DNA of 64,000 nt from Auanema rhodensis (lineage: Eukaryota; Animalia; Nematoda), in NCBI GenBank assembly GCA_964057225.1, contig OZ059900.1, positions 10,788,001 to 10,852,000 on the forward strand, given 5' to 3'. The notes beneath the pieces were generated by a model. It ran no database searches, was not told the DNA's origin, and worked only from the letters and a program-made list of their open reading frames with translations. The translations under genes and the position numbers were made by a program. Below are positions 1 to 64,000 of the stretch, piece after piece (the stretch's first letter is position 1; each line of letters opens with the position of its first letter).

Positions 1-2
1 AA

Positions 3-2369
3 AACGCAGTACGATACCTGCAATCAATGGTTAAATGCAAGCTATTCGTATATCTAGATGATTTACTGTTAATCTCTGAATCTACGACAGCACATTTAAA
101 AGATATTGAAGAAGTTTTGGAAGCAGTAACTCAAATAGGATTCAAAATAAAACTGAAGAAATGCGCATTCGCAAGAAAGGAAGTAAAATTTCTAGGATAC
201 ATAGTTGGACAAGAAGGAATTAAACCGGACCCACATAAAATCAAGGCAATACAAGATTATCCCCAACCAAAATCAACAACAGGAGTAAGAGCTTTCATGG
301 GAGTAGTAAACTACTTCAGAAGGTTCATAAAGAACGCTGCAGGAATAGCAACACCACTCTACAACCTCACTCGGAAAGACACTCCGTTCAAATGGACAGA
401 AGAAGAAGAAATTGCTTTTAATACTTTGAAGAAAACATTGACTCAAGCACCTGTGTTACAAGCACCAATCCCGAAACGACCATATGTTATTGAAAGTGAT
501 GGAAGTATGATAGCAGTTGGCGCTGTACTACTTCAAGCGAAAGACGATCAAGAACCATTACACCCCATAGCTTTTGCTAGTCGGAAACTCAACAAAGCTG
601 AAAGGAATTATCCACCAATAGAAGTAGAAGCATTAGCTCTTACATTCGCCGTTAAACAATTTCGCACCTACATACTAGGAACAGCAACCAAAATTATCAC
701 GGATCATAGACCACTTACTAGTTTAATGACTAGAAAAGATTTAATAGTTCGTTTAGCAAAATTTCAAATTGTTTTACAAGAATACGATATTGAAATTATC
801 TACAGACCAGGAAAATTAAATAGTGTATGTGACGCATTATCACGATATTTTGAAGATGAAATCAACGAAGCAAAACCACCAGCAAAGAAGAAAAACGAAA
901 GAAAAACGACGGAAGATACTATTCATCAGATAAACACCTTCACGAAATGGATAATCGCAATTCCGCTAATCAGACAAACATCAGAAGAAATTATATCAGC
1001 TATCGAAAAATACCTCTTCTATGTTTTTGGACCACCTGTCACTATCATCACAGACAATGGATCTAATTTTATTTCAAACGATTTCACCACTATGTGCAGT
1101 AATTTTGGAACTACACACCACACTACTATGCCGTATTACAAAAACGCTAACGGACAAGTAGAAAGATTACATCGGACGATCGAAGAAGCATTAACAGCCT
1201 ACGTTAATGACGAACAAAACGATTGGGATAAGATACTTCCGAAGATTATTTTTACACTCAACAGATTACCAAACGCCACCACTAAAACATCACCATACGA
1301 ATGTTTGTTTGGACAAGTAGCACGTCTACCCATTGACAAAAACTTGGAAACACCGGAAGAACAAAATACCACGGATCAGCTCAAAAACTTAAGAGATATT
1401 CAAGAAAAAGTCAAGGAAAAGATTGCCACCAATGAAGAAAGAATGAAGCAGAAATACGATCAAGCACATAGGACAAAAGAAAGAATATTAGATATAGGAG
1501 ATCGAGTATTTGTACAAAGAGCGAACCCAAGCAACAAATTACAAATACGAAGAGATGGACCTTACCGGATAGTGACAATTGAAGGAAACAACATCAGCAT
1601 AACGGACCAAGATGGAAATATTATAAAAGCTCACAAAAATAACATACGTTATTTTCCACCAGACGATAATCTTATATCAACAAGAAATAATGAAGAAGAG
1701 GAAGAAGAGGACCAAGACATAGCAAACGAAGAAGAAGAAGAAGAAGAAGCAAGTTGGAATAATCTGGATGAATGGGAACAAACCAATAATACGGAAAATA
1801 ACAACAACTGTTACCCAACAGGCAGTCCAGATACTCTCGCGCAACTGTTACCTATCACAGGGAATAACAGAGGAGTAAACGAAGAAGAAATTGAACATAA
1901 TTCAGAAACACCTGACGACCTTGCTACAGCAAGAAGAATAACAAATTCTAATATACAATTAGAAGATGAATCAACAACAATCGACAGAATTCAAGAGGAC
2001 CTCAGACAGCTGACACCTTTCTCTCAAGAAGAAGGTTCTAATCAAAACGATATAGAAGATAATAACGCGAAAACATACGAAAAGCTACGAGATCAATTCA
2101 AGAATGAAAACAGAAAGGAGCTATTTGAGGACAGAAACAGAAACTCACCAGCAATCAAAAATTGGAACACTACACTTGCCGCAGCACTAGGAATAGGAAA
2201 TGAAAACTCACGCCCGTATCATGTTAAACTACAACCCAAAAGAAAAACACAAGACGAAGAAATCAGAAATAATGGAGAATTGGAACTACATGGAAAAGCG
2301 GATCAAAGCAAAAAGCAGCAGAATAAATCTCCAACGCAAAACAAAGGAGAACAAGTACGAAACTTTTAA
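3..2369 (+). CDS. pol: Gypsy pol, 5'-partial: RT, RNase H, integrase lacking its N-terminus, long acidic C-terminal tail
   Basis: Motifs YLDD, KC.F....V.FLG, SDGS..AVGAVL.Q, YPPIEVEALA, TDHRPL, DALSR, TDNGSNF, NGQVER. The frame is open upstream of the ATG at 27. The HHCC finger and first catalytic Asp are absent. Confidence 0.92.
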   Translation, partial: NAVRYLQSMVKCKLFVYLDDLLLISESTTAHLKDIEEVLEAVTQIGFKIKLKKCAFARKEVKFLGYIVGQEGIKPDPHKIKAIQDYPQPKSTTGVRAFMGVVNYFRRFIKNAAGIATPLYNLTRKDTPFKWTEEEEIAFNTLKKTLTQAPVLQAPIPKRPYVIESDGSMIAVGAVLLQAKDDQEPLHPIAFASRKLNKAERNYPPIEVEALALTFAVKQFRTYILGTATKIITDHRPLTSLMTRKDLIVRLAKFQIVLQEYDIEIIYRPGKLNSVCDALSRYFEDEINEAKPPAKKKNERKTTEDTIHQINTFTKWIIAIPLIRQTSEEIISAIEKYLFYVFGPPVTIITDNGSNFISNDFTTMCSNFGTTHHTTMPYYKNANGQVERLHRTIEEALTAYVNDEQNDWDKILPKIIFTLNRLPNATTKTSPYECLFGQVARLPIDKNLETPEEQNTTDQLKNLRDIQEKVKEKIATNEERMKQKYDQAHRTKERILDIGDRVFVQRANPSNKLQIRRDGPYRIVTIEGNNISITDQDGNIIKAHKNNIRYFPPDDNLISTRNNEEEEEEDQDIANEEEEEEEASWNNLDEWEQTNNTENNNNCYPTGSPDTLAQLLPITGNNRGVNEEEIEHNSETPDDLATARRITNSNIQLEDESTTIDRIQEDLRQLTPFSQEEGSNQNDIEDNNAKTYEKLRDQFKNENRKELFEDRNRNSPAIKNWNTTLAAALGIGNENSRPYHVKLQPKRKTQDEEIRNNGELELHGKADQSKKQQNKSPTQNKGEQVRNF

Positions 2370-2569
2370 TTAGCTAACAAAAATCGTAGAATTGTAAAAA
2401 TAATTTTTCTTTCTTTCGTATAGTACATTAAACATAAGACATAGATCAAAAACCACCGAAATTCTAATTTCTATCCTTTAATTTTAACAAATTGTAACAA
2501 TCACTGAAAAACAAACTATATAAAGAGAAAATTTTGATAGAGAAAAATTCAAAAACATTTTTACTCAAA

Positions 2570-3214
2570 ATGACCTCCTCTCTCGCCAACGTCACACTCT
2601 CTACATTCCTCGCAACTCCAACACCACTGGTCCCTCTAGCGACCACTATTGAGCAAGAATGGATAGAGGTAGAAAACCTTCGCGAAGGTCTTCTACCTAT
2701 CAACTGCATGAAGCCGAACTTAGGACCAATAATAAGCCTCCAAACGAGCAAATTGGAAAAGAAGACACAGCACATCCTATTTATGATGGAACTATTGGAG
2801 GAGAAAACCAAAAACTATAAGGAACACGATCTGAAGGAGCTTCGCCAGCATCAAAAGAAATGGACAGAAGGATGTTCTCTCAGCCAGAAAGAGAACAGAA
2901 TCCGAAACATAATGCTGGGACAACCCGCCAGAACGCAGACCACAGCTGACATCTACAAAGCAATGCCGACGTGGACAACACAGATGACACAACAAGCTGT
3001 AGGAAATAGCGGAACCAAAGAAGAAGCATCGTGGATAGAGATAGGGCAAGACCTATCAGTAGTAATCGAAAAACTACTGACAAAAAGGACTACCAACACG
3101 TCCGCATCAAAAAGTAAGGCAAAAGCAGTTAGCCAAACCATCAGAACAATGGAGCTGCTTGGACTAGCATCAATGACGGAAATGATCCAGGAAATTGACC
3201 AACTGGCGGATTAA
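2570..3214 (+). CDS. Accessory ORF of unknown function between Gypsy pol and the 3' LTR (214 aa)
   Basis: Open frame with ATG at 2570 (caaaATG) and TATATAAAG at 2517-2525. No signal peptide or TM segment is evident. Confidence 0.65.
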   Translation: MTSSLANVTLSTFLATPTPLVPLATTIEQEWIEVENLREGLLPINCMKPNLGPIISLQTSKLEKKTQHILFMMELLEEKTKNYKEHDLKELRQHQKKWTEGCSLSQKENRIRNIMLGQPARTQTTADIYKAMPTWTTQMTQQAVGNSGTKEEASWIEIGQDLSVVIEKLLTKRTTNTSASKSKAKAVSQTIRTMELLGLASMTEMIQEIDQLAD

Positions 3215-3398
3215 AGAAGAGAGGAAAGGTTTAAATCATTTATAAAATTCTATCTCTTAAAAAAATTTTTCTCTTTATCAATAGTTTGTTGAAAAATTTG
3301 CTTTATCTCATGCCATTTTTTTTTAATTTTTATTTTTCTCTCTTAATTATTATTTGCATATAACAGCTGAGGTCAGCTGACTTGTATCCGTTGGGGCA

Positions 3399-3847
3399 TG
3401 TTACATACATATCTCAAAGGAAAGCAGCTGACCATGGCAGCTGCTATTATTAAACTAATGCAGATAGTTTTTAAGCAATTCTGAGAATATTCTAGATGCA
3501 CTTTTTATAAACTTTGTAACAATTTGTGTAAACTGAGTAGGAGTTGTATGGATATATAAACCTGAGTCCTCAAGACTCAGGCATCTCATTATCTCATTAT
3601 CTCATTATCTCATTATCTCATTATCTCATTATCTTACTTTCTCTTTATCTTCTTTATATTCTCTTTCTTAACTCTAGCTTAAATCTTTGTATAATTATAT
3701 TATGATGCGAACAATAAACCTTTATATATTTGATCTCTTGTTTCTTATTTCACCTTACATTACACACTTATATTTAAAATCATACTCATCGTCTCATAAT
3801 CTGTTTGGATATCTCAACTTGGAACCATTGAGAATCTAAATGGAACG
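3399..3847 (+). repeat. Gypsy 3' LTR (449 bp)
   Basis: TGTTACA...TGGAACG; TATATAAA at about 3553, AATAAA at about 3713, (ATCTCATT)x6 at 3583-3630; aligns to 47243-47659. Confidence 0.92.
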
Positions 3848-4018
3848 TGATCACACGGTTTTTCCAAGAATACTCTTACTTAAACAAAGAAATTATTGTG
3901 AGAATAAATAACGTCAACAAATGAATAATATAGTCTTCCTATTAATTCAGGTGGCTTGGCTTTATTTAGAAAATGATAGTTTGAATGGAGCATCCGTTGT
4001 CATAAAAAACAAAACTAA

Positions 4019-4100
4019 CGATCAGGATGAGATTCGAACTCACGCGGGGAAACCCCAATGGATTAGCAGTCCATCGCCTTAACCACTCGGCCACCTGATC
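4019..4100 (-). tRNA. tRNA-Ser(GCT)
   Basis: GATCAGGTGGCCGAGTGGTTAAGGCGATGGACTGCTAATCCATTGGGGTTTCCCCGCGTGAGTTCGAATCTCATCCTGATCG: 82 nt, cloverleaf with long variable arm, A and B boxes, downstream T4/T6 Pol III terminator. Confidence 0.97.
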
Positions 4101-4266
4101 ACAGGGTTTTTCCAAGAATACTCTTACTTAAACAAAGAAATTATTGTGACAACAAGTATCGTCAGCAAACAAATAAGAAGGTCTACGTATTAAATCAGGT
4201 GGCTTGGCTTTATTTAGAAAATGATAGTTTGAATGGAGCATCCGTTGTCATAAAAAACAAAACTAA

Positions 4267-4348
4267 CGATCAGGATGAGATTCGAACTCACGCGGGGAAA
4301 CCCCAATGGATTAGCAGTCCATCGCCTTAACCACTCGGCCACCTGATC
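4267..4348 (-). tRNA. tRNA-Ser(GCT)
   Basis: Same sequence as 4019-4100. Confidence 0.97.
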
Positions 4349-4514
4349 ACAGGGTTTTTCCAAGAATACTCTTACATAAACAAAGAAATTATTGTGAGAA
4401 TAAATAACGTCAACAAATGAATAATATAGTCTTCCTATTAATTCAGGTGGCTTGGCTTTATTTAGAAAATGATAGTTTGAATGGAGCATCCGTTGTCATA
4501 AAAAACAAAACTAA

Positions 4515-4596
4515 CGATCAGGATGAGATTCGAACTCACGCGGGGAAACCCCAATGGATTAGCAGTCCATCGCCTTAACCACTCGGCCACCTGATC
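4515..4596 (-). tRNA. tRNA-Ser(GCT)
   Basis: Same sequence as 4019-4100. Confidence 0.97.
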
Positions 4597-4762
4597 ACAG
4601 GGTTTTTCCAAGAATACTCTTACTTAAACAAAGAAATTATTGTGACAACAAGTATCGTCAGCAAACAAATAAGAAGGTCTACGTATTAAATCAGGTGGCT
4701 TGGCTTTATTTAGAAAATGATAGTTTGAATGGAGCATCCGTTGTCATAAAAAACAAAACTAA

Positions 4763-4844
4763 CGATCAGGATGAGATTCGAACTCACGCGGGGAAACCCC
4801 AATGGATTAGCAGTCCATCGCCTTAACCACTCGGCCACCTGATC
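4763..4844 (-). tRNA. tRNA-Ser(GCT)
   Basis: Same sequence as 4019-4100. Confidence 0.97.
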
Positions 4845-4944
4845 ACAGGGTTTTTCCAAGAATACTCTTACATAAACAAAGAAATTATTGTGAGAATAAA
4901 TAACGTCAACAAATGAATAATATAGTCTTCCTATTAAATCAGGT

Positions 4945-5008
4945 TGTCGCGATAAGCGAGTAGGTTTTGTTTTTGTTATCTCTATCTCTCTCTCTATATA
5001 TATACCTC

Positions 5009-5075
<67 letters not shown>

Positions 5076-5319
5076 TTATCTCCTTCCTTTGTAACTAGAT
5101 CAAAACACATATGCATAACATATGTGTTAACATGTGGTATAAGTAACAGTTTATTTCAGACGACCGCCCATCAACGGAGGACAGTCTTACATTTTCAACG
5201 TTCGCAGTCAGTGATTCTATTCCGTGCTTGTCTTGTTAATTCATCAATAAACCTTTTTCTACATATTCGCTTTGTGTTTTACTTCCAACCATACTATACA
5301 CTTGTGGTATAACGCCACA
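4945..5319 (+). repeat. BEL/Pao 5' LTR (375 bp) containing a (CT)n microsatellite
   Basis: TGTCGCG...CGCCACA; direct repeat of 30036-30410, with one difference noticed. Confidence 0.96.
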
Positions 5320-5322
5320 AAT

Positions 5323-5334
5323 TGGTGCATCGGC
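5323..5334 (+). promoter_or_regulatory. Primer-binding site, probably for tRNA-Gly
   Basis: TGGTGCATCGGC lies 3 nt after the LTR and is complementary to the ...GCCGATGCA-CCA end of eukaryotic tRNA-Gly. Confidence 0.75.
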
Positions 5335-5607
5335 TAGTTTAGATCTTAGCCGCTTTAAGTCCCGCGTGGCAGGTGAGATACAACTCGAACCAAGCGTGTT
5401 TGAGCAAAAAACATACTTAATAAAAATCGTGGCGATCATAAGTCCACGTCAAGTCACACCAAACAGACTTGAACAATAAGCAAACTCTGAAATTAGAAAC
5501 AGAGGTTTCAATTTCCTTACGTTCACATATACTGTGATCACCAAACAAACAAAGAAAAAAGAAAACAAAAAAGGAATATAAGCATTATTCCTACATCTAC
5601 AACAAAA

Positions 5608-6669
5608 ATGTCACTCCTTTTTGTCAATCATATCAAACAATCTAACCAGTTTCTTGGAGAACTGCTTACACGATACGAGATGGAAGTGAAGGACCTTCCT
5701 GGTATTCTGGTAGATTGCGACTTCCACACTGAGGAAGAAGAGGAAACCCTCTCTTGCCTTATCATTCGCTGGACAAAAGTCCAACACCAATTCAAAGAAT
5801 CGTTGAAAAATCATCAAGATAACGAGAAAAAATTCCAAAAATTTTACGAAGCATCAGACAAAACGCTTCGTAAAGCATTAGACGAACAGTACATCGCCTT
5901 CACATCCGATGAAGACTTTGAACCCAACATTAAAAAGGTTCAAAACGCCATTATTGAGCTTGACGAACACATCATGAAAGCCGAACGCATACTTAGAAAG
6001 CTGAGAAAAACGCTTCATAAGAATGAATCTGAGCACAACAGCAATTGCTCAACAGAAAACAATGAAACAGAAAACAAATCGAATGATCAATTTCTGGAAA
6101 TTATCAAGTCATTCCTACACATCCAACAAACTAGCATCCAAAAACCAGCGATGTCGCTACCTACATTTGATGGCAAACCAGAGAACTTCAAATCATTCTG
6201 GGGCCGTTTTGATAGACTTGTTCATGATAATGAACAGTTTACAACCTTAGAAAAGGTAAACCTACTCTGTGAAAGCCTCAAAGGCGATTCACAAATAGCA
6301 ATCAGAGGAATAGAACCCTCTGCTCAAAATTATGAGCTCATGCGTGAAGCATTAGTTTCTGAATTTGGAGACTATTCGTCGGATATCAACTCTCTTTTAA
6401 CACAACTACGTAATTTGAGATTTGCAAGCAATAATGCAAAATCATGTAAAGAAACATTTGGGGAAACCAAGGCACTTATCAGGCAAATTGAAGCAGCCGG
6501 AGCTACAGTATCCCGCGAAATGTGTACCGCGATGATTCTCAACAAATTCCCATACCACATCGTGGAAGACATTCTAATTTATCCAAACAACTACCATTCC
6601 ACTAAAGAAATGCTGACAGCTGTAGACCACAAAATCTATTCCTTTTTTCTAAGAACAAACAAGAAATAG
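5608..6669 (+). CDS. gag: BEL/Pao gag N-terminal and capsid region (out of frame with the rest of the polyprotein)
   Basis: LPTFDG.....KSFW.RF...VH....EK...L...LKG motif typical of Pao-family Gag, preceded by a coiled-coil-like N-terminus. Confidence 0.88.
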   Translation: MSLLFVNHIKQSNQFLGELLTRYEMEVKDLPGILVDCDFHTEEEEETLSCLIIRWTKVQHQFKESLKNHQDNEKKFQKFYEASDKTLRKALDEQYIAFTSDEDFEPNIKKVQNAIIELDEHIMKAERILRKLRKTLHKNESEHNSNCSTENNETENKSNDQFLEIIKSFLHIQQTSIQKPAMSLPTFDGKPENFKSFWGRFDRLVHDNEQFTTLEKVNLLCESLKGDSQIAIRGIEPSAQNYELMREALVSEFGDYSSDINSLLTQLRNLRFASNNAKSCKETFGETKALIRQIEAAGATVSREMCTAMILNKFPYHIVEDILIYPNNYHSTKEMLTAVDHKIYSFFLRTNKK

Positions 6670-9600
6670 TCATGAACAAAAGTTTCGAAATCACAAAGAG
6701 AATGTCACATCTGTAGCACATAAAGAAAACTCCGTAGAACAACGGAAAACCCAAACTTGGCCATGTGTTTTCTGCGACTCATCCGAGCATCGTTTTTATC
6801 AATGCACCACATTTGAAACACCAGAGAAAAGAAGGTACCGCATTCGCGGAAAGGCCATCTGTTGGATCTGCTTTTCCGATAAACACAAAAGTTCGGAATG
6901 CAGAAAACAAAAATGTCGCAATTGCCAAGGAGATCATAATTCCGCCTTGTGCTCACAAGGAAGAAAAAATGTACAAAATATCCAAAAAGATAAAGAAACT
7001 CCCACAATTAAAACAGATCAGGCTTTACTGATCACCACAGAAGAATTATTGAATAAAAAAACAACAGAATATAAACAAGAATCTGACACTAATAATCGAA
7101 TCCCTACTGAGGCACTTAATGCACCAGTATCGCTTAATCACATTGCGGACACACATAATATTGAAGAAAGTCAAGTAATATTACGAACAGCAATGGCGAA
7201 CATATACAACCACAATAGTAAAAAATATGAGCAAGTACGCATGCTCATAGATGAAGGATCCATGAGATCTTTTATATCCAAGGACCTATCTACAAGATTA
7301 GGACTGCCCATTCTTGGTTCTCAGAAGAGAACCTTTTACGGCATTGGAGCATTATCAGAAACACATGAGGTTGAAGATGTTAAGGTAATTATTGGAACCT
7401 CAAGTGGATCCCTTATCGTAACAAAACTGTTCACAAAACCCATGTTAACCACACCTATACGGTGTCCTAAACTATCTAATGAAGACTTAAAATTCATACA
7501 AAGAAGAAAAATTAAATTAGCCAATCCAAAAACAAACGGAGAATCATTTACTCCGGATATACTGATAGGTATGGATAGATACAAACTATTCATGCACTTA
7601 AACGAAGAAACCGAACTCCCCTCACGTATGAGATTGAAAAACTCGGTATTCGGCCACATGATACATGGGGAAGCTCCTCTTCCCGATAATAATACACAAC
7701 AAGAAGTAATATTATGCTCTACATTAGAAGAGATAACAAAAGAAACCTCTCATAAAGAACTCCTCACTAATCTGTTTGAACTGGATTCTATCGGCATCAA
7801 TACAGAAAACGCCAACGCAGACCGCACTATTGATTACTATGAAGAATACTCAAAAGATATAAAAATTGAGAACAACCGTATTATTGCACCGTTCCCGTTA
7901 AAAAATAACTTCAAAAATCTTAAAAACAACAAAATGCCCGCGTACCATAGATTCGTATCCCTATGGCGAAAGTTACTGCACAATCCAGAAATGCTCTCAC
8001 ACTATACTACAACCATTGAAAGTTACCTCAAAGATAACATTGTCAAACAAATTCCCAACAATCACCAGGAGCCTTTAGAGTTTTATATGCCCCACCATGG
8101 GGTTTGGAAGCCCAGCAAGGCTAACCCTCTCAGAATCGTTTTTGACGCCTCCGCTAAACAGAAGGATAGCCCATCGTTGAATGAGATAATACACACAGGA
8201 CGATCATTTATCACATATATACACGACATCATGATCTCCTGCAGAACAAGACCAATAATAATAACATGCGATATTAAAGCCGCATTTCTACAAGTACAAT
8301 TGACAGAAAATCACAAGAATTTATGCAAATTCTTTTGGATAAAAAACAAAGAATACCCAATATCACACAATAATATCATAACCCTTCGATTCAACAGATT
8401 ACCATTCGGTATCACTGCATCCCCCAGCGTATTGAACATGGGCATAAAATGGTTCTTAGAATCAAAAGTAGACAACCCATTAGCTATGGAAATCCTGCAC
8501 AACTTATACGTCGACAATATCATTCTTACAGCAAATACAACCGAAGAAGCTATAAAGAAATGTAAAGAAACCCAAACACTATTCTCAGAAATAAACATGC
8601 ATGTTCGCGAATTCTTGTCAAACGATGAACAAGTAATACAGAACCTTCCTGAAGAAGACAGATATCCGAACATGACAACCAAAATACTTGGGATATCATT
8701 TAATAAAGAAAACGACTCTTTCATTATCCCAATAAAAATAACAACGACTCACACAAGTTACACCAAGAGAATTCTACTCAGTCAGTTGCATTCAATATTT
8801 GATCCCATTGGATTATCAGCACCAATACTGTTACCCCTCAAACTTATCTTGCGAGAAATCATTAACACAAAATTATCATGGGACCAACCCATTGACTCAA
8901 ACAGTATCAAGCAATGGGAACAACATATTACTCAGATTAACAATAAGCAATTAACCATGAACAGATATTTTAAGTTTTCTGAACATGAAACACAGTTATG
9001 GGTCTTCGCTGACGCAAGCAACCAAGCCATGGCCGCTTGTTCATATTTCCAAACAAATGAGAAGATTAGTTCTCTGCTAAACGGGAAATCACGCATAGCA
9101 CCCAAAAATAAAACTACAATTCCACGATTAGAGTTACTAGCCATTCGTTTAGCTGTACGAATGGCATTATCTATCGTCACCATATGTCCGAAAATAGCAA
9201 AAGTTAACATTGTGAGCGATAGCAACATCGCACTATCATGGATTGTCTCACAAAAATCTCTCCCACTGTTCATTAATAATCAAACAAATACTATAAAGAA
9301 ACAGCTCAAGCAAATCGAACAAATATGTTGCAATATAGAACTATATCACGTACAAACCTCGTTCAACACAGCAGACATCGGATCTCGAGGTGCAGACATG
9401 GACAAACTACAAGTTTCCGACTGGATTGAAGGCCCACATTGGTTAACTAAACTTTCCGTGCATAACCCTCTGACATCACTCGGCTCACCTAACAACTCGA
9501 GCAGGAATAACGCAGAATTAAAATCGGAGCATCACAATGTTGTCCACATAATCATAGACAATCCTCCAACCCATGATATTTGGAACATTCGTGAAAACTA

Positions 9601-11086
9601 TGATGACGTGATCAAAACAATGACAACCGTAGGGAAATTATTCAAGAAATGGTTTTTCACAGTCCATCCTAACGACGCCAACAAGTTGCAAAAAATAAAA
9701 CATCTCACATCAACAGACACGCACACTGTTGAAGACATCAACATTATTGAAAAAATTTTGATCAGTAACAGTCAATCTAATATGAGCCTTGATGACTTAC
9801 AGCAAAGACATATAAATCTAAAATTCTTCAAAGATACATGGGATATTTATCGCGTAAGAAGCCGTTTACAAAATACTCTTCTTCCCGAAGAGACGAAAAA
9901 CCCTATATTCCTTCTTAAAACAAACCCCATAGTTAAAAAACTGATCAACAAAATACACAAAGACAATAATCATCAAGGCAAACATTTTACGCTTATTCAA
10001 TTGAGACAAAAATTCTACATACCAAAAATAACCGGAGTCATCAGACAAACATTGAAAAACTGTGTGACATGTAAAAGATTTCAATCACACCCTTATGAAT
10101 TACCAGATATGCCATCGCTACCAAAAGATAGAACGATTCTTACAAGAGCATTCTTTTCAACAGGGTGTGATCTTATGGGCCCCTTCACCCTTCGAAATGG
10201 GTCTAAAGTCCATATCTGTCTGTTTACATGCATGACAACTAGAGCAATTCACTTAGAGGTAGTCACCAATCAATCCACAGTTGCTTTTATGAATGCATTC
10301 ACTAGATTTATATCACGCAGAGGTACTCCAGAAATTATGCGTAGTGACTGCGCAGGAAACTTTATATTGAGCTCAAAAATATTAGAAACCCTTGAAAAAA
10401 CATCGGATTACAACGAAAGAAGCTTACTAAACACACTAGCACAACAAAAAATTAAATGGATATACAACACTCCATTATCACCCTGGAAAGGTGGATGTTG
10501 GGAACGTTTAGTAGGTGTAACCAAAGCTTCACTCAAAAAATGTTTCATTCCTAGTCGAATGTCCCTGGATGACTTACACACAGCCATTGTAAAAATAGAA
10601 GCTATAATTAATACACGCCCACTCACCCATCCACACCCAGATAATTTAGATACTCTACCCATAAGGCCAATTGACTTTTTAACATCAGCCATAAAGTTTT
10701 CATTACCTGAAAACAACGCGGATACTCATATATTTGATATCCATAGCGATATTCAAACGATTCAATCAACAGAGCAAGCGCTAGAAGCGCTTCAATTATC
10801 AGAAGACTCAGCATCTAAATTTTGGAAACGATTTCAAGAAGAATATCTAACAAGCTTAAAAGATATATTTAAGCATAAACACCATAGAAAGAATCACACA
10901 AACATCTTCCCCCAACCAGATGAAATAGTATTGATACAAAACGACATGTTGCCACGAGGAACATGGAAACTAGGTCGCATCATTGAAACAATCACTAGTT
11001 CAGATGGCAACATACGTTCAGCAAAAGTTGCAACAAGCAACGGAAACATAATTATTCGATCCATCAATCAGCTCTATCCACTATAG
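6653..11086 (+). CDS. pol: BEL/Pao Gag zinc knuckles plus protease, RT, RNase H and integrase
   Basis: The frame opens at 6653 and encodes three CCHC knuckles (CVFC...H...C, CWIC...H...C, CRNC...H...C) upstream of the ORF-track start. Then LIDEGS, CDIKAAF, LPFG, YVDN, FADAS, LELLA, HHCC, DLMGP, SD.AGNF, GG.WER, LYPL*. Confidence 0.93.
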   Translation, partial: EQTRNSHEQKFRNHKENVTSVAHKENSVEQRKTQTWPCVFCDSSEHRFYQCTTFETPEKRRYRIRGKAICWICFSDKHKSSECRKQKCRNCQGDHNSALCSQGRKNVQNIQKDKETPTIKTDQALLITTEELLNKKTTEYKQESDTNNRIPTEALNAPVSLNHIADTHNIEESQVILRTAMANIYNHNSKKYEQVRMLIDEGSMRSFISKDLSTRLGLPILGSQKRTFYGIGALSETHEVEDVKVIIGTSSGSLIVTKLFTKPMLTTPIRCPKLSNEDLKFIQRRKIKLANPKTNGESFTPDILIGMDRYKLFMHLNEETELPSRMRLKNSVFGHMIHGEAPLPDNNTQQEVILCSTLEEITKETSHKELLTNLFELDSIGINTENANADRTIDYYEEYSKDIKIENNRIIAPFPLKNNFKNLKNNKMPAYHRFVSLWRKLLHNPEMLSHYTTTIESYLKDNIVKQIPNNHQEPLEFYMPHHGVWKPSKANPLRIVFDASAKQKDSPSLNEIIHTGRSFITYIHDIMISCRTRPIIITCDIKAAFLQVQLTENHKNLCKFFWIKNKEYPISHNNIITLRFNRLPFGITASPSVLNMGIKWFLESKVDNPLAMEILHNLYVDNIILTANTTEEAIKKCKETQTLFSEINMHVREFLSNDEQVIQNLPEEDRYPNMTTKILGISFNKENDSFIIPIKITTTHTSYTKRILLSQLHSIFDPIGLSAPILLPLKLILREIINTKLSWDQPIDSNSIKQWEQHITQINNKQLTMNRYFKFSEHETQLWVFADASNQAMAACSYFQTNEKISSLLNGKSRIAPKNKTTIPRLELLAIRLAVRMALSIVTICPKIAKVNIVSDSNIALSWIVSQKSLPLFINNQTNTIKKQLKQIEQICCNIELYHVQTSFNTADIGSRGADMDKLQVSDWIEGPHWLTKLSVHNPLTSLGSPNNSSRNNAELKSEHHNVVHIIIDNPPTHDIWNIRENYDDVIKTMTTVGKLFKKWFFTVHPNDANKLQKIKHLTSTDTHTVEDINIIEKILISNSQSNMSLDDLQQRHINLKFFKDTWDIYRVRSRLQNTLLPEETKNPIFLLKTNPIVKKLINKIHKDNNHQGKHFTLIQLRQKFYIPKITGVIRQTLKNCVTCKRFQSHPYELPDMPSLPKDRTILTRAFFSTGCDLMGPFTLRNGSKVHICLFTCMTTRAIHLEVVTNQSTVAFMNAFTRFISRRGTPEIMRSDCAGNFILSSKILETLEKTSDYNERSLLNTLAQQKIKWIYNTPLSPWKGGCWERLVGVTKASLKKCFIPSRMSLDDLHTAIVKIEAIINTRPLTHPHPDNLDTLPIRPIDFLTSAIKFSLPENNADTHIFDIHSDIQTIQSTEQALEALQLSEDSASKFWKRFQEEYLTSLKDIFKHKHHRKNHTNIFPQPDEIVLIQNDMLPRGTWKLGRIIETITSSDGNIRSAKVATSNGNIIIRSINQLYPL

Positions 11087-11185
11087 ATAAGATGCAACAC
11101 TAACAGCAACAAAATCATAGAAGACAACTCACACATAGTTCAAGAAAATAATAGCTCAACAGATAGAACCCCACATACTGATATT

Positions 11186-12197
11186 AGTAGAGAGCCGTGC
11201 AAAATTTACTAACCACGCCCCCAAACAGCTGTCAAAAACATACTTTTGGGGGCGTCAGCTGCTAAAAACATACTTTTGGGGAGCGTCAGCTGTCAAAAAC
11301 ATATTTTTGAGCGTCAGCTGTTAAAATCATATTTTGGGATCATGGTTCATGGATTTTCCTTTTTTAAATATAAAAGTCATGATTTAAAGCATGATTTTTT
11401 TTTTTTTTGATTTTTTTTTTTAAAAATTTTTTTTTTTATAAATCAAATTTAAATATGCTTTTTCAAATGTATGTATATATTTTCAATTATTTTTAAATAT
11501 ATTAAGTAAAAATAAAAATCTTAATTTTAAATATTTAAATTATATTTAAATTTTATATATATATAAATTTTATTTAAACTTTAATTATTTAAATTATATT
11601 TAAATTTTATATATATAAATTATATTTAAACTTTAAATTTTATATATAAATTATATTTAAATTTTAAATATATAAATTTGTTTTTAAATTTTATTTATTT
11701 CTTTATTATATTTATTAATAATGTTTGTTTACTTATTTTGTTTATTTTTTATTGTATTGTGTTTGTACTATTTTATTTGTATTTTTAAAGATCAATAAAA
11801 TTTTTGCATGTAGATAATTTTGTTCACCGTACTTGTTACGGGTAGTTCAATGGAACACATATCGAAGGTTAATTCGATAAGAACGATATGAAATACAAAA
11901 TTCAATGGAACACATATCGAAGGTTAATTCGATAAGAACGATATGAAATACCAAAATTTAATGGAACACATATCGAAAGTTAATTCGATAAGAACGACAT
12001 TAAATTATTAATTTTTGAAATTACAAATTGTTATTAATTATATTTATTCTAACAAGTAAAGGTTTCAAATTATAATAAAAGATTAGTTTTAAACTTTATT
12101 TTACTAATATAACAATACAATAACTAAATAGAGCACACATTGAAGGTAAATACAATAAGATTAACAAACAGTTGCGCTGACCTCAATGAAACGCATA
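11186..12197 (+). repeat. Maverick copy 1 left TIR
   Basis: Reverse complement of about 25907-26878; inner boundary approximate. Confidence 0.9.
11848..12000. repeat. 55-56 bp tandem repeat (x3) inside the TIR
   Basis: Unit AATGGAACACATATCGAAGGTTAATTCGATAAGAACGATATGAAATACAAAATTC; three units in both copy-1 TIRs, four in the copy-2 left TIR. Confidence 0.9.
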
Positions 12198-12393
12198 AAG
12201 TTAATTTAATAAGAACTAATAACAAAAATTAATCCGACGGGGACAATAAAAACAGATGTATTCAATAAGCTTATTTATTTTAAAGTTTATCGCAACTGCT
12301 AGTTTTGACAGCTGTACCCAAATCCATGTTACATAACAAATTACAATGCCAACAGCAATGTGTAGACTGATGTATTCATTATATCAAGGTACA

Positions 12394-15300
12394 ATGGCTG
12401 CTAATAGGTTGTGTCTTTTTGATTATTTGTTTGTAAACTTTTTCTTTTTTTAGTTATAAACGTTTATGTGAAGAGCTAGGATTTGATTATGAAGAAATCA
12501 ATCAGCTCAGGTAATTTAACAATATTTTGAATCTTTATATATATTTTGTTTTTTAGTAAACGTATAAAGTTTACCGAGGCTGGTGGGATCGAGCTCTGTG
12601 AGCCCACATCACCCACTTTTAACAGTGGGCCCTCATCATCAAGGGTTATTGAAGTAATAACCTTGGATGACAGTGATGAGTAAGCGATATTAAAAATTAT
12701 AACAATTAGTTTTTTCTTTTTAAGCGAATGGGATCCTGCTACCCCATCAACCAGTGGAGGACAAGTCGGATATGGAGCGGCATTCAACGATGTCTGTAAA
12801 ATAGAGGTGCGATCTTTTATTTACATATCATTTCATAATATATCTTTTGAAACATGAAATTTTCTCTTGCTCCAATTGCATATTTTGAAAACATTTTGAA
12901 ATTTATTTCTCTTTTTCAATTGCTCTCTCTCTCATCTTTACATTTCATCTCAATCTATATCTTTTTTCAAACAAATTGCAAGTATTTTGAAATTTACATA
13001 TTCATTCTTTTGAACAACATTCATTTTAAAATCTTTACATTTCATCTCACTATCTATCTATCTTTCCTCATCTATCTTTCTTTCAACCAATTTTGAATTC
13101 TTACAAATTATAAATATTTCAAACATTTTGAACTAGTAAAATAATAAAACACAATCTTGACCTTTTCATTTATTTTTTAACATTAACAAATGTTTATAAA
13201 AGTTTTTTCAAAGTTGAAAAAAAAAAAAAAACTTTATATTTAAAAATCAAATGCCATTTATTTTTAAACATTAATAAAAATAATTTAAAGAAAAGTAAAT
13301 TTATAAAAAGTTATAAACAAAAATTATTTATATTTAAACTAAAAGCGTATAACCATTATAAAAAGTGTGTATTATAGTGGTCACACCGACGCATAAAACG
13401 AACTGGTCGGTTCACCAACGTGGTCGTTAGATCGCTCACGTTCCCACATTTGGAAGCCATTGATGAGCCAATGCATGTTGTCATGCCGCGGCTATTTAAT
13501 GAGTTTCTTGATCGGTGCCTTGCTGAAAGTGGTGTGCCAGATAAACAAAAAGCACTATTTTGTTTATCAATAGAGCACCCATCCTTTGAAAAGGGATCCA
13601 TATTTATGGATTTCCGTAGAAGGGAGCATTTGGATGGCGTTGCCATCATGAATGCCATCAGCAAGGTACAGCAATCAAAGCGAGAGGCTGTAATTAGCCA
13701 GGCAATGAACATTGAAATGTATGTGTTTGATGAGAGACCAGTGCAGCCAAGCCTGATGCCTGGTGAAGGTAGAGTTGGTTTCTATTTTGATGCCGAACTC
13801 AAGATACCTGGCACAATTGAGAACACTGATACACATTGCCTGGCTAGAGCAGCAGTTGTGGGAATGTGGAGAGCCGATGAAGAGGCAGCAGAAGATGTTG
13901 TTGAGAAGCGGAGGATTCAAAATCTTCGTCGCAACTACATCTTGTTGCCAAATCAACCACATCATATCAATTTATTGAATAGGTGTGGTATTTCTGTACA
14001 TTTACCAAATTATAATTTGAACCATTTAAATATTATTGCAAGTTGTAATACAGACTATAAGTTTGTAGTATACGCTAGGCCACCTGGACAGCGTATGTAC
14101 GCTATTCAGCGTATCTTTAATGAAACGGCTAGCAAAGTGGTAACACTAGGCTACCGAAATAATCATTATGACTGTATTACAACTTGTAGTAGATCACAGA
14201 TTTTTGATGGTATTATATGCCAACACTGTAAATTATCTTACAAAACAGTGTTGCATAGATGTAAAGCCAAGTGTAAGAAATGCCACACCTTAAAATGTAA
14301 TTCGATGGAAAATGTGGTTGAGAGTAGCATAAGATGTGATAGTTGTAGAGTTTTGTTCAAAACTCGTCAATGCTTTGACAGGCATATTAGAAAAACATGT
14401 CGAATGTTTAAGGTAATTTAAAAAATATATATAAAATTTTACAAGACTAAATTCAGACATGTGAAAACTGTGATCATTATCACAGAGTACGTGCTGATAG
14501 ACCGCACAATTGCAATGAGAAATTTTGCAAAAAGTGTGGGCAAACAAAGCCTGAAGATCATTCTTGTTGTTGGGTACCACCTAACGACAAGAAGAAGGAT
14601 CAGTTAAAAAAGAGGCAAGAAAAATACAAGGTTTGTATTTTACATCTTTACAAGTGTAATGCTTACTTGTTTAAGATTATATTCTATGACTTTGAAACGG
14701 TTGTGTTAAAAAACGGTACAAATGTTCATGAATATGCAGATGAACAATGGCCCAATATGGTTGTGTATAATAAATTTTGTGAAAGTTGTATAGATGCCAA
14801 CTCATGTGAAAAATGCACAACCAAGGAGGGCCATTTTGGGTACCAACAAGGTGATAGTGAATGGTCTGTAACAGATCGTTTCCTTGATTGGTTACTCAAC
14901 TCTGTTGAGAATGATAATGCAATTTTGATTGCGCATAATGGTTCACGCTTTGACATACATTTCTTGGTGTCTAGGCTGATAAACCGTGGTATATATCCTG
15001 ATCCAATTTTAAATGGGACCAAGATTATAAGCATGGTTGTCAAGCCTTTAAGAGGTCAAAAATTTAACCATTTATATTTTAAAGATAGTTATTTATTAGT
15101 GCCTTTACCCTTATCAGCGTTACCCAAGGCATTTGGTGTACCTGATATGAGTAAAGGACAGTTTCCTTACCTCTTTAACCATCCAATAAATTATGGCAAA
15201 GTGTTACCATCTTTACCACCAAAACAGTACTATTGTACTGCTAGAATGAAAGCAGAAGACCTAGCTTCATTCAATATTTGGTATGAAGAGCGTAATCAAA

Positions 15301-17604
15301 GAGCGTTTGATTTTGATGAAGAGCTTTTGGAATATTGTAGGACAGATGTCCGTATTTTAACCAACTGTATGAAAGTTTACATGAAGTTGGCAACCGCCAC
15401 CACTGGCTGGAACCCTGTCATACAATGTATGACATTTGCCAGTTTCTCTTTATTCCAGGCAAGTTTTTTAAAATACAAGCATTTTCAAAACTATTATATT
15501 ACAGTTGAAAATGAACCACATTAAAGAGAACCAAGTGGGTATTCTGCCCGAGACTGGTTATTATGCCGGTCAAAAGCAGAGTATAATAGCCATAAAGTAT
15601 ATAAAATGGCTAGAACAAGGACTGGGCCGCCCATTAATGCATAAGCTTAATGGTGGTGAATTTGCAGTGAGAGTAGATGGTCATCGCTATCTACTCGATG
15701 CTTATGACCCCGTTGCCAATCATGGCTATGAGGTGAGTAATTTGTAATAAATGTGAAAAATGCAAATTTTTGTAGATTAATGGTTGCATTTACCATGGTT
15801 GCCCCCAGTGCACCAACAAGAGCGCTATAGCACCAGGCAGAAATGGTGAAACAATGGAAGAGGTAATTGTGACTTTTTTAATCATTTTAATTTTTAAAAT
15901 TTAGGTTTATGATAAAACCATGAAAAGGCTTGAAGCAATTCAAAGCCAGGGCATTAGTGTTACCACAGTGTGGGAGCACGAAATTAATGCTCAAATTTCG
16001 GCCAATGAAGAAATGGCGAAATTTATGCGTGAAACAAATGTTGTTACACGCTTGGCACCTAGAGATGCCTTTACCGGTGGCCGCACCCAGACATATAAGC
16101 TTTTGGCACAAGCTTCGGATAGATACTCGCTCGAGTATGTGGACTTTTGTTCACTATATCCATATGTCACAGCCTTTGATGCCTACTACCCTGTAGGTAA
16201 TCCCAAAGTTATTACTGAGGGTTTCAAAAGCTTTGAGACATGTTGCCCATACAAGGGGCTAGTAAAATGTGACGTGCTTGCACCCACAAATTTTCTGTAC
16301 CCTGTATTAGGCACACGTATTGGCGGTAAACTAATTTTTACAAACTGCCGCACTTGTGCAGTCAAAAGTAAAAATGTAACATGTGAGCACCAGAATGATG
16401 TAAATGCTAGAAAGCTGCATCTAACTGTGACACATGTTGAGCTCGAGTGTGCCATACAACGTGGCTATAAAGTGCTTAATGTGCATGAGGTGTGGCACTG
16501 GGAAGAATGGCAACAAGGCGGCCTGTTTAAAGAATTTGTACAAAAGTACATAAAAATTAAACAAGAGGCGTCGGGCTGGCCAAAGCCAAACATGACAGAG
16601 GAAGAAAAGGTATGTTTTAATAAAAGTATCACATTAAATAGAATTTTACAGGTGATTTATCTCCAAGAGCACGAGGAGAACACTGGTGTTGCTCTGGAGA
16701 GCAATAAAATTGAAAAGAATGCTGCCATGCGTAGCATTGCCAAACTGCAGCTAAATAGGTTTGTAAACTTTTTAAAACAATACATTACAAATTTGCTTAT
16801 AGTGTCTGGGGTAAAATGGGTCAAAGACCAGATAAAGCCCAAACCAAGATTATTGGTGTTGAGGACCCAGAAATTGGTAGGATCATTACTGATCCTGCAA
16901 GGGAACTCACCGGGTTCAAAATTGTGGATAATGTTGCGTACTGCACAACAGTACCAGAGGATTCACATTTGGCACCACCGCCTTTTACAAATGTAGCTAT
17001 TGCGGCCTATACAACCGCTCATGCAAGGCTACTATTGTATAAGGCAATGGAGAAAATTGGAAAGAATTTGGTGTATACAGGTAATTTTATACTTTGTATT
17101 CAATTTAAACTTACATTATTTAGACACGGATTCTCTAATTTATCAAAGATGCCTAGATGAGCCAGATCCAATTGAGGATATGAAGGGTGAATGGTTAGGT
17201 AAACTAACCTCTGAAATACCCGATGGTTGGTCAATGACCAAGTTTGTGTCACCAGCGGCGAAAGTTTATAGTTATAAACTTGTAAATGCAGCTGGTGATG
17301 TAAAATATGTAACAAAGGCAAAGGGAGTGGTAAGTACGAGCTTTGACTTTTCAAATAATTTTATAATTTTCAGACGTTGGACCACACGGCAGCGTCAGTG
17401 GTAAACTTTGAAAGTATGGAGCGACTGGTTCGCGGACTCGTTATGGATGGAGAAAAATTGGTTTTAAAAACCAATACGACATTGTTAAAGAGGCAACTCG
17501 GTGCCATATCCACAATGGATATGACAAAAAGTACTAGAGTTGTAATGGATAAACTTTGTTATCTACAAGATTATAGTACTTTACCCTACGGTTATTGTGA
17601 ATAA
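12394..17604 (+). CDS. pPolB: Protein-primed family B DNA polymerase, 14 exons, 1369 aa
   Basis: Exons 12394-12407, 12454-12510, 12557-12679, 12725-12806, 13378-14412, 14457-14630, 14676-15458, 15505-15732, 15776-15862, 15905-16609, 16652-16758, 16803-17080, 17124-17329, 17374-17604 join into one frame. Motifs: YDFET, AHNGSRFD, YCRTDV, DFCSLYP, KLQLNSVWGK, YTDTDS, KAKGV. The first four exons are less certain. Confidence 0.9.
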
Positions 17605-17742
17605 TATATTTGAATTTATAAATTTTTATCTTGTATATATTTGTATTTATAAAATTTTATCATTGTACATGTATTTATTTTTAAAAATAGTTGTATTAAT
17701 AAATTTTATTCTTAAATCTTTTAAAGAATTTTATTACATACA

Positions 17743-19077
17743 TTACAAACTGGTATCAATATATGGAGCACGATTGTTGTCAATGGAAAGAATAGAGTCA
17801 TACTCTGCATAAACAATTGCATATAAGCCCTCTTGCGGCGTTTGTTGACCAAATTCCAATTTCAAGGCTACATTACCTTGTCGTATAACATCAAATAACT
17901 CTGACGAATGCACAGTAGGAGAAATATCAAATACAAAAAATGTGAAACCAGCTTTATACATTGCTGGTGTAATACCATTGGATGAATCTGTACGACCAAG
18001 TCCCAAACCTTCCAGCATGTCAATATATGCTGTGGCATAGGAAGATCGCCATTCTAAATTATAAGGACGGGTAGGTATTACCCTATTGTTGAGCGTCAAG
18101 TATATATTTTTCAAATCAAACGGTTTAAAGTTGAATGGCGAATGTTTAAAAGTACCATTATAGGCGTGTGCGCCAACAAGACCTACTACAACACGTTTTG
18201 GTGTGTGAGACGTGAATAATATATTATTAGGTGAATCCAAGCGGCCTCCTTCTATGAAATAAGAGCGCATTTTCACTGATGTCATGGGGTAGTGTATTCG
18301 ATCCTTTGCGAGTTTATCTTCTATAGCCATAGCTAATCCAGCGTTTAGATCAAACTCTTGAATGAGCAAATGTACATCGCTGATATCTACTTTCAAATTT
18401 GGAAACTCCTCCTTTAATGTAGTATCCTTGTTTTCATTATTCCAGCCTAGAGTGTCAATTAAAAAGTTATCACGGTTTGGATATGCAGTTAGCTCCATTT
18501 TTGAATAGTTTACAAACAGTCGCTCTTGATTAAATAGGTCGATACTGACGGGAGCAGCCATCTCACACAATATGCCATTTTTTACAAGTGCTTGACGCGT
18601 TCTAAATCCAGCACTGGATGCATTATCTATATATCTATCAGCATAATAGCCTGATATGGCAAGTTTGCTCTCTTTAACATCGTTGCTATACATTAAAATA
18701 TTCTCGATATATGTTTTATAGGCATGATTCACGGTAGAGTCATACACGCTAACATCACCAATTTTCAAATGATACGAATGTATTAAACTGGCAGCAAATT
18801 GTTGACATGGTGCAAAAACAAGGTTGTCTGGTACTGGATCACCGTTTGTGGTTACAATTTTAAATTTTACATTCAACCAACATCTTCTCAGATTGAGGAA
18901 TGATTTGGAATTTTGAGCTATAACAAATTCCCATGGTCCTTGAGGAAGAAACGTATTTTTCAAAGGGACTTGTACAGTACGAGTAGACTCTACACCTAAT
19001 GCCGACGCTGGTATATCACCATAGTTGATATTAGGTAAAAGGGCTTGTGCTGATTTTGAATCTATCAATTTAGCCAT
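17743..19077 (-). CDS. Maverick major capsid protein (double jelly-roll), 444 aa
   Basis: Size, position and motifs (GPWEF, YK.YIE..L.YS, P.RVVVGLV...AYNG....SPFNF.PF, GFTFFVFDISP) match Polinton MCP. Confidence 0.88.
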   Translation of the reverse strand: MAKLIDSKSAQALLPNINYGDIPASALGVESTRTVQVPLKNTFLPQGPWEFVIAQNSKSFLNLRRCWLNVKFKIVTTNGDPVPDNLVFAPCQQFAASLIHSYHLKIGDVSVYDSTVNHAYKTYIENILMYSNDVKESKLAISGYYADRYIDNASSAGFRTRQALVKNGILCEMAAPVSIDLFNQERLFVNYSKMELTAYPNRDNFLIDTLGWNNENKDTTLKEEFPNLKVDISDVHLLIQEFDLNAGLAMAIEDKLAKDRIHYPMTSVKMRSYFIEGGRLDSPNNILFTSHTPKRVVVGLVGAHAYNGTFKHSPFNFKPFDLKNIYLTLNNRVIPTRPYNLEWRSSYATAYIDMLEGLGLGRTDSSNGITPAMYKAGFTFFVFDISPTVHSSELFDVIRQGNVALKLEFGQQTPQEGLYAIVYAEYDSILSIDNNRAPYIDTSL

Positions 19078-19530
19078 TTAAATGTGAAACGACCGCTCAC
19101 GAGTGATGCACAACCGCTTATGAGGTTTTGTGGTTTTGCGTCGTCGCCGTTTGCCCAAGCCGGTAAGATCTCGTATAGCTTGCCGGCCGGCTGTTTTAAG
19201 AGTTTCCTTGATATTATCGCCTTTCAGCACCCCATCGACAATTTCATTACCAGTTTTCAGCAACTGTCCGCCAAGAGGTGAATTTACAACTGGACTTTTG
19301 CTTACAGCACTGGATAAGGCGTTTCTTCCGGCATTGATGAGATTTTGGGCTATAGGTGATTGAATGATGCGTGGTAGAAATGATGCCAAAGTTGCCAAAA
19401 TACCACCCAAACCATGACCCCTCTGCATTCCACGTTGAAACATCATTCCGCTAAATGGGGCGCCACCCATTTGTTGATTTAAAAGTGTTGTCCATTGAAT
19501 AGAGTTGACATCCAAAAGGAGGTGCGGCAT
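19078..19530 (-). CDS. Small Gly-rich, basic Maverick protein, putative virion core protein
   Basis: ATG at 19530; QRGHGLGG motif and basic tail GLGKRRRRK; abuts the MCP start; conserved in copy 2. Confidence 0.75.
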   Translation of the reverse strand: MPHLLLDVNSIQWTTLLNQQMGGAPFSGMMFQRGMQRGHGLGGILATLASFLPRIIQSPIAQNLINAGRNALSSAVSKSPVVNSPLGGQLLKTGNEIVDGVLKGDNIKETLKTAGRQAIRDLTGLGKRRRRKTTKPHKRLCITRERSFHI

Positions 19531-19581
19531 ATCGAACCGCACGCGCGCAATACAAAAGTTACACTAGATCATTCTACTAAA

Positions 19582-20037
19582 ATGTATTCGTCTGAAATAG
19601 TATCACTATTGCAATCTGTCCCCAGCACTCGGAAACTATTCCTCGGTGTATATAGCGCTGATACTCTACCCAAAACGCGTCGTAAAAACTTTGCACTTGT
19701 CGTAAATACTGACACACATGATAAGCCAGGCACACATTGGCAGGTCATTTTTGTCCGTAACAAGCAAGCCTATTTTTTCTGTAGCTTGGGATATAAAATG
19801 AACAAGTACATTCAAAATTATCTGGCCAAATATAAAAAGGTAAAAATTAATACTTGCAAACCACAACGTTTAATTGAATACACTTGTGGTGGCTATGTGG
19901 TATTTGTAATACTAATGTTGTCGGCTGGTAATTCATTTGAAAGCATTTGTTCATTTTTTAAACTATTGAAAAATGATGATGTCTTTATTAAAGCGTTTAT
20001 GCATAAAGTATTCGACTATAAATTGGCTACTATATAA
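19582..20037 (+). CDS. Adenain-like cysteine maturation protease
   Basis: FLGVYSAD.LP, VVNTD....PGTHW, Q.....TCG.Y catalytic motifs. Confidence 0.9.
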   Translation: MYSSEIVSLLQSVPSTRKLFLGVYSADTLPKTRRKNFALVVNTDTHDKPGTHWQVIFVRNKQAYFFCSLGYKMNKYIQNYLAKYKKVKINTCKPQRLIEYTCGGYVVFVILMLSAGNSFESICSFFKLLKNDDVFIKAFMHKVFDYKLATI

Positions 20038-20078
20038 GAAATTTGTCATTAATAACCTGCTACATTACGTGGTCAGTT

Positions 20079-20249
20079 ATGAATATTCCTTGTCACTGTG
20101 AATTATGTGTCAAATACACGTTGGAGCAATCTAAACCAGCGCCTTTATACAGGAGAATGTTGAAATGTATTTCAGTGCCATTTATTAAAGGTATAGCATT
20201 GGGATTGGGCTTTTGTACAACACTAGTCATATTATTGCTCATTATATAA
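20079..20249 (+). CDS. Small Cys-containing protein with C-terminal hydrophobic helix (56 aa)
   Basis: ATG at 20079 with TATA 48 nt upstream; CxCxxC motif and GIALGLGFCTTLVILLLII tail; identical in copy 2. Confidence 0.55.
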   Translation: MNIPCHCELCVKYTLEQSKPAPLYRRMLKCISVPFIKGIALGLGFCTTLVILLLII

Positions 20250-20290
20250 AAGTGGGTTGATTGCGTGTGGTCGTTTTTCATTTTCCTCTA

Positions 20291-20755
20291 ATGGAACTTT
20301 TATGTAACAAATATTGTGGTACATGCAAGGAAATATTTTCTTCAACCAAGCATTTTAGTGATCACGTTTTGAAAAGACATGCAGGGATTCAACCCATATG
20401 TAACAATTATATCAGCAATGCTGACTTTATTCAAAAATATGGACATTTGGATGGTGTTCGTAGACGTTTGTGCCCTCATTGTAGTGAAACTTTTGGAACA
20501 AGATTCAATTGTGAGCGTCATATTCGGCGTATTCATAATAATAATGGAACGAATGGTGAAGATGGTGATGGAAATGATACCAGCAAACCCTTTGAAAAAG
20601 CTGAGGAGTTTGTACATTCAACCCAATCAAAAAGATGCCGCAGCAATAGTGACGGAGAACATTCACAACACGAGCCGAGCGACAAACAAAACTGCCCTAA
20701 ACTATCTTTTAAACCTTCGAAAATAAAAATGTGGTATTGTATAACTGTTGAATAA
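20291..20755 (+). CDS. Protein with two C2H2 zinc fingers (154 aa)
   Basis: CGTCKEIFSSTKHFSDHVLKRH and CPHCSETFGTRFNCERHIRRIH; TATA 48 nt upstream; AATAAA overlaps the stop. Confidence 0.8.
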   Translation: MELLCNKYCGTCKEIFSSTKHFSDHVLKRHAGIQPICNNYISNADFIQKYGHLDGVRRRLCPHCSETFGTRFNCERHIRRIHNNNGTNGEDGDGNDTSKPFEKAEEFVHSTQSKRCRSNSDGEHSQHEPSDKQNCPKLSFKPSKIKMWYCITVE

Positions 20756-20760
20756 AACGT

Positions 20761-21618
20761 TTATTTCATATTTTTAACATGTAATGTAACAACAGTAGAA
20801 CCATAATTAAATTGCATAGGACGACCAAATTCATCTAAAATTTCAATACGTATGGTATCGAGTGTTTGTCTAGTGATTGGTACATAACGAATAGGATTAA
20901 ATGTTTTGGCAATCATTTTACCAAATTCAGTAGGAGGTGGTACAGGTAAACATGCAAGTAAATTAGCTTTCACATTACCAAGAATGGAATATTCTACAAT
21001 ATCACAATATATATACATTGTATTAATGTTATTTGAAAAATCAATGGGACGCCTGGCTATTATTGTATCGTTGATGTTTTTATTTTCAAAACCAAGAAAA
21101 TATGCAAAATCATCACCAAGCGTTGCATTCATTAATAGTCGCTTGCTTGTTACAAACTCTATGCGCTGCAATGTTTTGTTAAACTGAAATGTGGCGTCCG
21201 CGAGCATTTCCTCCACTAGCTTAGCCTCAGCCTGGCGATTATTATACCATTTTTTTACATCTTCATCTTTATCTATTAAACTTTTTATACGTGCTTCTTC
21301 CTCAGCTCCAAGAGGCTTTGTATTGTTGGCGATAAATGATTCTCTTCCAGCATTGATTCCGCGTATTATTTCATCACCATTTGCATAGTTGCCTTTAGGC
21401 AAGTGTAGAATAAATTTTCTATTGGAAAAACGTAGTGTATAAGATAAATCTTTTTGAACATTTAATATAGAACAAGGAAAAATGATGTCTGTCAGCCCAA
21501 TACAATATTTATTATTGCGTAGCCTTAGTGTTTCAGGTAATCTGGTAAGAAACACTGATGATGTATTACTTTTTTCAGAGTCAACTGATGATGGAAGAGT
21601 AATGTAAAAATCATCCAT
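20761..21618 (-). CDS. Maverick minor capsid (penton-like) protein
   Basis: N-terminal FYITLPS...N..S.F..RLP; C-terminal MYIYCDIVE.S.LG and I.I.DE.GRP..F..G...VTLH. Confidence 0.85.
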   Translation of the reverse strand: MDDFYITLPSSVDSEKSNTSSVFLTRLPETLRLRNNKYCIGLTDIIFPCSILNVQKDLSYTLRFSNRKFILHLPKGNYANGDEIIRGINAGRESFIANNTKPLGAEEEARIKSLIDKDEDVKKWYNNRQAEAKLVEEMLADATFQFNKTLQRIEFVTSKRLLMNATLGDDFAYFLGFENKNINDTIIARRPIDFSNNINTMYIYCDIVEYSILGNVKANLLACLPVPPPTEFGKMIAKTFNPIRYVPITRQTLDTIRIEILDEFGRPMQFNYGSTVVTLHVKNMK

Positions 21619-21697
21619 GACAAACCACCACTTGATACGTGTACACTATTGCAAATGAAATCATTTGCATTTTAGGTACATTTACGAGTGGTTGATT

Positions 21698-22345
21698 ATG
21701 GTTTTCAGCTTCAAACTACCCAGTCAGACAACTGTAATAGGTGCTACCCAATGCGGTAAAACAACCCTCATAAAGCACATATGTGAAAATACTGAAAAGT
21801 TTTTCAACGTCCCCATTGATAGAATATTCTGGTTTAGTCAATGTGGGTCATCGTCAGGTGTACCAATAAATGATGAGCGTTTAATAATTATTCAAGGGCC
21901 TCCTGATCCTGATTTGATAAAAGAACAAAAGGGAGTAAATACTATACTAGTGCTGGATGATTTGATGAACTTTTTTTCATCGAATAAAGCAGCAAAGGAA
22001 TTACTCAACAACATTTTTACAGTATGGGCTCATCACTGGAATTTGGCAGTGTTTAATCTTGTGCAAGCGGCATTTCAACTGGACAGGACCAGTCGAATCA
22101 ATAGTACATATATAATACTGATGAAAAGTCATTCAGATATATTACAAATACGTAATTGTCTGCAGCAATTATTTGGGCCACGTTTCAAAAATGCTCTAGA
22201 GGCGTATGATGATGCAATGTCTACTCCCTATAGTCATTTACTGATTGACAATCATCCTTTAACAAGTGAGAAGCAGCGTATACTATCTGATATAACAGCG
22301 GAGAACCCTATTGTTTATGTTGCCAGAAATGTGTTTAGTGTTTAA
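21698..22345 (+). CDS. A32/FtsK-like genome packaging ATPase
   Basis: Walker A GATQCGKT, Walker B LVLDDLM, FT...HH.N, R.N..YI, PYS.LLID. Confidence 0.92.
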   Translation: MVFSFKLPSQTTVIGATQCGKTTLIKHICENTEKFFNVPIDRIFWFSQCGSSSGVPINDERLIIIQGPPDPDLIKEQKGVNTILVLDDLMNFFSSNKAAKELLNNIFTVWAHHWNLAVFNLVQAAFQLDRTSRINSTYIILMKSHSDILQIRNCLQQLFGPRFKNALEAYDDAMSTPYSHLLIDNHPLTSEKQRILSDITAENPIVYVARNVFSV

Positions 22346-22357
22346 AGTGCTTGTTCA

Positions 22358-22666
22358 ATGAGTGGTCGTATTTTGTCAAATTTCAACTTTTTGTCTTCTT
22401 GCGCCAAAACTCCTTGTTCTGTTTCCTCATTTTCTTTTGCACAAATTGAAATTATTGTTGAAATTGTATTTAATATTGTGAAAAATAATAATTTTCTTTT
22501 AACTAACAAGGAATATAAAACCCTCTTGCCCATATCTTCATTATTACGTCAAATAGCTTTGATACGCACACCGGAAAAGGCTAAATCATTATTGGCAACG
22601 CTTTCACACAAACAATTGAAAACAATAGTTACATGTGGTATTGCCTATTTTGGTTTTAAATCATGA
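22358..22666 (+). CDS. Maverick hypothetical protein (102 aa)
   Basis: ATG ORF packed between its neighbours, ATGA overlap with the next ORF, identical protein in copy 2. Confidence 0.7.
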   Translation: MSGRILSNFNFLSSCAKTPCSVSSFSFAQIEIIVEIVFNIVKNNNFLLTNKEYKTLLPISSLLRQIALIRTPEKAKSLLATLSHKQLKTIVTCGIAYFGFKS

Positions 22667-23379
22667 AGCTCAACCATAAATATCGACTAATTCCTGTCGA
22701 CGAGGAAACAATTAATATAGACAAGTTTGATGCAGAGCTCAAGCTTTTACGAGAAAATAGAGCTATACCCGACTATAAAAAGGTTGAACTATACGAAGAT
22801 TTGATTGCTCGTCTCAAAAACTATAGAGAAAGTATAGATGCGCCCATATCAGTACAAGTGGAAAATGCTGATCCACCTCTATTGCCAGAATACAAGTTGC
22901 CAAGAAAGTATAACAATTTGTGGGAGAAATTTCCAGAGGTGCGCACAAACAAGAATAACCAACTTGTGATTAATAAAGAGGCTGTACCAAACACGAATAT
23001 TACAAAAATTTTAGATTTTGTATTGGATAAAACAAAAACGGAGCCCAATGGATTTTCAGTCTTGTCAAAGTTTTTAGCCAGTAAAGGCGTACCAAGTTCT
23101 AACAAGAAACAAACTAGAAGAGAGTCGGCTGACAATGATTCAGTTGACGTTGTAACTAGAGCTGAACCGGCTGTTACAGACTTGGACTCTACTATATTAC
23201 CTAGAACGCCTCGTCATCGTAAAGCTGTTATTCGATATTCACCATCACCGGTTCGTACACTGAAAAGTAAAAGGTCAAAGACTTTTGATACTGCCGCCGA
23301 ATCATATTACACACCACGGGAAGGAGACTCACAGAATGGCCAAGGTCGTAAAAGGTTCTACATTAGATTATGGAAATGA
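22663..23379 (+). CDS. Maverick hypothetical protein (238 aa) with basic C-terminus
   Basis: ATG ORF conserved in copy 2; ends QNGQGRKRFYIRLWK. Confidence 0.75.
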   Translation: MKLNHKYRLIPVDEETINIDKFDAELKLLRENRAIPDYKKVELYEDLIARLKNYRESIDAPISVQVENADPPLLPEYKLPRKYNNLWEKFPEVRTNKNNQLVINKEAVPNTNITKILDFVLDKTKTEPNGFSVLSKFLASKGVPSSNKKQTRRESADNDSVDVVTRAEPAVTDLDSTILPRTPRHRKAVIRYSPSPVRTLKSKRSKTFDTAAESYYTPREGDSQNGQGRKRFYIRLWK

Positions 23380-24403
23380 TATTTTGGCGAGCATTTATTA
23401 CGATATAAAACATCCAGCTTCATATACATCAACCAAGAATTTATTATCGCAAGCACGAAAACATGGCATTTCAAAGGTACAAGTTGATGATTTTTTGCAA
23501 GATTCTGAAACTTTTACACGGCATAAACCAACCAGAATGCGTATGCAGACTAGAAAGACTAGAGGATGTGGTCGATTTCTAACAGTGCAAGCAGATTTGG
23601 TTGATATGCAAAAATATAAAAAATTAAACGACGGCTATGCTTACATGTTGACCATGATTGATGTTTATACACGCATGTTATATGTTAGGCCTTTGAAAAC
23701 TAAAGGTGGTATAGAGGTTGCTAGTGCATTTGAAAATTTATTCAAGAATTTTATACCAATTCAGTTGATTACTGATAATGGCACAGAGTTTTATAATAGT
23801 CATTGTGAAAAACTATTCAAAAAGTTTGCCATACTGCACGGATCTACAAGTTCACCACAAAAGGCTGCAATGGTGGAGCGAGCAAATAGAACTTTAAAAA
23901 CACGCATGATGAAATATCTCTATTACAAGAATAATCATCGATGGATTGATATCCTAGATGATTTGGTTGAAGGAATAAACAAATCTTATAATCGGTCAAT
24001 TAAAATGCGGCCCATTGATGTTAAAGCAAATATATTCATTGAAGAATATGCATCAGCTGTTAAAAGCCGGTTTAAAATTGGTGATACTGTTCGCATAAGC
24101 AAAAATAGGCGTACTTTTGAAAAAAGCTACGAGTCTGGATATACAATGGAGCTGTTCACAATTGATGAGGTTGTAACCGGAAACCCAACCGTGTATAAAC
24201 TTGTAGATTATAATGGTGAACGTATAAAGGGAATATTCTACGAACCTGAACTTGTCTTGGCTACTAATAAAAGCAACAAGTACTATATAGAAAAAGTTTT
24301 AAAAGAGCGTACTCGAAGCGGTAAACGTCAAGTATTTGTAAAATGGAGTGGATATCCCGACAACTTTAACGAATGGATAGATGCAGAAAATTTAAATGTA
24401 TAA
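23336..24403 (+). CDS. int: Retroviral-like (rve) integrase with C-terminal chromodomain
   Basis: YYD...P.SY, QADLVDM, IDVYTR, TDNGTEF, KAAMVERANRTLK; chromodomain YYIEKVLKER...VFVKWSGYP...NEWI. Confidence 0.93.
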   Translation: MAKVVKGSTLDYGNDILASIYYDIKHPASYTSTKNLLSQARKHGISKVQVDDFLQDSETFTRHKPTRMRMQTRKTRGCGRFLTVQADLVDMQKYKKLNDGYAYMLTMIDVYTRMLYVRPLKTKGGIEVASAFENLFKNFIPIQLITDNGTEFYNSHCEKLFKKFAILHGSTSSPQKAAMVERANRTLKTRMMKYLYYKNNHRWIDILDDLVEGINKSYNRSIKMRPIDVKANIFIEEYASAVKSRFKIGDTVRISKNRRTFEKSYESGYTMELFTIDEVVTGNPTVYKLVDYNGERIKGIFYEPELVLATNKSNKYYIEKVLKERTRSGKRQVFVKWSGYPDNFNEWIDAENLNV

Positions 24404-24698
24404 TTTTTCAATGTTATAAACAATTGTAATTATAATAAATGATTTATTTGATATATCGCATAATGTAACAATAAAAAACCAGCAAAATACAAACAACAAT
24501 TCAACCTGGAAAAAAAAAATGTAGACTATTCAAATTTTCAAATTCTTACCAGTTGGTTGATCATTCGTCCTCAATTGATGAGCCATTGATGGATAATCGC
24601 AAGAGCTGGAAAAAAAAAATGTTACGGCTGAGAATATAAAAATGCCACATAACAAAACAAGAATAAAACGCCAATTGTACTATTTGTGCTTGTTGTAG

Positions 24699-25283
24699 TC
24701 AAAATGAAGGATCAAAGCGGATAAACATGTTCAGGTTGAGTGCTTCTGGACTTAGTTTAAAGTAGAATACATTCTGCTTATAACCAAAAGTCTTTATAGT
24801 AGCCTCATCTGCATATATAACAATATAGCCCATATTGTTCAACAATTGCTTGCACGTCATGGTGTTATAAGAGCGCATCTAAAAAATGATAAAATTGAAA
24901 ATAAATAAATATGCAAGCTTACATTAATAGAGAACTTTTCGGGCTTATAGTGACGAAATTCCTTCAAAAGACCCAACGCATCATTCCTTCCTCTACACTT
25001 TATACAGAGGCTGAAACAGTGATACTCGTCTATAACCTGCAATGATTCCCTACAAGTTTTGCAGAGACAAATTGGTCTCATTAATACACTCCTTGGTGGA
25101 GTGCTCTCTCTCAGAATCTCCATCTGCTTTATTGGTGAATCTAAATTAAAGATTTAAAAAATACAAGTTAAGGTTCATACCAAAACTTGTAAAATTTGGT
25201 GCTGGTGTGGGTGGTCGTGGTACTTCAGGTTCAGGCGATTTGCGCACCACATTTGTCACATCAGCAAGTACAGCACGCTTCAT
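24699..25283 (-). CDS. Spliced Maverick accessory gene (3 exons, 166 aa) with D-box motif and Cys/His cluster
   Basis: Exons 25283-25181, 25140-24923, 24878-24699 with GT-AG introns of 40 and 44 nt; GTATAAAAG at 25443-25435. Copy-2 differences seen are four synonymous changes and one I/V change. Confidence 0.75.
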
Positions 25284-25906
25284 TTCCGCTAAAGATCCAA
25301 CTTTCTAAAATATAAGGCAAACTTGCAGAGAGGAGCAGTCTATGGCGATTGGCAAAGAGTGGCAGGAGATGGTGAAACGTCGGATCCTCGGATAGTTGGC
25401 AGAGCTGAAATGTAAATGTAGCAAAATTGCCAACCTTTTATACAAAGATTTTTGTAAAGTACAACCCATTGTGTTACAATCAAGTTTGCTGATGAAATTC
25501 TCTTATTAATTAGATTTTACAGCATATTTATGCAGATATACTCATCTTATCGACAGTTGCCAGCAGTTGGCGCACTCTGAACCTGTAAACAATCTGCATA
25601 TTAATTAGTTTTTACATCTCTTTAAACATTATTGTTTACCGTTTGTGCCATAAACAACAGCCATCTCTGTAAAACATTTAGGCTTTTTAAACTTTGCTTA
25701 ATAGCTCATATATTATTCATAGTATACTTTTACACCCATATTGTACCACAAAACATATGACTGCCAACGTTTTATATGTAAAAATATTTCATTCTTGAAT
25801 ATTTAAAAATGATTATATTACGAAACTAAAACTTTTGAAATGTTAAAATGATTATACTATATTTAAACCCCCAACAGTGCAGTTATTACTGTTTATTAAC
25901 CATCGA

Positions 25907-26878
25907 TATGCGTGGCGTTGAGGTCAGCGCAACTGTTTGTTAATCTTATTGTATTTACCTTCAATGTGTGCTCTATAGAGTTATTGTATTGTTATATTAG
26001 TAAAATAAAGTTTAAAACTAATCTTTTATTATAATTTGAAACCTTTACTTGTTAGAATAAATATAATTAATAACAATTCGCAATTTCAAAAATTAATAAT
26101 TTAATGTCGTTCTTATCGAATTAACCTTCGATATGTGTTCCATTAAATTTTGGTATTTCATATCGTTCTTATCGAATTAACCTTCGATATGTGTTCCATT
26201 AAATTTTGGTATTTCATATCGTTCTTATCGAATTAACTTTCGATATGTGTTCCATTGAATTACCCATAACAAGTACGGTGAACAAAATTATCTACATGCA
26301 AAATTTTATTGATCTTTAAAATAAAAACAATACAAACACAATACAATAAAAAATAAACAAATCAAGTAAACAAACATTATTAATAAATATAATAAAGAAA
26401 TAAATAAAATTTAAAAACATATTTATATATTTAAAATTTAAATATAATTTATATATAAAATTTAAAGTTTAAATATAATTTATATATATAAAATTTAAAT
26501 ATAATTTAAATAATTAAAGTTTAAATAAAATTTATATATATATAAAATTTAAATATAATTTAAATATTTAAAATTAAGATTTTTATTTTTACTTAATATA
26601 TTTAAAAATAATTGAAAATATATACATACATTTGAAAAAGCATATTTAAATTTGATTTAAAAAAAAAATCATGCTTTAAATCATGATTTTTAAATTTAAA
26701 AAAGGAAAATCCATGAACCATGATCCCAAAATATGATTTTAACAGCTGACGCTCAAAAATATGTTTTTGACAGCTGACGCGCCCCCAAAAGTATGTTTTT
26801 AGCAGCTGACGCCCCCAAAAGTATGTTTTTGACAGCTGTTTGGGGGCGTGGTTAGTAAATTTTGCACGGCTCTCTACT
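25907..26878 (-). repeat. Maverick copy 1 right TIR
   Basis: Inverted copy of 11186-12197; inner boundary approximate. Confidence 0.9.
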
Positions 26879-29236
26879 GATATTGTATTAGACAATATAC
26901 TTTTCGATCATCCTATAGAACATACAGATCAAACAATACATGAGAATAAAGACATAAATGATGTTAGCCATAATTACGATATTGCATATGAATCAGATAA
27001 CTCTCAACATGATAATACATACACTCCAGAAACAGAGAATAATGAGGATGCAACAAATGATCGACCTCAAAATAAGACAAAACAATCATCAGTAAAAACA
27101 GCAAAATATACAGAACAAGATGATGTCACTGAGAAGGAAATTATAAAAGCCTTCCCACTAAAAATGTCCTATGCTACACACCAAAGAAAAAATAAAATAA
27201 ACCCAAAAGTAGCAGCTGACATAATGAAAGCGCTTTCCTTACCGATTATAATAACTTCGACATATGCCGAAGAAATCAATAGTTGCAAGGACTCTAACAT
27301 GTTCACCACAAAACTTATAGCGAATCCTCATTGCTCCCCAGAAATGGCAACATGGACAGTGATAATAACCATTATGGCCGTTACCCTCATAGTCTCTTGT
27401 CTATGCCGCATGGGTTACAGCCAATATAGATATAAGACATGGTCCAGAAACACTCAAATTATGCTCAACACCATGAAATCAAAACACAAAACAATCTCCG
27501 TACAAGAAGATCATGAAACTGATCAAAAAATAACAGAAAATCACAATGATACGTTGCAATTAAAACAAACGAACACACAAGACGTTAATATTGTGGATCA
27601 TGAAACCTCTCAAAAGCATATTTACCCTATTTTAAACCATACAAGAAGGCCACCAAAATTCTCTCTTTTTACTAGAGGGTCGCAATCATCTTTACCATCG
27701 TTACTGGCAATCATCTTGGCTTTCTGTATTGGAAGCTACAGCTCTTGCTCCGATGTCCATGTTCAACATTTCGTTAACATAAGATGCGATGAAAACCTAG
27801 TCTGTTATCACGAATACAGTCAAGATATAATATTCTCTCCCGGAACAAAACAGTTGTGTATCAACATAATACACTCTAATCATGAAATCGGTCAATTCAA
27901 AATAACGAAATTATATACTGAACATGTCTGCCGAAAGAATATTAGATACTTCACTAGACAGACAACAGTTAACATACTGAGTATATTACGATGCCGTCAC
28001 CGAGGCTCCTGTAACGGAACATGTGAAACTAACTCGCTTCATAATAAAATCAAAGAACTACAACCATACACCTTTCCTTCACAATCCGGTTGTTTTACAT
28101 CGTCGGCGAGATTTTACACATGTCCTATGATTTGGACAGATCCATGTCTTTTCTACAAAATAGAGCATATACCCATCACAGAAGAAGTATACGAAGTCTA
28201 TACTTGTAATAGTTGGTTCACCCAAACTGTATTCAATATAGAAACAACACTACTCCAGCAGAAAAACAATTACAATATCACTCTACAACCTTACACAAAA
28301 AATCGTGAACAACTTTTCAATATAACAACGTTATCACAATCACAACCTCCTCCAGAAATGTACACAAAATTATTTTTTTCCTCGAAAGAAAACACGTACA
28401 TTACGGATATACATACAAAGGGAATAGTTCAATGTGCAACAGAGGAAGCCGCATTAAAACATTTCAACAATTGTACAGTATCTTCATTTTGCCCATGCAC
28501 ATTTAACAGATTTGATGAAATAAAATGTAGGTGTGATACCCCTACTTTTGAAAAAATGTCCAATACATCAGACATGAGATCTCCTAACCAAAACTTCAAA
28601 ACTAAAGATAACACGTTATCATTCTCTACAAATTTAGACGAAAGTTTTGTTACGGTCGATTCATCTCTATTCTTAAACTCAGTCATTTTTTCCAACAATC
28701 TGCCTTGTGCACCTGCCCTCACAAAACTATCAGGTTGCTACTCCTGCGGGCAGGGTGCGTTCGCAGAGTTCCAATGCCTTACGGCAGAAGAAACATGGAT
28801 TTCTATCGAATGTCAAAGAGAAGTATTCATGATAAAATGTTCTCCAAAAGTAGCAATCACGGAAGTAACAATCAAAAGAGAAAATTCTCAAATTGATGAA
28901 TTCTGCTATACCACATGCGACAATAAAAAAATTGAGATCATTATTAAGGGAACATTACACCACATAGCAAGCATAGATGAAATAAACGAAAGTGACTCAA
29001 AAGAGGGTACAGAATCCAAATCCATTGACTTTGCTCCAATCCTCAAACTAATCCTATCAAAGTTGGGAATCATACTGATAGGCATTGTCATTACCGCTAC
29101 TATAGGATATGTAGCATGCACGCCAATGATATACTTTGTATTGATAAATACAGTATTAGCCATACAATGGATGGCCAAAAGGATGATTACAATATACAGA
29201 AATTTCACAGCCTCACTTCGAGATCAGAGATTTTAA
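26879..29236 (+). CDS. env: BEL/Pao env region: phlebovirus Gc-like class II fusion glycoprotein (mature Gc from about 27746), detached from pol by the Maverick
   Basis: Signal-like LLAIILAFCIGSYSS|CSD, Cys-rich ectodomain (YFTR, RC.H.GSC, CLFY, YEVY.C.SW, L.GCYSC.QGA...F.C), C-terminal TM. In frame with pol across the TSD. Confidence 0.85.
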   Translation, partial: DIVLDNILFDHPIEHTDQTIHENKDINDVSHNYDIAYESDNSQHDNTYTPETENNEDATNDRPQNKTKQSSVKTAKYTEQDDVTEKEIIKAFPLKMSYATHQRKNKINPKVAADIMKALSLPIIITSTYAEEINSCKDSNMFTTKLIANPHCSPEMATWTVIITIMAVTLIVSCLCRMGYSQYRYKTWSRNTQIMLNTMKSKHKTISVQEDHETDQKITENHNDTLQLKQTNTQDVNIVDHETSQKHIYPILNHTRRPPKFSLFTRGSQSSLPSLLAIILAFCIGSYSSCSDVHVQHFVNIRCDENLVCYHEYSQDIIFSPGTKQLCINIIHSNHEIGQFKITKLYTEHVCRKNIRYFTRQTTVNILSILRCRHRGSCNGTCETNSLHNKIKELQPYTFPSQSGCFTSSARFYTCPMIWTDPCLFYKIEHIPITEEVYEVYTCNSWFTQTVFNIETTLLQQKNNYNITLQPYTKNREQLFNITTLSQSQPPPEMYTKLFFSSKENTYITDIHTKGIVQCATEEAALKHFNNCTVSSFCPCTFNRFDEIKCRCDTPTFEKMSNTSDMRSPNQNFKTKDNTLSFSTNLDESFVTVDSSLFLNSVIFSNNLPCAPALTKLSGCYSCGQGAFAEFQCLTAEETWISIECQREVFMIKCSPKVAITEVTIKRENSQIDEFCYTTCDNKKIEIIIKGTLHHIASIDEINESDSKEGTESKSIDFAPILKLILSKLGIILIGIVITATIGYVACTPMIYFVLINTVLAIQWMAKRMITIYRNFTASLRDQRF

Positions 29237-29551
29237 TAAAGAAGATATAAAAGGTAGAATAAACAAAAGCAAAGTATAAACTAAAATTCACATAAATAAA
29301 ATAAACCAAGGAGAGAAGAGAAGGGATTAATTTCTGAAATAATAAAGTAACACGAATCTGCTAGTTTAACTTAAGATATCTAATCTGTAGTATTGAATTA
29401 CATAATAACTCGTTAACAGACGTTTAATGGATAATATCAAAAACAGAAGGATATCATATTAATCTCTGAATGACGTAATAGACACATATCATAGACCAGA
29501 CGTCAACCAGTATATAAGGTGGCAAAACAAGTTTGCCTCAACTCAGTAGTA

Positions 29552-30013
29552 ATGGAGGATATAACGTCTAACTTAGTTGAGAACACTTCCTTCGAGGAAG
29601 ATCTCAAAAAGTATTCGCATCTACCCAATACTACTGCAAGCCTAAGACAGCTAATGGTCCTTGAAAAAAGGTTCTATGACAACCTGGCCAGCGCTGTGAA
29701 CCACCTATCCGAGAGGCTGGACAACATTAACCACTCTCTGAATTTGAAACTGGACAACCTAGCCGTCCAAACCGCGCCTAAGGCCTCCTGCATCTTTTGC
29801 AGCAAACCGACCGCTGATGGTCACCGAACCGCAGCTTGCCCAATATATCCCTCGTCTCCAGAGCGGACTCTACGTCTACATGAATTGGGACTATGTATCA
29901 GATGCTTGAACCCGAAACATCCGGACACATGCGAGGTATCTTGTTATAGATGCAAAGCAGAGACCCACCATGGAGTTGTATGTGGGGAGACCAAACGTAA
30001 AAGACCCATGTAG
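29552..30013 (+). CDS. Accessory ORF with coiled-coil-like region and three Cys/His knuckles (153 aa)
   Basis: CIFC......H....C, CIRC...H...C, CYRC....H....C; GTATATAAG at 29510-29518; stops just before the PPT and LTR. Confidence 0.75.
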   Translation: MEDITSNLVENTSFEEDLKKYSHLPNTTASLRQLMVLEKRFYDNLASAVNHLSERLDNINHSLNLKLDNLAVQTAPKASCIFCSKPTADGHRTAACPIYPSSPERTLRLHELGLCIRCLNPKHPDTCEVSCYRCKAETHHGVVCGETKRKRPM

Positions 30014-30035
30014 GTCTTTACACTCTTGCCGGGAG

Positions 30036-30099
30036 TGTCGCGATAAGCGAGTAGGTTTTGTTTTTGTTATCTCTATCTCTCTCTCTATATATATACCTC

Positions 30100-30168
<69 letters not shown>

Positions 30169-30410
30169 ATCTCCTTCCTTTGTAACTAGATCAAAACACA
30201 TATGCATAACATATGTGTTAACATGTGGTATAAGTAACAGTTTATTTCAGACGACCGCCCATCAACGGAGGACAGTCTTACATTTTCAACGTTCGCAGTC
30301 AGTGATTCTATTCCGTGCTTGTCTTGTTAATTCATCAATAAACCTTTTTCTACATATTCGCTTTGTGTTTTACTTCCAACCATACTATACACTTGTGGTA
30401 TAACGCCACA
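30036..30410 (+). repeat. BEL/Pao 3' LTR (375 bp)
   Basis: Preceded by GGGAG and followed by TSD CAGGT. Confidence 0.96.
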
Positions 30411-33400
30411 CAGGTGGCTTGGCTTTATTTAGAAAATGATAGTTTGAATGGAGCATCCGTTGTCATAAAAAACAAAACTAACGATCAGGATGAGATTCGA
30501 ACTCACGCGGGGAAACCCCAATGGATTAGCAGTCCATCGCCTTAACCACTCGGCCACCTGATCACAGGGTTTTTCCAAGAATACTCTTACTTAAACAAAG
30601 AAATTATTGTGACAACAAATATCGTCAGCAAACAAATAAGAAGGTCTACGTATTAAATCAGGTGGCTTGGCTTTATTTAGAAAATGATAGTTTGAATGGA
30701 GCTTCCGTTGTCATAAAAAACAAAACTAACGATCAGGATGAGATTCGAACTGACGCGGGGAAACCCCAATGGATTAGCAGTCCATCGCCTTAACCACTCC
30801 GCCTCCTGATCACAGGGTTTTTCCAAGAATACTCTTACTTAAACAAAGAAATTATTGTGACAACAAATATCGTCAACAAACAAATAAGAAAGTCTTCCTG
30901 TTAAATCAGGTGGCTTGGCTTAATTTAGAAAATGATAGTTTGAATGGAGCATCCGTTGTCATAAAAAACAAAACTAACGATCAGGATGAGATTCGAACTC
31001 ACGCGGGGAAACCCCAATGGATTAGCAGTCCATCGCCTTAACCACTCGGCCACCTGATCACAGGGTTTTTCCAAGAATACTCTTACTTAAACAAAGAAAT
31101 TATTGTGACAACAAATATCGTCAGCAAACAAATAAGAAGGTCTACGTATTAAATCAGGTGGCTTGGCTTTATTTAGAAAATGATAGTTTGAATGGAGCTT
31201 CCGTTGTCATAAAAAACAAAACTAACGATCAGGATGAGATTCGAACTGACGCGGGGAAACCCCAATGGATTAGCAGTCCATCGCCTTAACCACTCCGCCT
31301 CCTGATCACAGGGTTTTTCCAAGAATACTCTTACTTAAACAAAGAAATTATTGTGACAACAAATATCGTCAACAAACAAATAAGAAAGTCTTCCTGTTAA
31401 ATCAGGTGGCTTGGCTTAATTTAGAAAATGATAGTTTGAATGGAGCATCCGTTGTCATAAAAAACAAAACTAACGATCAGGATGAGATTCGAACTCACGC
31501 GGGGAAACCCCAATGGATTAGCAGTCCATCGCCTTAACCACTCGGCCACCTCATCACAGGGTTTTTCCAAGAATACTCTTACTTAAACAAAGAAATTATT
31601 GTGACAACAAATATCGTCAGCAAACAAATAAGAAAGTCTTCCTATTAAATCAGGTGGCTTGGCTTTATTTAGAAAATGATAGTTTGAATGGAGCATCCGT
31701 TGTCATAAAAAACAAAACTAACGATCAGGATGAGATTCGAACTCACGCGGGGAAACCCCAATGGATTAGCAGTCTATCGCCTTAACCACTCGGCCACCTG
31801 ATCACAGGGTTTTTCCAAGAATACTCTTACTTAAACAAAGAAATAATTGTGAGAATAAATAACGTCAACAAATGAATAATATAGTCTTCCTATTAAATCA
31901 GGTGGCTTGGCTTTATTTAGAAAATGATAGTTTGAATGGAGCATCCGTTGTCATAAAAAACAAAACTAACGATCAGGATGAGATTCGAACTCACGCGGGG
32001 AAACCCCAATGGATTAGCAGTCCATCGCCTTAACCACTCGGCCACCTGATCACAGGGTTTTTCCAAGAATACTCTTACTTAAACAAAGAAATTATTGTGA
32101 GAATAAATAACGTCAACAAATGAATAATATAGTCTTCCTATTAAATCAGGTGGCTTGGCTTTATTCAGAAAATGATAGTTTGAATGGAGCATCCGTTGTC
32201 ATAAAAAACAAAACTAACGATCAGGATGAGATTCGAACTCACGCGGGGAAACCCCAATGGATTAGCAGTCCATCGCCTTAACCACTCGGCCACCTGATCA
32301 CAGGGTTTTTCCAAGAATACTCTTACATTAACAAAGAAATTATTGTGAGAATAAATAACGTCAACAAATGAATAATATAGTCTTCCTATTAAATCAGGTG
32401 GCTTGGCTTTATTTAGAAAATGATAGTTTGAATGGAGCATCCGTTGTCATAAAAAACAAAACTAACGATCAGGATGAGATTCGAACTCACGCGGGGAAAC
32501 CCCAATGGATTAGCAGTCCATCGCCTTAACCACTCGGCCACCTGATCACAGGGTTTTTCCAAGAATACTCTTACATAAACAAAGAAATTATTGTGAGAAT
32601 AAATAACGTCAACAAATGAATAATATAGTCTTCCTATTAAATCAGGTGGATTGGCTTTATTTAGAAAATGATAGTTTGAATGGAGCATCCGTTGTCATAA
32701 AAAACAAAACTAACGATCAGGATGAGATTCGAACTCACGCGGGGAAACCCCAATGGATTAGCAGTCCATCGCCTTAACCACTCGGCCACCTGATCACAGG
32801 GTTTTTCCAAGAATACTCTTACATAAAGAAAGAAATTATTGTGAGAATAAATAACGTCAACAAATGAATAATATAGTCTTCCTTTTAAATCAGGTGGCTT
32901 GGCTTTATTTAGAAAATGATAGTTTGAATGGAGCATCCGTTGTCATAAAAAACAAAACTAACGATCAGGATGAGATTCGAACTCACGCGGGGAAACCCCA
33001 ATGGATTAGCAGTCCATCGCCTTAACCACTCGGCCACCTGATCACAGGGTTTTTCCAAGAATACTCTTACATAAACAAAGAAATTATTGTGAGAATAAAT
33101 AACGTCAACAAATGAATAATATAGTCTTCCTATTAAATCAGGTGGCTTGGCTTTATTTAGAAAATGATAGTTTGAATGGAGCATCCGTTGTCATAAAAAA
33201 CAAAACTAACGATCAGGATGAGATTCGAACTCACGCGGGGAAACCCCAATGGATTAGCAGTCCATCGCCTTAACCACTCGGCCACCTGATCACAGGGTTT
33301 TTCCAAGAATACTCTTACATAAACAAAGAAATTATTGTGAGAATAAATAACGTCAACAAATGAATAATATAGTCTTACTATTAAATCAGGTGGCTTGGCT

Positions 33401-36400
33401 TTATTTAGAAAATGATAGTTTGAATGGAGCATCCGTTGTCATAAAAAACAAAACTAACGATCAGGATGAGATTCGAACTCACGCGGGGAAACCCCAATGG
33501 ATTAGCAGTCCATCGCCTTAACCACTCGGCCACCTGATCACAGGGTTTTTCCAAGAATACTCTTACTTAAACAAAGAAATTATTGTGACAACAAATATCG
33601 TCAACAAACAAATAAGAAAGTCTTCCTGTTAAATCAGGTGGCTTGGCTTCATTTAGAAAATGATAGTTTGAATGGAGCATCCGTTGTCATAAAAAACAAA
33701 ACTAACGATCAGGATGAGATTCGAACTCACGCGGGGAAACCCCAATGGATTAGCAGTCCATCGCCTTAACCACTCGGCCACCTGATCACAGGGTTTTTCC
33801 AAGAATACTCTTACATAAAGAAAGAAATTATTGTGAGAATAAATAACGTCAACAAATGAATAATATAGTCTTACTATTAAATCAGGTGGCTTGGCTTTAT
33901 TTAGAAAATGATAGTTTGAATGGAGCATCCGTTGTCATAAAAAACAAAACTAACGATCAGGATGAGATTCGAACTCACGCGGGGAAACCCAAATGGATTA
34001 GCAGTCCATCGCCTTAACCACTCGGCCACCTGATCACAGGGTTTTTCCAAGAAAACTCTTACTTAAACAAAGAAATTATTGTGACAACAAATATCGTCAA
34101 CAAACAAATAAGAAAGTCTTCCTGTTAAATCAGGTGGCTTGGCTTCATTTAGAAAATGATAGTTTGAATGGAGCATCCGTTGTCATAAAAAACAAAACTA
34201 ACGATCAGGATGAGATTCGAACTCACGCGGGGAAACCCCAATGGATTAGCAGTCCATCGCCTTAACCACTCGGCCACCTGATCACAGGGTTTTTCCAAGA
34301 ATACTCTTACATAAAGAAAGAAATTATTGTGAGAATAAATAACGTCAACAAATGAATAATATAGTCTTCCTATTAAATCAGGTGGCTTGGCTTTATTTAG
34401 AAAATGATAGTTTGAATGGAGCATCCGTTGTCATAAAAAACAAAACTAACGATCAGGATGAGATTCGAACTCACGCGGGGAAACCCCAATGGATTAGCAG
34501 TCCATCGCCTTAACCACTCGGCCACCTGATCACAGGGTTTTTCCAAGAATACTCTTACATAAACAAAGAAATTATTGTGAGAATAAATAACGTCAACAAA
34601 TGAATAATATAGTCTTCCTATTAAATCAGGTGGCTTGGCTTTATTTAGAAAATGATAGTTTGAATGGAGCATCCGTTGTCATAAAAAACAAAACTAACGA
34701 TCAGGATGAGATTCGAACTCACGCGGGGAAACCCCAATGGATTAGCAGTCCATCGCCTTAACCACTCGGCCACCTGATCACAGGGTTTTTCCAAGAAAAC
34801 TCTTACTTAAACAAAGAAATTATTGTGACAACAAATATCGTCAACAAACAAATAAGAAAGTCTTCCTGTTAAATCAGGTGGCTTGGCTTTATTTAGAAAA
34901 TGATAGTTTGAATGGAGCATCCGTTGTCATAAAAAACAAAACTAACGATCAGGATGAGATTCGAACTCACGCGGGGAAACCCCAATGGATTAGCAGTCCA
35001 TCGCCTTAACCACTCGGCCACCTGATCACAGGGTTTTTCCAAGAAAACTCTTACTTAAACAAAGAAATTATTGTGACAACAAATATCGTCAACAAACAAA
35101 TAAGAAAGTCTTCCTGTTAAATCAGGTGGCTTGGCTTCATTTAGAAAATGATAGTTTGAATGGAGCATCCGTTGTCATAAAAAACAAAACTAACGATCAG
35201 GATGAGATTCGAACTCACGCGGGGAAACCCCAATGGATTAGCAGTCCATCGCCTTAACCACTCGGCCACCTGATCACAGGGTTTTTCCAAGAATACTCTT
35301 ACATAAAGAAAGAAATTATTGTGAGAATAAATAACGTCAACAAATGAATAATATAGTCTTCCTATTAAATCAGGTGGCTTGGCTTTATTTAGAAAATGAT
35401 AGTTTGAATGGAGCATCCGTTGTCATAAAAAACAAAACTAACGATCAGGATGAGATTCGAACTCACGCGGGGAAACCCCAATGGATTAGCAGTCCATCGC
35501 CTTAACCACTCGGCCACCTGATCACAGGGTTTTTCCAAGAATACTCTTACATAAACAAAGAAATTATTGTGAGAATAAATAACGTCAACAAATGAATAAT
35601 ATAGTCTTACTATTAAATCAGGTGGCTTGGCTTTATTTAGAAAATGATAGTTTGAATGGAGCATCCGTTGTCATAAAAAACAAAACTAACGATCAGGATG
35701 AGATTCGAACTCACGCGGGGAAACCCCAATGGATTAGCAGTCCATCGCCTTAACCACTCGGCCACCTGATCACAGGGTTTTTCCAAGAAAACTCTTACTT
35801 AAACAAAGAAATTATTGTGACAACAAATATCGTCAACAAACAAATAAGAAAGTCTTCCTGTTAAATCAGGTGGCTTGGCTTCATTTAGAAAATGATAGTT
35901 TGAATGGAGCATCCGTTGTCATAAAAAACAAAACTAACGATCAGGATGAGATTCGAACTCACGCGGGGAAACCCCAATGGATTAGCAGTCCATCGCCTTA
36001 ACCACTCGGCCACCTGATCACAGGGTTTTTCCAAGAATACTCTTACTTAAACAAAGAAATTATTGTGAGAATAAATAACGTCAACAAATGAATAATATAG
36101 TCTTCCTATTAAATCAGGTGGCTTGGCTTTATTTAGAAAATGATAGTTTGAATGGAGCATCCGTTGTCATAAAAAACAAAACTAACGATCAGGATGAGAT
36201 TCGAACTCACGCGGGGAAACCCCAATGGATTAGCAGTCCATCGCCTTAACCACTCGGCCACCTGATCACAGGGTTTTTCCAAGAATACTCTTACATAAAC
36301 AAAGAAATTATTGTGAGAATAAATAACGTCAACAAATGAATAATATAGTCTTACTATTAAATCAGGTGGCTTGGCTTTATTTAGAAAATGATAGTTTGAA

Positions 36401-39400
36401 TGGAGCATCCGTTGTCATAAAAAACAAAACTAACGATCAGGATGAGATTCGAACTCACGCGGGGAAACCCCAATGGATTAGCAGTCCATCGCCTTAACCA
36501 CTCGGCCACCTGATCACAGGGTTTTTCCAAGAAAACTCTTACTTAAACAAAGAAATTATTGTGACAACAAATATCGTCAACAAACAAATAAGAAAGTCTT
36601 CCTGTTAAATCAGGTGGCTTGGCTTCATTTAGAAAATGATAGTTTGAATGGAGCATCCGTTGTCATAAAAAACAAAACTAACGATCAGGATGAGATTCGA
36701 ACTCACGCGGGGAAACCCCAATGGATTAGCAGTCCATCGCCTTAACCACTCGGCCACCTGATCACAGGGTTTTTCCAAGAATACTCTTACTTAAACAAAG
36801 AAATTATTGTGACAACAAATATCGTCAACAAATGAATAATATAATCTTCCTATTAAATCAGGTGGATTGGCTTTATTTAGAAAATGATAGTTTGAATGGA
36901 GCATCCGTTGTCATAAAAAACAAAACTAACGATCAGGATGAGATTCGAACTCACGCGGGGAAACCCCAATGGATTAGCAGTCCATCGCCTTAACCACTCG
37001 GCCACCTGATCACAGGGTTTTTCCAAGAATACTCTTACTTAAACAAAGAAATTATTGTGACAACAAATATCGTCAGCAAACAAATAAGAAAGTCTTCCTA
37101 TTAAATCAGATGGCTTGGCTTTATTTAGAAAATGATAGTTTGAATGGAGCATCCGTTGTCATAAAAAACAAAACTAACGATCAGGATGAGATTCGAACTC
37201 ACGCGGGGAAACCCCAATGGATTAGCAGTCCATCGCCTTAACCACTCGGCCACCTGATCACAGGGTTTTTCCAAGAATACTCTTACATAAACAAAGAAAT
37301 TATTGTGAGAATAAATAACGTCAACAAATGAATAATATAATCTTCCTATTAAATCAGGTGGATTGGCTTTATTTAGAAAATGATAGTTTGAATGGAGCAT
37401 CCGTTGTCATAAAAAACAAAACTAACGATCAGGATGAGATTCGAACTCACGCGGGGAAACCCCAATGGATTAGCAGTCCATCGCCTTAACCACTCGGCCA
37501 CCTGATCACAGGGTTTTTCCAAGAATACTCTTACTTAAACAAAGAAATTATTGTGACAACAAATATCGTCAGCAAACAAATAAGAAAGTCTTCCTATTAA
37601 ATCAGGTGGCTTGGCTTTATTTAGAAAATGATAGTTTGAATGGAGCATCCGTTGTCATAAAAAACAAAACTAACGATCAGGATGAGATTCGAACTCACGC
37701 GGGGAAACCCCAATGGATTAGCAGTCCATCGCCTTAAACACTCGGCCACCTGATCACAGGGTTTTTCCAAGAATACTCTTACATAAACAAAGAAATTATT
37801 GTGACAACAAATAACGTCAACAAATGAATAATATAGTCTTCCTATTAAATCAGGTGGCTTGGCTTCATTTAGAAAATGATAGTTTGAATGGAGCATCCGT
37901 TGTCATAAAAAACAAAACTAACGATCAGGATGAGATTCGCACTCACGCGGGGAAACCCCAATGGATTAGCAGTCCATCGCCTTAACCACTCGGCCACCTG
38001 ATCACAGGGTTTTTCCAAGAATACTCTTACATAAACAAAGAAATTATTGTGAGAATAAATAACGTCAACAAATGAATAATATAGTCTTCCTATTAAATCA
38101 GGTGGCTTGGCTTTATTTAGAAAATGATAGTTTGAATGGAGCATCCGTTGTCATAAAAAACAAAACTAACGATCAGGATGAGATTCGAACTCACGCGGGG
38201 AAACCCCAATGGATTAGCAGTCCATCGCCTTAACCACTCGGCCACCTGATCACAGGGTTTTTCCAAGAATACTCTTACTTAAACAAAGAAATTATTGTGA
38301 GAATAAATAACGTCAACAAATGAATAATATAGTCTTCCTATTAAATCAGGTGGCTTGGCTTTATTCAGAAAATGATAGTTTGAATGGAGCATCCGTTGTC
38401 ATAAAAAACAAAACTAACGATCAGGATGAGATTCGAACTCACGCGGGGAAACCCCAATGGATTAGCAGTCCATCGCCTTAACTACTCGGCCACCTGATCA
38501 CAGGGTTTTTCCAAGAATACTCTTACATTAACAAAGAAATTATTGTGAGAATAAATAACGTCAACAAATGAATAATATAGTCTTCCTATTAAATCAGGTG
38601 GCTTGGCTTTATTTAGAAAATGTTAGTTTGAATGGAGCATCCGTTGTCATAAAAAACAAAACTAACGATCAGGATGAGATTCGAACTCACGCGGGGAAAC
38701 CCCAATGGATTAGCAGTCCATCGCCTCAACCACTCGGCCACCTGATCACAGGGTTTTTCCAAGAATACTCTTACTTAAACAAAGAAATTATTGTGAGAAT
38801 AAATAACGTCAACAAATGAATAATATAGTCTTCCTATTAAATCAGGTGGCTTGGCTTTATTTAGAAAATGATAGTTTGAATGGAGCATCCGTTGTCATAA
38901 AAAACAAAACTAACGATCAGGATGAGATTCGAACTCACGCGGGGAAACCCCAATGGATTAGCAGTCGATCGCCTTAACCACTCGGCCACCTGATCACAGG
39001 GTTTTTCCAAGAATACTCTTACATAAACAAAGAAATTATTGTGAGAATAAATAACGTCAACAAATGAATAATATAGTCTTCCTATTAAATCAGGTGGATT
39101 GGCTTTATTTAGAAAATGATAGTTTGAATGGAGCATCCGTTGTCATAAAAAACAAAACTAACGATCAGGATGAGATTCGAACTCACGCGGGGAAACCCCA
39201 ATGGATTAGCAGTCCATCGCCTTAACCACTCGGCCACCTGATCACAGGGTTTTTCCAAGAATACTCTTACATAAAGAAAGAAATTATTGTGAGAATAAAT
39301 AACGTCAACAAATGAATAATATAGTCTTCCTATTAAATCAGGTGGCTTGGCTTTATTTAGAAAATGATAGTTTGAATGGAGCATCCGTTGTCATAAAAAA

Positions 39401-42400
39401 CAAAACTAACGATCAGGATGAGATTCGAACTCACGCGGGGAAACCCCAATGGATTAGCAGTCCATCGCCTTAACCACTCGGCCACCTGATCACAGGGTTT
39501 TTCCAAGAATACTCTTACATAAACAAAGAAATTATTGTGAGAATAAATAACGTCAACAAATGAATAATATAGTCTTCCTATTAAATCAGGTGGCTTGGCT
39601 TTATTTAGAAAATGATAGTTTGAATGGAGCATCCGTTGTCATAAAAAACAAAACTAACGATCAGGATGAGATTCGAACTCACGCGGGGAAACCCCAATGG
39701 ATTAGCAGTCCATCGCCTTAACCACTCGGCCACCTGATCACAGGGTTTTTCCAAGAAAACTCTTACTTAAACAAAGAAATTATTGTGACAACAAATATCG
39801 TCAACAAACAAATAAGAAAGTCTTCCTGTTAAATCAGGTGGCTTGGCTTCATTTAGAAAATGATAGTTTGAATGGAGCATCCGTTGTCATAAAAAACAAA
39901 ACTAACGATCAGGATGAGATTCGAACTCACGCGGGGAAACCCCAATGGATTAGCAGTCCATCGCCTTAACCACTCGGCCACCTGATCACAGGGTTTTTCC
40001 AAGAATACTCTTACTTAAACAAAGAAATTATTGTGACAACAAATATCGTCAGCAAACAAATAAGAAAGTCTTCCTATTAAATCAGGTGGCTTGGCTTTAT
40101 TTAGAAAATGATAGTTTGAATGGAGCATCCGTTGTCATAAAAAACAAAACTAACGATCAGGATGAGATTCGAACTCACGCGGGGAAACCCCAATGGATTA
40201 GCAGTCCATCGCCTTAACCACTCGGCCACCTGATCACAGGGTTTTTCCAAGAAAACTCTTACTTAAACAAAGAAATTATTGTGACAACAAATATCGTCAA
40301 CAAACAAATAAGAAAGTCTTCCTGTTAAATCAGGTGGCTTGGCTTCATTTAGAAAATGATAGTTTGAATGGAGCATCCGTTGTCATAAAAAACAAAACTA
40401 ACGATCAGGATGAGATTCGAACTCACGCGGGGAAACCCCAATGGATTAGCAGTCCATCGCCTTAACCACTCGGCCACCTGATCACAGGGTTTTTCCAAGA
40501 ATACTCTTACTTAAACAAAGAAATTATTGTGAAAATAAATAACGTCAACAAATGAATAATATAGTCTTCCTATTAAATCAGGTGGCTTGGCTTTATTTAG
40601 AAAATGATAGTTTGAATGGAGCATCCGTTGTCATAAAAAACAAAACTAACGATCAGGATGAGATTCGAACTCACGCGGGGAAACCCCAATGGATTAGCAG
40701 TCCATCGCCTTAACCACTCGGCCACCTGATCACAGGGTTTTTCCAAGAATACTCTTACATAAACAAAGAAATTATTGTGAGAATAAATAACGTCAACAAA
40801 TGAATAATATAGTCTTCCTATTAAATCAGGTGGATTGGCTTTATTTAGAAAATGATAGTTTGAATGGAGCATCCGTTGTCATAAAAAACAAAACTAACGA
40901 TCAGGATGAGATTCGAACTCACGCGGGGAAACCCCAATGGATTAGCAGTCCATCGCCTTAACCACTCGGCCACCTGATCACAGGGTTTTTCCAAGAATAC
41001 TCTTACATTAACAAAGAAATTATTGTGAGAATAAATAACGTCAACAAATGAATAATATAGTCTTCCTATTAAATCAGGTGGCTTGGCTTTATTTAGAAAA
41101 TGATAGTTTGAATGGAGCATCCGTTGTCATAAAAAACAAAACTAACGATCAGGATGAGATTCGAACTCACGCGGGGAAACCCCAATGGATTAGCAGTCCA
41201 TCGCCTTAACCACTCGACCACCTGATCACAGGGTTTTTCCAAGAATACTCTTACTTAAACAAAGAAATTATTGTGAGAATAAATAACGTCAACAAATGAA
41301 TAATATAGTCTTCCTATTAAATCAGGTGGCTTGGCTTTATTTAGAAAATGATAGTTTGAATGGAGCATCCGTTGTCATAAAAAACAAAACTAACGATCAG
41401 GATGAGATTCGAACTCACGCGGGGAAACCCCAATGGATTAGCAGTCGATCGCCTTAACCACTCGGCCACCTGATCACAGGGTTTTTCCAAGAATACTCTT
41501 ACATAAACAAAGAAATTATTGTGAGAATAAATAACGTCAACAAATGAATAATATAGTCTTCCTATTAAATCAGGTGGATTGGCTTTATTTAGAAAATGAT
41601 AGTTTGAATGGAGCATCCGTTGTCATAAAAAACAAAACTAACGATCAGGATGAGATTCGAACTCACGCGGGGAAACCCCAATGGATTAGCAGTCCATCGC
41701 CTTAACCACTCGGCCACCTGATCACAGGGTTTTTCCAAGAAAACTCTTACTTAAACAAAGAAATTATTGTGACAACAAATATCGTCAACAAACAAATAAG
41801 AAAGTCTTCCTGTTAAATCAGGTGGCTTGGCTTTATTTAGAAAATGATAGTTTGAATGGAGCATCCGTTGTCATAAAAAACAAAACTAACGATCAGGATG
41901 AGATTCGAACTCACGCGGGGAAACCCCAATGGATTAGCAGTCCATCGCCTTAACCACTCGGCCACCTGATCACAGGGTTTTTCCAAGAATACTCTTACTT
42001 AAACAAAGAAATTATTGTGACAACAAATATCGTCAGCAAACAAATAAGAAAGTCTTCCTATTAAATCAGGTGGCTTGGCTTTATTTAGAAAATGATAGTT
42101 TGAATGGAGCATCCGTTGTCATAAAAAACAAAACTAACGATCAGGATGAGATTCGAACTCACGCGGGGAAACCCCAATGGATTAGCAGTCCATCGCCTTA
42201 ACCACTCGGCCACCTGATCACAGGGTTTTTCCAAGAAAACTCTTACTTAAACAAAGAAATTATTGTGACAACAAATATCGTCAACAAACAAATAAGAAAG
42301 TCTTCCTGTTAAATCAGGTGGCTTGGCTTCATTTAGAAAATGATAGTTTGAATGGAGCATCCGTTGTCATAAAAAACAAAACTAACGATCAGGATGAGAT

Positions 42401-45400
42401 TCGAACTCACGCGGGGAAACCCCAATGGATTAGCAGTCCATCGCCTTAACCACTCGGCCACCTGATCACAGGGTTTTTCCAAGAATACTCTTACATTAAC
42501 AAAGAAATTATTGTGAAAATAAATAACGTCAACAAATGAATAATATAGTCTTCCTATTAAATCAGGTGGCTTGGCTTTATTTAGAAAATGATAGTTTGAA
42601 TGGAGCATCCGATGTCATAAAAAACAAAACTAACGATCAGGATGAGATTCGAACTCACGCGGGGAAACCCCAATGGATTAGCAGTCCATCGCCTTAACCA
42701 CTCGGCCACCTGATCACAGGGTTTTTCCAAGAAAACTCTTACTTAAACAAAGAAATTATTGTGACAACAAATATCGTCAACAAACAAATAAGAAAGTCTT
42801 CCTGTTAAATCAGGTGGCTTGGCTTCATTTAGAAAATGATAGTTTGAATGGAGCATCCGTTGTCATAAAAAACAAAACTAACGATCAGGATGAGATTCGA
42901 ACTCACGCGGGGAAACCCCAATGGATTAGCAGTCCATCGCCTTAACCACTCGGCCACCTGATCACAGGGTTTTTCCAAGAATACTCTTACTTAAACAAAG
43001 AAATTATTGTGAAAATAAATAACGTCAACAAATGAATAATATAGTCTTCCTATTAAATCAGGTGGCTTGGCTTTATTTAGAAAATGATAGTTTGAATGGA
43101 GCATCCGTTGTCATAAAAAACAAAACTAACGATCAGGATGAGATTCGAACTCACGCGGGGAAACCCCAATGGATTAGCAGTCCATCGCCTTAACCACTCG
43201 GCCACCTGATCACAGGGTTTTTCCAAGAATACTCTTACTTAAACAAAGAAATTATTGTGACAACAAATATCGTCAGCAAACAAATAAGAAAGTCTTCCTA
43301 TTAAATCAGGTGGCTTGGCTTTATTTAGAAAATGATAGTTTGAATGGAGCATCCGTTGTCATAAAAAACAAAACTAACGATCAGGATGAGATTCGAACTC
43401 ACGCGGGGAAACCCCAATGGATTAGCAGTCCATCGCCTTAACCACTCGGCCACCTGATCACAGGGTTTTTCCAAGAATACTCTTACATTAACAAAGAAAT
43501 TATTGTGAAAATAAATAACGTCAACAAATGAATAATATAGTCTTCCTATTAAATCAGGTGGCTTGGCTTTATTTAGAAAATGATAGTTTGAATGGAGCAT
43601 CCGATGTCATAAAAAACAAAACTAACGATCAGGATGAGATTCGAACTCACGCGGGGAAACCCCAATGGATTAGCAGTCCATCGCCTTAACCACTCGGCCA
43701 CCTGATCACAGGGTTTTTCCAAGAATACTCTTACATTAACAAAGAAATTATTGTGAAAATAAATAACGTCAACAAATGAATAATATAGTCTTCCTATTAA
43801 ATCAGGTGGCTTGGCTTTATTTAGAAAATGATAGTTTGAATGGAGCATCCGATGTCATAAAAAACAAAACTAACGATCAGGATGAGATTCGAACTCACGC
43901 GGGGAAACCCCAATGGATTAGCAGTCCATCGCCTTAACCACTCGGCCACCTGATCACAGGGTTTTTCCAAGAATACTCTTACTTAAACAAAGAAATTATT
44001 GTGAAAATAAATAACGTCAACAAATGAATAATATAGTCTTCCTATTAAATCAGGTGGCTTGGCTTTATTTAGAAAATGATAGTTTGAATGGAGCATCCGA
44101 TGTCATAAAAAACAAAACTAACGATCAGGATGAGATTCGAACTCACGCGGGGAAACCCCAATGGATTAGCAGTCCATCGCCTTAACCACTCGGCCACCTG
44201 ATCACAGGGTTTTTCCAAGAATACTCTTACTTAAACAAAGAAATTATTGTGAAAATAAATAACGTCAACAAATGAATAATATAGTCTTCCTATTAAATCA
44301 GGTGGCTTGGCTTTATTTAGAAAATGATAGTTTGAATGGAGCATCCGTTGTCATAAAAAACAAAACTAACGATCAGGATGAGATTCGAACTCACGCGGGG
44401 AAACCCCAATGGATTAGCAGTCCATCGCCTTAACCACTCGGCCACCTGATCACAGGGTTTTTCCAAGAATACTCTTACATAAACAAAGAAATTATTGTGA
44501 GAATAAATAACGTCAACAAATGAATAATATAGTCTTCCTATTAAATCAGGTGGATTGGCTTTATTTAGAAAATGATAGTTTGAATGGAGCATCCGTTGTC
44601 ATAAAAAACAAAACTAACGATCAGGATGAGATTCGAACTCACGCGGGGAAACCCCAATGGATTAGCAGTCCATCGCCTTAACCACTCGGCCACCTGATCA
44701 CAGGGTTTTTCCAAGAATACTCTTACATTAACAAAGAAATTATTGTGAGAATAAATAACGTCAACAAATGAATAGTATAGTCTTCCTATTAAATCAGGTG
44801 GCTTGGCTTTATTTAGAAAATGATAGTTTGAATGGAGCATCCGTTGTCATAAAAAACAAAACTAACGATCAGGATGAGATTCGAACTCACGCGGGGAAAC
44901 CCCAATGGATTAGCAGTCCATCGCCTTAACCACTCGGCCACCTGATCACAGGGTTTTTCCAAGAATACTCTTACTTAAACAAAGAAATTATTGTGAGAAT
45001 AAATAACGTCAACAAATGAATAATATAGTCTTCCTATTAAATCAGGTGGCTTGGCTTTATTTAGAAAATGATAGTTTGAATGGAGCATCCGTTGTCATAA
45101 AAAACAAAACTAACGATCAGGATGAGATTCGAACTCACGCGGGGAAACCCCAATGGATTAGCAGTCGATCGCCTTAACCACTCGGCCACCTGATCACAGG
45201 GTTTTTCCAAGAATACTCTTACATAAACAAAGAAATTATTGTGAGAATAAATAACGTCAACAAATGAATAATATAGTCTTCCTATTAAATCAGGTGGATT
45301 GGCTTTATTTAGAAAATGATAGTTTGAATGGAGCATCCGTTGTCATAAAAAACAAAACTAACGATCAGGATGAGATTCGAACTCACGCGGGGAAACCCCA

Positions 45401-47242
45401 ATGGATTAGCAGTCCATCGCCTTAACCACTCGGCCACCTGATCACAGGGTTTTTCCAAGAAAACTCTTACTTAAACAAAGAAATTATTGTGACAACAAAT
45501 ATCGTCAACAAACAAATAAGAAAGTCTTCCTGTTAAATCAGGTGGCTTGGCTTCATTTAGAAAATGATAGTTTGAATGGAGCATCCGTTGTCATAAAAAA
45601 CAAAACTAACGATCAGGATGAGATTCGAACTCACGCGGGGAAACCCCAATGGATTAGCAGTCCATCGCCTTAACCACTCGGCCACCTGATCACAGGGTTT
45701 TTCCAAGAATACTCTTACATAAACAAAGAAATTATTGTGAGAATAAATAACGTCAACAAATGAATAATATAGTCTTCCTATTAAATCAGGTGGCTTGGCT
45801 TTATTTAGAAAATGATAGTTTGAATGGAGCATCCGTTGTCATAAAAAACAAAACTAACGATCAGGATGAGATTCGAACTCACGCGGGGAAACCCCAATGG
45901 ATTAGCAGTCCATCGCCTTAACCACTCGGCCACCTGATCACAGGGTTTTTCCAAGAAAACTCTTACTTAAACAAAGAAATTATTGTGACAACAAATATCG
46001 TCAACAAACAAATAAGAAAGTCTTCCTGTTAAATCAGGTGGCTTGGCTTCATTTAGAAAATGATAGTTTGAATGGAGCATCCGTTGTCATAAAAAACAAA
46101 ACTAACGATCAGGATGAGATTCGAACTCACGCGGGGAAACCCCAATGGATTAGCAGTCCATCGCCTTAACCACTCGGCCACCTGATCACAGGGTTTTTCC
46201 AAGAATACTCTTACTTAAACAAAGAAATTATTGTGACAACAAATATCGTCAGCAAACAAATAAGAAAGTCTTCCTATTAAATCAGATGGCTTGGCTTTAT
46301 TTAGAAAATGATAGTTTGAATGGAGCATCCGTTGTCATAAAAAACAAAACTAACGATCAGGATGAGATTCGAACTCACGCGGGGAAACCCCAATGGATTA
46401 GCAGTCCATCGCCTTAACCACTCGGCCACCTGATCACAGGGTTTTTCCAAGAATACTCTTACTTAAACAAAGAAATTATTGTGACAACAAATATCGTCAA
46501 CAAACAAATGAGAAAGTCTTCCTGTTAAATCAGGTGGCTTGGCTTCATTTAGAAAATGATAGTTTGAATGGAGCATCCGTTGTCATAAAAAACAAAACTA
46601 ACGATCAGGATGAGATTCGAACTCACGCGGGGAAACCCCAATGGATTAGCAGTCCATCGCCTTAACCACTCGGCCACCTGATCACAGGGTTTTTCCAAGA
46701 ATACTCTTACTTAAACAAAGAAATTATTGTGACAACAAATATCGTCAGCAAACAAATAAGAAAGTCTACCTATTAAATCAGGTGGCTTGGCTTTATTTAG
46801 AAAATGATAGTTTGACTGGAGCATCCGTTGTCATAAAAAACAAAACTAACGATCAGGATGAGATTCGAACTCACGCAGGGAAACCCCAATGGATTAGCAG
46901 TCCATCGCCTTAATCACTCGGCCACCTGATCACAGGGTTTTTCCAAGAATACTCTTACTTAAACAAAGAAATTATTGTGAGAATAAATAACGTCAACAAA
47001 TGAATAATATAGTCTTCCTATTAAATCAGGTGGCTTGGCTTTATTTAGAAAATGATAGTTTGAATGGAGCATCCGTTGTCATAAAAAACAAAACTAACGA
47101 TCAGGATGAGATTCGAACTCACGCGGGGAAACCCCAATGGATTAGCAGTCCATCGCCTTAACCACTCGGCCACCTGATCACAGAATTTTTCCAAGAATAC
47201 TCTTACATAAACAAAGAAATTATTGTGAGAATAAATAACGTC
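30411..47242 (-). repeat. tRNA-Ser tandem array, right segment (248-bp unit)
   Basis: First and last genes are exactly 67 x 248 bp apart; two main spacer haplotypes are interspersed. Confidence 0.98.
30482..47179 (-). tRNA. 68 tandem tRNA-Ser(GCT) genes, each 82 nt, left coordinate 30482+248k for k=0..67
   Basis: Same sequence as 4019-4100. At least 14 copies carry point substitutions; no anticodon change was noticed. Confidence 0.96.
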
Positions 47243-47659
47243 TGTTACATACATATCTCAAAGGAAAGCAGCTGACCATGGCAGCTGCTATTATTAAACT
47301 AATGCAGATAGTTTTTAAGCAATTCTGAGAATATTCTAGATGCACTTTTTATAAACTTTGTAACAATTTGTGTAAACTGAGTAGGAGTTGTATGGATATA
47401 TAAACCTGAGTCCTCAAGACTCAGGCATCTCATTATCTCATTATCTTACTTTCTCTTTATCTTCTTTATATTCTCTTTCTTAACTCTAGCTCTAATCTTT
47501 GTATAATTATATTATAATGCGAACAATAAACCTTTATATATTTGATCTCTTGTTTCTTATTTCACCTTACATTACACACATATATTTAAAATCATACTCA
47601 TCTTCTCATAGTCTGTTTGGATCTCTCAACTTGGAACCATTGAGAATCTAAATGGAACG
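47243..47659 (+). repeat. Gypsy 5' LTR (417 bp)
   Basis: TGTTACA...TGGAACG; (ATCTCATT)x2 instead of x6, plus several substitutions relative to 3399-3847. Confidence 0.92.
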
Positions 47660-47677
47660 TGGAGGTTCCACCGAGAT
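47660..47677 (+). promoter_or_regulatory. Primer-binding site for tRNA-Gln
   Basis: TGGAGGTTCCACCGAGAT is the complement of the tRNA-Gln 3' end ATCTCGGTGGAACCT-CCA. It overlaps a hairpin CGAGATCCT...AGGATCTCG (47672-47700). Confidence 0.88.
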
Positions 47678-48904
47678 CCTTCCTTTCGGACAGGATCTCG
47701 TAAAGGAACTCAAGCGCTACCGTCTACAACTCTTATTCATTTAAAAATCTTATCTCTCTCTTAAAGTTAGCTTATAATATTTTCTTAAAAACTCTAAAAC
47801 TTTTCTATTAAAAATTATATCCAAAAACTCTTTACAAAAACTCAGTTTTCCATTCATTATATTCTCATAAATCATTTTCAATTATTCATAAGAGTACTTA
47901 TATCATTTATCATTCTCTCTATCCAAAATCCTATATACGAAAATTATTCAAATTCAATAATTAACTTTTCTAAGAATTATAAGTTTATTTTCACATTTTT
48001 TGAACAAAAATAGTTAAGTTCTTTATAAAATTAATTTAGAATTAAGAAATAAAAAAAAGAATATTACCTCTCAATCTTAATCATCTTATCATATTATCTG
48101 AATCTTCATCTTATCATACTATCTTAATCATCCTATCATACCATATTTTTATTATTTTCTTTATGTTCGTTTATAAAACTATTATTCTTATGCTACTACA
48201 CTGTATTCTCATAAACCCACCCCTTCCCCCCCCCCGTAATTTCATAAACAAGAAATCCCGTGTTAAACACGACAGTAAAAATATTTATTAGGCGCAGCGT
48301 ATCCAAATTCCGATTACCTTAGCACCTGAAAATACGAAAAATAATTAAATTAATCAATAAGTTTTAACTCATACGCAAAAACCATCCCCCCTCGTTAAGA
48401 ATAATGCCAGACACTCAAGAGACTCGAGCGGAGGCCGACACTCAGGATAAGACGTACGCCCCATGAAATAATTAGAGAATTTTTGAATTGAAATCTGCCC
48501 CACATTGATATAAATAATAAGAGTGGTCTCGCCATCATAGAGTCAGGGAGCAGGATGCAGAAGGCAGCTGACATACCTGTGACTCAGATAGGTTAATGAG
48601 GTCTGGGAAAATGAAATGATTGCGAAAATTCTATTTTGTATCCTTGTCCCAAAAGACTGGCGAACTATTAACTTTCATTTCATGCCTTTTTCACAATATA
48701 GAACTTGTCCCTTCGAAAAGGCACACTAGTTTCAAACCTGTGTTAGACCCGGACGAGCTATATTGGTAAAGAGATTACTTGCAAGACTAGCTACCTTCAT
48801 AAGAATCGCGCACACAAACCCAACATTATTCTTTACGTTTTTCTATATATAAAATTATTTTGGCACACGTTGGATATAACAAATTTCCTTACAGGATACC
48901 AACG

Positions 48905-49294
48905 ATGCTGCCCAATACTGGTCCAAAACCTCCGCTGGACCCTGCTGCCACTTCAAATATTATAAGAAGAAAAAGACAACCGCCCGCAACATATTCTCCC
49001 CCCTCTGCAAAACAAGCGAAGTTAAGCATTAAAACAAAGTCAATGGTAATACATACCCCAAGACATCGCGGCATTCAAAAACAATTCACCAATCCCAAAT
49101 CACATGAAAAAACGAAGAAACAAAAAACAGACATAGTCGAAAGAAACACCTTAGAAAAGAAAATTATCCCAAACATTAAACCTATTCCTAAAAACATAGC
49201 AAGCAAAGGGAACCCTCAAAACCCCCCAACCAACACCATACCAAATACAATCAACCCAATCAATCCTTTAATAGCCACCCCTAGAAGAAGCAAT
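48905..49294 (+). pseudogene. Probable N-terminus of Gypsy gag, truncated by Maverick copy 2
   Basis: First sizeable ORF after the leader, basic and Pro-rich, open up to the TIR. The assignment is positional only. Confidence 0.55.
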
Positions 49295-50343
49295 AGTAGA
49301 GAGCCGTGCAAAATTTACTAACCACGCCCCCAAACAGCTGTCAAAAACATACTTTTGGGGGCGTCAGCTGCTAAAAACATACTTTTGAGGCGCGTCAGCT
49401 GTCAAAAACATATTTTTGAGCGTCAGCTGTTAAAATCATATTTTGGGATCATGGTTCATGGATTCTCCTTTTTTAAATTTAAAAATCATGATTTAAAGCA
49501 TGATTTTTTTTTAAATCAAATTTAAATATGCTTTTTCAAATGTATGTATATATTTTTAATTATTTTTAAATATATTAAGTAAAAATAAAAATCTTAATTT
49601 TAAATATTTAAATTATATTTAAATTTTATATATATATAAATTTTATTTAAACTTTAATTATTTAAATTATATTTAAACTTTAAATATTTAAATTATATTT
49701 AAATTTTATATATATAAATTTTATTTAAACTTTAAATTTTATATATAAATTATATTTAAATATTTAAATATGTAAATTTGTTTTTTAAATTTTATTTATT
49801 TATTAAATTTATTAATAATGTTTGTTTACTTGATTTGTTTATTTGTTATTGTATTGTGTTTGTATTGTTTTTATTTTAAAGAACAGTAAAATTTTTGCAT
49901 GTATATCGTTTTGTTCACCGTACTTGTTATGGGTAATTCAATGGAACACATATCGAAGGTTAATTCGATAAGAACGATATGAAATACAAAATTCAATGGA
50001 ACACATATCGAAGGTTAATTCGATAAGAACGATATGAAATAAAAAATTCAATGGAACACATATCGAAGGTTAATTCGATAAGAACGATATAAAATACCAA
50101 AATTTAATGGAACACATATCGAAAGTTAATTCGATAAGAACGACATTAAATTATTAATTTTTGAAATTACAAATTGTTATTAATTATATTTATTCTAACA
50201 AGTAAAGGTTTCAAATTATAATAAAAGATTAGTTTTAAACTTTATTTTACTAATATAACAATACAATAACTCTATAGAGCACACATTGAAGGTAAATACA
50301 ATAAGATTAACAAACAGTTGCGCTGACCTCAATGAAACGCATA
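49295..50343 (+). repeat. Maverick copy 2 left TIR
   Basis: Homologous to the copy-1 TIRs, with four 55-bp units. Confidence 0.88.
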
Positions 50344-50539
50344 AGGTTAATTTAATAAGAACTAATAACAAAAATTAATCCGATGGGGACAATAAAAACA
50401 GATGTATTCAATAAGCTTATTTATTTTAAAGTTTATCGCAACTGCTAGTTTTGACAGCTGTACCCAAATCCATGTTACATAACAAATTACAATGCCAACA
50501 GCAATGTGTAGACTGATATATTCATTATATCAAGGTACA

Positions 50540-53500
50540 ATGGCTGCTAATAGGTTGTGTCTTTTTGATTATTTGTTTGTAAACTTTTTCTTTTTTCAGT
50601 TATAAACGTTTATGTGAAGAGCTAGGATTTGATTATGAAGAGATTAATCAGCTCAGGTAATTTAACAATACTTTGAATCTTTATATATATTTTGTTTTTT
50701 AGTAAACGTATAAAGTTTACCGAGGCTGGTGGGATCGAGCTCTGTGAGCCCACATCACCCACTTTTAACAGTGGGCCCTCATCATCAAGGGTTATTGAAG
50801 TAATAACCTTGGATGACAGTGATGAGTAAGCGATATTAAAAATTATAACAATTAGTTTTTTCTTTTTAAGAGAATGGGATCCCGCTACCCCATCAACCAG
50901 TGGAGGGCAAGTCGGATATGGAGCGGCTTTCAACGATGTCTGTAAAATAGAGGTGCGATCTTTTATTTACATATCATTTCATAATATATCTTTTGAAACA
51001 TGAAATTTTCTCTTGCTCCAGTTGCATATTTTGAAAACATTTTGAAATTTATTTCTCTTTTTCAATTGCATTCATAAAATTCTCTCTTTCTCATCTTTAC
51101 ATTTCATCTCAATCTATATCTTTTATCAAACAAATTGCAAGTATTTTGAAATTTACATATTCATTCTTTTGAACAGCATTCATTTTAAAATCTTTACATT
51201 TCATCTCACTATCTATCTTTCTTTCAACCAATTTTGAATTCTTACAAATTATAAATATTTCAAACATTTTGAACTAGTAAAATAATAAAACACCATCTCG
51301 ACCTTCTCATTAATTTTTAAACATTAACAAATGTTGATAAAAGTTTTTTCAAAGTTGATAAAAAAAAAAAACTTTATATTTAAAAATCAAATGCCATTTA
51401 TTTTTAAACATTAATAAAATAATTTAAAGAAAAGTAAATTTATAAAAAGTTATAAACAAAAATTATTTATATTTAAATTAAAAGCGTATAACCATTATAA
51501 AAATATGTATTATAGTGGTCACACCGACGCATAAAACGAACTGGTCGGTTCACCAACGTGGTCGTTAGATCGCTCACGTTCCCACATTTGGAAGCCATTA
51601 ATGAGCCAATGCATGTTGTCATGCCGCGGCTATTTAATGAGTTTCTTGATCGGTGCCTTGCTGAAAGTGGTGTGCCAGATAAACAAAAAGCGCTATTTTG
51701 CTTATCGATAGAGCACCCATCCTTTGAAAAGGGATCCATATTTATGGATTTCCGTAGAAGGGAGCATTTGGATGGCGTTGCCATCATGAATGCCATCAGC
51801 AAGGTGCAGCAATCAAAGCGAGAGGCTGTAATTAGCCAGGCAATGAATATTGAAATGTATGTGTTTGATGAGAGACCAGTGCAGCCAAGCCTGATGCCTG
51901 GTGAAGGTAGAGTTGGTTTCTATTTTGATGCCGAACTCAAAATACCTGGCACAATTGAGAACACTGATACACATTGCCTGGCTAGAGCAGCAGTTGTGGG
52001 AATGTGGAGAGCCGATGAAGAGGCAGCAGAAGATGTTGTTGAGAAGCGGAGGATTCAAAATCTTCGTCGCAACTACATCTTGTTGCCAAATCAACCACAT
52101 CATATCAATTTATTGAATAGGTGTGGTATTTCTGTACATTTACCAAATTATAATTTGAACCATTTAAATATTATTGCAAGTTGTAATACAGACTATAAGT
52201 TTGTAGTATACGCTAGGCCACCTGGACAGCGTATGTACGCTATTCAGCGTATCTTTAATGAAACGGCTAGCAAAGTGGTAACACTAGGCTACCGAAATAA
52301 TCATTATGACTGTATTACAACTTGTAGTAGATCACAAATTTTTGATGGTATTATATGCCAACACTGTAAATTATCTTACAAAACAGTGTTGCATAGATGT
52401 AAAGCCAAGTGTAAGAAATGCCACACCTTAAAATGTAATTCGATGGAAAATGTGGTTGAAAGTAGCATAAGATGTGATAGTTGTAGAGTTTTGTTTAAAA
52501 CTCGTCAATGCTTTGACAGGCATATTAGAAAAACATGTCGAATGTTTAAGGTAATTTAAAAAATATATATAAAATTTTACAAGACTAAATTCAGACATGT
52601 GAAAACTGTGATCATTATCACAGGGTGCGTGCAGATAGACCGCACAATTGCAATGAGAAATTTTGCAAAAAGTGTGGGCAAACAAAGCCTGAAGATCATT
52701 CTTGTTGTTGGGTACCACCTAACGACAAGAAGAAGGATCAGTTAAAAAAGAGGCAAGAAAAATACAAGGTTTGTATTTTACATCTTTACAAGTGTAATGC
52801 TTACTTGTTTAAGATTATATTCTATGACTTTGAAACGGTTGTGTTAAAAAACGGTACAAATGTTCATGAATATGCAGATGAACAATGGCCCAATATGGTT
52901 GTGTATAATAAATTTTGTGAAAGTTGTATAGATGCCAACTCATGTGAAAAATGCACAACCAAGGAGGGCCATTTTGGGTACCAACAAGGTGATAGTGAAT
53001 GGTCTGTAACAGATCGTTTCCTTGATTGGTTACTCAACTCTGTTGAGAATGATAATGCAATTTTGATTGCGCATAATGGTTCACGCTTTGACATACATTT
53101 CTTGGTGTCTAGGCTGATAAACCGTGGTATATATCCTGATCCAATTTTAAATGGGACCAAGATTATAAGCATGGTTGTCAAGCCTTTAAGAGGTCAAAAA
53201 TTTAATCATTTATATTTTAAAGATAGTTATTTATTAGTGCCTTTACCCTTATCAGCGTTACCCAAGGCATTTGGTGTACCTGATATGAGTAAAGGACAGT
53301 TTCCTTACCTCTATAATCACCCAATAAATTATGGCAAAGTGTTGCCATCTTTACCACCAAAACAGTACTATTGTACTGCTAGAATGAAAGCAGAAGACCT
53401 AGCTTCATTCGATATTTGGTATGAAGAGCGTAATCAAAGAGCGTTTGATTTTGATGAAGAGCTTTTGGAATATTGTAGGACAGATGTCCGTATTTTAACC

Positions 53501-55743
53501 AACTGTATGAAAGTTTACATGAAGTTGGCAACCGCCACCACTGGCTGGAACCCTGTCATACAATGTATGACATTTGCCAGTTTCTCTTTATTCCAGGCAA
53601 GTTTTTTAAAATACAAGCATTTTCAAAACTATTATATTACAGTTGAAAATGAACCACATTAAAGAGAACCAAGTGGGTATTCTGCCCGAGACTGGTTATT
53701 ATGCCGGTCAAAAGCAGAGTATAATAGCCATAAAGTATATAAAATGGCTAGAACAAGGATTGGGCCGCCCATTAATGCATAAGCTTAATGGTGGTGAATT
53801 TGCAGTGAGAGTAGATGGTCATCGCTATCTACTCGATGCTTATGACCCCGTTGCCAATCATGGCTATGAGGTGAGTAATTTGTAATAAATGTAAAAAATG
53901 CAAATTTTTGTAGATTAATGGCTGTATCTATCATGGTTGCCCCCAGTGCACCAACAAGAGCGCTATAGCACCAGGCAGAAATGGTGAAACAATGGAAGAG
54001 GTAATTGTGACTTTTTTTTAATCATTTTAATTTTTAAAATTTAGGTTTATGATAAAACCATGAAAAGGCTTCAAAAAATTCAAAGCCAAGGCATTAGTGT
54101 TACCACAGTGTGGGAGCACGAAATTAATGCACAAATTTCGGCCAATGAAGAAATGGCGAAATTTATGCGTGAAACAAATGTTGTTACACGCTTGGCACCT
54201 AGAGATGCCTTTACCGGTGGCCGCACCCAGACATATAAGCTTTTGGCACAAGCTTCGGATAGATACTCGCTCGAGTATGTGGACTTTTGTTCACTATATC
54301 CATATGTCACCGCTTTTGATGCCTATTACCCAGTAGGTAATCCCAAAGTTATTACTGAGGGTTTCAAAAGCTTTGAGACATGTTGCCCATACAAGGGGCT
54401 AGTAAAATGTGACGTGCTTGCACCCACAAATTTGCTGTACCCTGTATTAGGCACACGTATTGGCGGTAAACTTATTTTTACAAACTGCCGCACTTGTGCA
54501 GTCAAAAGTAAAAATGTAACATGTGAGCACCAGAATGATGTAAATGCTAGAAAGCTGCATCTAACCGTGACACATGTTGAGCTCGAGTGTGCCATACAAC
54601 GTGGCTATAAAGTGCTTCATGTGCATGAGGTGTGGCACTGGGAAGAATGGCAACAAGGCGGCCTGTTTAAAGAATTTGTACAAAAGTACATAAAAATTAA
54701 ACAAGAGGCGTCGGGCTGGCCAAAGCCAAACATGACAGAGGAAGAAAAGGTATGTTTTAACAAAAGTATCACATTAAATAGAATTTTACAGGTGATTTAT
54801 CTCCAAGAGCACGAGGAGAACACTGGTGTTGCTCTGGAGAGCAATAAAATTGAAAAGAATGCTGCCATGCGTAGCATTGCCAAACTGCAGCTAAATAGGT
54901 TTGTAAACTTTTTAAAACAATACATTACAAATTTGCTTATAGTGTCTGGGGTAAAATGGGTCAAAGACCTGATAAAGCCCAAACCAAGATTATTGGTGTT
55001 GAGGACCCGGAAATTGGTAGGATCATTACTGATCCTGCAAGGGAACTCACTGGGTTCAAAATTGTGGATAATGTTGCGTACTGCACAACAGTACCAGAGG
55101 ATTCACATTTGGCACCACCGCCTTTTACAAATGTAGCTATTGCGGCCTATACAACCGCTCATGCAAGGCTACTATTGTATAAGGCAATGGAGAAAATTGG
55201 AAAGAATTTGGTGTATACAGGTAATTTTATACTTGTATTCAATTTAAACTTACATTATTTAGACACGGATTCTCTAATTTATCAAAGGTGCCTGGATGAG
55301 CCAGATCCAATTGAGGATATGAAGGGTGAATGGTTAGGTAAACTAACCTCTGAAATACCCGATGGTTGGTTAATGACCAAGTTTGTATCACCAGCGGCAA
55401 AAGTTTATAGTTATAAACTTGTAAATGCAGCTGGTGATGTAAAATATGTAACAAAAGCAAAGGGAGTGGTAAGAACGAGCTTTGACTTTTCAAATAATTT
55501 TATAATTTTCAGACGTTGGACCACACGGCAGCGTCAGTGGTAAACTTTGAAAGTATGGAGCGACTGGTTCGCGGACTCGTTATGGATGGAGAGAAATTGG
55601 TTTTGAAAACCAATACAACCTTGTTAAAGAGGCAACTCGGTGCCATATCCACAATGGATATGACAAAAAGTACTAAAGTTGTAATGGATAAACTTTGTTA
55701 TCTACAAGATTATAGTACTTTACCCTACGGTTATTGTGTTTAA
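50540..55743 (+). CDS. pPolB: Protein-primed DNA polymerase B, spliced (copy 2)
   Basis: Same exon structure and motifs as 12394-17604; the indels noticed fall in introns. Confidence 0.88.
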
Positions 55744-55878
55744 TATATTTGAATTTATAAATTTTTATCTTGTATATATTTGTATTTATAAAATTTTATC
55801 ATTGTACATGTATATTTCTAAAAATAGTTGTATTCATAAATTTTATTCTTAAATCTTTTAAAGAATTTATTACATACA

Positions 55879-57213
55879 TTACAAACTGGTATCAATATAT
55901 GGAGCACGATTGTTGTCAATTGAAAGAATAGAGTCATACTCTGCATAAACAATTGCATATAAGCCCTCTTGCGGCGTTTGTTGACCAAATTCCAATTTCA
56001 AGGCTACATTACCTTGTCGTATAACATCAAATAACTCTGACGAATGCACAGTAGGAGAAATATCAAATACAAAAAATGTGAAACCAGCTTTATACATTGC
56101 TGGTGTAATACCATTGGATGAATCTGTACGACCAAGTCCCAAACCTTCCAGCATGTCGATATATGCTGTGGCATAGGAAGATCGCCATTCTAAATTATAA
56201 GGACGGGTAGGTATTACCCTATTGTTGAGCGTCAAGTATATATTTTTCAAATCAAACGGTTTAAAGTTGAATGGCGAATGTTTAAAAGTACCATTATAAG
56301 CGTGTGCGCCGACAAGACCTACTACAACACGTTTTGGTGTATGAGACGTGAATAATATATTATTAGGTGAATCCAAGCGGCCTCCTTCTATGAAATAAGA
56401 GCGCATTTTCACTGATGTCATGGGGTAGTGTATTCGATCCTTTGCGAGTTTATCTTCTATAGGCATAGCTAATCCAGCGTTTAGATCAAACTCTTGAATG
56501 AGCAAATGTACATCGCTGATATCTACTTTCAAATTTGGAAACTCCTCCTTTAATGTAGTATCCTTGTTTTCATTATTCCAGCCTAGAGTGTCAATTAAAA
56601 AGTTATCACGGTTTGGATATGCAGTTAGCTCCATTTTTGAATAGTTTACAAACAGTCGCTCTTGATTAAATAGGTCGATACTGACGGGAGCAGCCATCTC
56701 ACACAATATGCCATTTTTTACAAGCGCTTGACGCGTTCTAAATCCAGCACTGGATGCATTATCTATATATCTATCAGCATAATAGCCTGATATGGCAAGT
56801 TTGCTCTCTTTAACATCGTTGCTATACATTAAAATATTCTCGATATATGTTTTATAGGCATGATTCACGGTAGAGTCATACACGCTAACATCGCCAATTT
56901 TCAAATGATACGAATGTATTAAACTGGCAGCAAATTGTTGACATGGTGCAAAAACAAGGTTGTCTGGTACTGGATCACCGTTTGTGGTTACAATTTTAAA
57001 TTTTACATTCAACCAACATCTTCTCAGATTGAGGAATGATTTGGAATTTTGAGCTATAACAAATTCCCATGGTCCTTGAGGAAGAAACGTATTTTTCAAA
57101 GGGACTTGTACAGTACGAGTAGACTCTACACCTAATGCCGACGCTGGTATATCACCATAGTTGATATTAGGTAAAAGGGCTTGTGCTGATTTTGAATCTA
57201 TCAATTTAGCCAT
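55879..57213 (-). CDS. Major capsid protein (copy 2)
   Basis: Matches copy 1 apart from one A/P change noticed. Confidence 0.88.
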   Translation of the reverse strand: MAKLIDSKSAQALLPNINYGDIPASALGVESTRTVQVPLKNTFLPQGPWEFVIAQNSKSFLNLRRCWLNVKFKIVTTNGDPVPDNLVFAPCQQFAASLIHSYHLKIGDVSVYDSTVNHAYKTYIENILMYSNDVKESKLAISGYYADRYIDNASSAGFRTRQALVKNGILCEMAAPVSIDLFNQERLFVNYSKMELTAYPNRDNFLIDTLGWNNENKDTTLKEEFPNLKVDISDVHLLIQEFDLNAGLAMPIEDKLAKDRIHYPMTSVKMRSYFIEGGRLDSPNNILFTSHTPKRVVVGLVGAHAYNGTFKHSPFNFKPFDLKNIYLTLNNRVIPTRPYNLEWRSSYATAYIDMLEGLGLGRTDSSNGITPAMYKAGFTFFVFDISPTVHSSELFDVIRQGNVALKLEFGQQTPQEGLYAIVYAEYDSILSIDNNRAPYIDTSL

Positions 57214-57666
57214 TTAAATGTGAAACGACCGCTCACGAGTGATGCACAACCGCTTATGAGGTTTTGTGGTTTTGCGTCGTCGCCGTTTGCCCAAGCCGGT
57301 AAGATCTCGTATAGCTTGTCGGCCGGCTGTTTTAAGAGTTTCCTTGATATTATCGCCTTTCAGCACCCCATCGACAATTTCATTACCAGTTTTCAGCAAC
57401 TGTCCGCCAAGAGGTGAATTTACAACTGGACTATTGCTTACAGCACTGGATAAGGCGTTTCTTCCGGCATTGATGAGATTTTGGGCTATAGGTGATTGAA
57501 TGATGCGTGGTAGAAATGATGCCAAAGTTGCCAAAATACCACCCAAACCATGACCCCTCTGCATTCCACGTTGAAACATCATTCCGCTAAATGGGGCGCC
57601 ACCCATTTGTTGATTTAAAAGTGTTGTCCATTGAATAGAGTTGACATCCAAAAGGAGGTGCGGCAT
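57214..57666 (-). CDS. Putative core protein (copy 2)
   Basis: Homolog of 19078-19530. Confidence 0.75.
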   Translation of the reverse strand: MPHLLLDVNSIQWTTLLNQQMGGAPFSGMMFQRGMQRGHGLGGILATLASFLPRIIQSPIAQNLINAGRNALSSAVSNSPVVNSPLGGQLLKTGNEIVDGVLKGDNIKETLKTAGRQAIRDLTGLGKRRRRKTTKPHKRLCITRERSFHI

Positions 57667-57717
57667 ATCGAACCGCACGCGCGCAATACAAAAGTTACAC
57701 TAGATCATTCTACTAAA

Positions 57718-58173
57718 ATGTATTCGTCTGAAATAGTATCACTATTGCAATCTGTACCCAGCACTCGGAAACTATTCCTCGGTGTATATAGCGCTGATAC
57801 TCTACCCAAAACGCGTCGTAAAAACTTTGCACTTGTCGTAAATACTGACACACATGATAAGCCAGGCACACATTGGCAGGTCATCTTTGTCCGTAACAAG
57901 CAAGCCTATTTTTTCTGTTGCTTGGGATATAAAATGAACAAGTACATTCAAAATTATCTGGCCAAATATAAAAAGGTAAAAATTAATACTTGCAAACCAC
58001 AACGTTTAATTGAATACACTTGTGGTGGCTATGTGGTATTTGTAATACTAATGTTGTCGGCTGGTAATTCATTTGAAAGCATTTGTTCATTTTTTAAACT
58101 ATTGAAAAATGATGATGTCTTTATTAAAGCGTTTATGCATAAAGTATTCGACTATAAATTGGCTACTATATAA
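57718..58173 (+). CDS. Adenain-like cysteine protease (copy 2)
   Basis: Homolog of 19582-20037. Confidence 0.9.
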   Translation: MYSSEIVSLLQSVPSTRKLFLGVYSADTLPKTRRKNFALVVNTDTHDKPGTHWQVIFVRNKQAYFFCCLGYKMNKYIQNYLAKYKKVKINTCKPQRLIEYTCGGYVVFVILMLSAGNSFESICSFFKLLKNDDVFIKAFMHKVFDYKLATI

Positions 58174-58214
58174 GAAATTTGTCATTAATAACCTGCTACA
58201 TTACGTGGTCAGTT

Positions 58215-58385
58215 ATGAATATTCCTTGTCACTGTGAATTATGTGTCAAATACACGTTGGAGCAATCTAAACCAGCGCCTTTATACAGGAGAATGTTGAA
58301 ATGTATTTCAGTGCCATTTATTAAAGGTATAGCATTGGGATTGGGCTTTTGTACAACACTAGTCATATTATTGCTCATTATATAA
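58215..58385 (+). CDS. Small protein with C-terminal hydrophobic helix (copy 2)
   Basis: Homolog of 20079-20249. Confidence 0.55.
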   Translation: MNIPCHCELCVKYTLEQSKPAPLYRRMLKCISVPFIKGIALGLGFCTTLVILLLII

Positions 58386-58426
58386 AAGTGGGTTGATTGC
58401 GTGTGGTCGTTTTTCATTTTCCTCTA

Positions 58427-58891
58427 ATGGAACTTTTATGTAACAAATATTGTGGTACATGCAAGGAAATATTTTCTTCAACCAAGCATTTTAGTGATCA
58501 CGTTTTGAAAAGACATGCAGGGATTCAACCCGTATGTAACAATTATATCAGCAATGCTGACTTTATTCAAAAATATGGACATTTGGATGGTGTTCGTAGA
58601 CGTTTGTGCCCTCATTGTAGTGAAACTTTTGGAACAAGATTCAATTGTGAGCGTCATATTCGGCGTATTCATAATAATAATGGAACGAATGGTGAAGATG
58701 GTGATGGAAATGATACCAGCAAACCCTTTGAAAAAGCTGAGGAGTTTGTACATTCAACCCAATCAAAAAGATGCCGCAGCAATAGTGACGGAGAACATTC
58801 ACAACACGAGCCGAGCGACAAACAAAACTGCCCTAAACTATCTTTTAAACCTTCGAAAATAAAAATGTGGTATTGTATAACTGTTGAATAA
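58427..58891 (+). CDS. C2H2 zinc-finger protein (copy 2)
   Basis: Homolog of 20291-20755. Confidence 0.8.
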   Translation: MELLCNKYCGTCKEIFSSTKHFSDHVLKRHAGIQPVCNNYISNADFIQKYGHLDGVRRRLCPHCSETFGTRFNCERHIRRIHNNNGTNGEDGDGNDTSKPFEKAEEFVHSTQSKRCRSNSDGEHSQHEPSDKQNCPKLSFKPSKIKMWYCITVE

Positions 58892-58896
58892 AACGT

Positions 58897-59754
58897 TTAT
58901 TTCATATTTTTAACATGCAATGTAACAACTGTAGAACCATAATTAAATTGCATAGGACGACCAAATTCATCTAAAATTTCAATACGTATGGTATCGAGTG
59001 TTTGTCTAGTGATTGGTACATAACGAATAGGATTAAATGTTTTGGCAATCATTTTACCAAATTCAGTAGGAGGTGGTACAGGTAAACATGCAAGTAAATT
59101 AGCTTTCACATTACCAAGAATGGAATATTCTACAATATCACAATATATATACATTGTATTAATGTTATTTGAAAAATCAATGGGACGCCTGGCTATTATT
59201 GTATCGTTGATGTTTTTATTCTCAAAGCCAAGAAAATATGCAAAATCATCACCAAGCGTTGCATTCAACAATAGTCGCTTGCTTGTTACAAACTCTATGC
59301 GCTGCAATGTTTTGTTAAACTGAAATGTGGCATCTGCGAGCATTTCCTCCACTAGCTTAGCCTCAGCCTGGCGATTATTATACCATTTTTTTACATCTTC
59401 ATCTTTATCTATTAAACTTTTTATACGTGCTTCTTCCTCAGCTCCAAGAGGCTTTGTATTGTTGGCGATAAATGATTCTCTTCCAGCATTGATTCCGCGT
59501 ATTATTTCATCACCATTTGCATAGTTGCCTTTAGGCAAGTGTAGAATAAATTTTCTATTGGAAAAACGTAGTGTATAAGATAAATCTTTTTGAACATTTA
59601 ATATAGAACAAGGAAAAATGATGTCTGTCAGCCCAATGCAATATCTATTATTGCGTAGCCTTAGTGTTTCAGGTAATCTGGTAAGAAACACTGATGATGT
59701 ATTACTTTTTTCAGAGTCAACTGATGATGGAAGAGTAATGTAAAAATCATCCAT
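58897..59754 (-). CDS. Minor capsid protein (copy 2)
   Basis: Homolog of 20761-21618. Confidence 0.85.
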   Translation of the reverse strand: MDDFYITLPSSVDSEKSNTSSVFLTRLPETLRLRNNRYCIGLTDIIFPCSILNVQKDLSYTLRFSNRKFILHLPKGNYANGDEIIRGINAGRESFIANNTKPLGAEEEARIKSLIDKDEDVKKWYNNRQAEAKLVEEMLADATFQFNKTLQRIEFVTSKRLLLNATLGDDFAYFLGFENKNINDTIIARRPIDFSNNINTMYIYCDIVEYSILGNVKANLLACLPVPPPTEFGKMIAKTFNPIRYVPITRQTLDTIRIEILDEFGRPMQFNYGSTVVTLHVKNMK

Positions 59755-59833
59755 GACAAACCACCACTTGATACGTGTACACTATTGCAAATGAAATCAT
59801 TTGCATTTTAGGTACATTTACGAGTGGTTGATT

Positions 59834-60481
59834 ATGGTTTTCAGCTTCAAACTACCCAGTCAGACAACTGTAATAGGTGCTACCCAATGCGGTAAAACAA
59901 CCCTCATAAAGCACATATGTGAAAATACTGAAAAGTTTTTCAACGTCCCCATTGATAGAATATTCTGGTTTAGTCAATGTGGGTCATCGTCAGGTGTACC
60001 AATAAATGATGAGCGTTTAATAATTATTCAAGGGCCTCCTGATCCTGATTTGATAAAAGAACAAAAGGGAGTAAATACTATACTAGTGCTGGATGATTTG
60101 ATGAACTTTTTTTCATCGAATAAAGCAGCAAAGGAATTACTCAACAACATTTTTACAGTATGGGCTCATCACTGGAATTTGGCAGTGTTTAATCTTGTGC
60201 AAGCGGCATTTCAACTGGACAGGACCAGTCGAATCAATAGTACATATATAATACTGATGAAAAGTCATTCAGATATATTACAAATACGTAATTGTCTGCA
60301 GCAATTATTTGGGCCACGTTTCAAAAATGCTCTAGAGGCGTATGATGATGCAATGTCTACTCCCTATAGTCATTTACTGATTGACAATCATCCTTTAACA
60401 AGTGAGAAGCAGCGTATACTATCTGATATAACAGCGGAGAACCCTATTGTTTATGTGGCCAGAAATGTGTTTAGTGTTTAA
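59834..60481 (+). CDS. Packaging ATPase (copy 2)
   Basis: Homolog of 21698-22345. Confidence 0.92.
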   Translation: MVFSFKLPSQTTVIGATQCGKTTLIKHICENTEKFFNVPIDRIFWFSQCGSSSGVPINDERLIIIQGPPDPDLIKEQKGVNTILVLDDLMNFFSSNKAAKELLNNIFTVWAHHWNLAVFNLVQAAFQLDRTSRINSTYIILMKSHSDILQIRNCLQQLFGPRFKNALEAYDDAMSTPYSHLLIDNHPLTSEKQRILSDITAENPIVYVARNVFSV

Positions 60482-60493
60482 AGTGCTTGTTCA

Positions 60494-60802
60494 ATGAGTG
60501 GTCGTATTTTGTCAAATTTCAACTTTTTGTCTTCTTGCGCCAAAACTCCTTGTTCTGTTTCCTCATTTTCTTTTGCACAAATTGAAATTATTGTTGAAAT
60601 TGTATTTAATATTGTGAAAAATAATAATTTTCTTTTAACTAACAAGGAATATAAAACCCTCTTGCCCATATCTTCATTATTACGTCAAATAGCTTTGATA
60701 CGCACACCGGAAAAGGCTAAATCATTATTGGCAACGCTTTCACACAAACAATTGAAAACAATAGTTACATGTGGTATTGCCTATTTTGGTTTTAAATCAT
60801 GA
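60494..60802 (+). CDS. Hypothetical protein, 102 aa (copy 2)
   Basis: Homolog of 22358-22666. Confidence 0.7.
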   Translation: MSGRILSNFNFLSSCAKTPCSVSSFSFAQIEIIVEIVFNIVKNNNFLLTNKEYKTLLPISSLLRQIALIRTPEKAKSLLATLSHKQLKTIVTCGIAYFGFKS

Positions 60803-61515
60803 AGCTCAACCATAAATATCGACTAATTCCTGTCGACGAGGAAACAATTAATATAGACAAGTTTGATGCAGAGCTCAAGCTTTTACGAGAAAATAGAGCT
60901 ATACCCGACTATAAAAAGGCTGAACTATACGAAGACTTGATTGCTCGTCTCAAAAACTATAGAGAAAGTATAGATGCGCCCATATCAGTACAAGTGGAAA
61001 ATGTTGATCCACCTCTATTGCCAGAATACAAGTTGCCAAGAAAGTATAACAATTTGTGGGAGAAATTTCCAGAGGTGCGCACAAACAAGAATAACCAACT
61101 TGTGATTAATAATGAGGCTGTACCAAACACGAATATTACAAAAATTTTAGATTTTGTATTGGATAAAACAAAAACGGAGCCCAATGGATTTTCAGTCTTG
61201 TCAAAGTTTTTAGCCAGTAAAGGCGTACCTAGTTCTAACAAGAAACAAACTAGAAGAGAGTCGGCTGACAATGATTCAGTTGACGTTGTAACTAGAGCTG
61301 AACCGGCTGTTACAGACTTGGACTCTACTATATTACCTAGAACGCCTCGTCATCGTAAAGCTGTTATTCGATATTCACCATCACCGGTTCGTACACTCAA
61401 AAGTAAAAGGTCAAAGACTTTTGATACTGCCGCCGAATCATATTACACACCACAAGAAGGAGACTCACAGAATGGCCAAGGTCGTAAAAGGTTCTACATT
61501 AGATTATGGAAATGA
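60799..61515 (+). CDS. Hypothetical protein, 238 aa (copy 2)
   Basis: Homolog of 22663-23379. Confidence 0.75.
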   Translation: MKLNHKYRLIPVDEETINIDKFDAELKLLRENRAIPDYKKAELYEDLIARLKNYRESIDAPISVQVENVDPPLLPEYKLPRKYNNLWEKFPEVRTNKNNQLVINNEAVPNTNITKILDFVLDKTKTEPNGFSVLSKFLASKGVPSSNKKQTRRESADNDSVDVVTRAEPAVTDLDSTILPRTPRHRKAVIRYSPSPVRTLKSKRSKTFDTAAESYYTPQEGDSQNGQGRKRFYIRLWK

Positions 61516-62539
61516 TATTTTGGCGAGCATTTATTACGATATAAAACACCCAGCTTCATATACATCAGCCAAGAATTTATTATCGCAAGCACGAAAACAT
61601 GGCATTTCAAAGGTACAAGTTGATGATTTTTTGCAAGATTCTGAAACTTTTACACGACATAAACCAACCAGAATGCGTATGCAGACTAGAAAGACTAGAG
61701 GATGTGGTCGATTTCTAACAGTGCAAGCAGATTTGGTTGATATGCAAAAATATAAAAAATTAAACGACGGCTATGCTTACATGTTGACCATGATTGATGT
61801 TTATACACGCATGTTATATGTTAGGCCTTTGAAAACTAAAGGTGGTATAGAGGTTGCTAGTGCATTTGAAAGTTTATTCAAGAATTTTATACCAATTCAG
61901 TTGATTACTGATAATGGCACAGAGTTTTATAATAGTCATTGTGAAAAACTATTCAAAAAGTTTGCCATACTGCACGGATCTACAAGTTCACCACAAAAGG
62001 CTGCAATGGTGGAGCGAGCAAATAGAACTTTAAAAACACGCATGATGAAATATCTCTATTACAAGAATAATCATCGTTGGATTGATATCCTAGATGATTT
62101 GGTTGAAGGAATAAACAAATCTTATAACCGCTCTATAAAAATGCGGCCCATTGATGTTAAAGCAAATATATTCATTGAAGAATATGCACCAGCTGTTAAA
62201 AGCCGCTTTAAAATTGGTGATACTGTTCGCATAAGCAAAAATAGGCGTACTTTTGAAAAAAGCTACGAGTCTGGATATACAATGGAGCTGTTCACAATTG
62301 ATGAGGTTGTAACCGGAAACCCAACCGTGTATAAACTTGTAGATTATAATGGTGAACGTATAAAGGGAATATTCTACGAACCTGAACTTGTCTTAGCTAC
62401 TAATAAAAGCAACAAGTACTATATAGAAAAAGTTTTAAAAGAGCGTACTCGAAGCGGTAAACGTCAAGTATTTGTAAAATGGAGTGGATATCCCGACAAC
62501 TTTAATGAATGGATAGATGCAGAAAATTTAAATGTATAA
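61472..62539 (+). CDS. int: rve integrase with chromodomain (copy 2)
   Basis: Homolog of 23336-24403. Confidence 0.93.
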   Translation: MAKVVKGSTLDYGNDILASIYYDIKHPASYTSAKNLLSQARKHGISKVQVDDFLQDSETFTRHKPTRMRMQTRKTRGCGRFLTVQADLVDMQKYKKLNDGYAYMLTMIDVYTRMLYVRPLKTKGGIEVASAFESLFKNFIPIQLITDNGTEFYNSHCEKLFKKFAILHGSTSSPQKAAMVERANRTLKTRMMKYLYYKNNHRWIDILDDLVEGINKSYNRSIKMRPIDVKANIFIEEYAPAVKSRFKIGDTVRISKNRRTFEKSYESGYTMELFTIDEVVTGNPTVYKLVDYNGERIKGIFYEPELVLATNKSNKYYIEKVLKERTRSGKRQVFVKWSGYPDNFNEWIDAENLNV

Positions 62540-62837
62540 TTTTTCAATGTTATAAACAATTGTAATTATAATAAATGATTTATTTGATATATCGCATAAT
62601 GTAACAATAAAAAACCAGCAAAATACAAACAACAATTCAACCTGGAAAAAAAAAAATGTAGACTATTCAAATTTTCAAATTCTTACCAGTTGGTTGATCA
62701 TTTGTCCTCAATTGATGAGCCATTGATGGATATTCGCAAGAGCTGGAAAAAAAAAAAATGTTACGGCTGAGAATATAAAAATGCCACATAACAAAACAAG
62801 AATAAAACGCCAATTGTACTATTTGTGCTTGTTGTAG

Positions 62838-63422
62838 TCAAAATGAAGGATCAAAGCGGATAAACATGTTCAGGTTGAGTGCTTCAGGACTTAGTTTAAA
62901 GTAGAATACATTCTGCTTATAACCAAAAGTCTTTACAGTAGCCTCATCTGCATATATAACAATATAGCCCATATTGTTCAACAATTGCTTGCACGTCATG
63001 GTATTATAAGAGCGCATCTAAAAAATGATAAAATTGAAAATAAATAAATATGCAAGCTTACATTAATAGAGAACTTTTCGGGCTTATAGTGACGAAATTC
63101 CTTCAAAAGACCCAACGCATCATTCCTTCCTCTACACTTTATACAGAGGCTGAAACAGTGATACTCGTCTATAACCTGCAATGATTCCCTACAAGTTTTG
63201 CAGAGACAAATTGGTCTCATTAATACACTCCTTGGTGGAGTGCTCTCTCTCAGAATCTCCATCTGCTTTATTGGTGAATCTAAATTAAAGATTTAAAAAA
63301 TACAAGTTAAGGTTCATACCAAAACTTGTAAAATTTGGAGCTGGTGTGGGTGGTCGTGGTACTTCAGGTTCAGGCGATTTGCGCACAACATTTGTCACAT
63401 CAGCAAGTACAGCACGCTTCAT
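62838..63422 (-). CDS. Spliced D-box/Cys-cluster accessory gene (copy 2)
   Basis: Homolog of 24699-25283 with splice sites conserved. Confidence 0.75.
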
Positions 63423-64000
63423 TTCCGCTAAAGATCCAACTTTCTAAAATATAAGGCAAACTTGCAGAGAGGAGCAGTCTATGGCGATTGGGAAAGAGTG
63501 GCAGAAGATGGTGAAACGTCGGATCCTCGGATAGTTGGCAGAGCTGAAATGTAAATGTAGCAAAATTGCCAACCTTTTATACAAAGATTTTTGTAAAGTA
63601 CAACCCATTGTGTTACAATCAAGTTTGCTGATGAAATTCTTTTATTAATTAGATTTTACAGCATATTTATGCAGATATACTCATCTCATCGACAGTTGCC
63701 AGCAGTTGGCGCACTCTGAACCTGTAAACAATCTGCATATTAATTAGTTTTTACATCTCTTTAAACATTATTGTTTACCGTTTGTGCCATAAACAACAGC
63801 CATCTCTGTAAAACATTTACGCTTTTTAAACTTTGCTTAATAGCTCATATATTAATCATAGTATACTTTTAAACCCATATTGTACCACAAAACATATGAC
63901 AGCCAACGTTTTATATGTGAAAAATATTTCATTCTTTAATATTTAATAATGATTATATTACGAAACTAAAACTTTTGAAATGTTAAAATGATTATACTAT

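What the first reader, a model, noticed from the sequence alone, without database searches (positions are those of the whole stretch)
24699..25443. Hidden spliced Maverick gene with an APC/C destruction box, CDK-type sites and a zinc-binding cluster
Seen: three minus-strand exons give a 166-aa protein starting MKRAVLADVTNVVRKSPEPEVPRPPTPAPNFTSFDSPIKQMEILRESTPPRSVLMRPICLCKTCRESLQVIDEYHCFSLCIKC. It has its own GTATAAAAG box, and copy 2 differs by four synonymous changes and one conservative change. Known: RxxLxDxxN near a disordered N-terminus is the cyclin/securin D-box, and SPxK and TPxR are CDK consensus sites. Inference: this is a cell-cycle-gated early regulator, or an APC/C decoy, that ties element replication to host S/G2 phase. 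That would be analogous in role, not necessarily in ancestry, to adenovirus E1A. I do not know of such a gene among the standard Maverick core genes.
Basis: partly seen in the sequence, partly recalled or inferred. Interest (0 to 1): 0.8.

Follow-up and report, generated by a model that had tools for sequence, protein, structure and literature searches.

The report
Nematode Maverick destruction-box gene, two splices
A virus-like Maverick transposon in a nematode genome carries a small transcribed gene whose product begins with a textbook cell-cycle destruction signal, and an overlooked extra splice cuts it to a short form without its predicted zinc-binding half, which likely gives the element a regulator timed by the host cell cycle.

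Summary
The gene is real, but the model was incomplete. The 166-aa three-exon frame, the TATA-like box and the copy-2 differences (4 silent, I135V) are as described. Both predicted introns appear as joints in RNA contigs. It is spliced in 2 of 5 laid runs and read into for 29 nt in 1. Splicing shifts the frame and leaves a 66-aa product that keeps the D-box and CDK sites and loses both CxxC pairs. The long frame still looks selected (open in 10 of 20,000 shuffles; codon-position bias against a diverged transcript). The D-box matches the Hsl1-derived super D-box peptide at 6 of 9 positions. No homologue or fold match was found, so D-box conservation is untested. The gene sits in the TIR-integrase cargo slot of nematode Mavericks. 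E1A-like motif genes ('Oncoids') are already proposed for Polintons, but this one lacks their LxCxE. The scan held no look-alike DNA; it has noted other spliced Maverick accessory genes. Verdict: new variant of a known kind; role untested.

The parts
25435..25443 (-). TATA-like box (GTATAAAAG)
   Evidence: RNA contig 5' ends lie downstream at 25396 (X4) and 25348 (X1, X2), but one X3 contig (25319-25483) crosses it
25181..25283 (-). Coding exon 1 (ATG 25283; residues 1-34; D-box and Pro-rich tract)
   Evidence: covered by contigs of X1, X2, X4
25251..25277 (-). D-box RAVLADVTN (residues 3-11)
   Evidence: consensus and Hsl1-derived peptide from PMC12401543
25141..25180 (-). Intron 1, 40 nt, GT-AG, 20% GC
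   Evidence: joint in X1 and X4, loose end in X2; GC
25054..25140 (-). Exon 2a (residues 35-63): SPIK, TPPR, first two Cys
25011..25053 (-).
   Evidence: spliced in X1 and X2; read into as far as 25025 in X4
25000..25002 (-). Stop codon of the 66-aa short form
24923..25010 (-). Exon 2b: second CxxC and predicted helices in the long form
24879..24922 (-).
   Evidence: joint in X1, X2, X3
24699..24878 (-). Coding exon 3 (59 aa, starts with ATG; predicted small alpha/beta domain) and stop of the long form
   Evidence: model; substitution pattern
24506..24549 (-). 3' UTR intron, 44 nt, GT-AG
   Evidence: joint in X1
24443..24448 (-). AATAAA, candidate poly(A) signal, about 40 nt from the stop of the convergent integrase
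   Evidence: the X1 contig ends at 24460
23336..24403 (+). Maverick integrase (rve + chromo), convergent neighbour
   Evidence: best named hits Auanema sp. 69% over 59% of the query, Caenorhabditis remanei 46%
11186..26878 (.). Host element: complete Maverick copy 1 with about 1-kb terminal inverted repeats and 6-bp target-site duplication GATATT
62838..63422 (-). Second copy of the gene in Maverick copy 2 (starts near 49294, runs off the window end); no difference in any of the three introns within the coding span

Best explanation
This is a transcribed, spliced accessory gene in the cargo slot of a nematode Maverick, and it likely encodes a regulator whose level is set by the host cell cycle through a predicted APC/C degron, with an optional intron switching between a predicted 166-aa effector and a 66-aa motif-only form. 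Shown: the gene, four spliced introns, the frameshifting optional intron, the motifs, and signs of selection on the long frame. Inferred mechanism: (1) the N-terminal roughly 58 residues are disordered and carry a D-box, which APC/C-FZY-1/FZR-1 would read, clearing the protein from anaphase through G1 and letting it build up in S/G2; (2) the SP/TP sites would let CDK tune it; (3) with the 43-nt segment retained, paired CxxC motifs would bind zinc and, with the small C-terminal alpha/beta domain, form the part that acts on an unknown host or element target; (4) splicing the segment out gives a short form with no effector half, so the resting integrated element would mostly make the short form and retention would be the 'on' state. 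The target and any effect on Maverick replication are not shown.
For: Joints for both predicted introns and for the optional one in RNA contigs; X4 reads 29 nt into the optional one. The optional intron has exon-like GC (42% against 18-23% for the other three) and holds C64, H75 and C76. The 308 nt from its donor to the long stop are open in the needed frame in 10 of 20,000 shuffles. Of 18 listed differences from a diverged transcript over exon 3 (18 of 25 in the X4 piece), 9/8/1 fall on codon positions 3/1/2 (P=0.007), 7 of 14 changed codons are silent (P about 0.01) and none is a stop, whereas both other frames hit a stop. Copy 2: 4 of 5 changes silent. The D-box equals the Hsl1-derived peptide RAALSDITN at 6 of 9 positions with conservative changes at the other three; Lys 2, 15, 39 and 62 are nearby. 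N-terminal D-boxes act in nematodes (IFY-1). Position matches the intron-bearing cargo region.
Against: No contig spans the retained intron, so the 166-aa mRNA is not shown; the 29-nt read-in could be unfinished pre-mRNA, and exon 3 could instead be read from its own ATG as 59 aa. X1-X4 come from one study, at contig depth 3-7, and are only guessed to be RNA; X5 covers only 24597-24745. No homologue was found in any protein or contig search, so D-box conservation is untested. By bin arithmetic the diverged transcript aligns only to residues about 18-31, 52-64 and 118-166, not to the D-box, the CDK sites or most of the zinc cluster. No KEN, ABBA, LxCxE or CR1 motif (patterns recalled except LxCxE and CR1). 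RxxL alone is common (266 in 60,796 residues). One X3 contig crosses the TATA-like box.
Confidence: 0.45

Rival explanations
1. APC/C decoy: the 66-aa form is the working product. It is almost nothing but a strong D-box and phospho-sites, and would occupy the D-box receptor of Cdc20/Cdh1, stabilise host substrates and raise nucleotide pools for the element's own polymerase.
For: The short form is the one seen in 2 of 3 informative runs. The D-box resembles the highest-affinity natural one. Several unrelated viruses inhibit APC/C, and this raises nucleotide pools (PMC13524340 passages). No nucleotide-synthesis family was found among the 13 element ORFs in the 20 scanned with Pfam.
Against: No KEN or ABBA motif, which multivalent inhibitors such as Acm1 use (recalled); four lysines make it a substrate rather than a pseudosubstrate; a lone D-box peptide binds at micromolar affinity; contig depth is low; selection on exon 3 argues that the long form matters.
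Confidence: 0.15
2. Captured host cargo: a nematode cell-cycle gene or fragment picked up in the TIR-integrase slot, like wasp and krma, that rides along or acts selfishly on host meiosis or embryos and has no role in Maverick replication.
For: Same slot, introns and lack of homology as described cargo (10.1101/2022.07.12.499685 section 11); own promoter-like box and poly(A) signal; N-terminal D-box in a disordered arm as in securin IFY-1.
Against: No host-type homologue among 1.84 billion representatives for exon 2, in Pfam or among PDB sequences. A diverged transcript occurs beside diverged contigs of other Maverick genes in the same runs, which hints at long residence in the element family (linkage not shown). 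No host genome was held, so a non-Maverick paralogue cannot be excluded.
Confidence: 0.2
3. The gene is a real Maverick zinc-binding accessory gene, but the D-box and CDK sites are incidental to a Pro-rich tail, and the extra splice is a cryptic host splice at a chance TTTCAG that merely silences it.
For: The diverged transcript does not visibly align over the D-box or CDK sites; the optional intron has a weak donor, a perfect nematode-type acceptor and puts a stop upstream of two more introns; motif statistics are post hoc.
Against: The match goes well beyond RxxL (RxxLxD[IV]TN occurs once in 60,796 six-frame residues, here, at residue 3 of a real gene); two full CDK sites against 0.04 expected; the two exon-1 changes in copy 2 are silent, one next to the D-box.
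Confidence: 0.2

Closest known systems
Intron-bearing cargo genes of nematode Mavericks (wasp proteases, krma kinases; 10.1101/2022.07.12.499685, passages and section 11 read)
   Same: Intron-containing gene between a terminal inverted repeat and the integrase of a nematode Maverick, unrelated to the core genes.
   Different: About 1.5-kb slot instead of 2-5 kb; a 66/166-aa motif-rich protein, not a protease or kinase (no Pfam hit for the three exons); RNA contigs seen here, while that paper detected no transcription of Maverick genes; horizontal transfer not tested.
'Oncoid' genes of adintoviruses/Polintons (PMC8502044, passages read)
   Same: Small protein of short linear cell-cycle motifs next to paired CxxC, proposed to work like E1A or E7.
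   Different: No LxCxE and no CR1; a D-box and CDK sites instead; lies downstream of the integrase at the far end from pPolB, whereas Oncoids are typically upstream of PolB; spliced.
Adenovirus E1A 13S/12S (splicing detail recalled, not from a call)
   Same: Terminal gene with a TATA box, disordered motif arm and a CxxC pair that alternative splicing removes.
   Different: The E1A splice is in frame and keeps the C-terminus; here it frameshifts and truncates. No Rb motifs; no sequence or fold match found. Analogy only.
Viral APC/C modulators: CAV Vp3/apoptin, Orf virus PACR, HCMV pUL21a/pUL97, HPV E2 (PMC13524340, passages read)
   Same: Small viral proteins acting on APC/C.
   Different: In the passages read they bind or dismantle subunits or coactivators; none is described as a D-box mimic (the term does not occur in that paper). 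Here APC/C contact is predicted from the motif only.
C. elegans securin IFY-1 (10.1101/2023.12.12.571338, passages read)
   Same: D-box in an unstructured N-terminus of a small nematode protein.
   Different: None of the three exons hit a securin or separase chain among PDB sequences at E<=10; no separase-binding region identified; securins diverge fast, so this is weak.

Membership tests
Maverick/Polinton (host element) | pPolB, retroviral-like integrase, packaging ATPase, adenoviral-type protease | tested here: met
   DNA_pol_B_2 (E 9e-24, 1e-15), rve + chromo, Peptidase_C5 (E 0.001, under its cut-off), ATPase-like hits under cut-off; nematode Maverick-type integrases are the best named hits
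Maverick/Polinton (host element) | Long terminal inverted repeats beginning AG, 6-bp target-site duplication | tested here: met
   About 1-kb arms at 93% identity; AGTAGAG...CTCTACT flanked by GATATT on both sides
Maverick/Polinton (host element) | Major and minor capsid proteins | tested here: inconclusive
   444-aa and 285-aa ORFs fit by size and place but had no Pfam hit; not folded
Nematode Maverick cargo (wasp/krma type) | Intron-containing gene between TIR and integrase | tested here: met
   Gene lies between the integrase stop 24403 and the TIR edge near 25882; four introns in RNA contigs
Nematode Maverick cargo (wasp/krma type) | Host origin and horizontal exchange between species | not testable with these tools
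   No host genome held; no homologue found
Oncoid / E1A-like | LxCxE Rb-binding motif, with CK2 site and optional CR1 | tested here: not met
   0 LxCx[DE] and 0 CR1 matches in either form (patterns)
Oncoid / E1A-like | Paired CxxC | tested here: met
   C61-C64 and C80-C83 in the long form only
APC/C D-box substrate | RxxLxxxxN with preferred residues at positions 2-8 | tested here: met
   RAVLADVTN against RAALSDITN and RLPLGDISN
APC/C D-box substrate | Motif in a disordered region with nearby lysines | tested here: inconclusive
   11 Pro in the first 58 aa and 4 Lys in 66 aa; start of exon 2 has pLDDT under 50; exon 1 itself not modelled
APC/C D-box substrate | Motif conserved in orthologues | tested here: inconclusive
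   No orthologue sequence recovered; the diverged contig appears not to align over residues 1-17 at 80% identity
APC/C D-box substrate | APC/C-dependent degradation | not testable with these tools
   Needs an experiment
APC/C pseudosubstrate inhibitor (Acm1/Mes1 type; features recalled) | Several degrons (D-box with KEN and/or ABBA) | tested here: not met
   0 KEN, 0 ABBA; two extra minimal RxxL only

The most novel reading that the evidence does not exclude
A Polinton-class element encodes a dedicated APC/C-facing protein built by degron mimicry, and a frameshifting exitron is its latency switch: spliced, it yields a 66-aa D-box/CDK peptide that titrates or senses APC/C; retained, it yields a cell-cycle-gated zinc-finger effector that starts element gene expression or replication in the germline. 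That would give the first handle on what wakes nematode Mavericks, the proposed vectors of horizontal gene transfer.
Probability: 0.15. Interest if true: 0.85.

Novelty: new variant of a known kind. Interest (0 to 1): 0.55.

Why it matters
What triggers an integrated nematode Maverick is open: Widen et al. detected no transcription of Maverick genes and only hypothesised a trigger. Here one accessory gene of an intact two-copy family is transcribed, spliced in two ways and carries a strong host cell-cycle degron. This offers a concrete, testable link between a Maverick and the host's APC/C-CDK clock, and widens the cargo slot beyond proteases and kinases. Searches for 'polinton' + 'destruction box' and 'Maverick' + 'transposon' + 'APC' + 'D-box' returned no paper in the held library, which lacks most subscription journals. 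The idea of E1A-like motif genes in Polintons is not new, and no function is shown, which caps the score.

Tried and rejected
Homology, all negative. Exon 2 (72 aa) against 1.84 billion representatives: 1 hit, E 5e-5, a tandem-repeat ORF that I rejected. Word-index searches of longer proteins: exon 3, 0 of 3 candidates; exon 2, 0 of 1; these did not cover proteins near the exon lengths. Exon 1 was not searched in these two databases. Pfam: 0 families for 3 exons. PHROGs: 2 weak hits for exon 1 only, E 0.055 and 0.33. PDB sequences: nothing better than E 0.1. ESM Atlas: exon 2 top score 0.92 to unnamed bacterial and phage clusters with recognition under the threshold, exon 3 no hit. Exon 3 in metagenome contigs: 0 of 127 pattern matches confirmed. 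Integrase and the 444-aa ORF alone in viral contigs: 0 of 11 and 0 of 5. The integrase alignment gave 80 + 21 loci, all distant (integrase at most 43% identical); tblastn of the three exons found only proline-tract matches, and a strong D-box pattern occurred 2 times against 2-5 in five shuffles; these loci are too distant to test conservation. Folds: the exon-2 model is poor (pLDDT 58), with no Foldseek hit and best Z 3.1; the exon-3 model has best pLDDT 81 but the five models range 53-81, with no match at Z>=2 and no BFVD hit at E<=0.001. The whole protein was not folded or searched as one piece. No genome was held. Considered and rejected: that the fully spliced RNA reads exon 2a in the exon-3 frame (a stop forms at the exon 1/2 joint and the first ATG is at exon 3). 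Two in-frame alternative GT-AG pairs exist in exon 2 but no contig shows them. Scattered low-depth contigs on other element genes cannot rank expression. The scan's earlier notes held no look-alike stretch.

Full report
Setting. The window holds a complete Maverick at 11186-26878 with about 1-kb terminal inverted repeats and the target-site duplication GATATT, and a second copy from about 49294 that runs off the window end at 97.5% identity. Pfam finds pPolB, an integrase with a chromodomain, and weak protease and ATPase hits. The best named relatives of the integrase are from Auanema and Caenorhabditis, and the short introns ending in TTTCAG or TTTTAG fit a nematode (consensus recalled). The finding lies on the minus strand between the integrase stop (24403) and the right repeat (from about 25882), convergent with the integrase. 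This is the slot in which Widen et al. describe intron-bearing cargo genes (10.1101/2022.07.12.499685, passages and section 11). No whole genome was held.

The observation. The three exons join to a 166-aa ORF exactly as quoted, with GT-AG introns of 40 and 44 nt. Copy 2 differs by four silent codons and I135V, and has no change in the introns within the coding span. The silent excess (4 of 5; P about 0.01) resembles that of the core ORFs, such as 7:1 in the 444-aa ORF and 10:3 in the integrase. The TATA-like box is at 25443, one of 16 such matches in the element under my pattern.

RNA evidence. Five runs hold part of the stretch, four from one study and only guessed to be RNA. All are contigs at depth about 3-7. 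Their GT-AG joints show spliced RNA. With the 43 nt removed the frame shifts and the ORF ends at 66 aa. That form keeps the D-box, four SP/TP sites and two cysteines, and loses both CxxC pairs and the C-terminal domain. In X4 a contig spliced at intron 1 runs 29 letters into the segment and ends, just under the tool's bridging rule. X3 and X5 do not reach it. So of 3 informative runs, 2 show splicing and 1 hints at retention. The contigs carry copy-2-type letters at 25248, 24797 and 24596, so the expressed copy is not simply copy 1.

Is the long frame real? Three lines say it is under selection. The optional intron is 42% GC like the exons, against 18-23% for the other three introns, and it holds C64, H75 and C76. 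The 308 nt from its donor to the long stop are open in the required frame in 10 of 20,000 shuffles, although the intron alone is open in 36%. At 80% likeness a diverged transcript appears in X1 and X4 (about 82-85% identical over exon 3). The tool listed 18 of the 25 differences in the X4 piece: 9, 8 and 1 at codon positions 3, 1 and 2 of the long frame (P 0.007), 7 of 14 changed codons silent against a 19% silent-site share (P about 0.01), no stop; both other frames meet a stop. This shows exon 3 has been read in that frame. It does not tell retention from use of exon 3's own ATG (59 aa).

Against a simple picture. Depth arithmetic, which reproduces the neighbouring bin exactly, leaves about 42 aligned letters of the diverged contig in exon 1 (25191 to about 25232). 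It therefore aligns to residues about 18-31, 52-64 and 118-166 and not to the D-box, the two full CDK sites or most of the zinc cluster. It breaks at the same donor (25054) and resumes at 24848, just after an AG; the tool could not say whether letters lie between. A direct joint there would be out of the long frame in the window's own sequence. D-box conservation is untested, not supported.

The motifs. RAVLADVTN (residues 3-11) matches the Hsl1-derived peptide RAALSDITN at 6 of 9 positions with conservative changes elsewhere; Val at position 7 is common in substrates but bound weakest of Val, Leu and Ile (PMC12401543, passages). RxxLxD[IV]TN occurs once in 60,796 six-frame residues of the first 30.4 kb, the looser RxxLxDxxN three times and RxxL 266 times. 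Two full CDK sites are present against 0.04 expected. TPPRS also fits recalled Polo-box and Fbw7-type patterns; I give these no weight. KEN, ABBA, LxCxE and CR1 are absent. N-terminal D-boxes work in nematodes: the degron-dead securin IFY-1 is dominant negative (10.1101/2023.12.12.571338, passages).

Relatives and folds. None were found: for sequence and 54, 65-67 for folds, each on single exons. Exon 3 alone gave one model at pLDDT 81 with alternating strands and helices, but the five models ranged 53-81. The 101 loci brought in by the integrase alignment are too distant to test the gene.

Mechanism. I commit, at 0.45, to a cell-cycle-gated accessory regulator: a D-box and CDK arm that would confine the protein to S/G2 and early mitosis, joined in the long form to a predicted zinc site and a small domain that would act on an unknown target, with the optional intron setting the ratio of effector to motif-only form. 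Gene, splicing, motifs and selection are shown; degradation, phosphorylation, zinc binding, target and any role in element replication are inferred. Rivals: APC/C decoy by the short form (0.15; viral APC/C inhibition raises nucleotide pools, PMC13524340, passages), captured host cargo with no role for the element (0.2), and incidental motifs with a cryptic silencing splice (0.2).

Comparison. It works like the proposed 'Oncoid' or E1A-type genes (linear cell-cycle motifs beside paired CxxC; PMC8502044, passages) but fails their LxCxE test and sits elsewhere, so it is not filed as one. It fits the positional definition of nematode Maverick cargo, but host origin is untested. The conserved genes listed for nematode Polintons do not include it (10.1101/2023.08.22.554363, abstract and section 5); that paper also marks unnamed novel ORFs, and its supplements, those of Widen et al. 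(bioRxiv supplements are closed) and the Oncoid supplement (not opened) could hold relatives. Paper searches linking Polintons or Mavericks to a D-box gave 0 hits (a broader one also 0). The scan's own notes held no look-alike DNA and five other spliced accessory genes in or beside Mavericks of other genomes, none described with a D-box in the lines shown; these are unchecked and were used only as context.

Verdict. Observation partly confirmed, with an important correction; interpretation partly supported; new variant of a known kind; interest 0.55.

Noticed in passing
window 24600-24848, 25054-25088, about 25191-25232 (run X1 record 7, X4 record 26): A diverged (about 82-85%) transcript of a relative of this gene exists in the same runs; it breaks at the same donor (25054) and resumes at 24848. 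Diverged contigs also match other element genes (near 15680-15830, 20160-20286, 21863-22027), which suggests a second Maverick subfamily.
   Followed up: partly
window about 12395-12810, + strand: Inside the left repeat, short open stretches alternate with AT-rich GT..TTTTAG segments, suggesting a second hidden spliced gene or the 5' exons of pPolB; one stretch reads VIEVITLDDSD, like a SUMO-interacting motif (pattern recalled). No contig covered 12260-12714.
   Followed up: partly
window 13471 to about 17700, + strand: pPolB is spread over several ORFs in both copies, as if it has introns, whereas the C. plicata Maverick core genes are described as intronless.
   Followed up: no
window 11186-26878: No ORF as long as the 866-aa MFUS-1 fusogen is present (the longest in the element is 444 aa), although a fusogen is listed among conserved genes of nematode Polintons; a spliced or short one was not sought.
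   Followed up: no
window 5608-11086 and 27164-29236: Copy 1 lies between the gag and pol ORFs of a BEL/Pao retrotransposon and a Phlebovirus-G2-like envelope ORF, so it appears to have inserted into an env-bearing LTR element.
   Followed up: no
window 20291-20755, + strand: 154-aa ORF with weak C2H2 zinc-finger hits between the protease and the 285-aa ORF; has a TATA-like box at 20150 on the opposite strand and contig cover in X1, X2 and X4.
   Followed up: no
window 3948-4991 and 30411 to about 47000: A 248-bp tandem repeat in about 72 copies separates the two Maverick copies.
   Followed up: no
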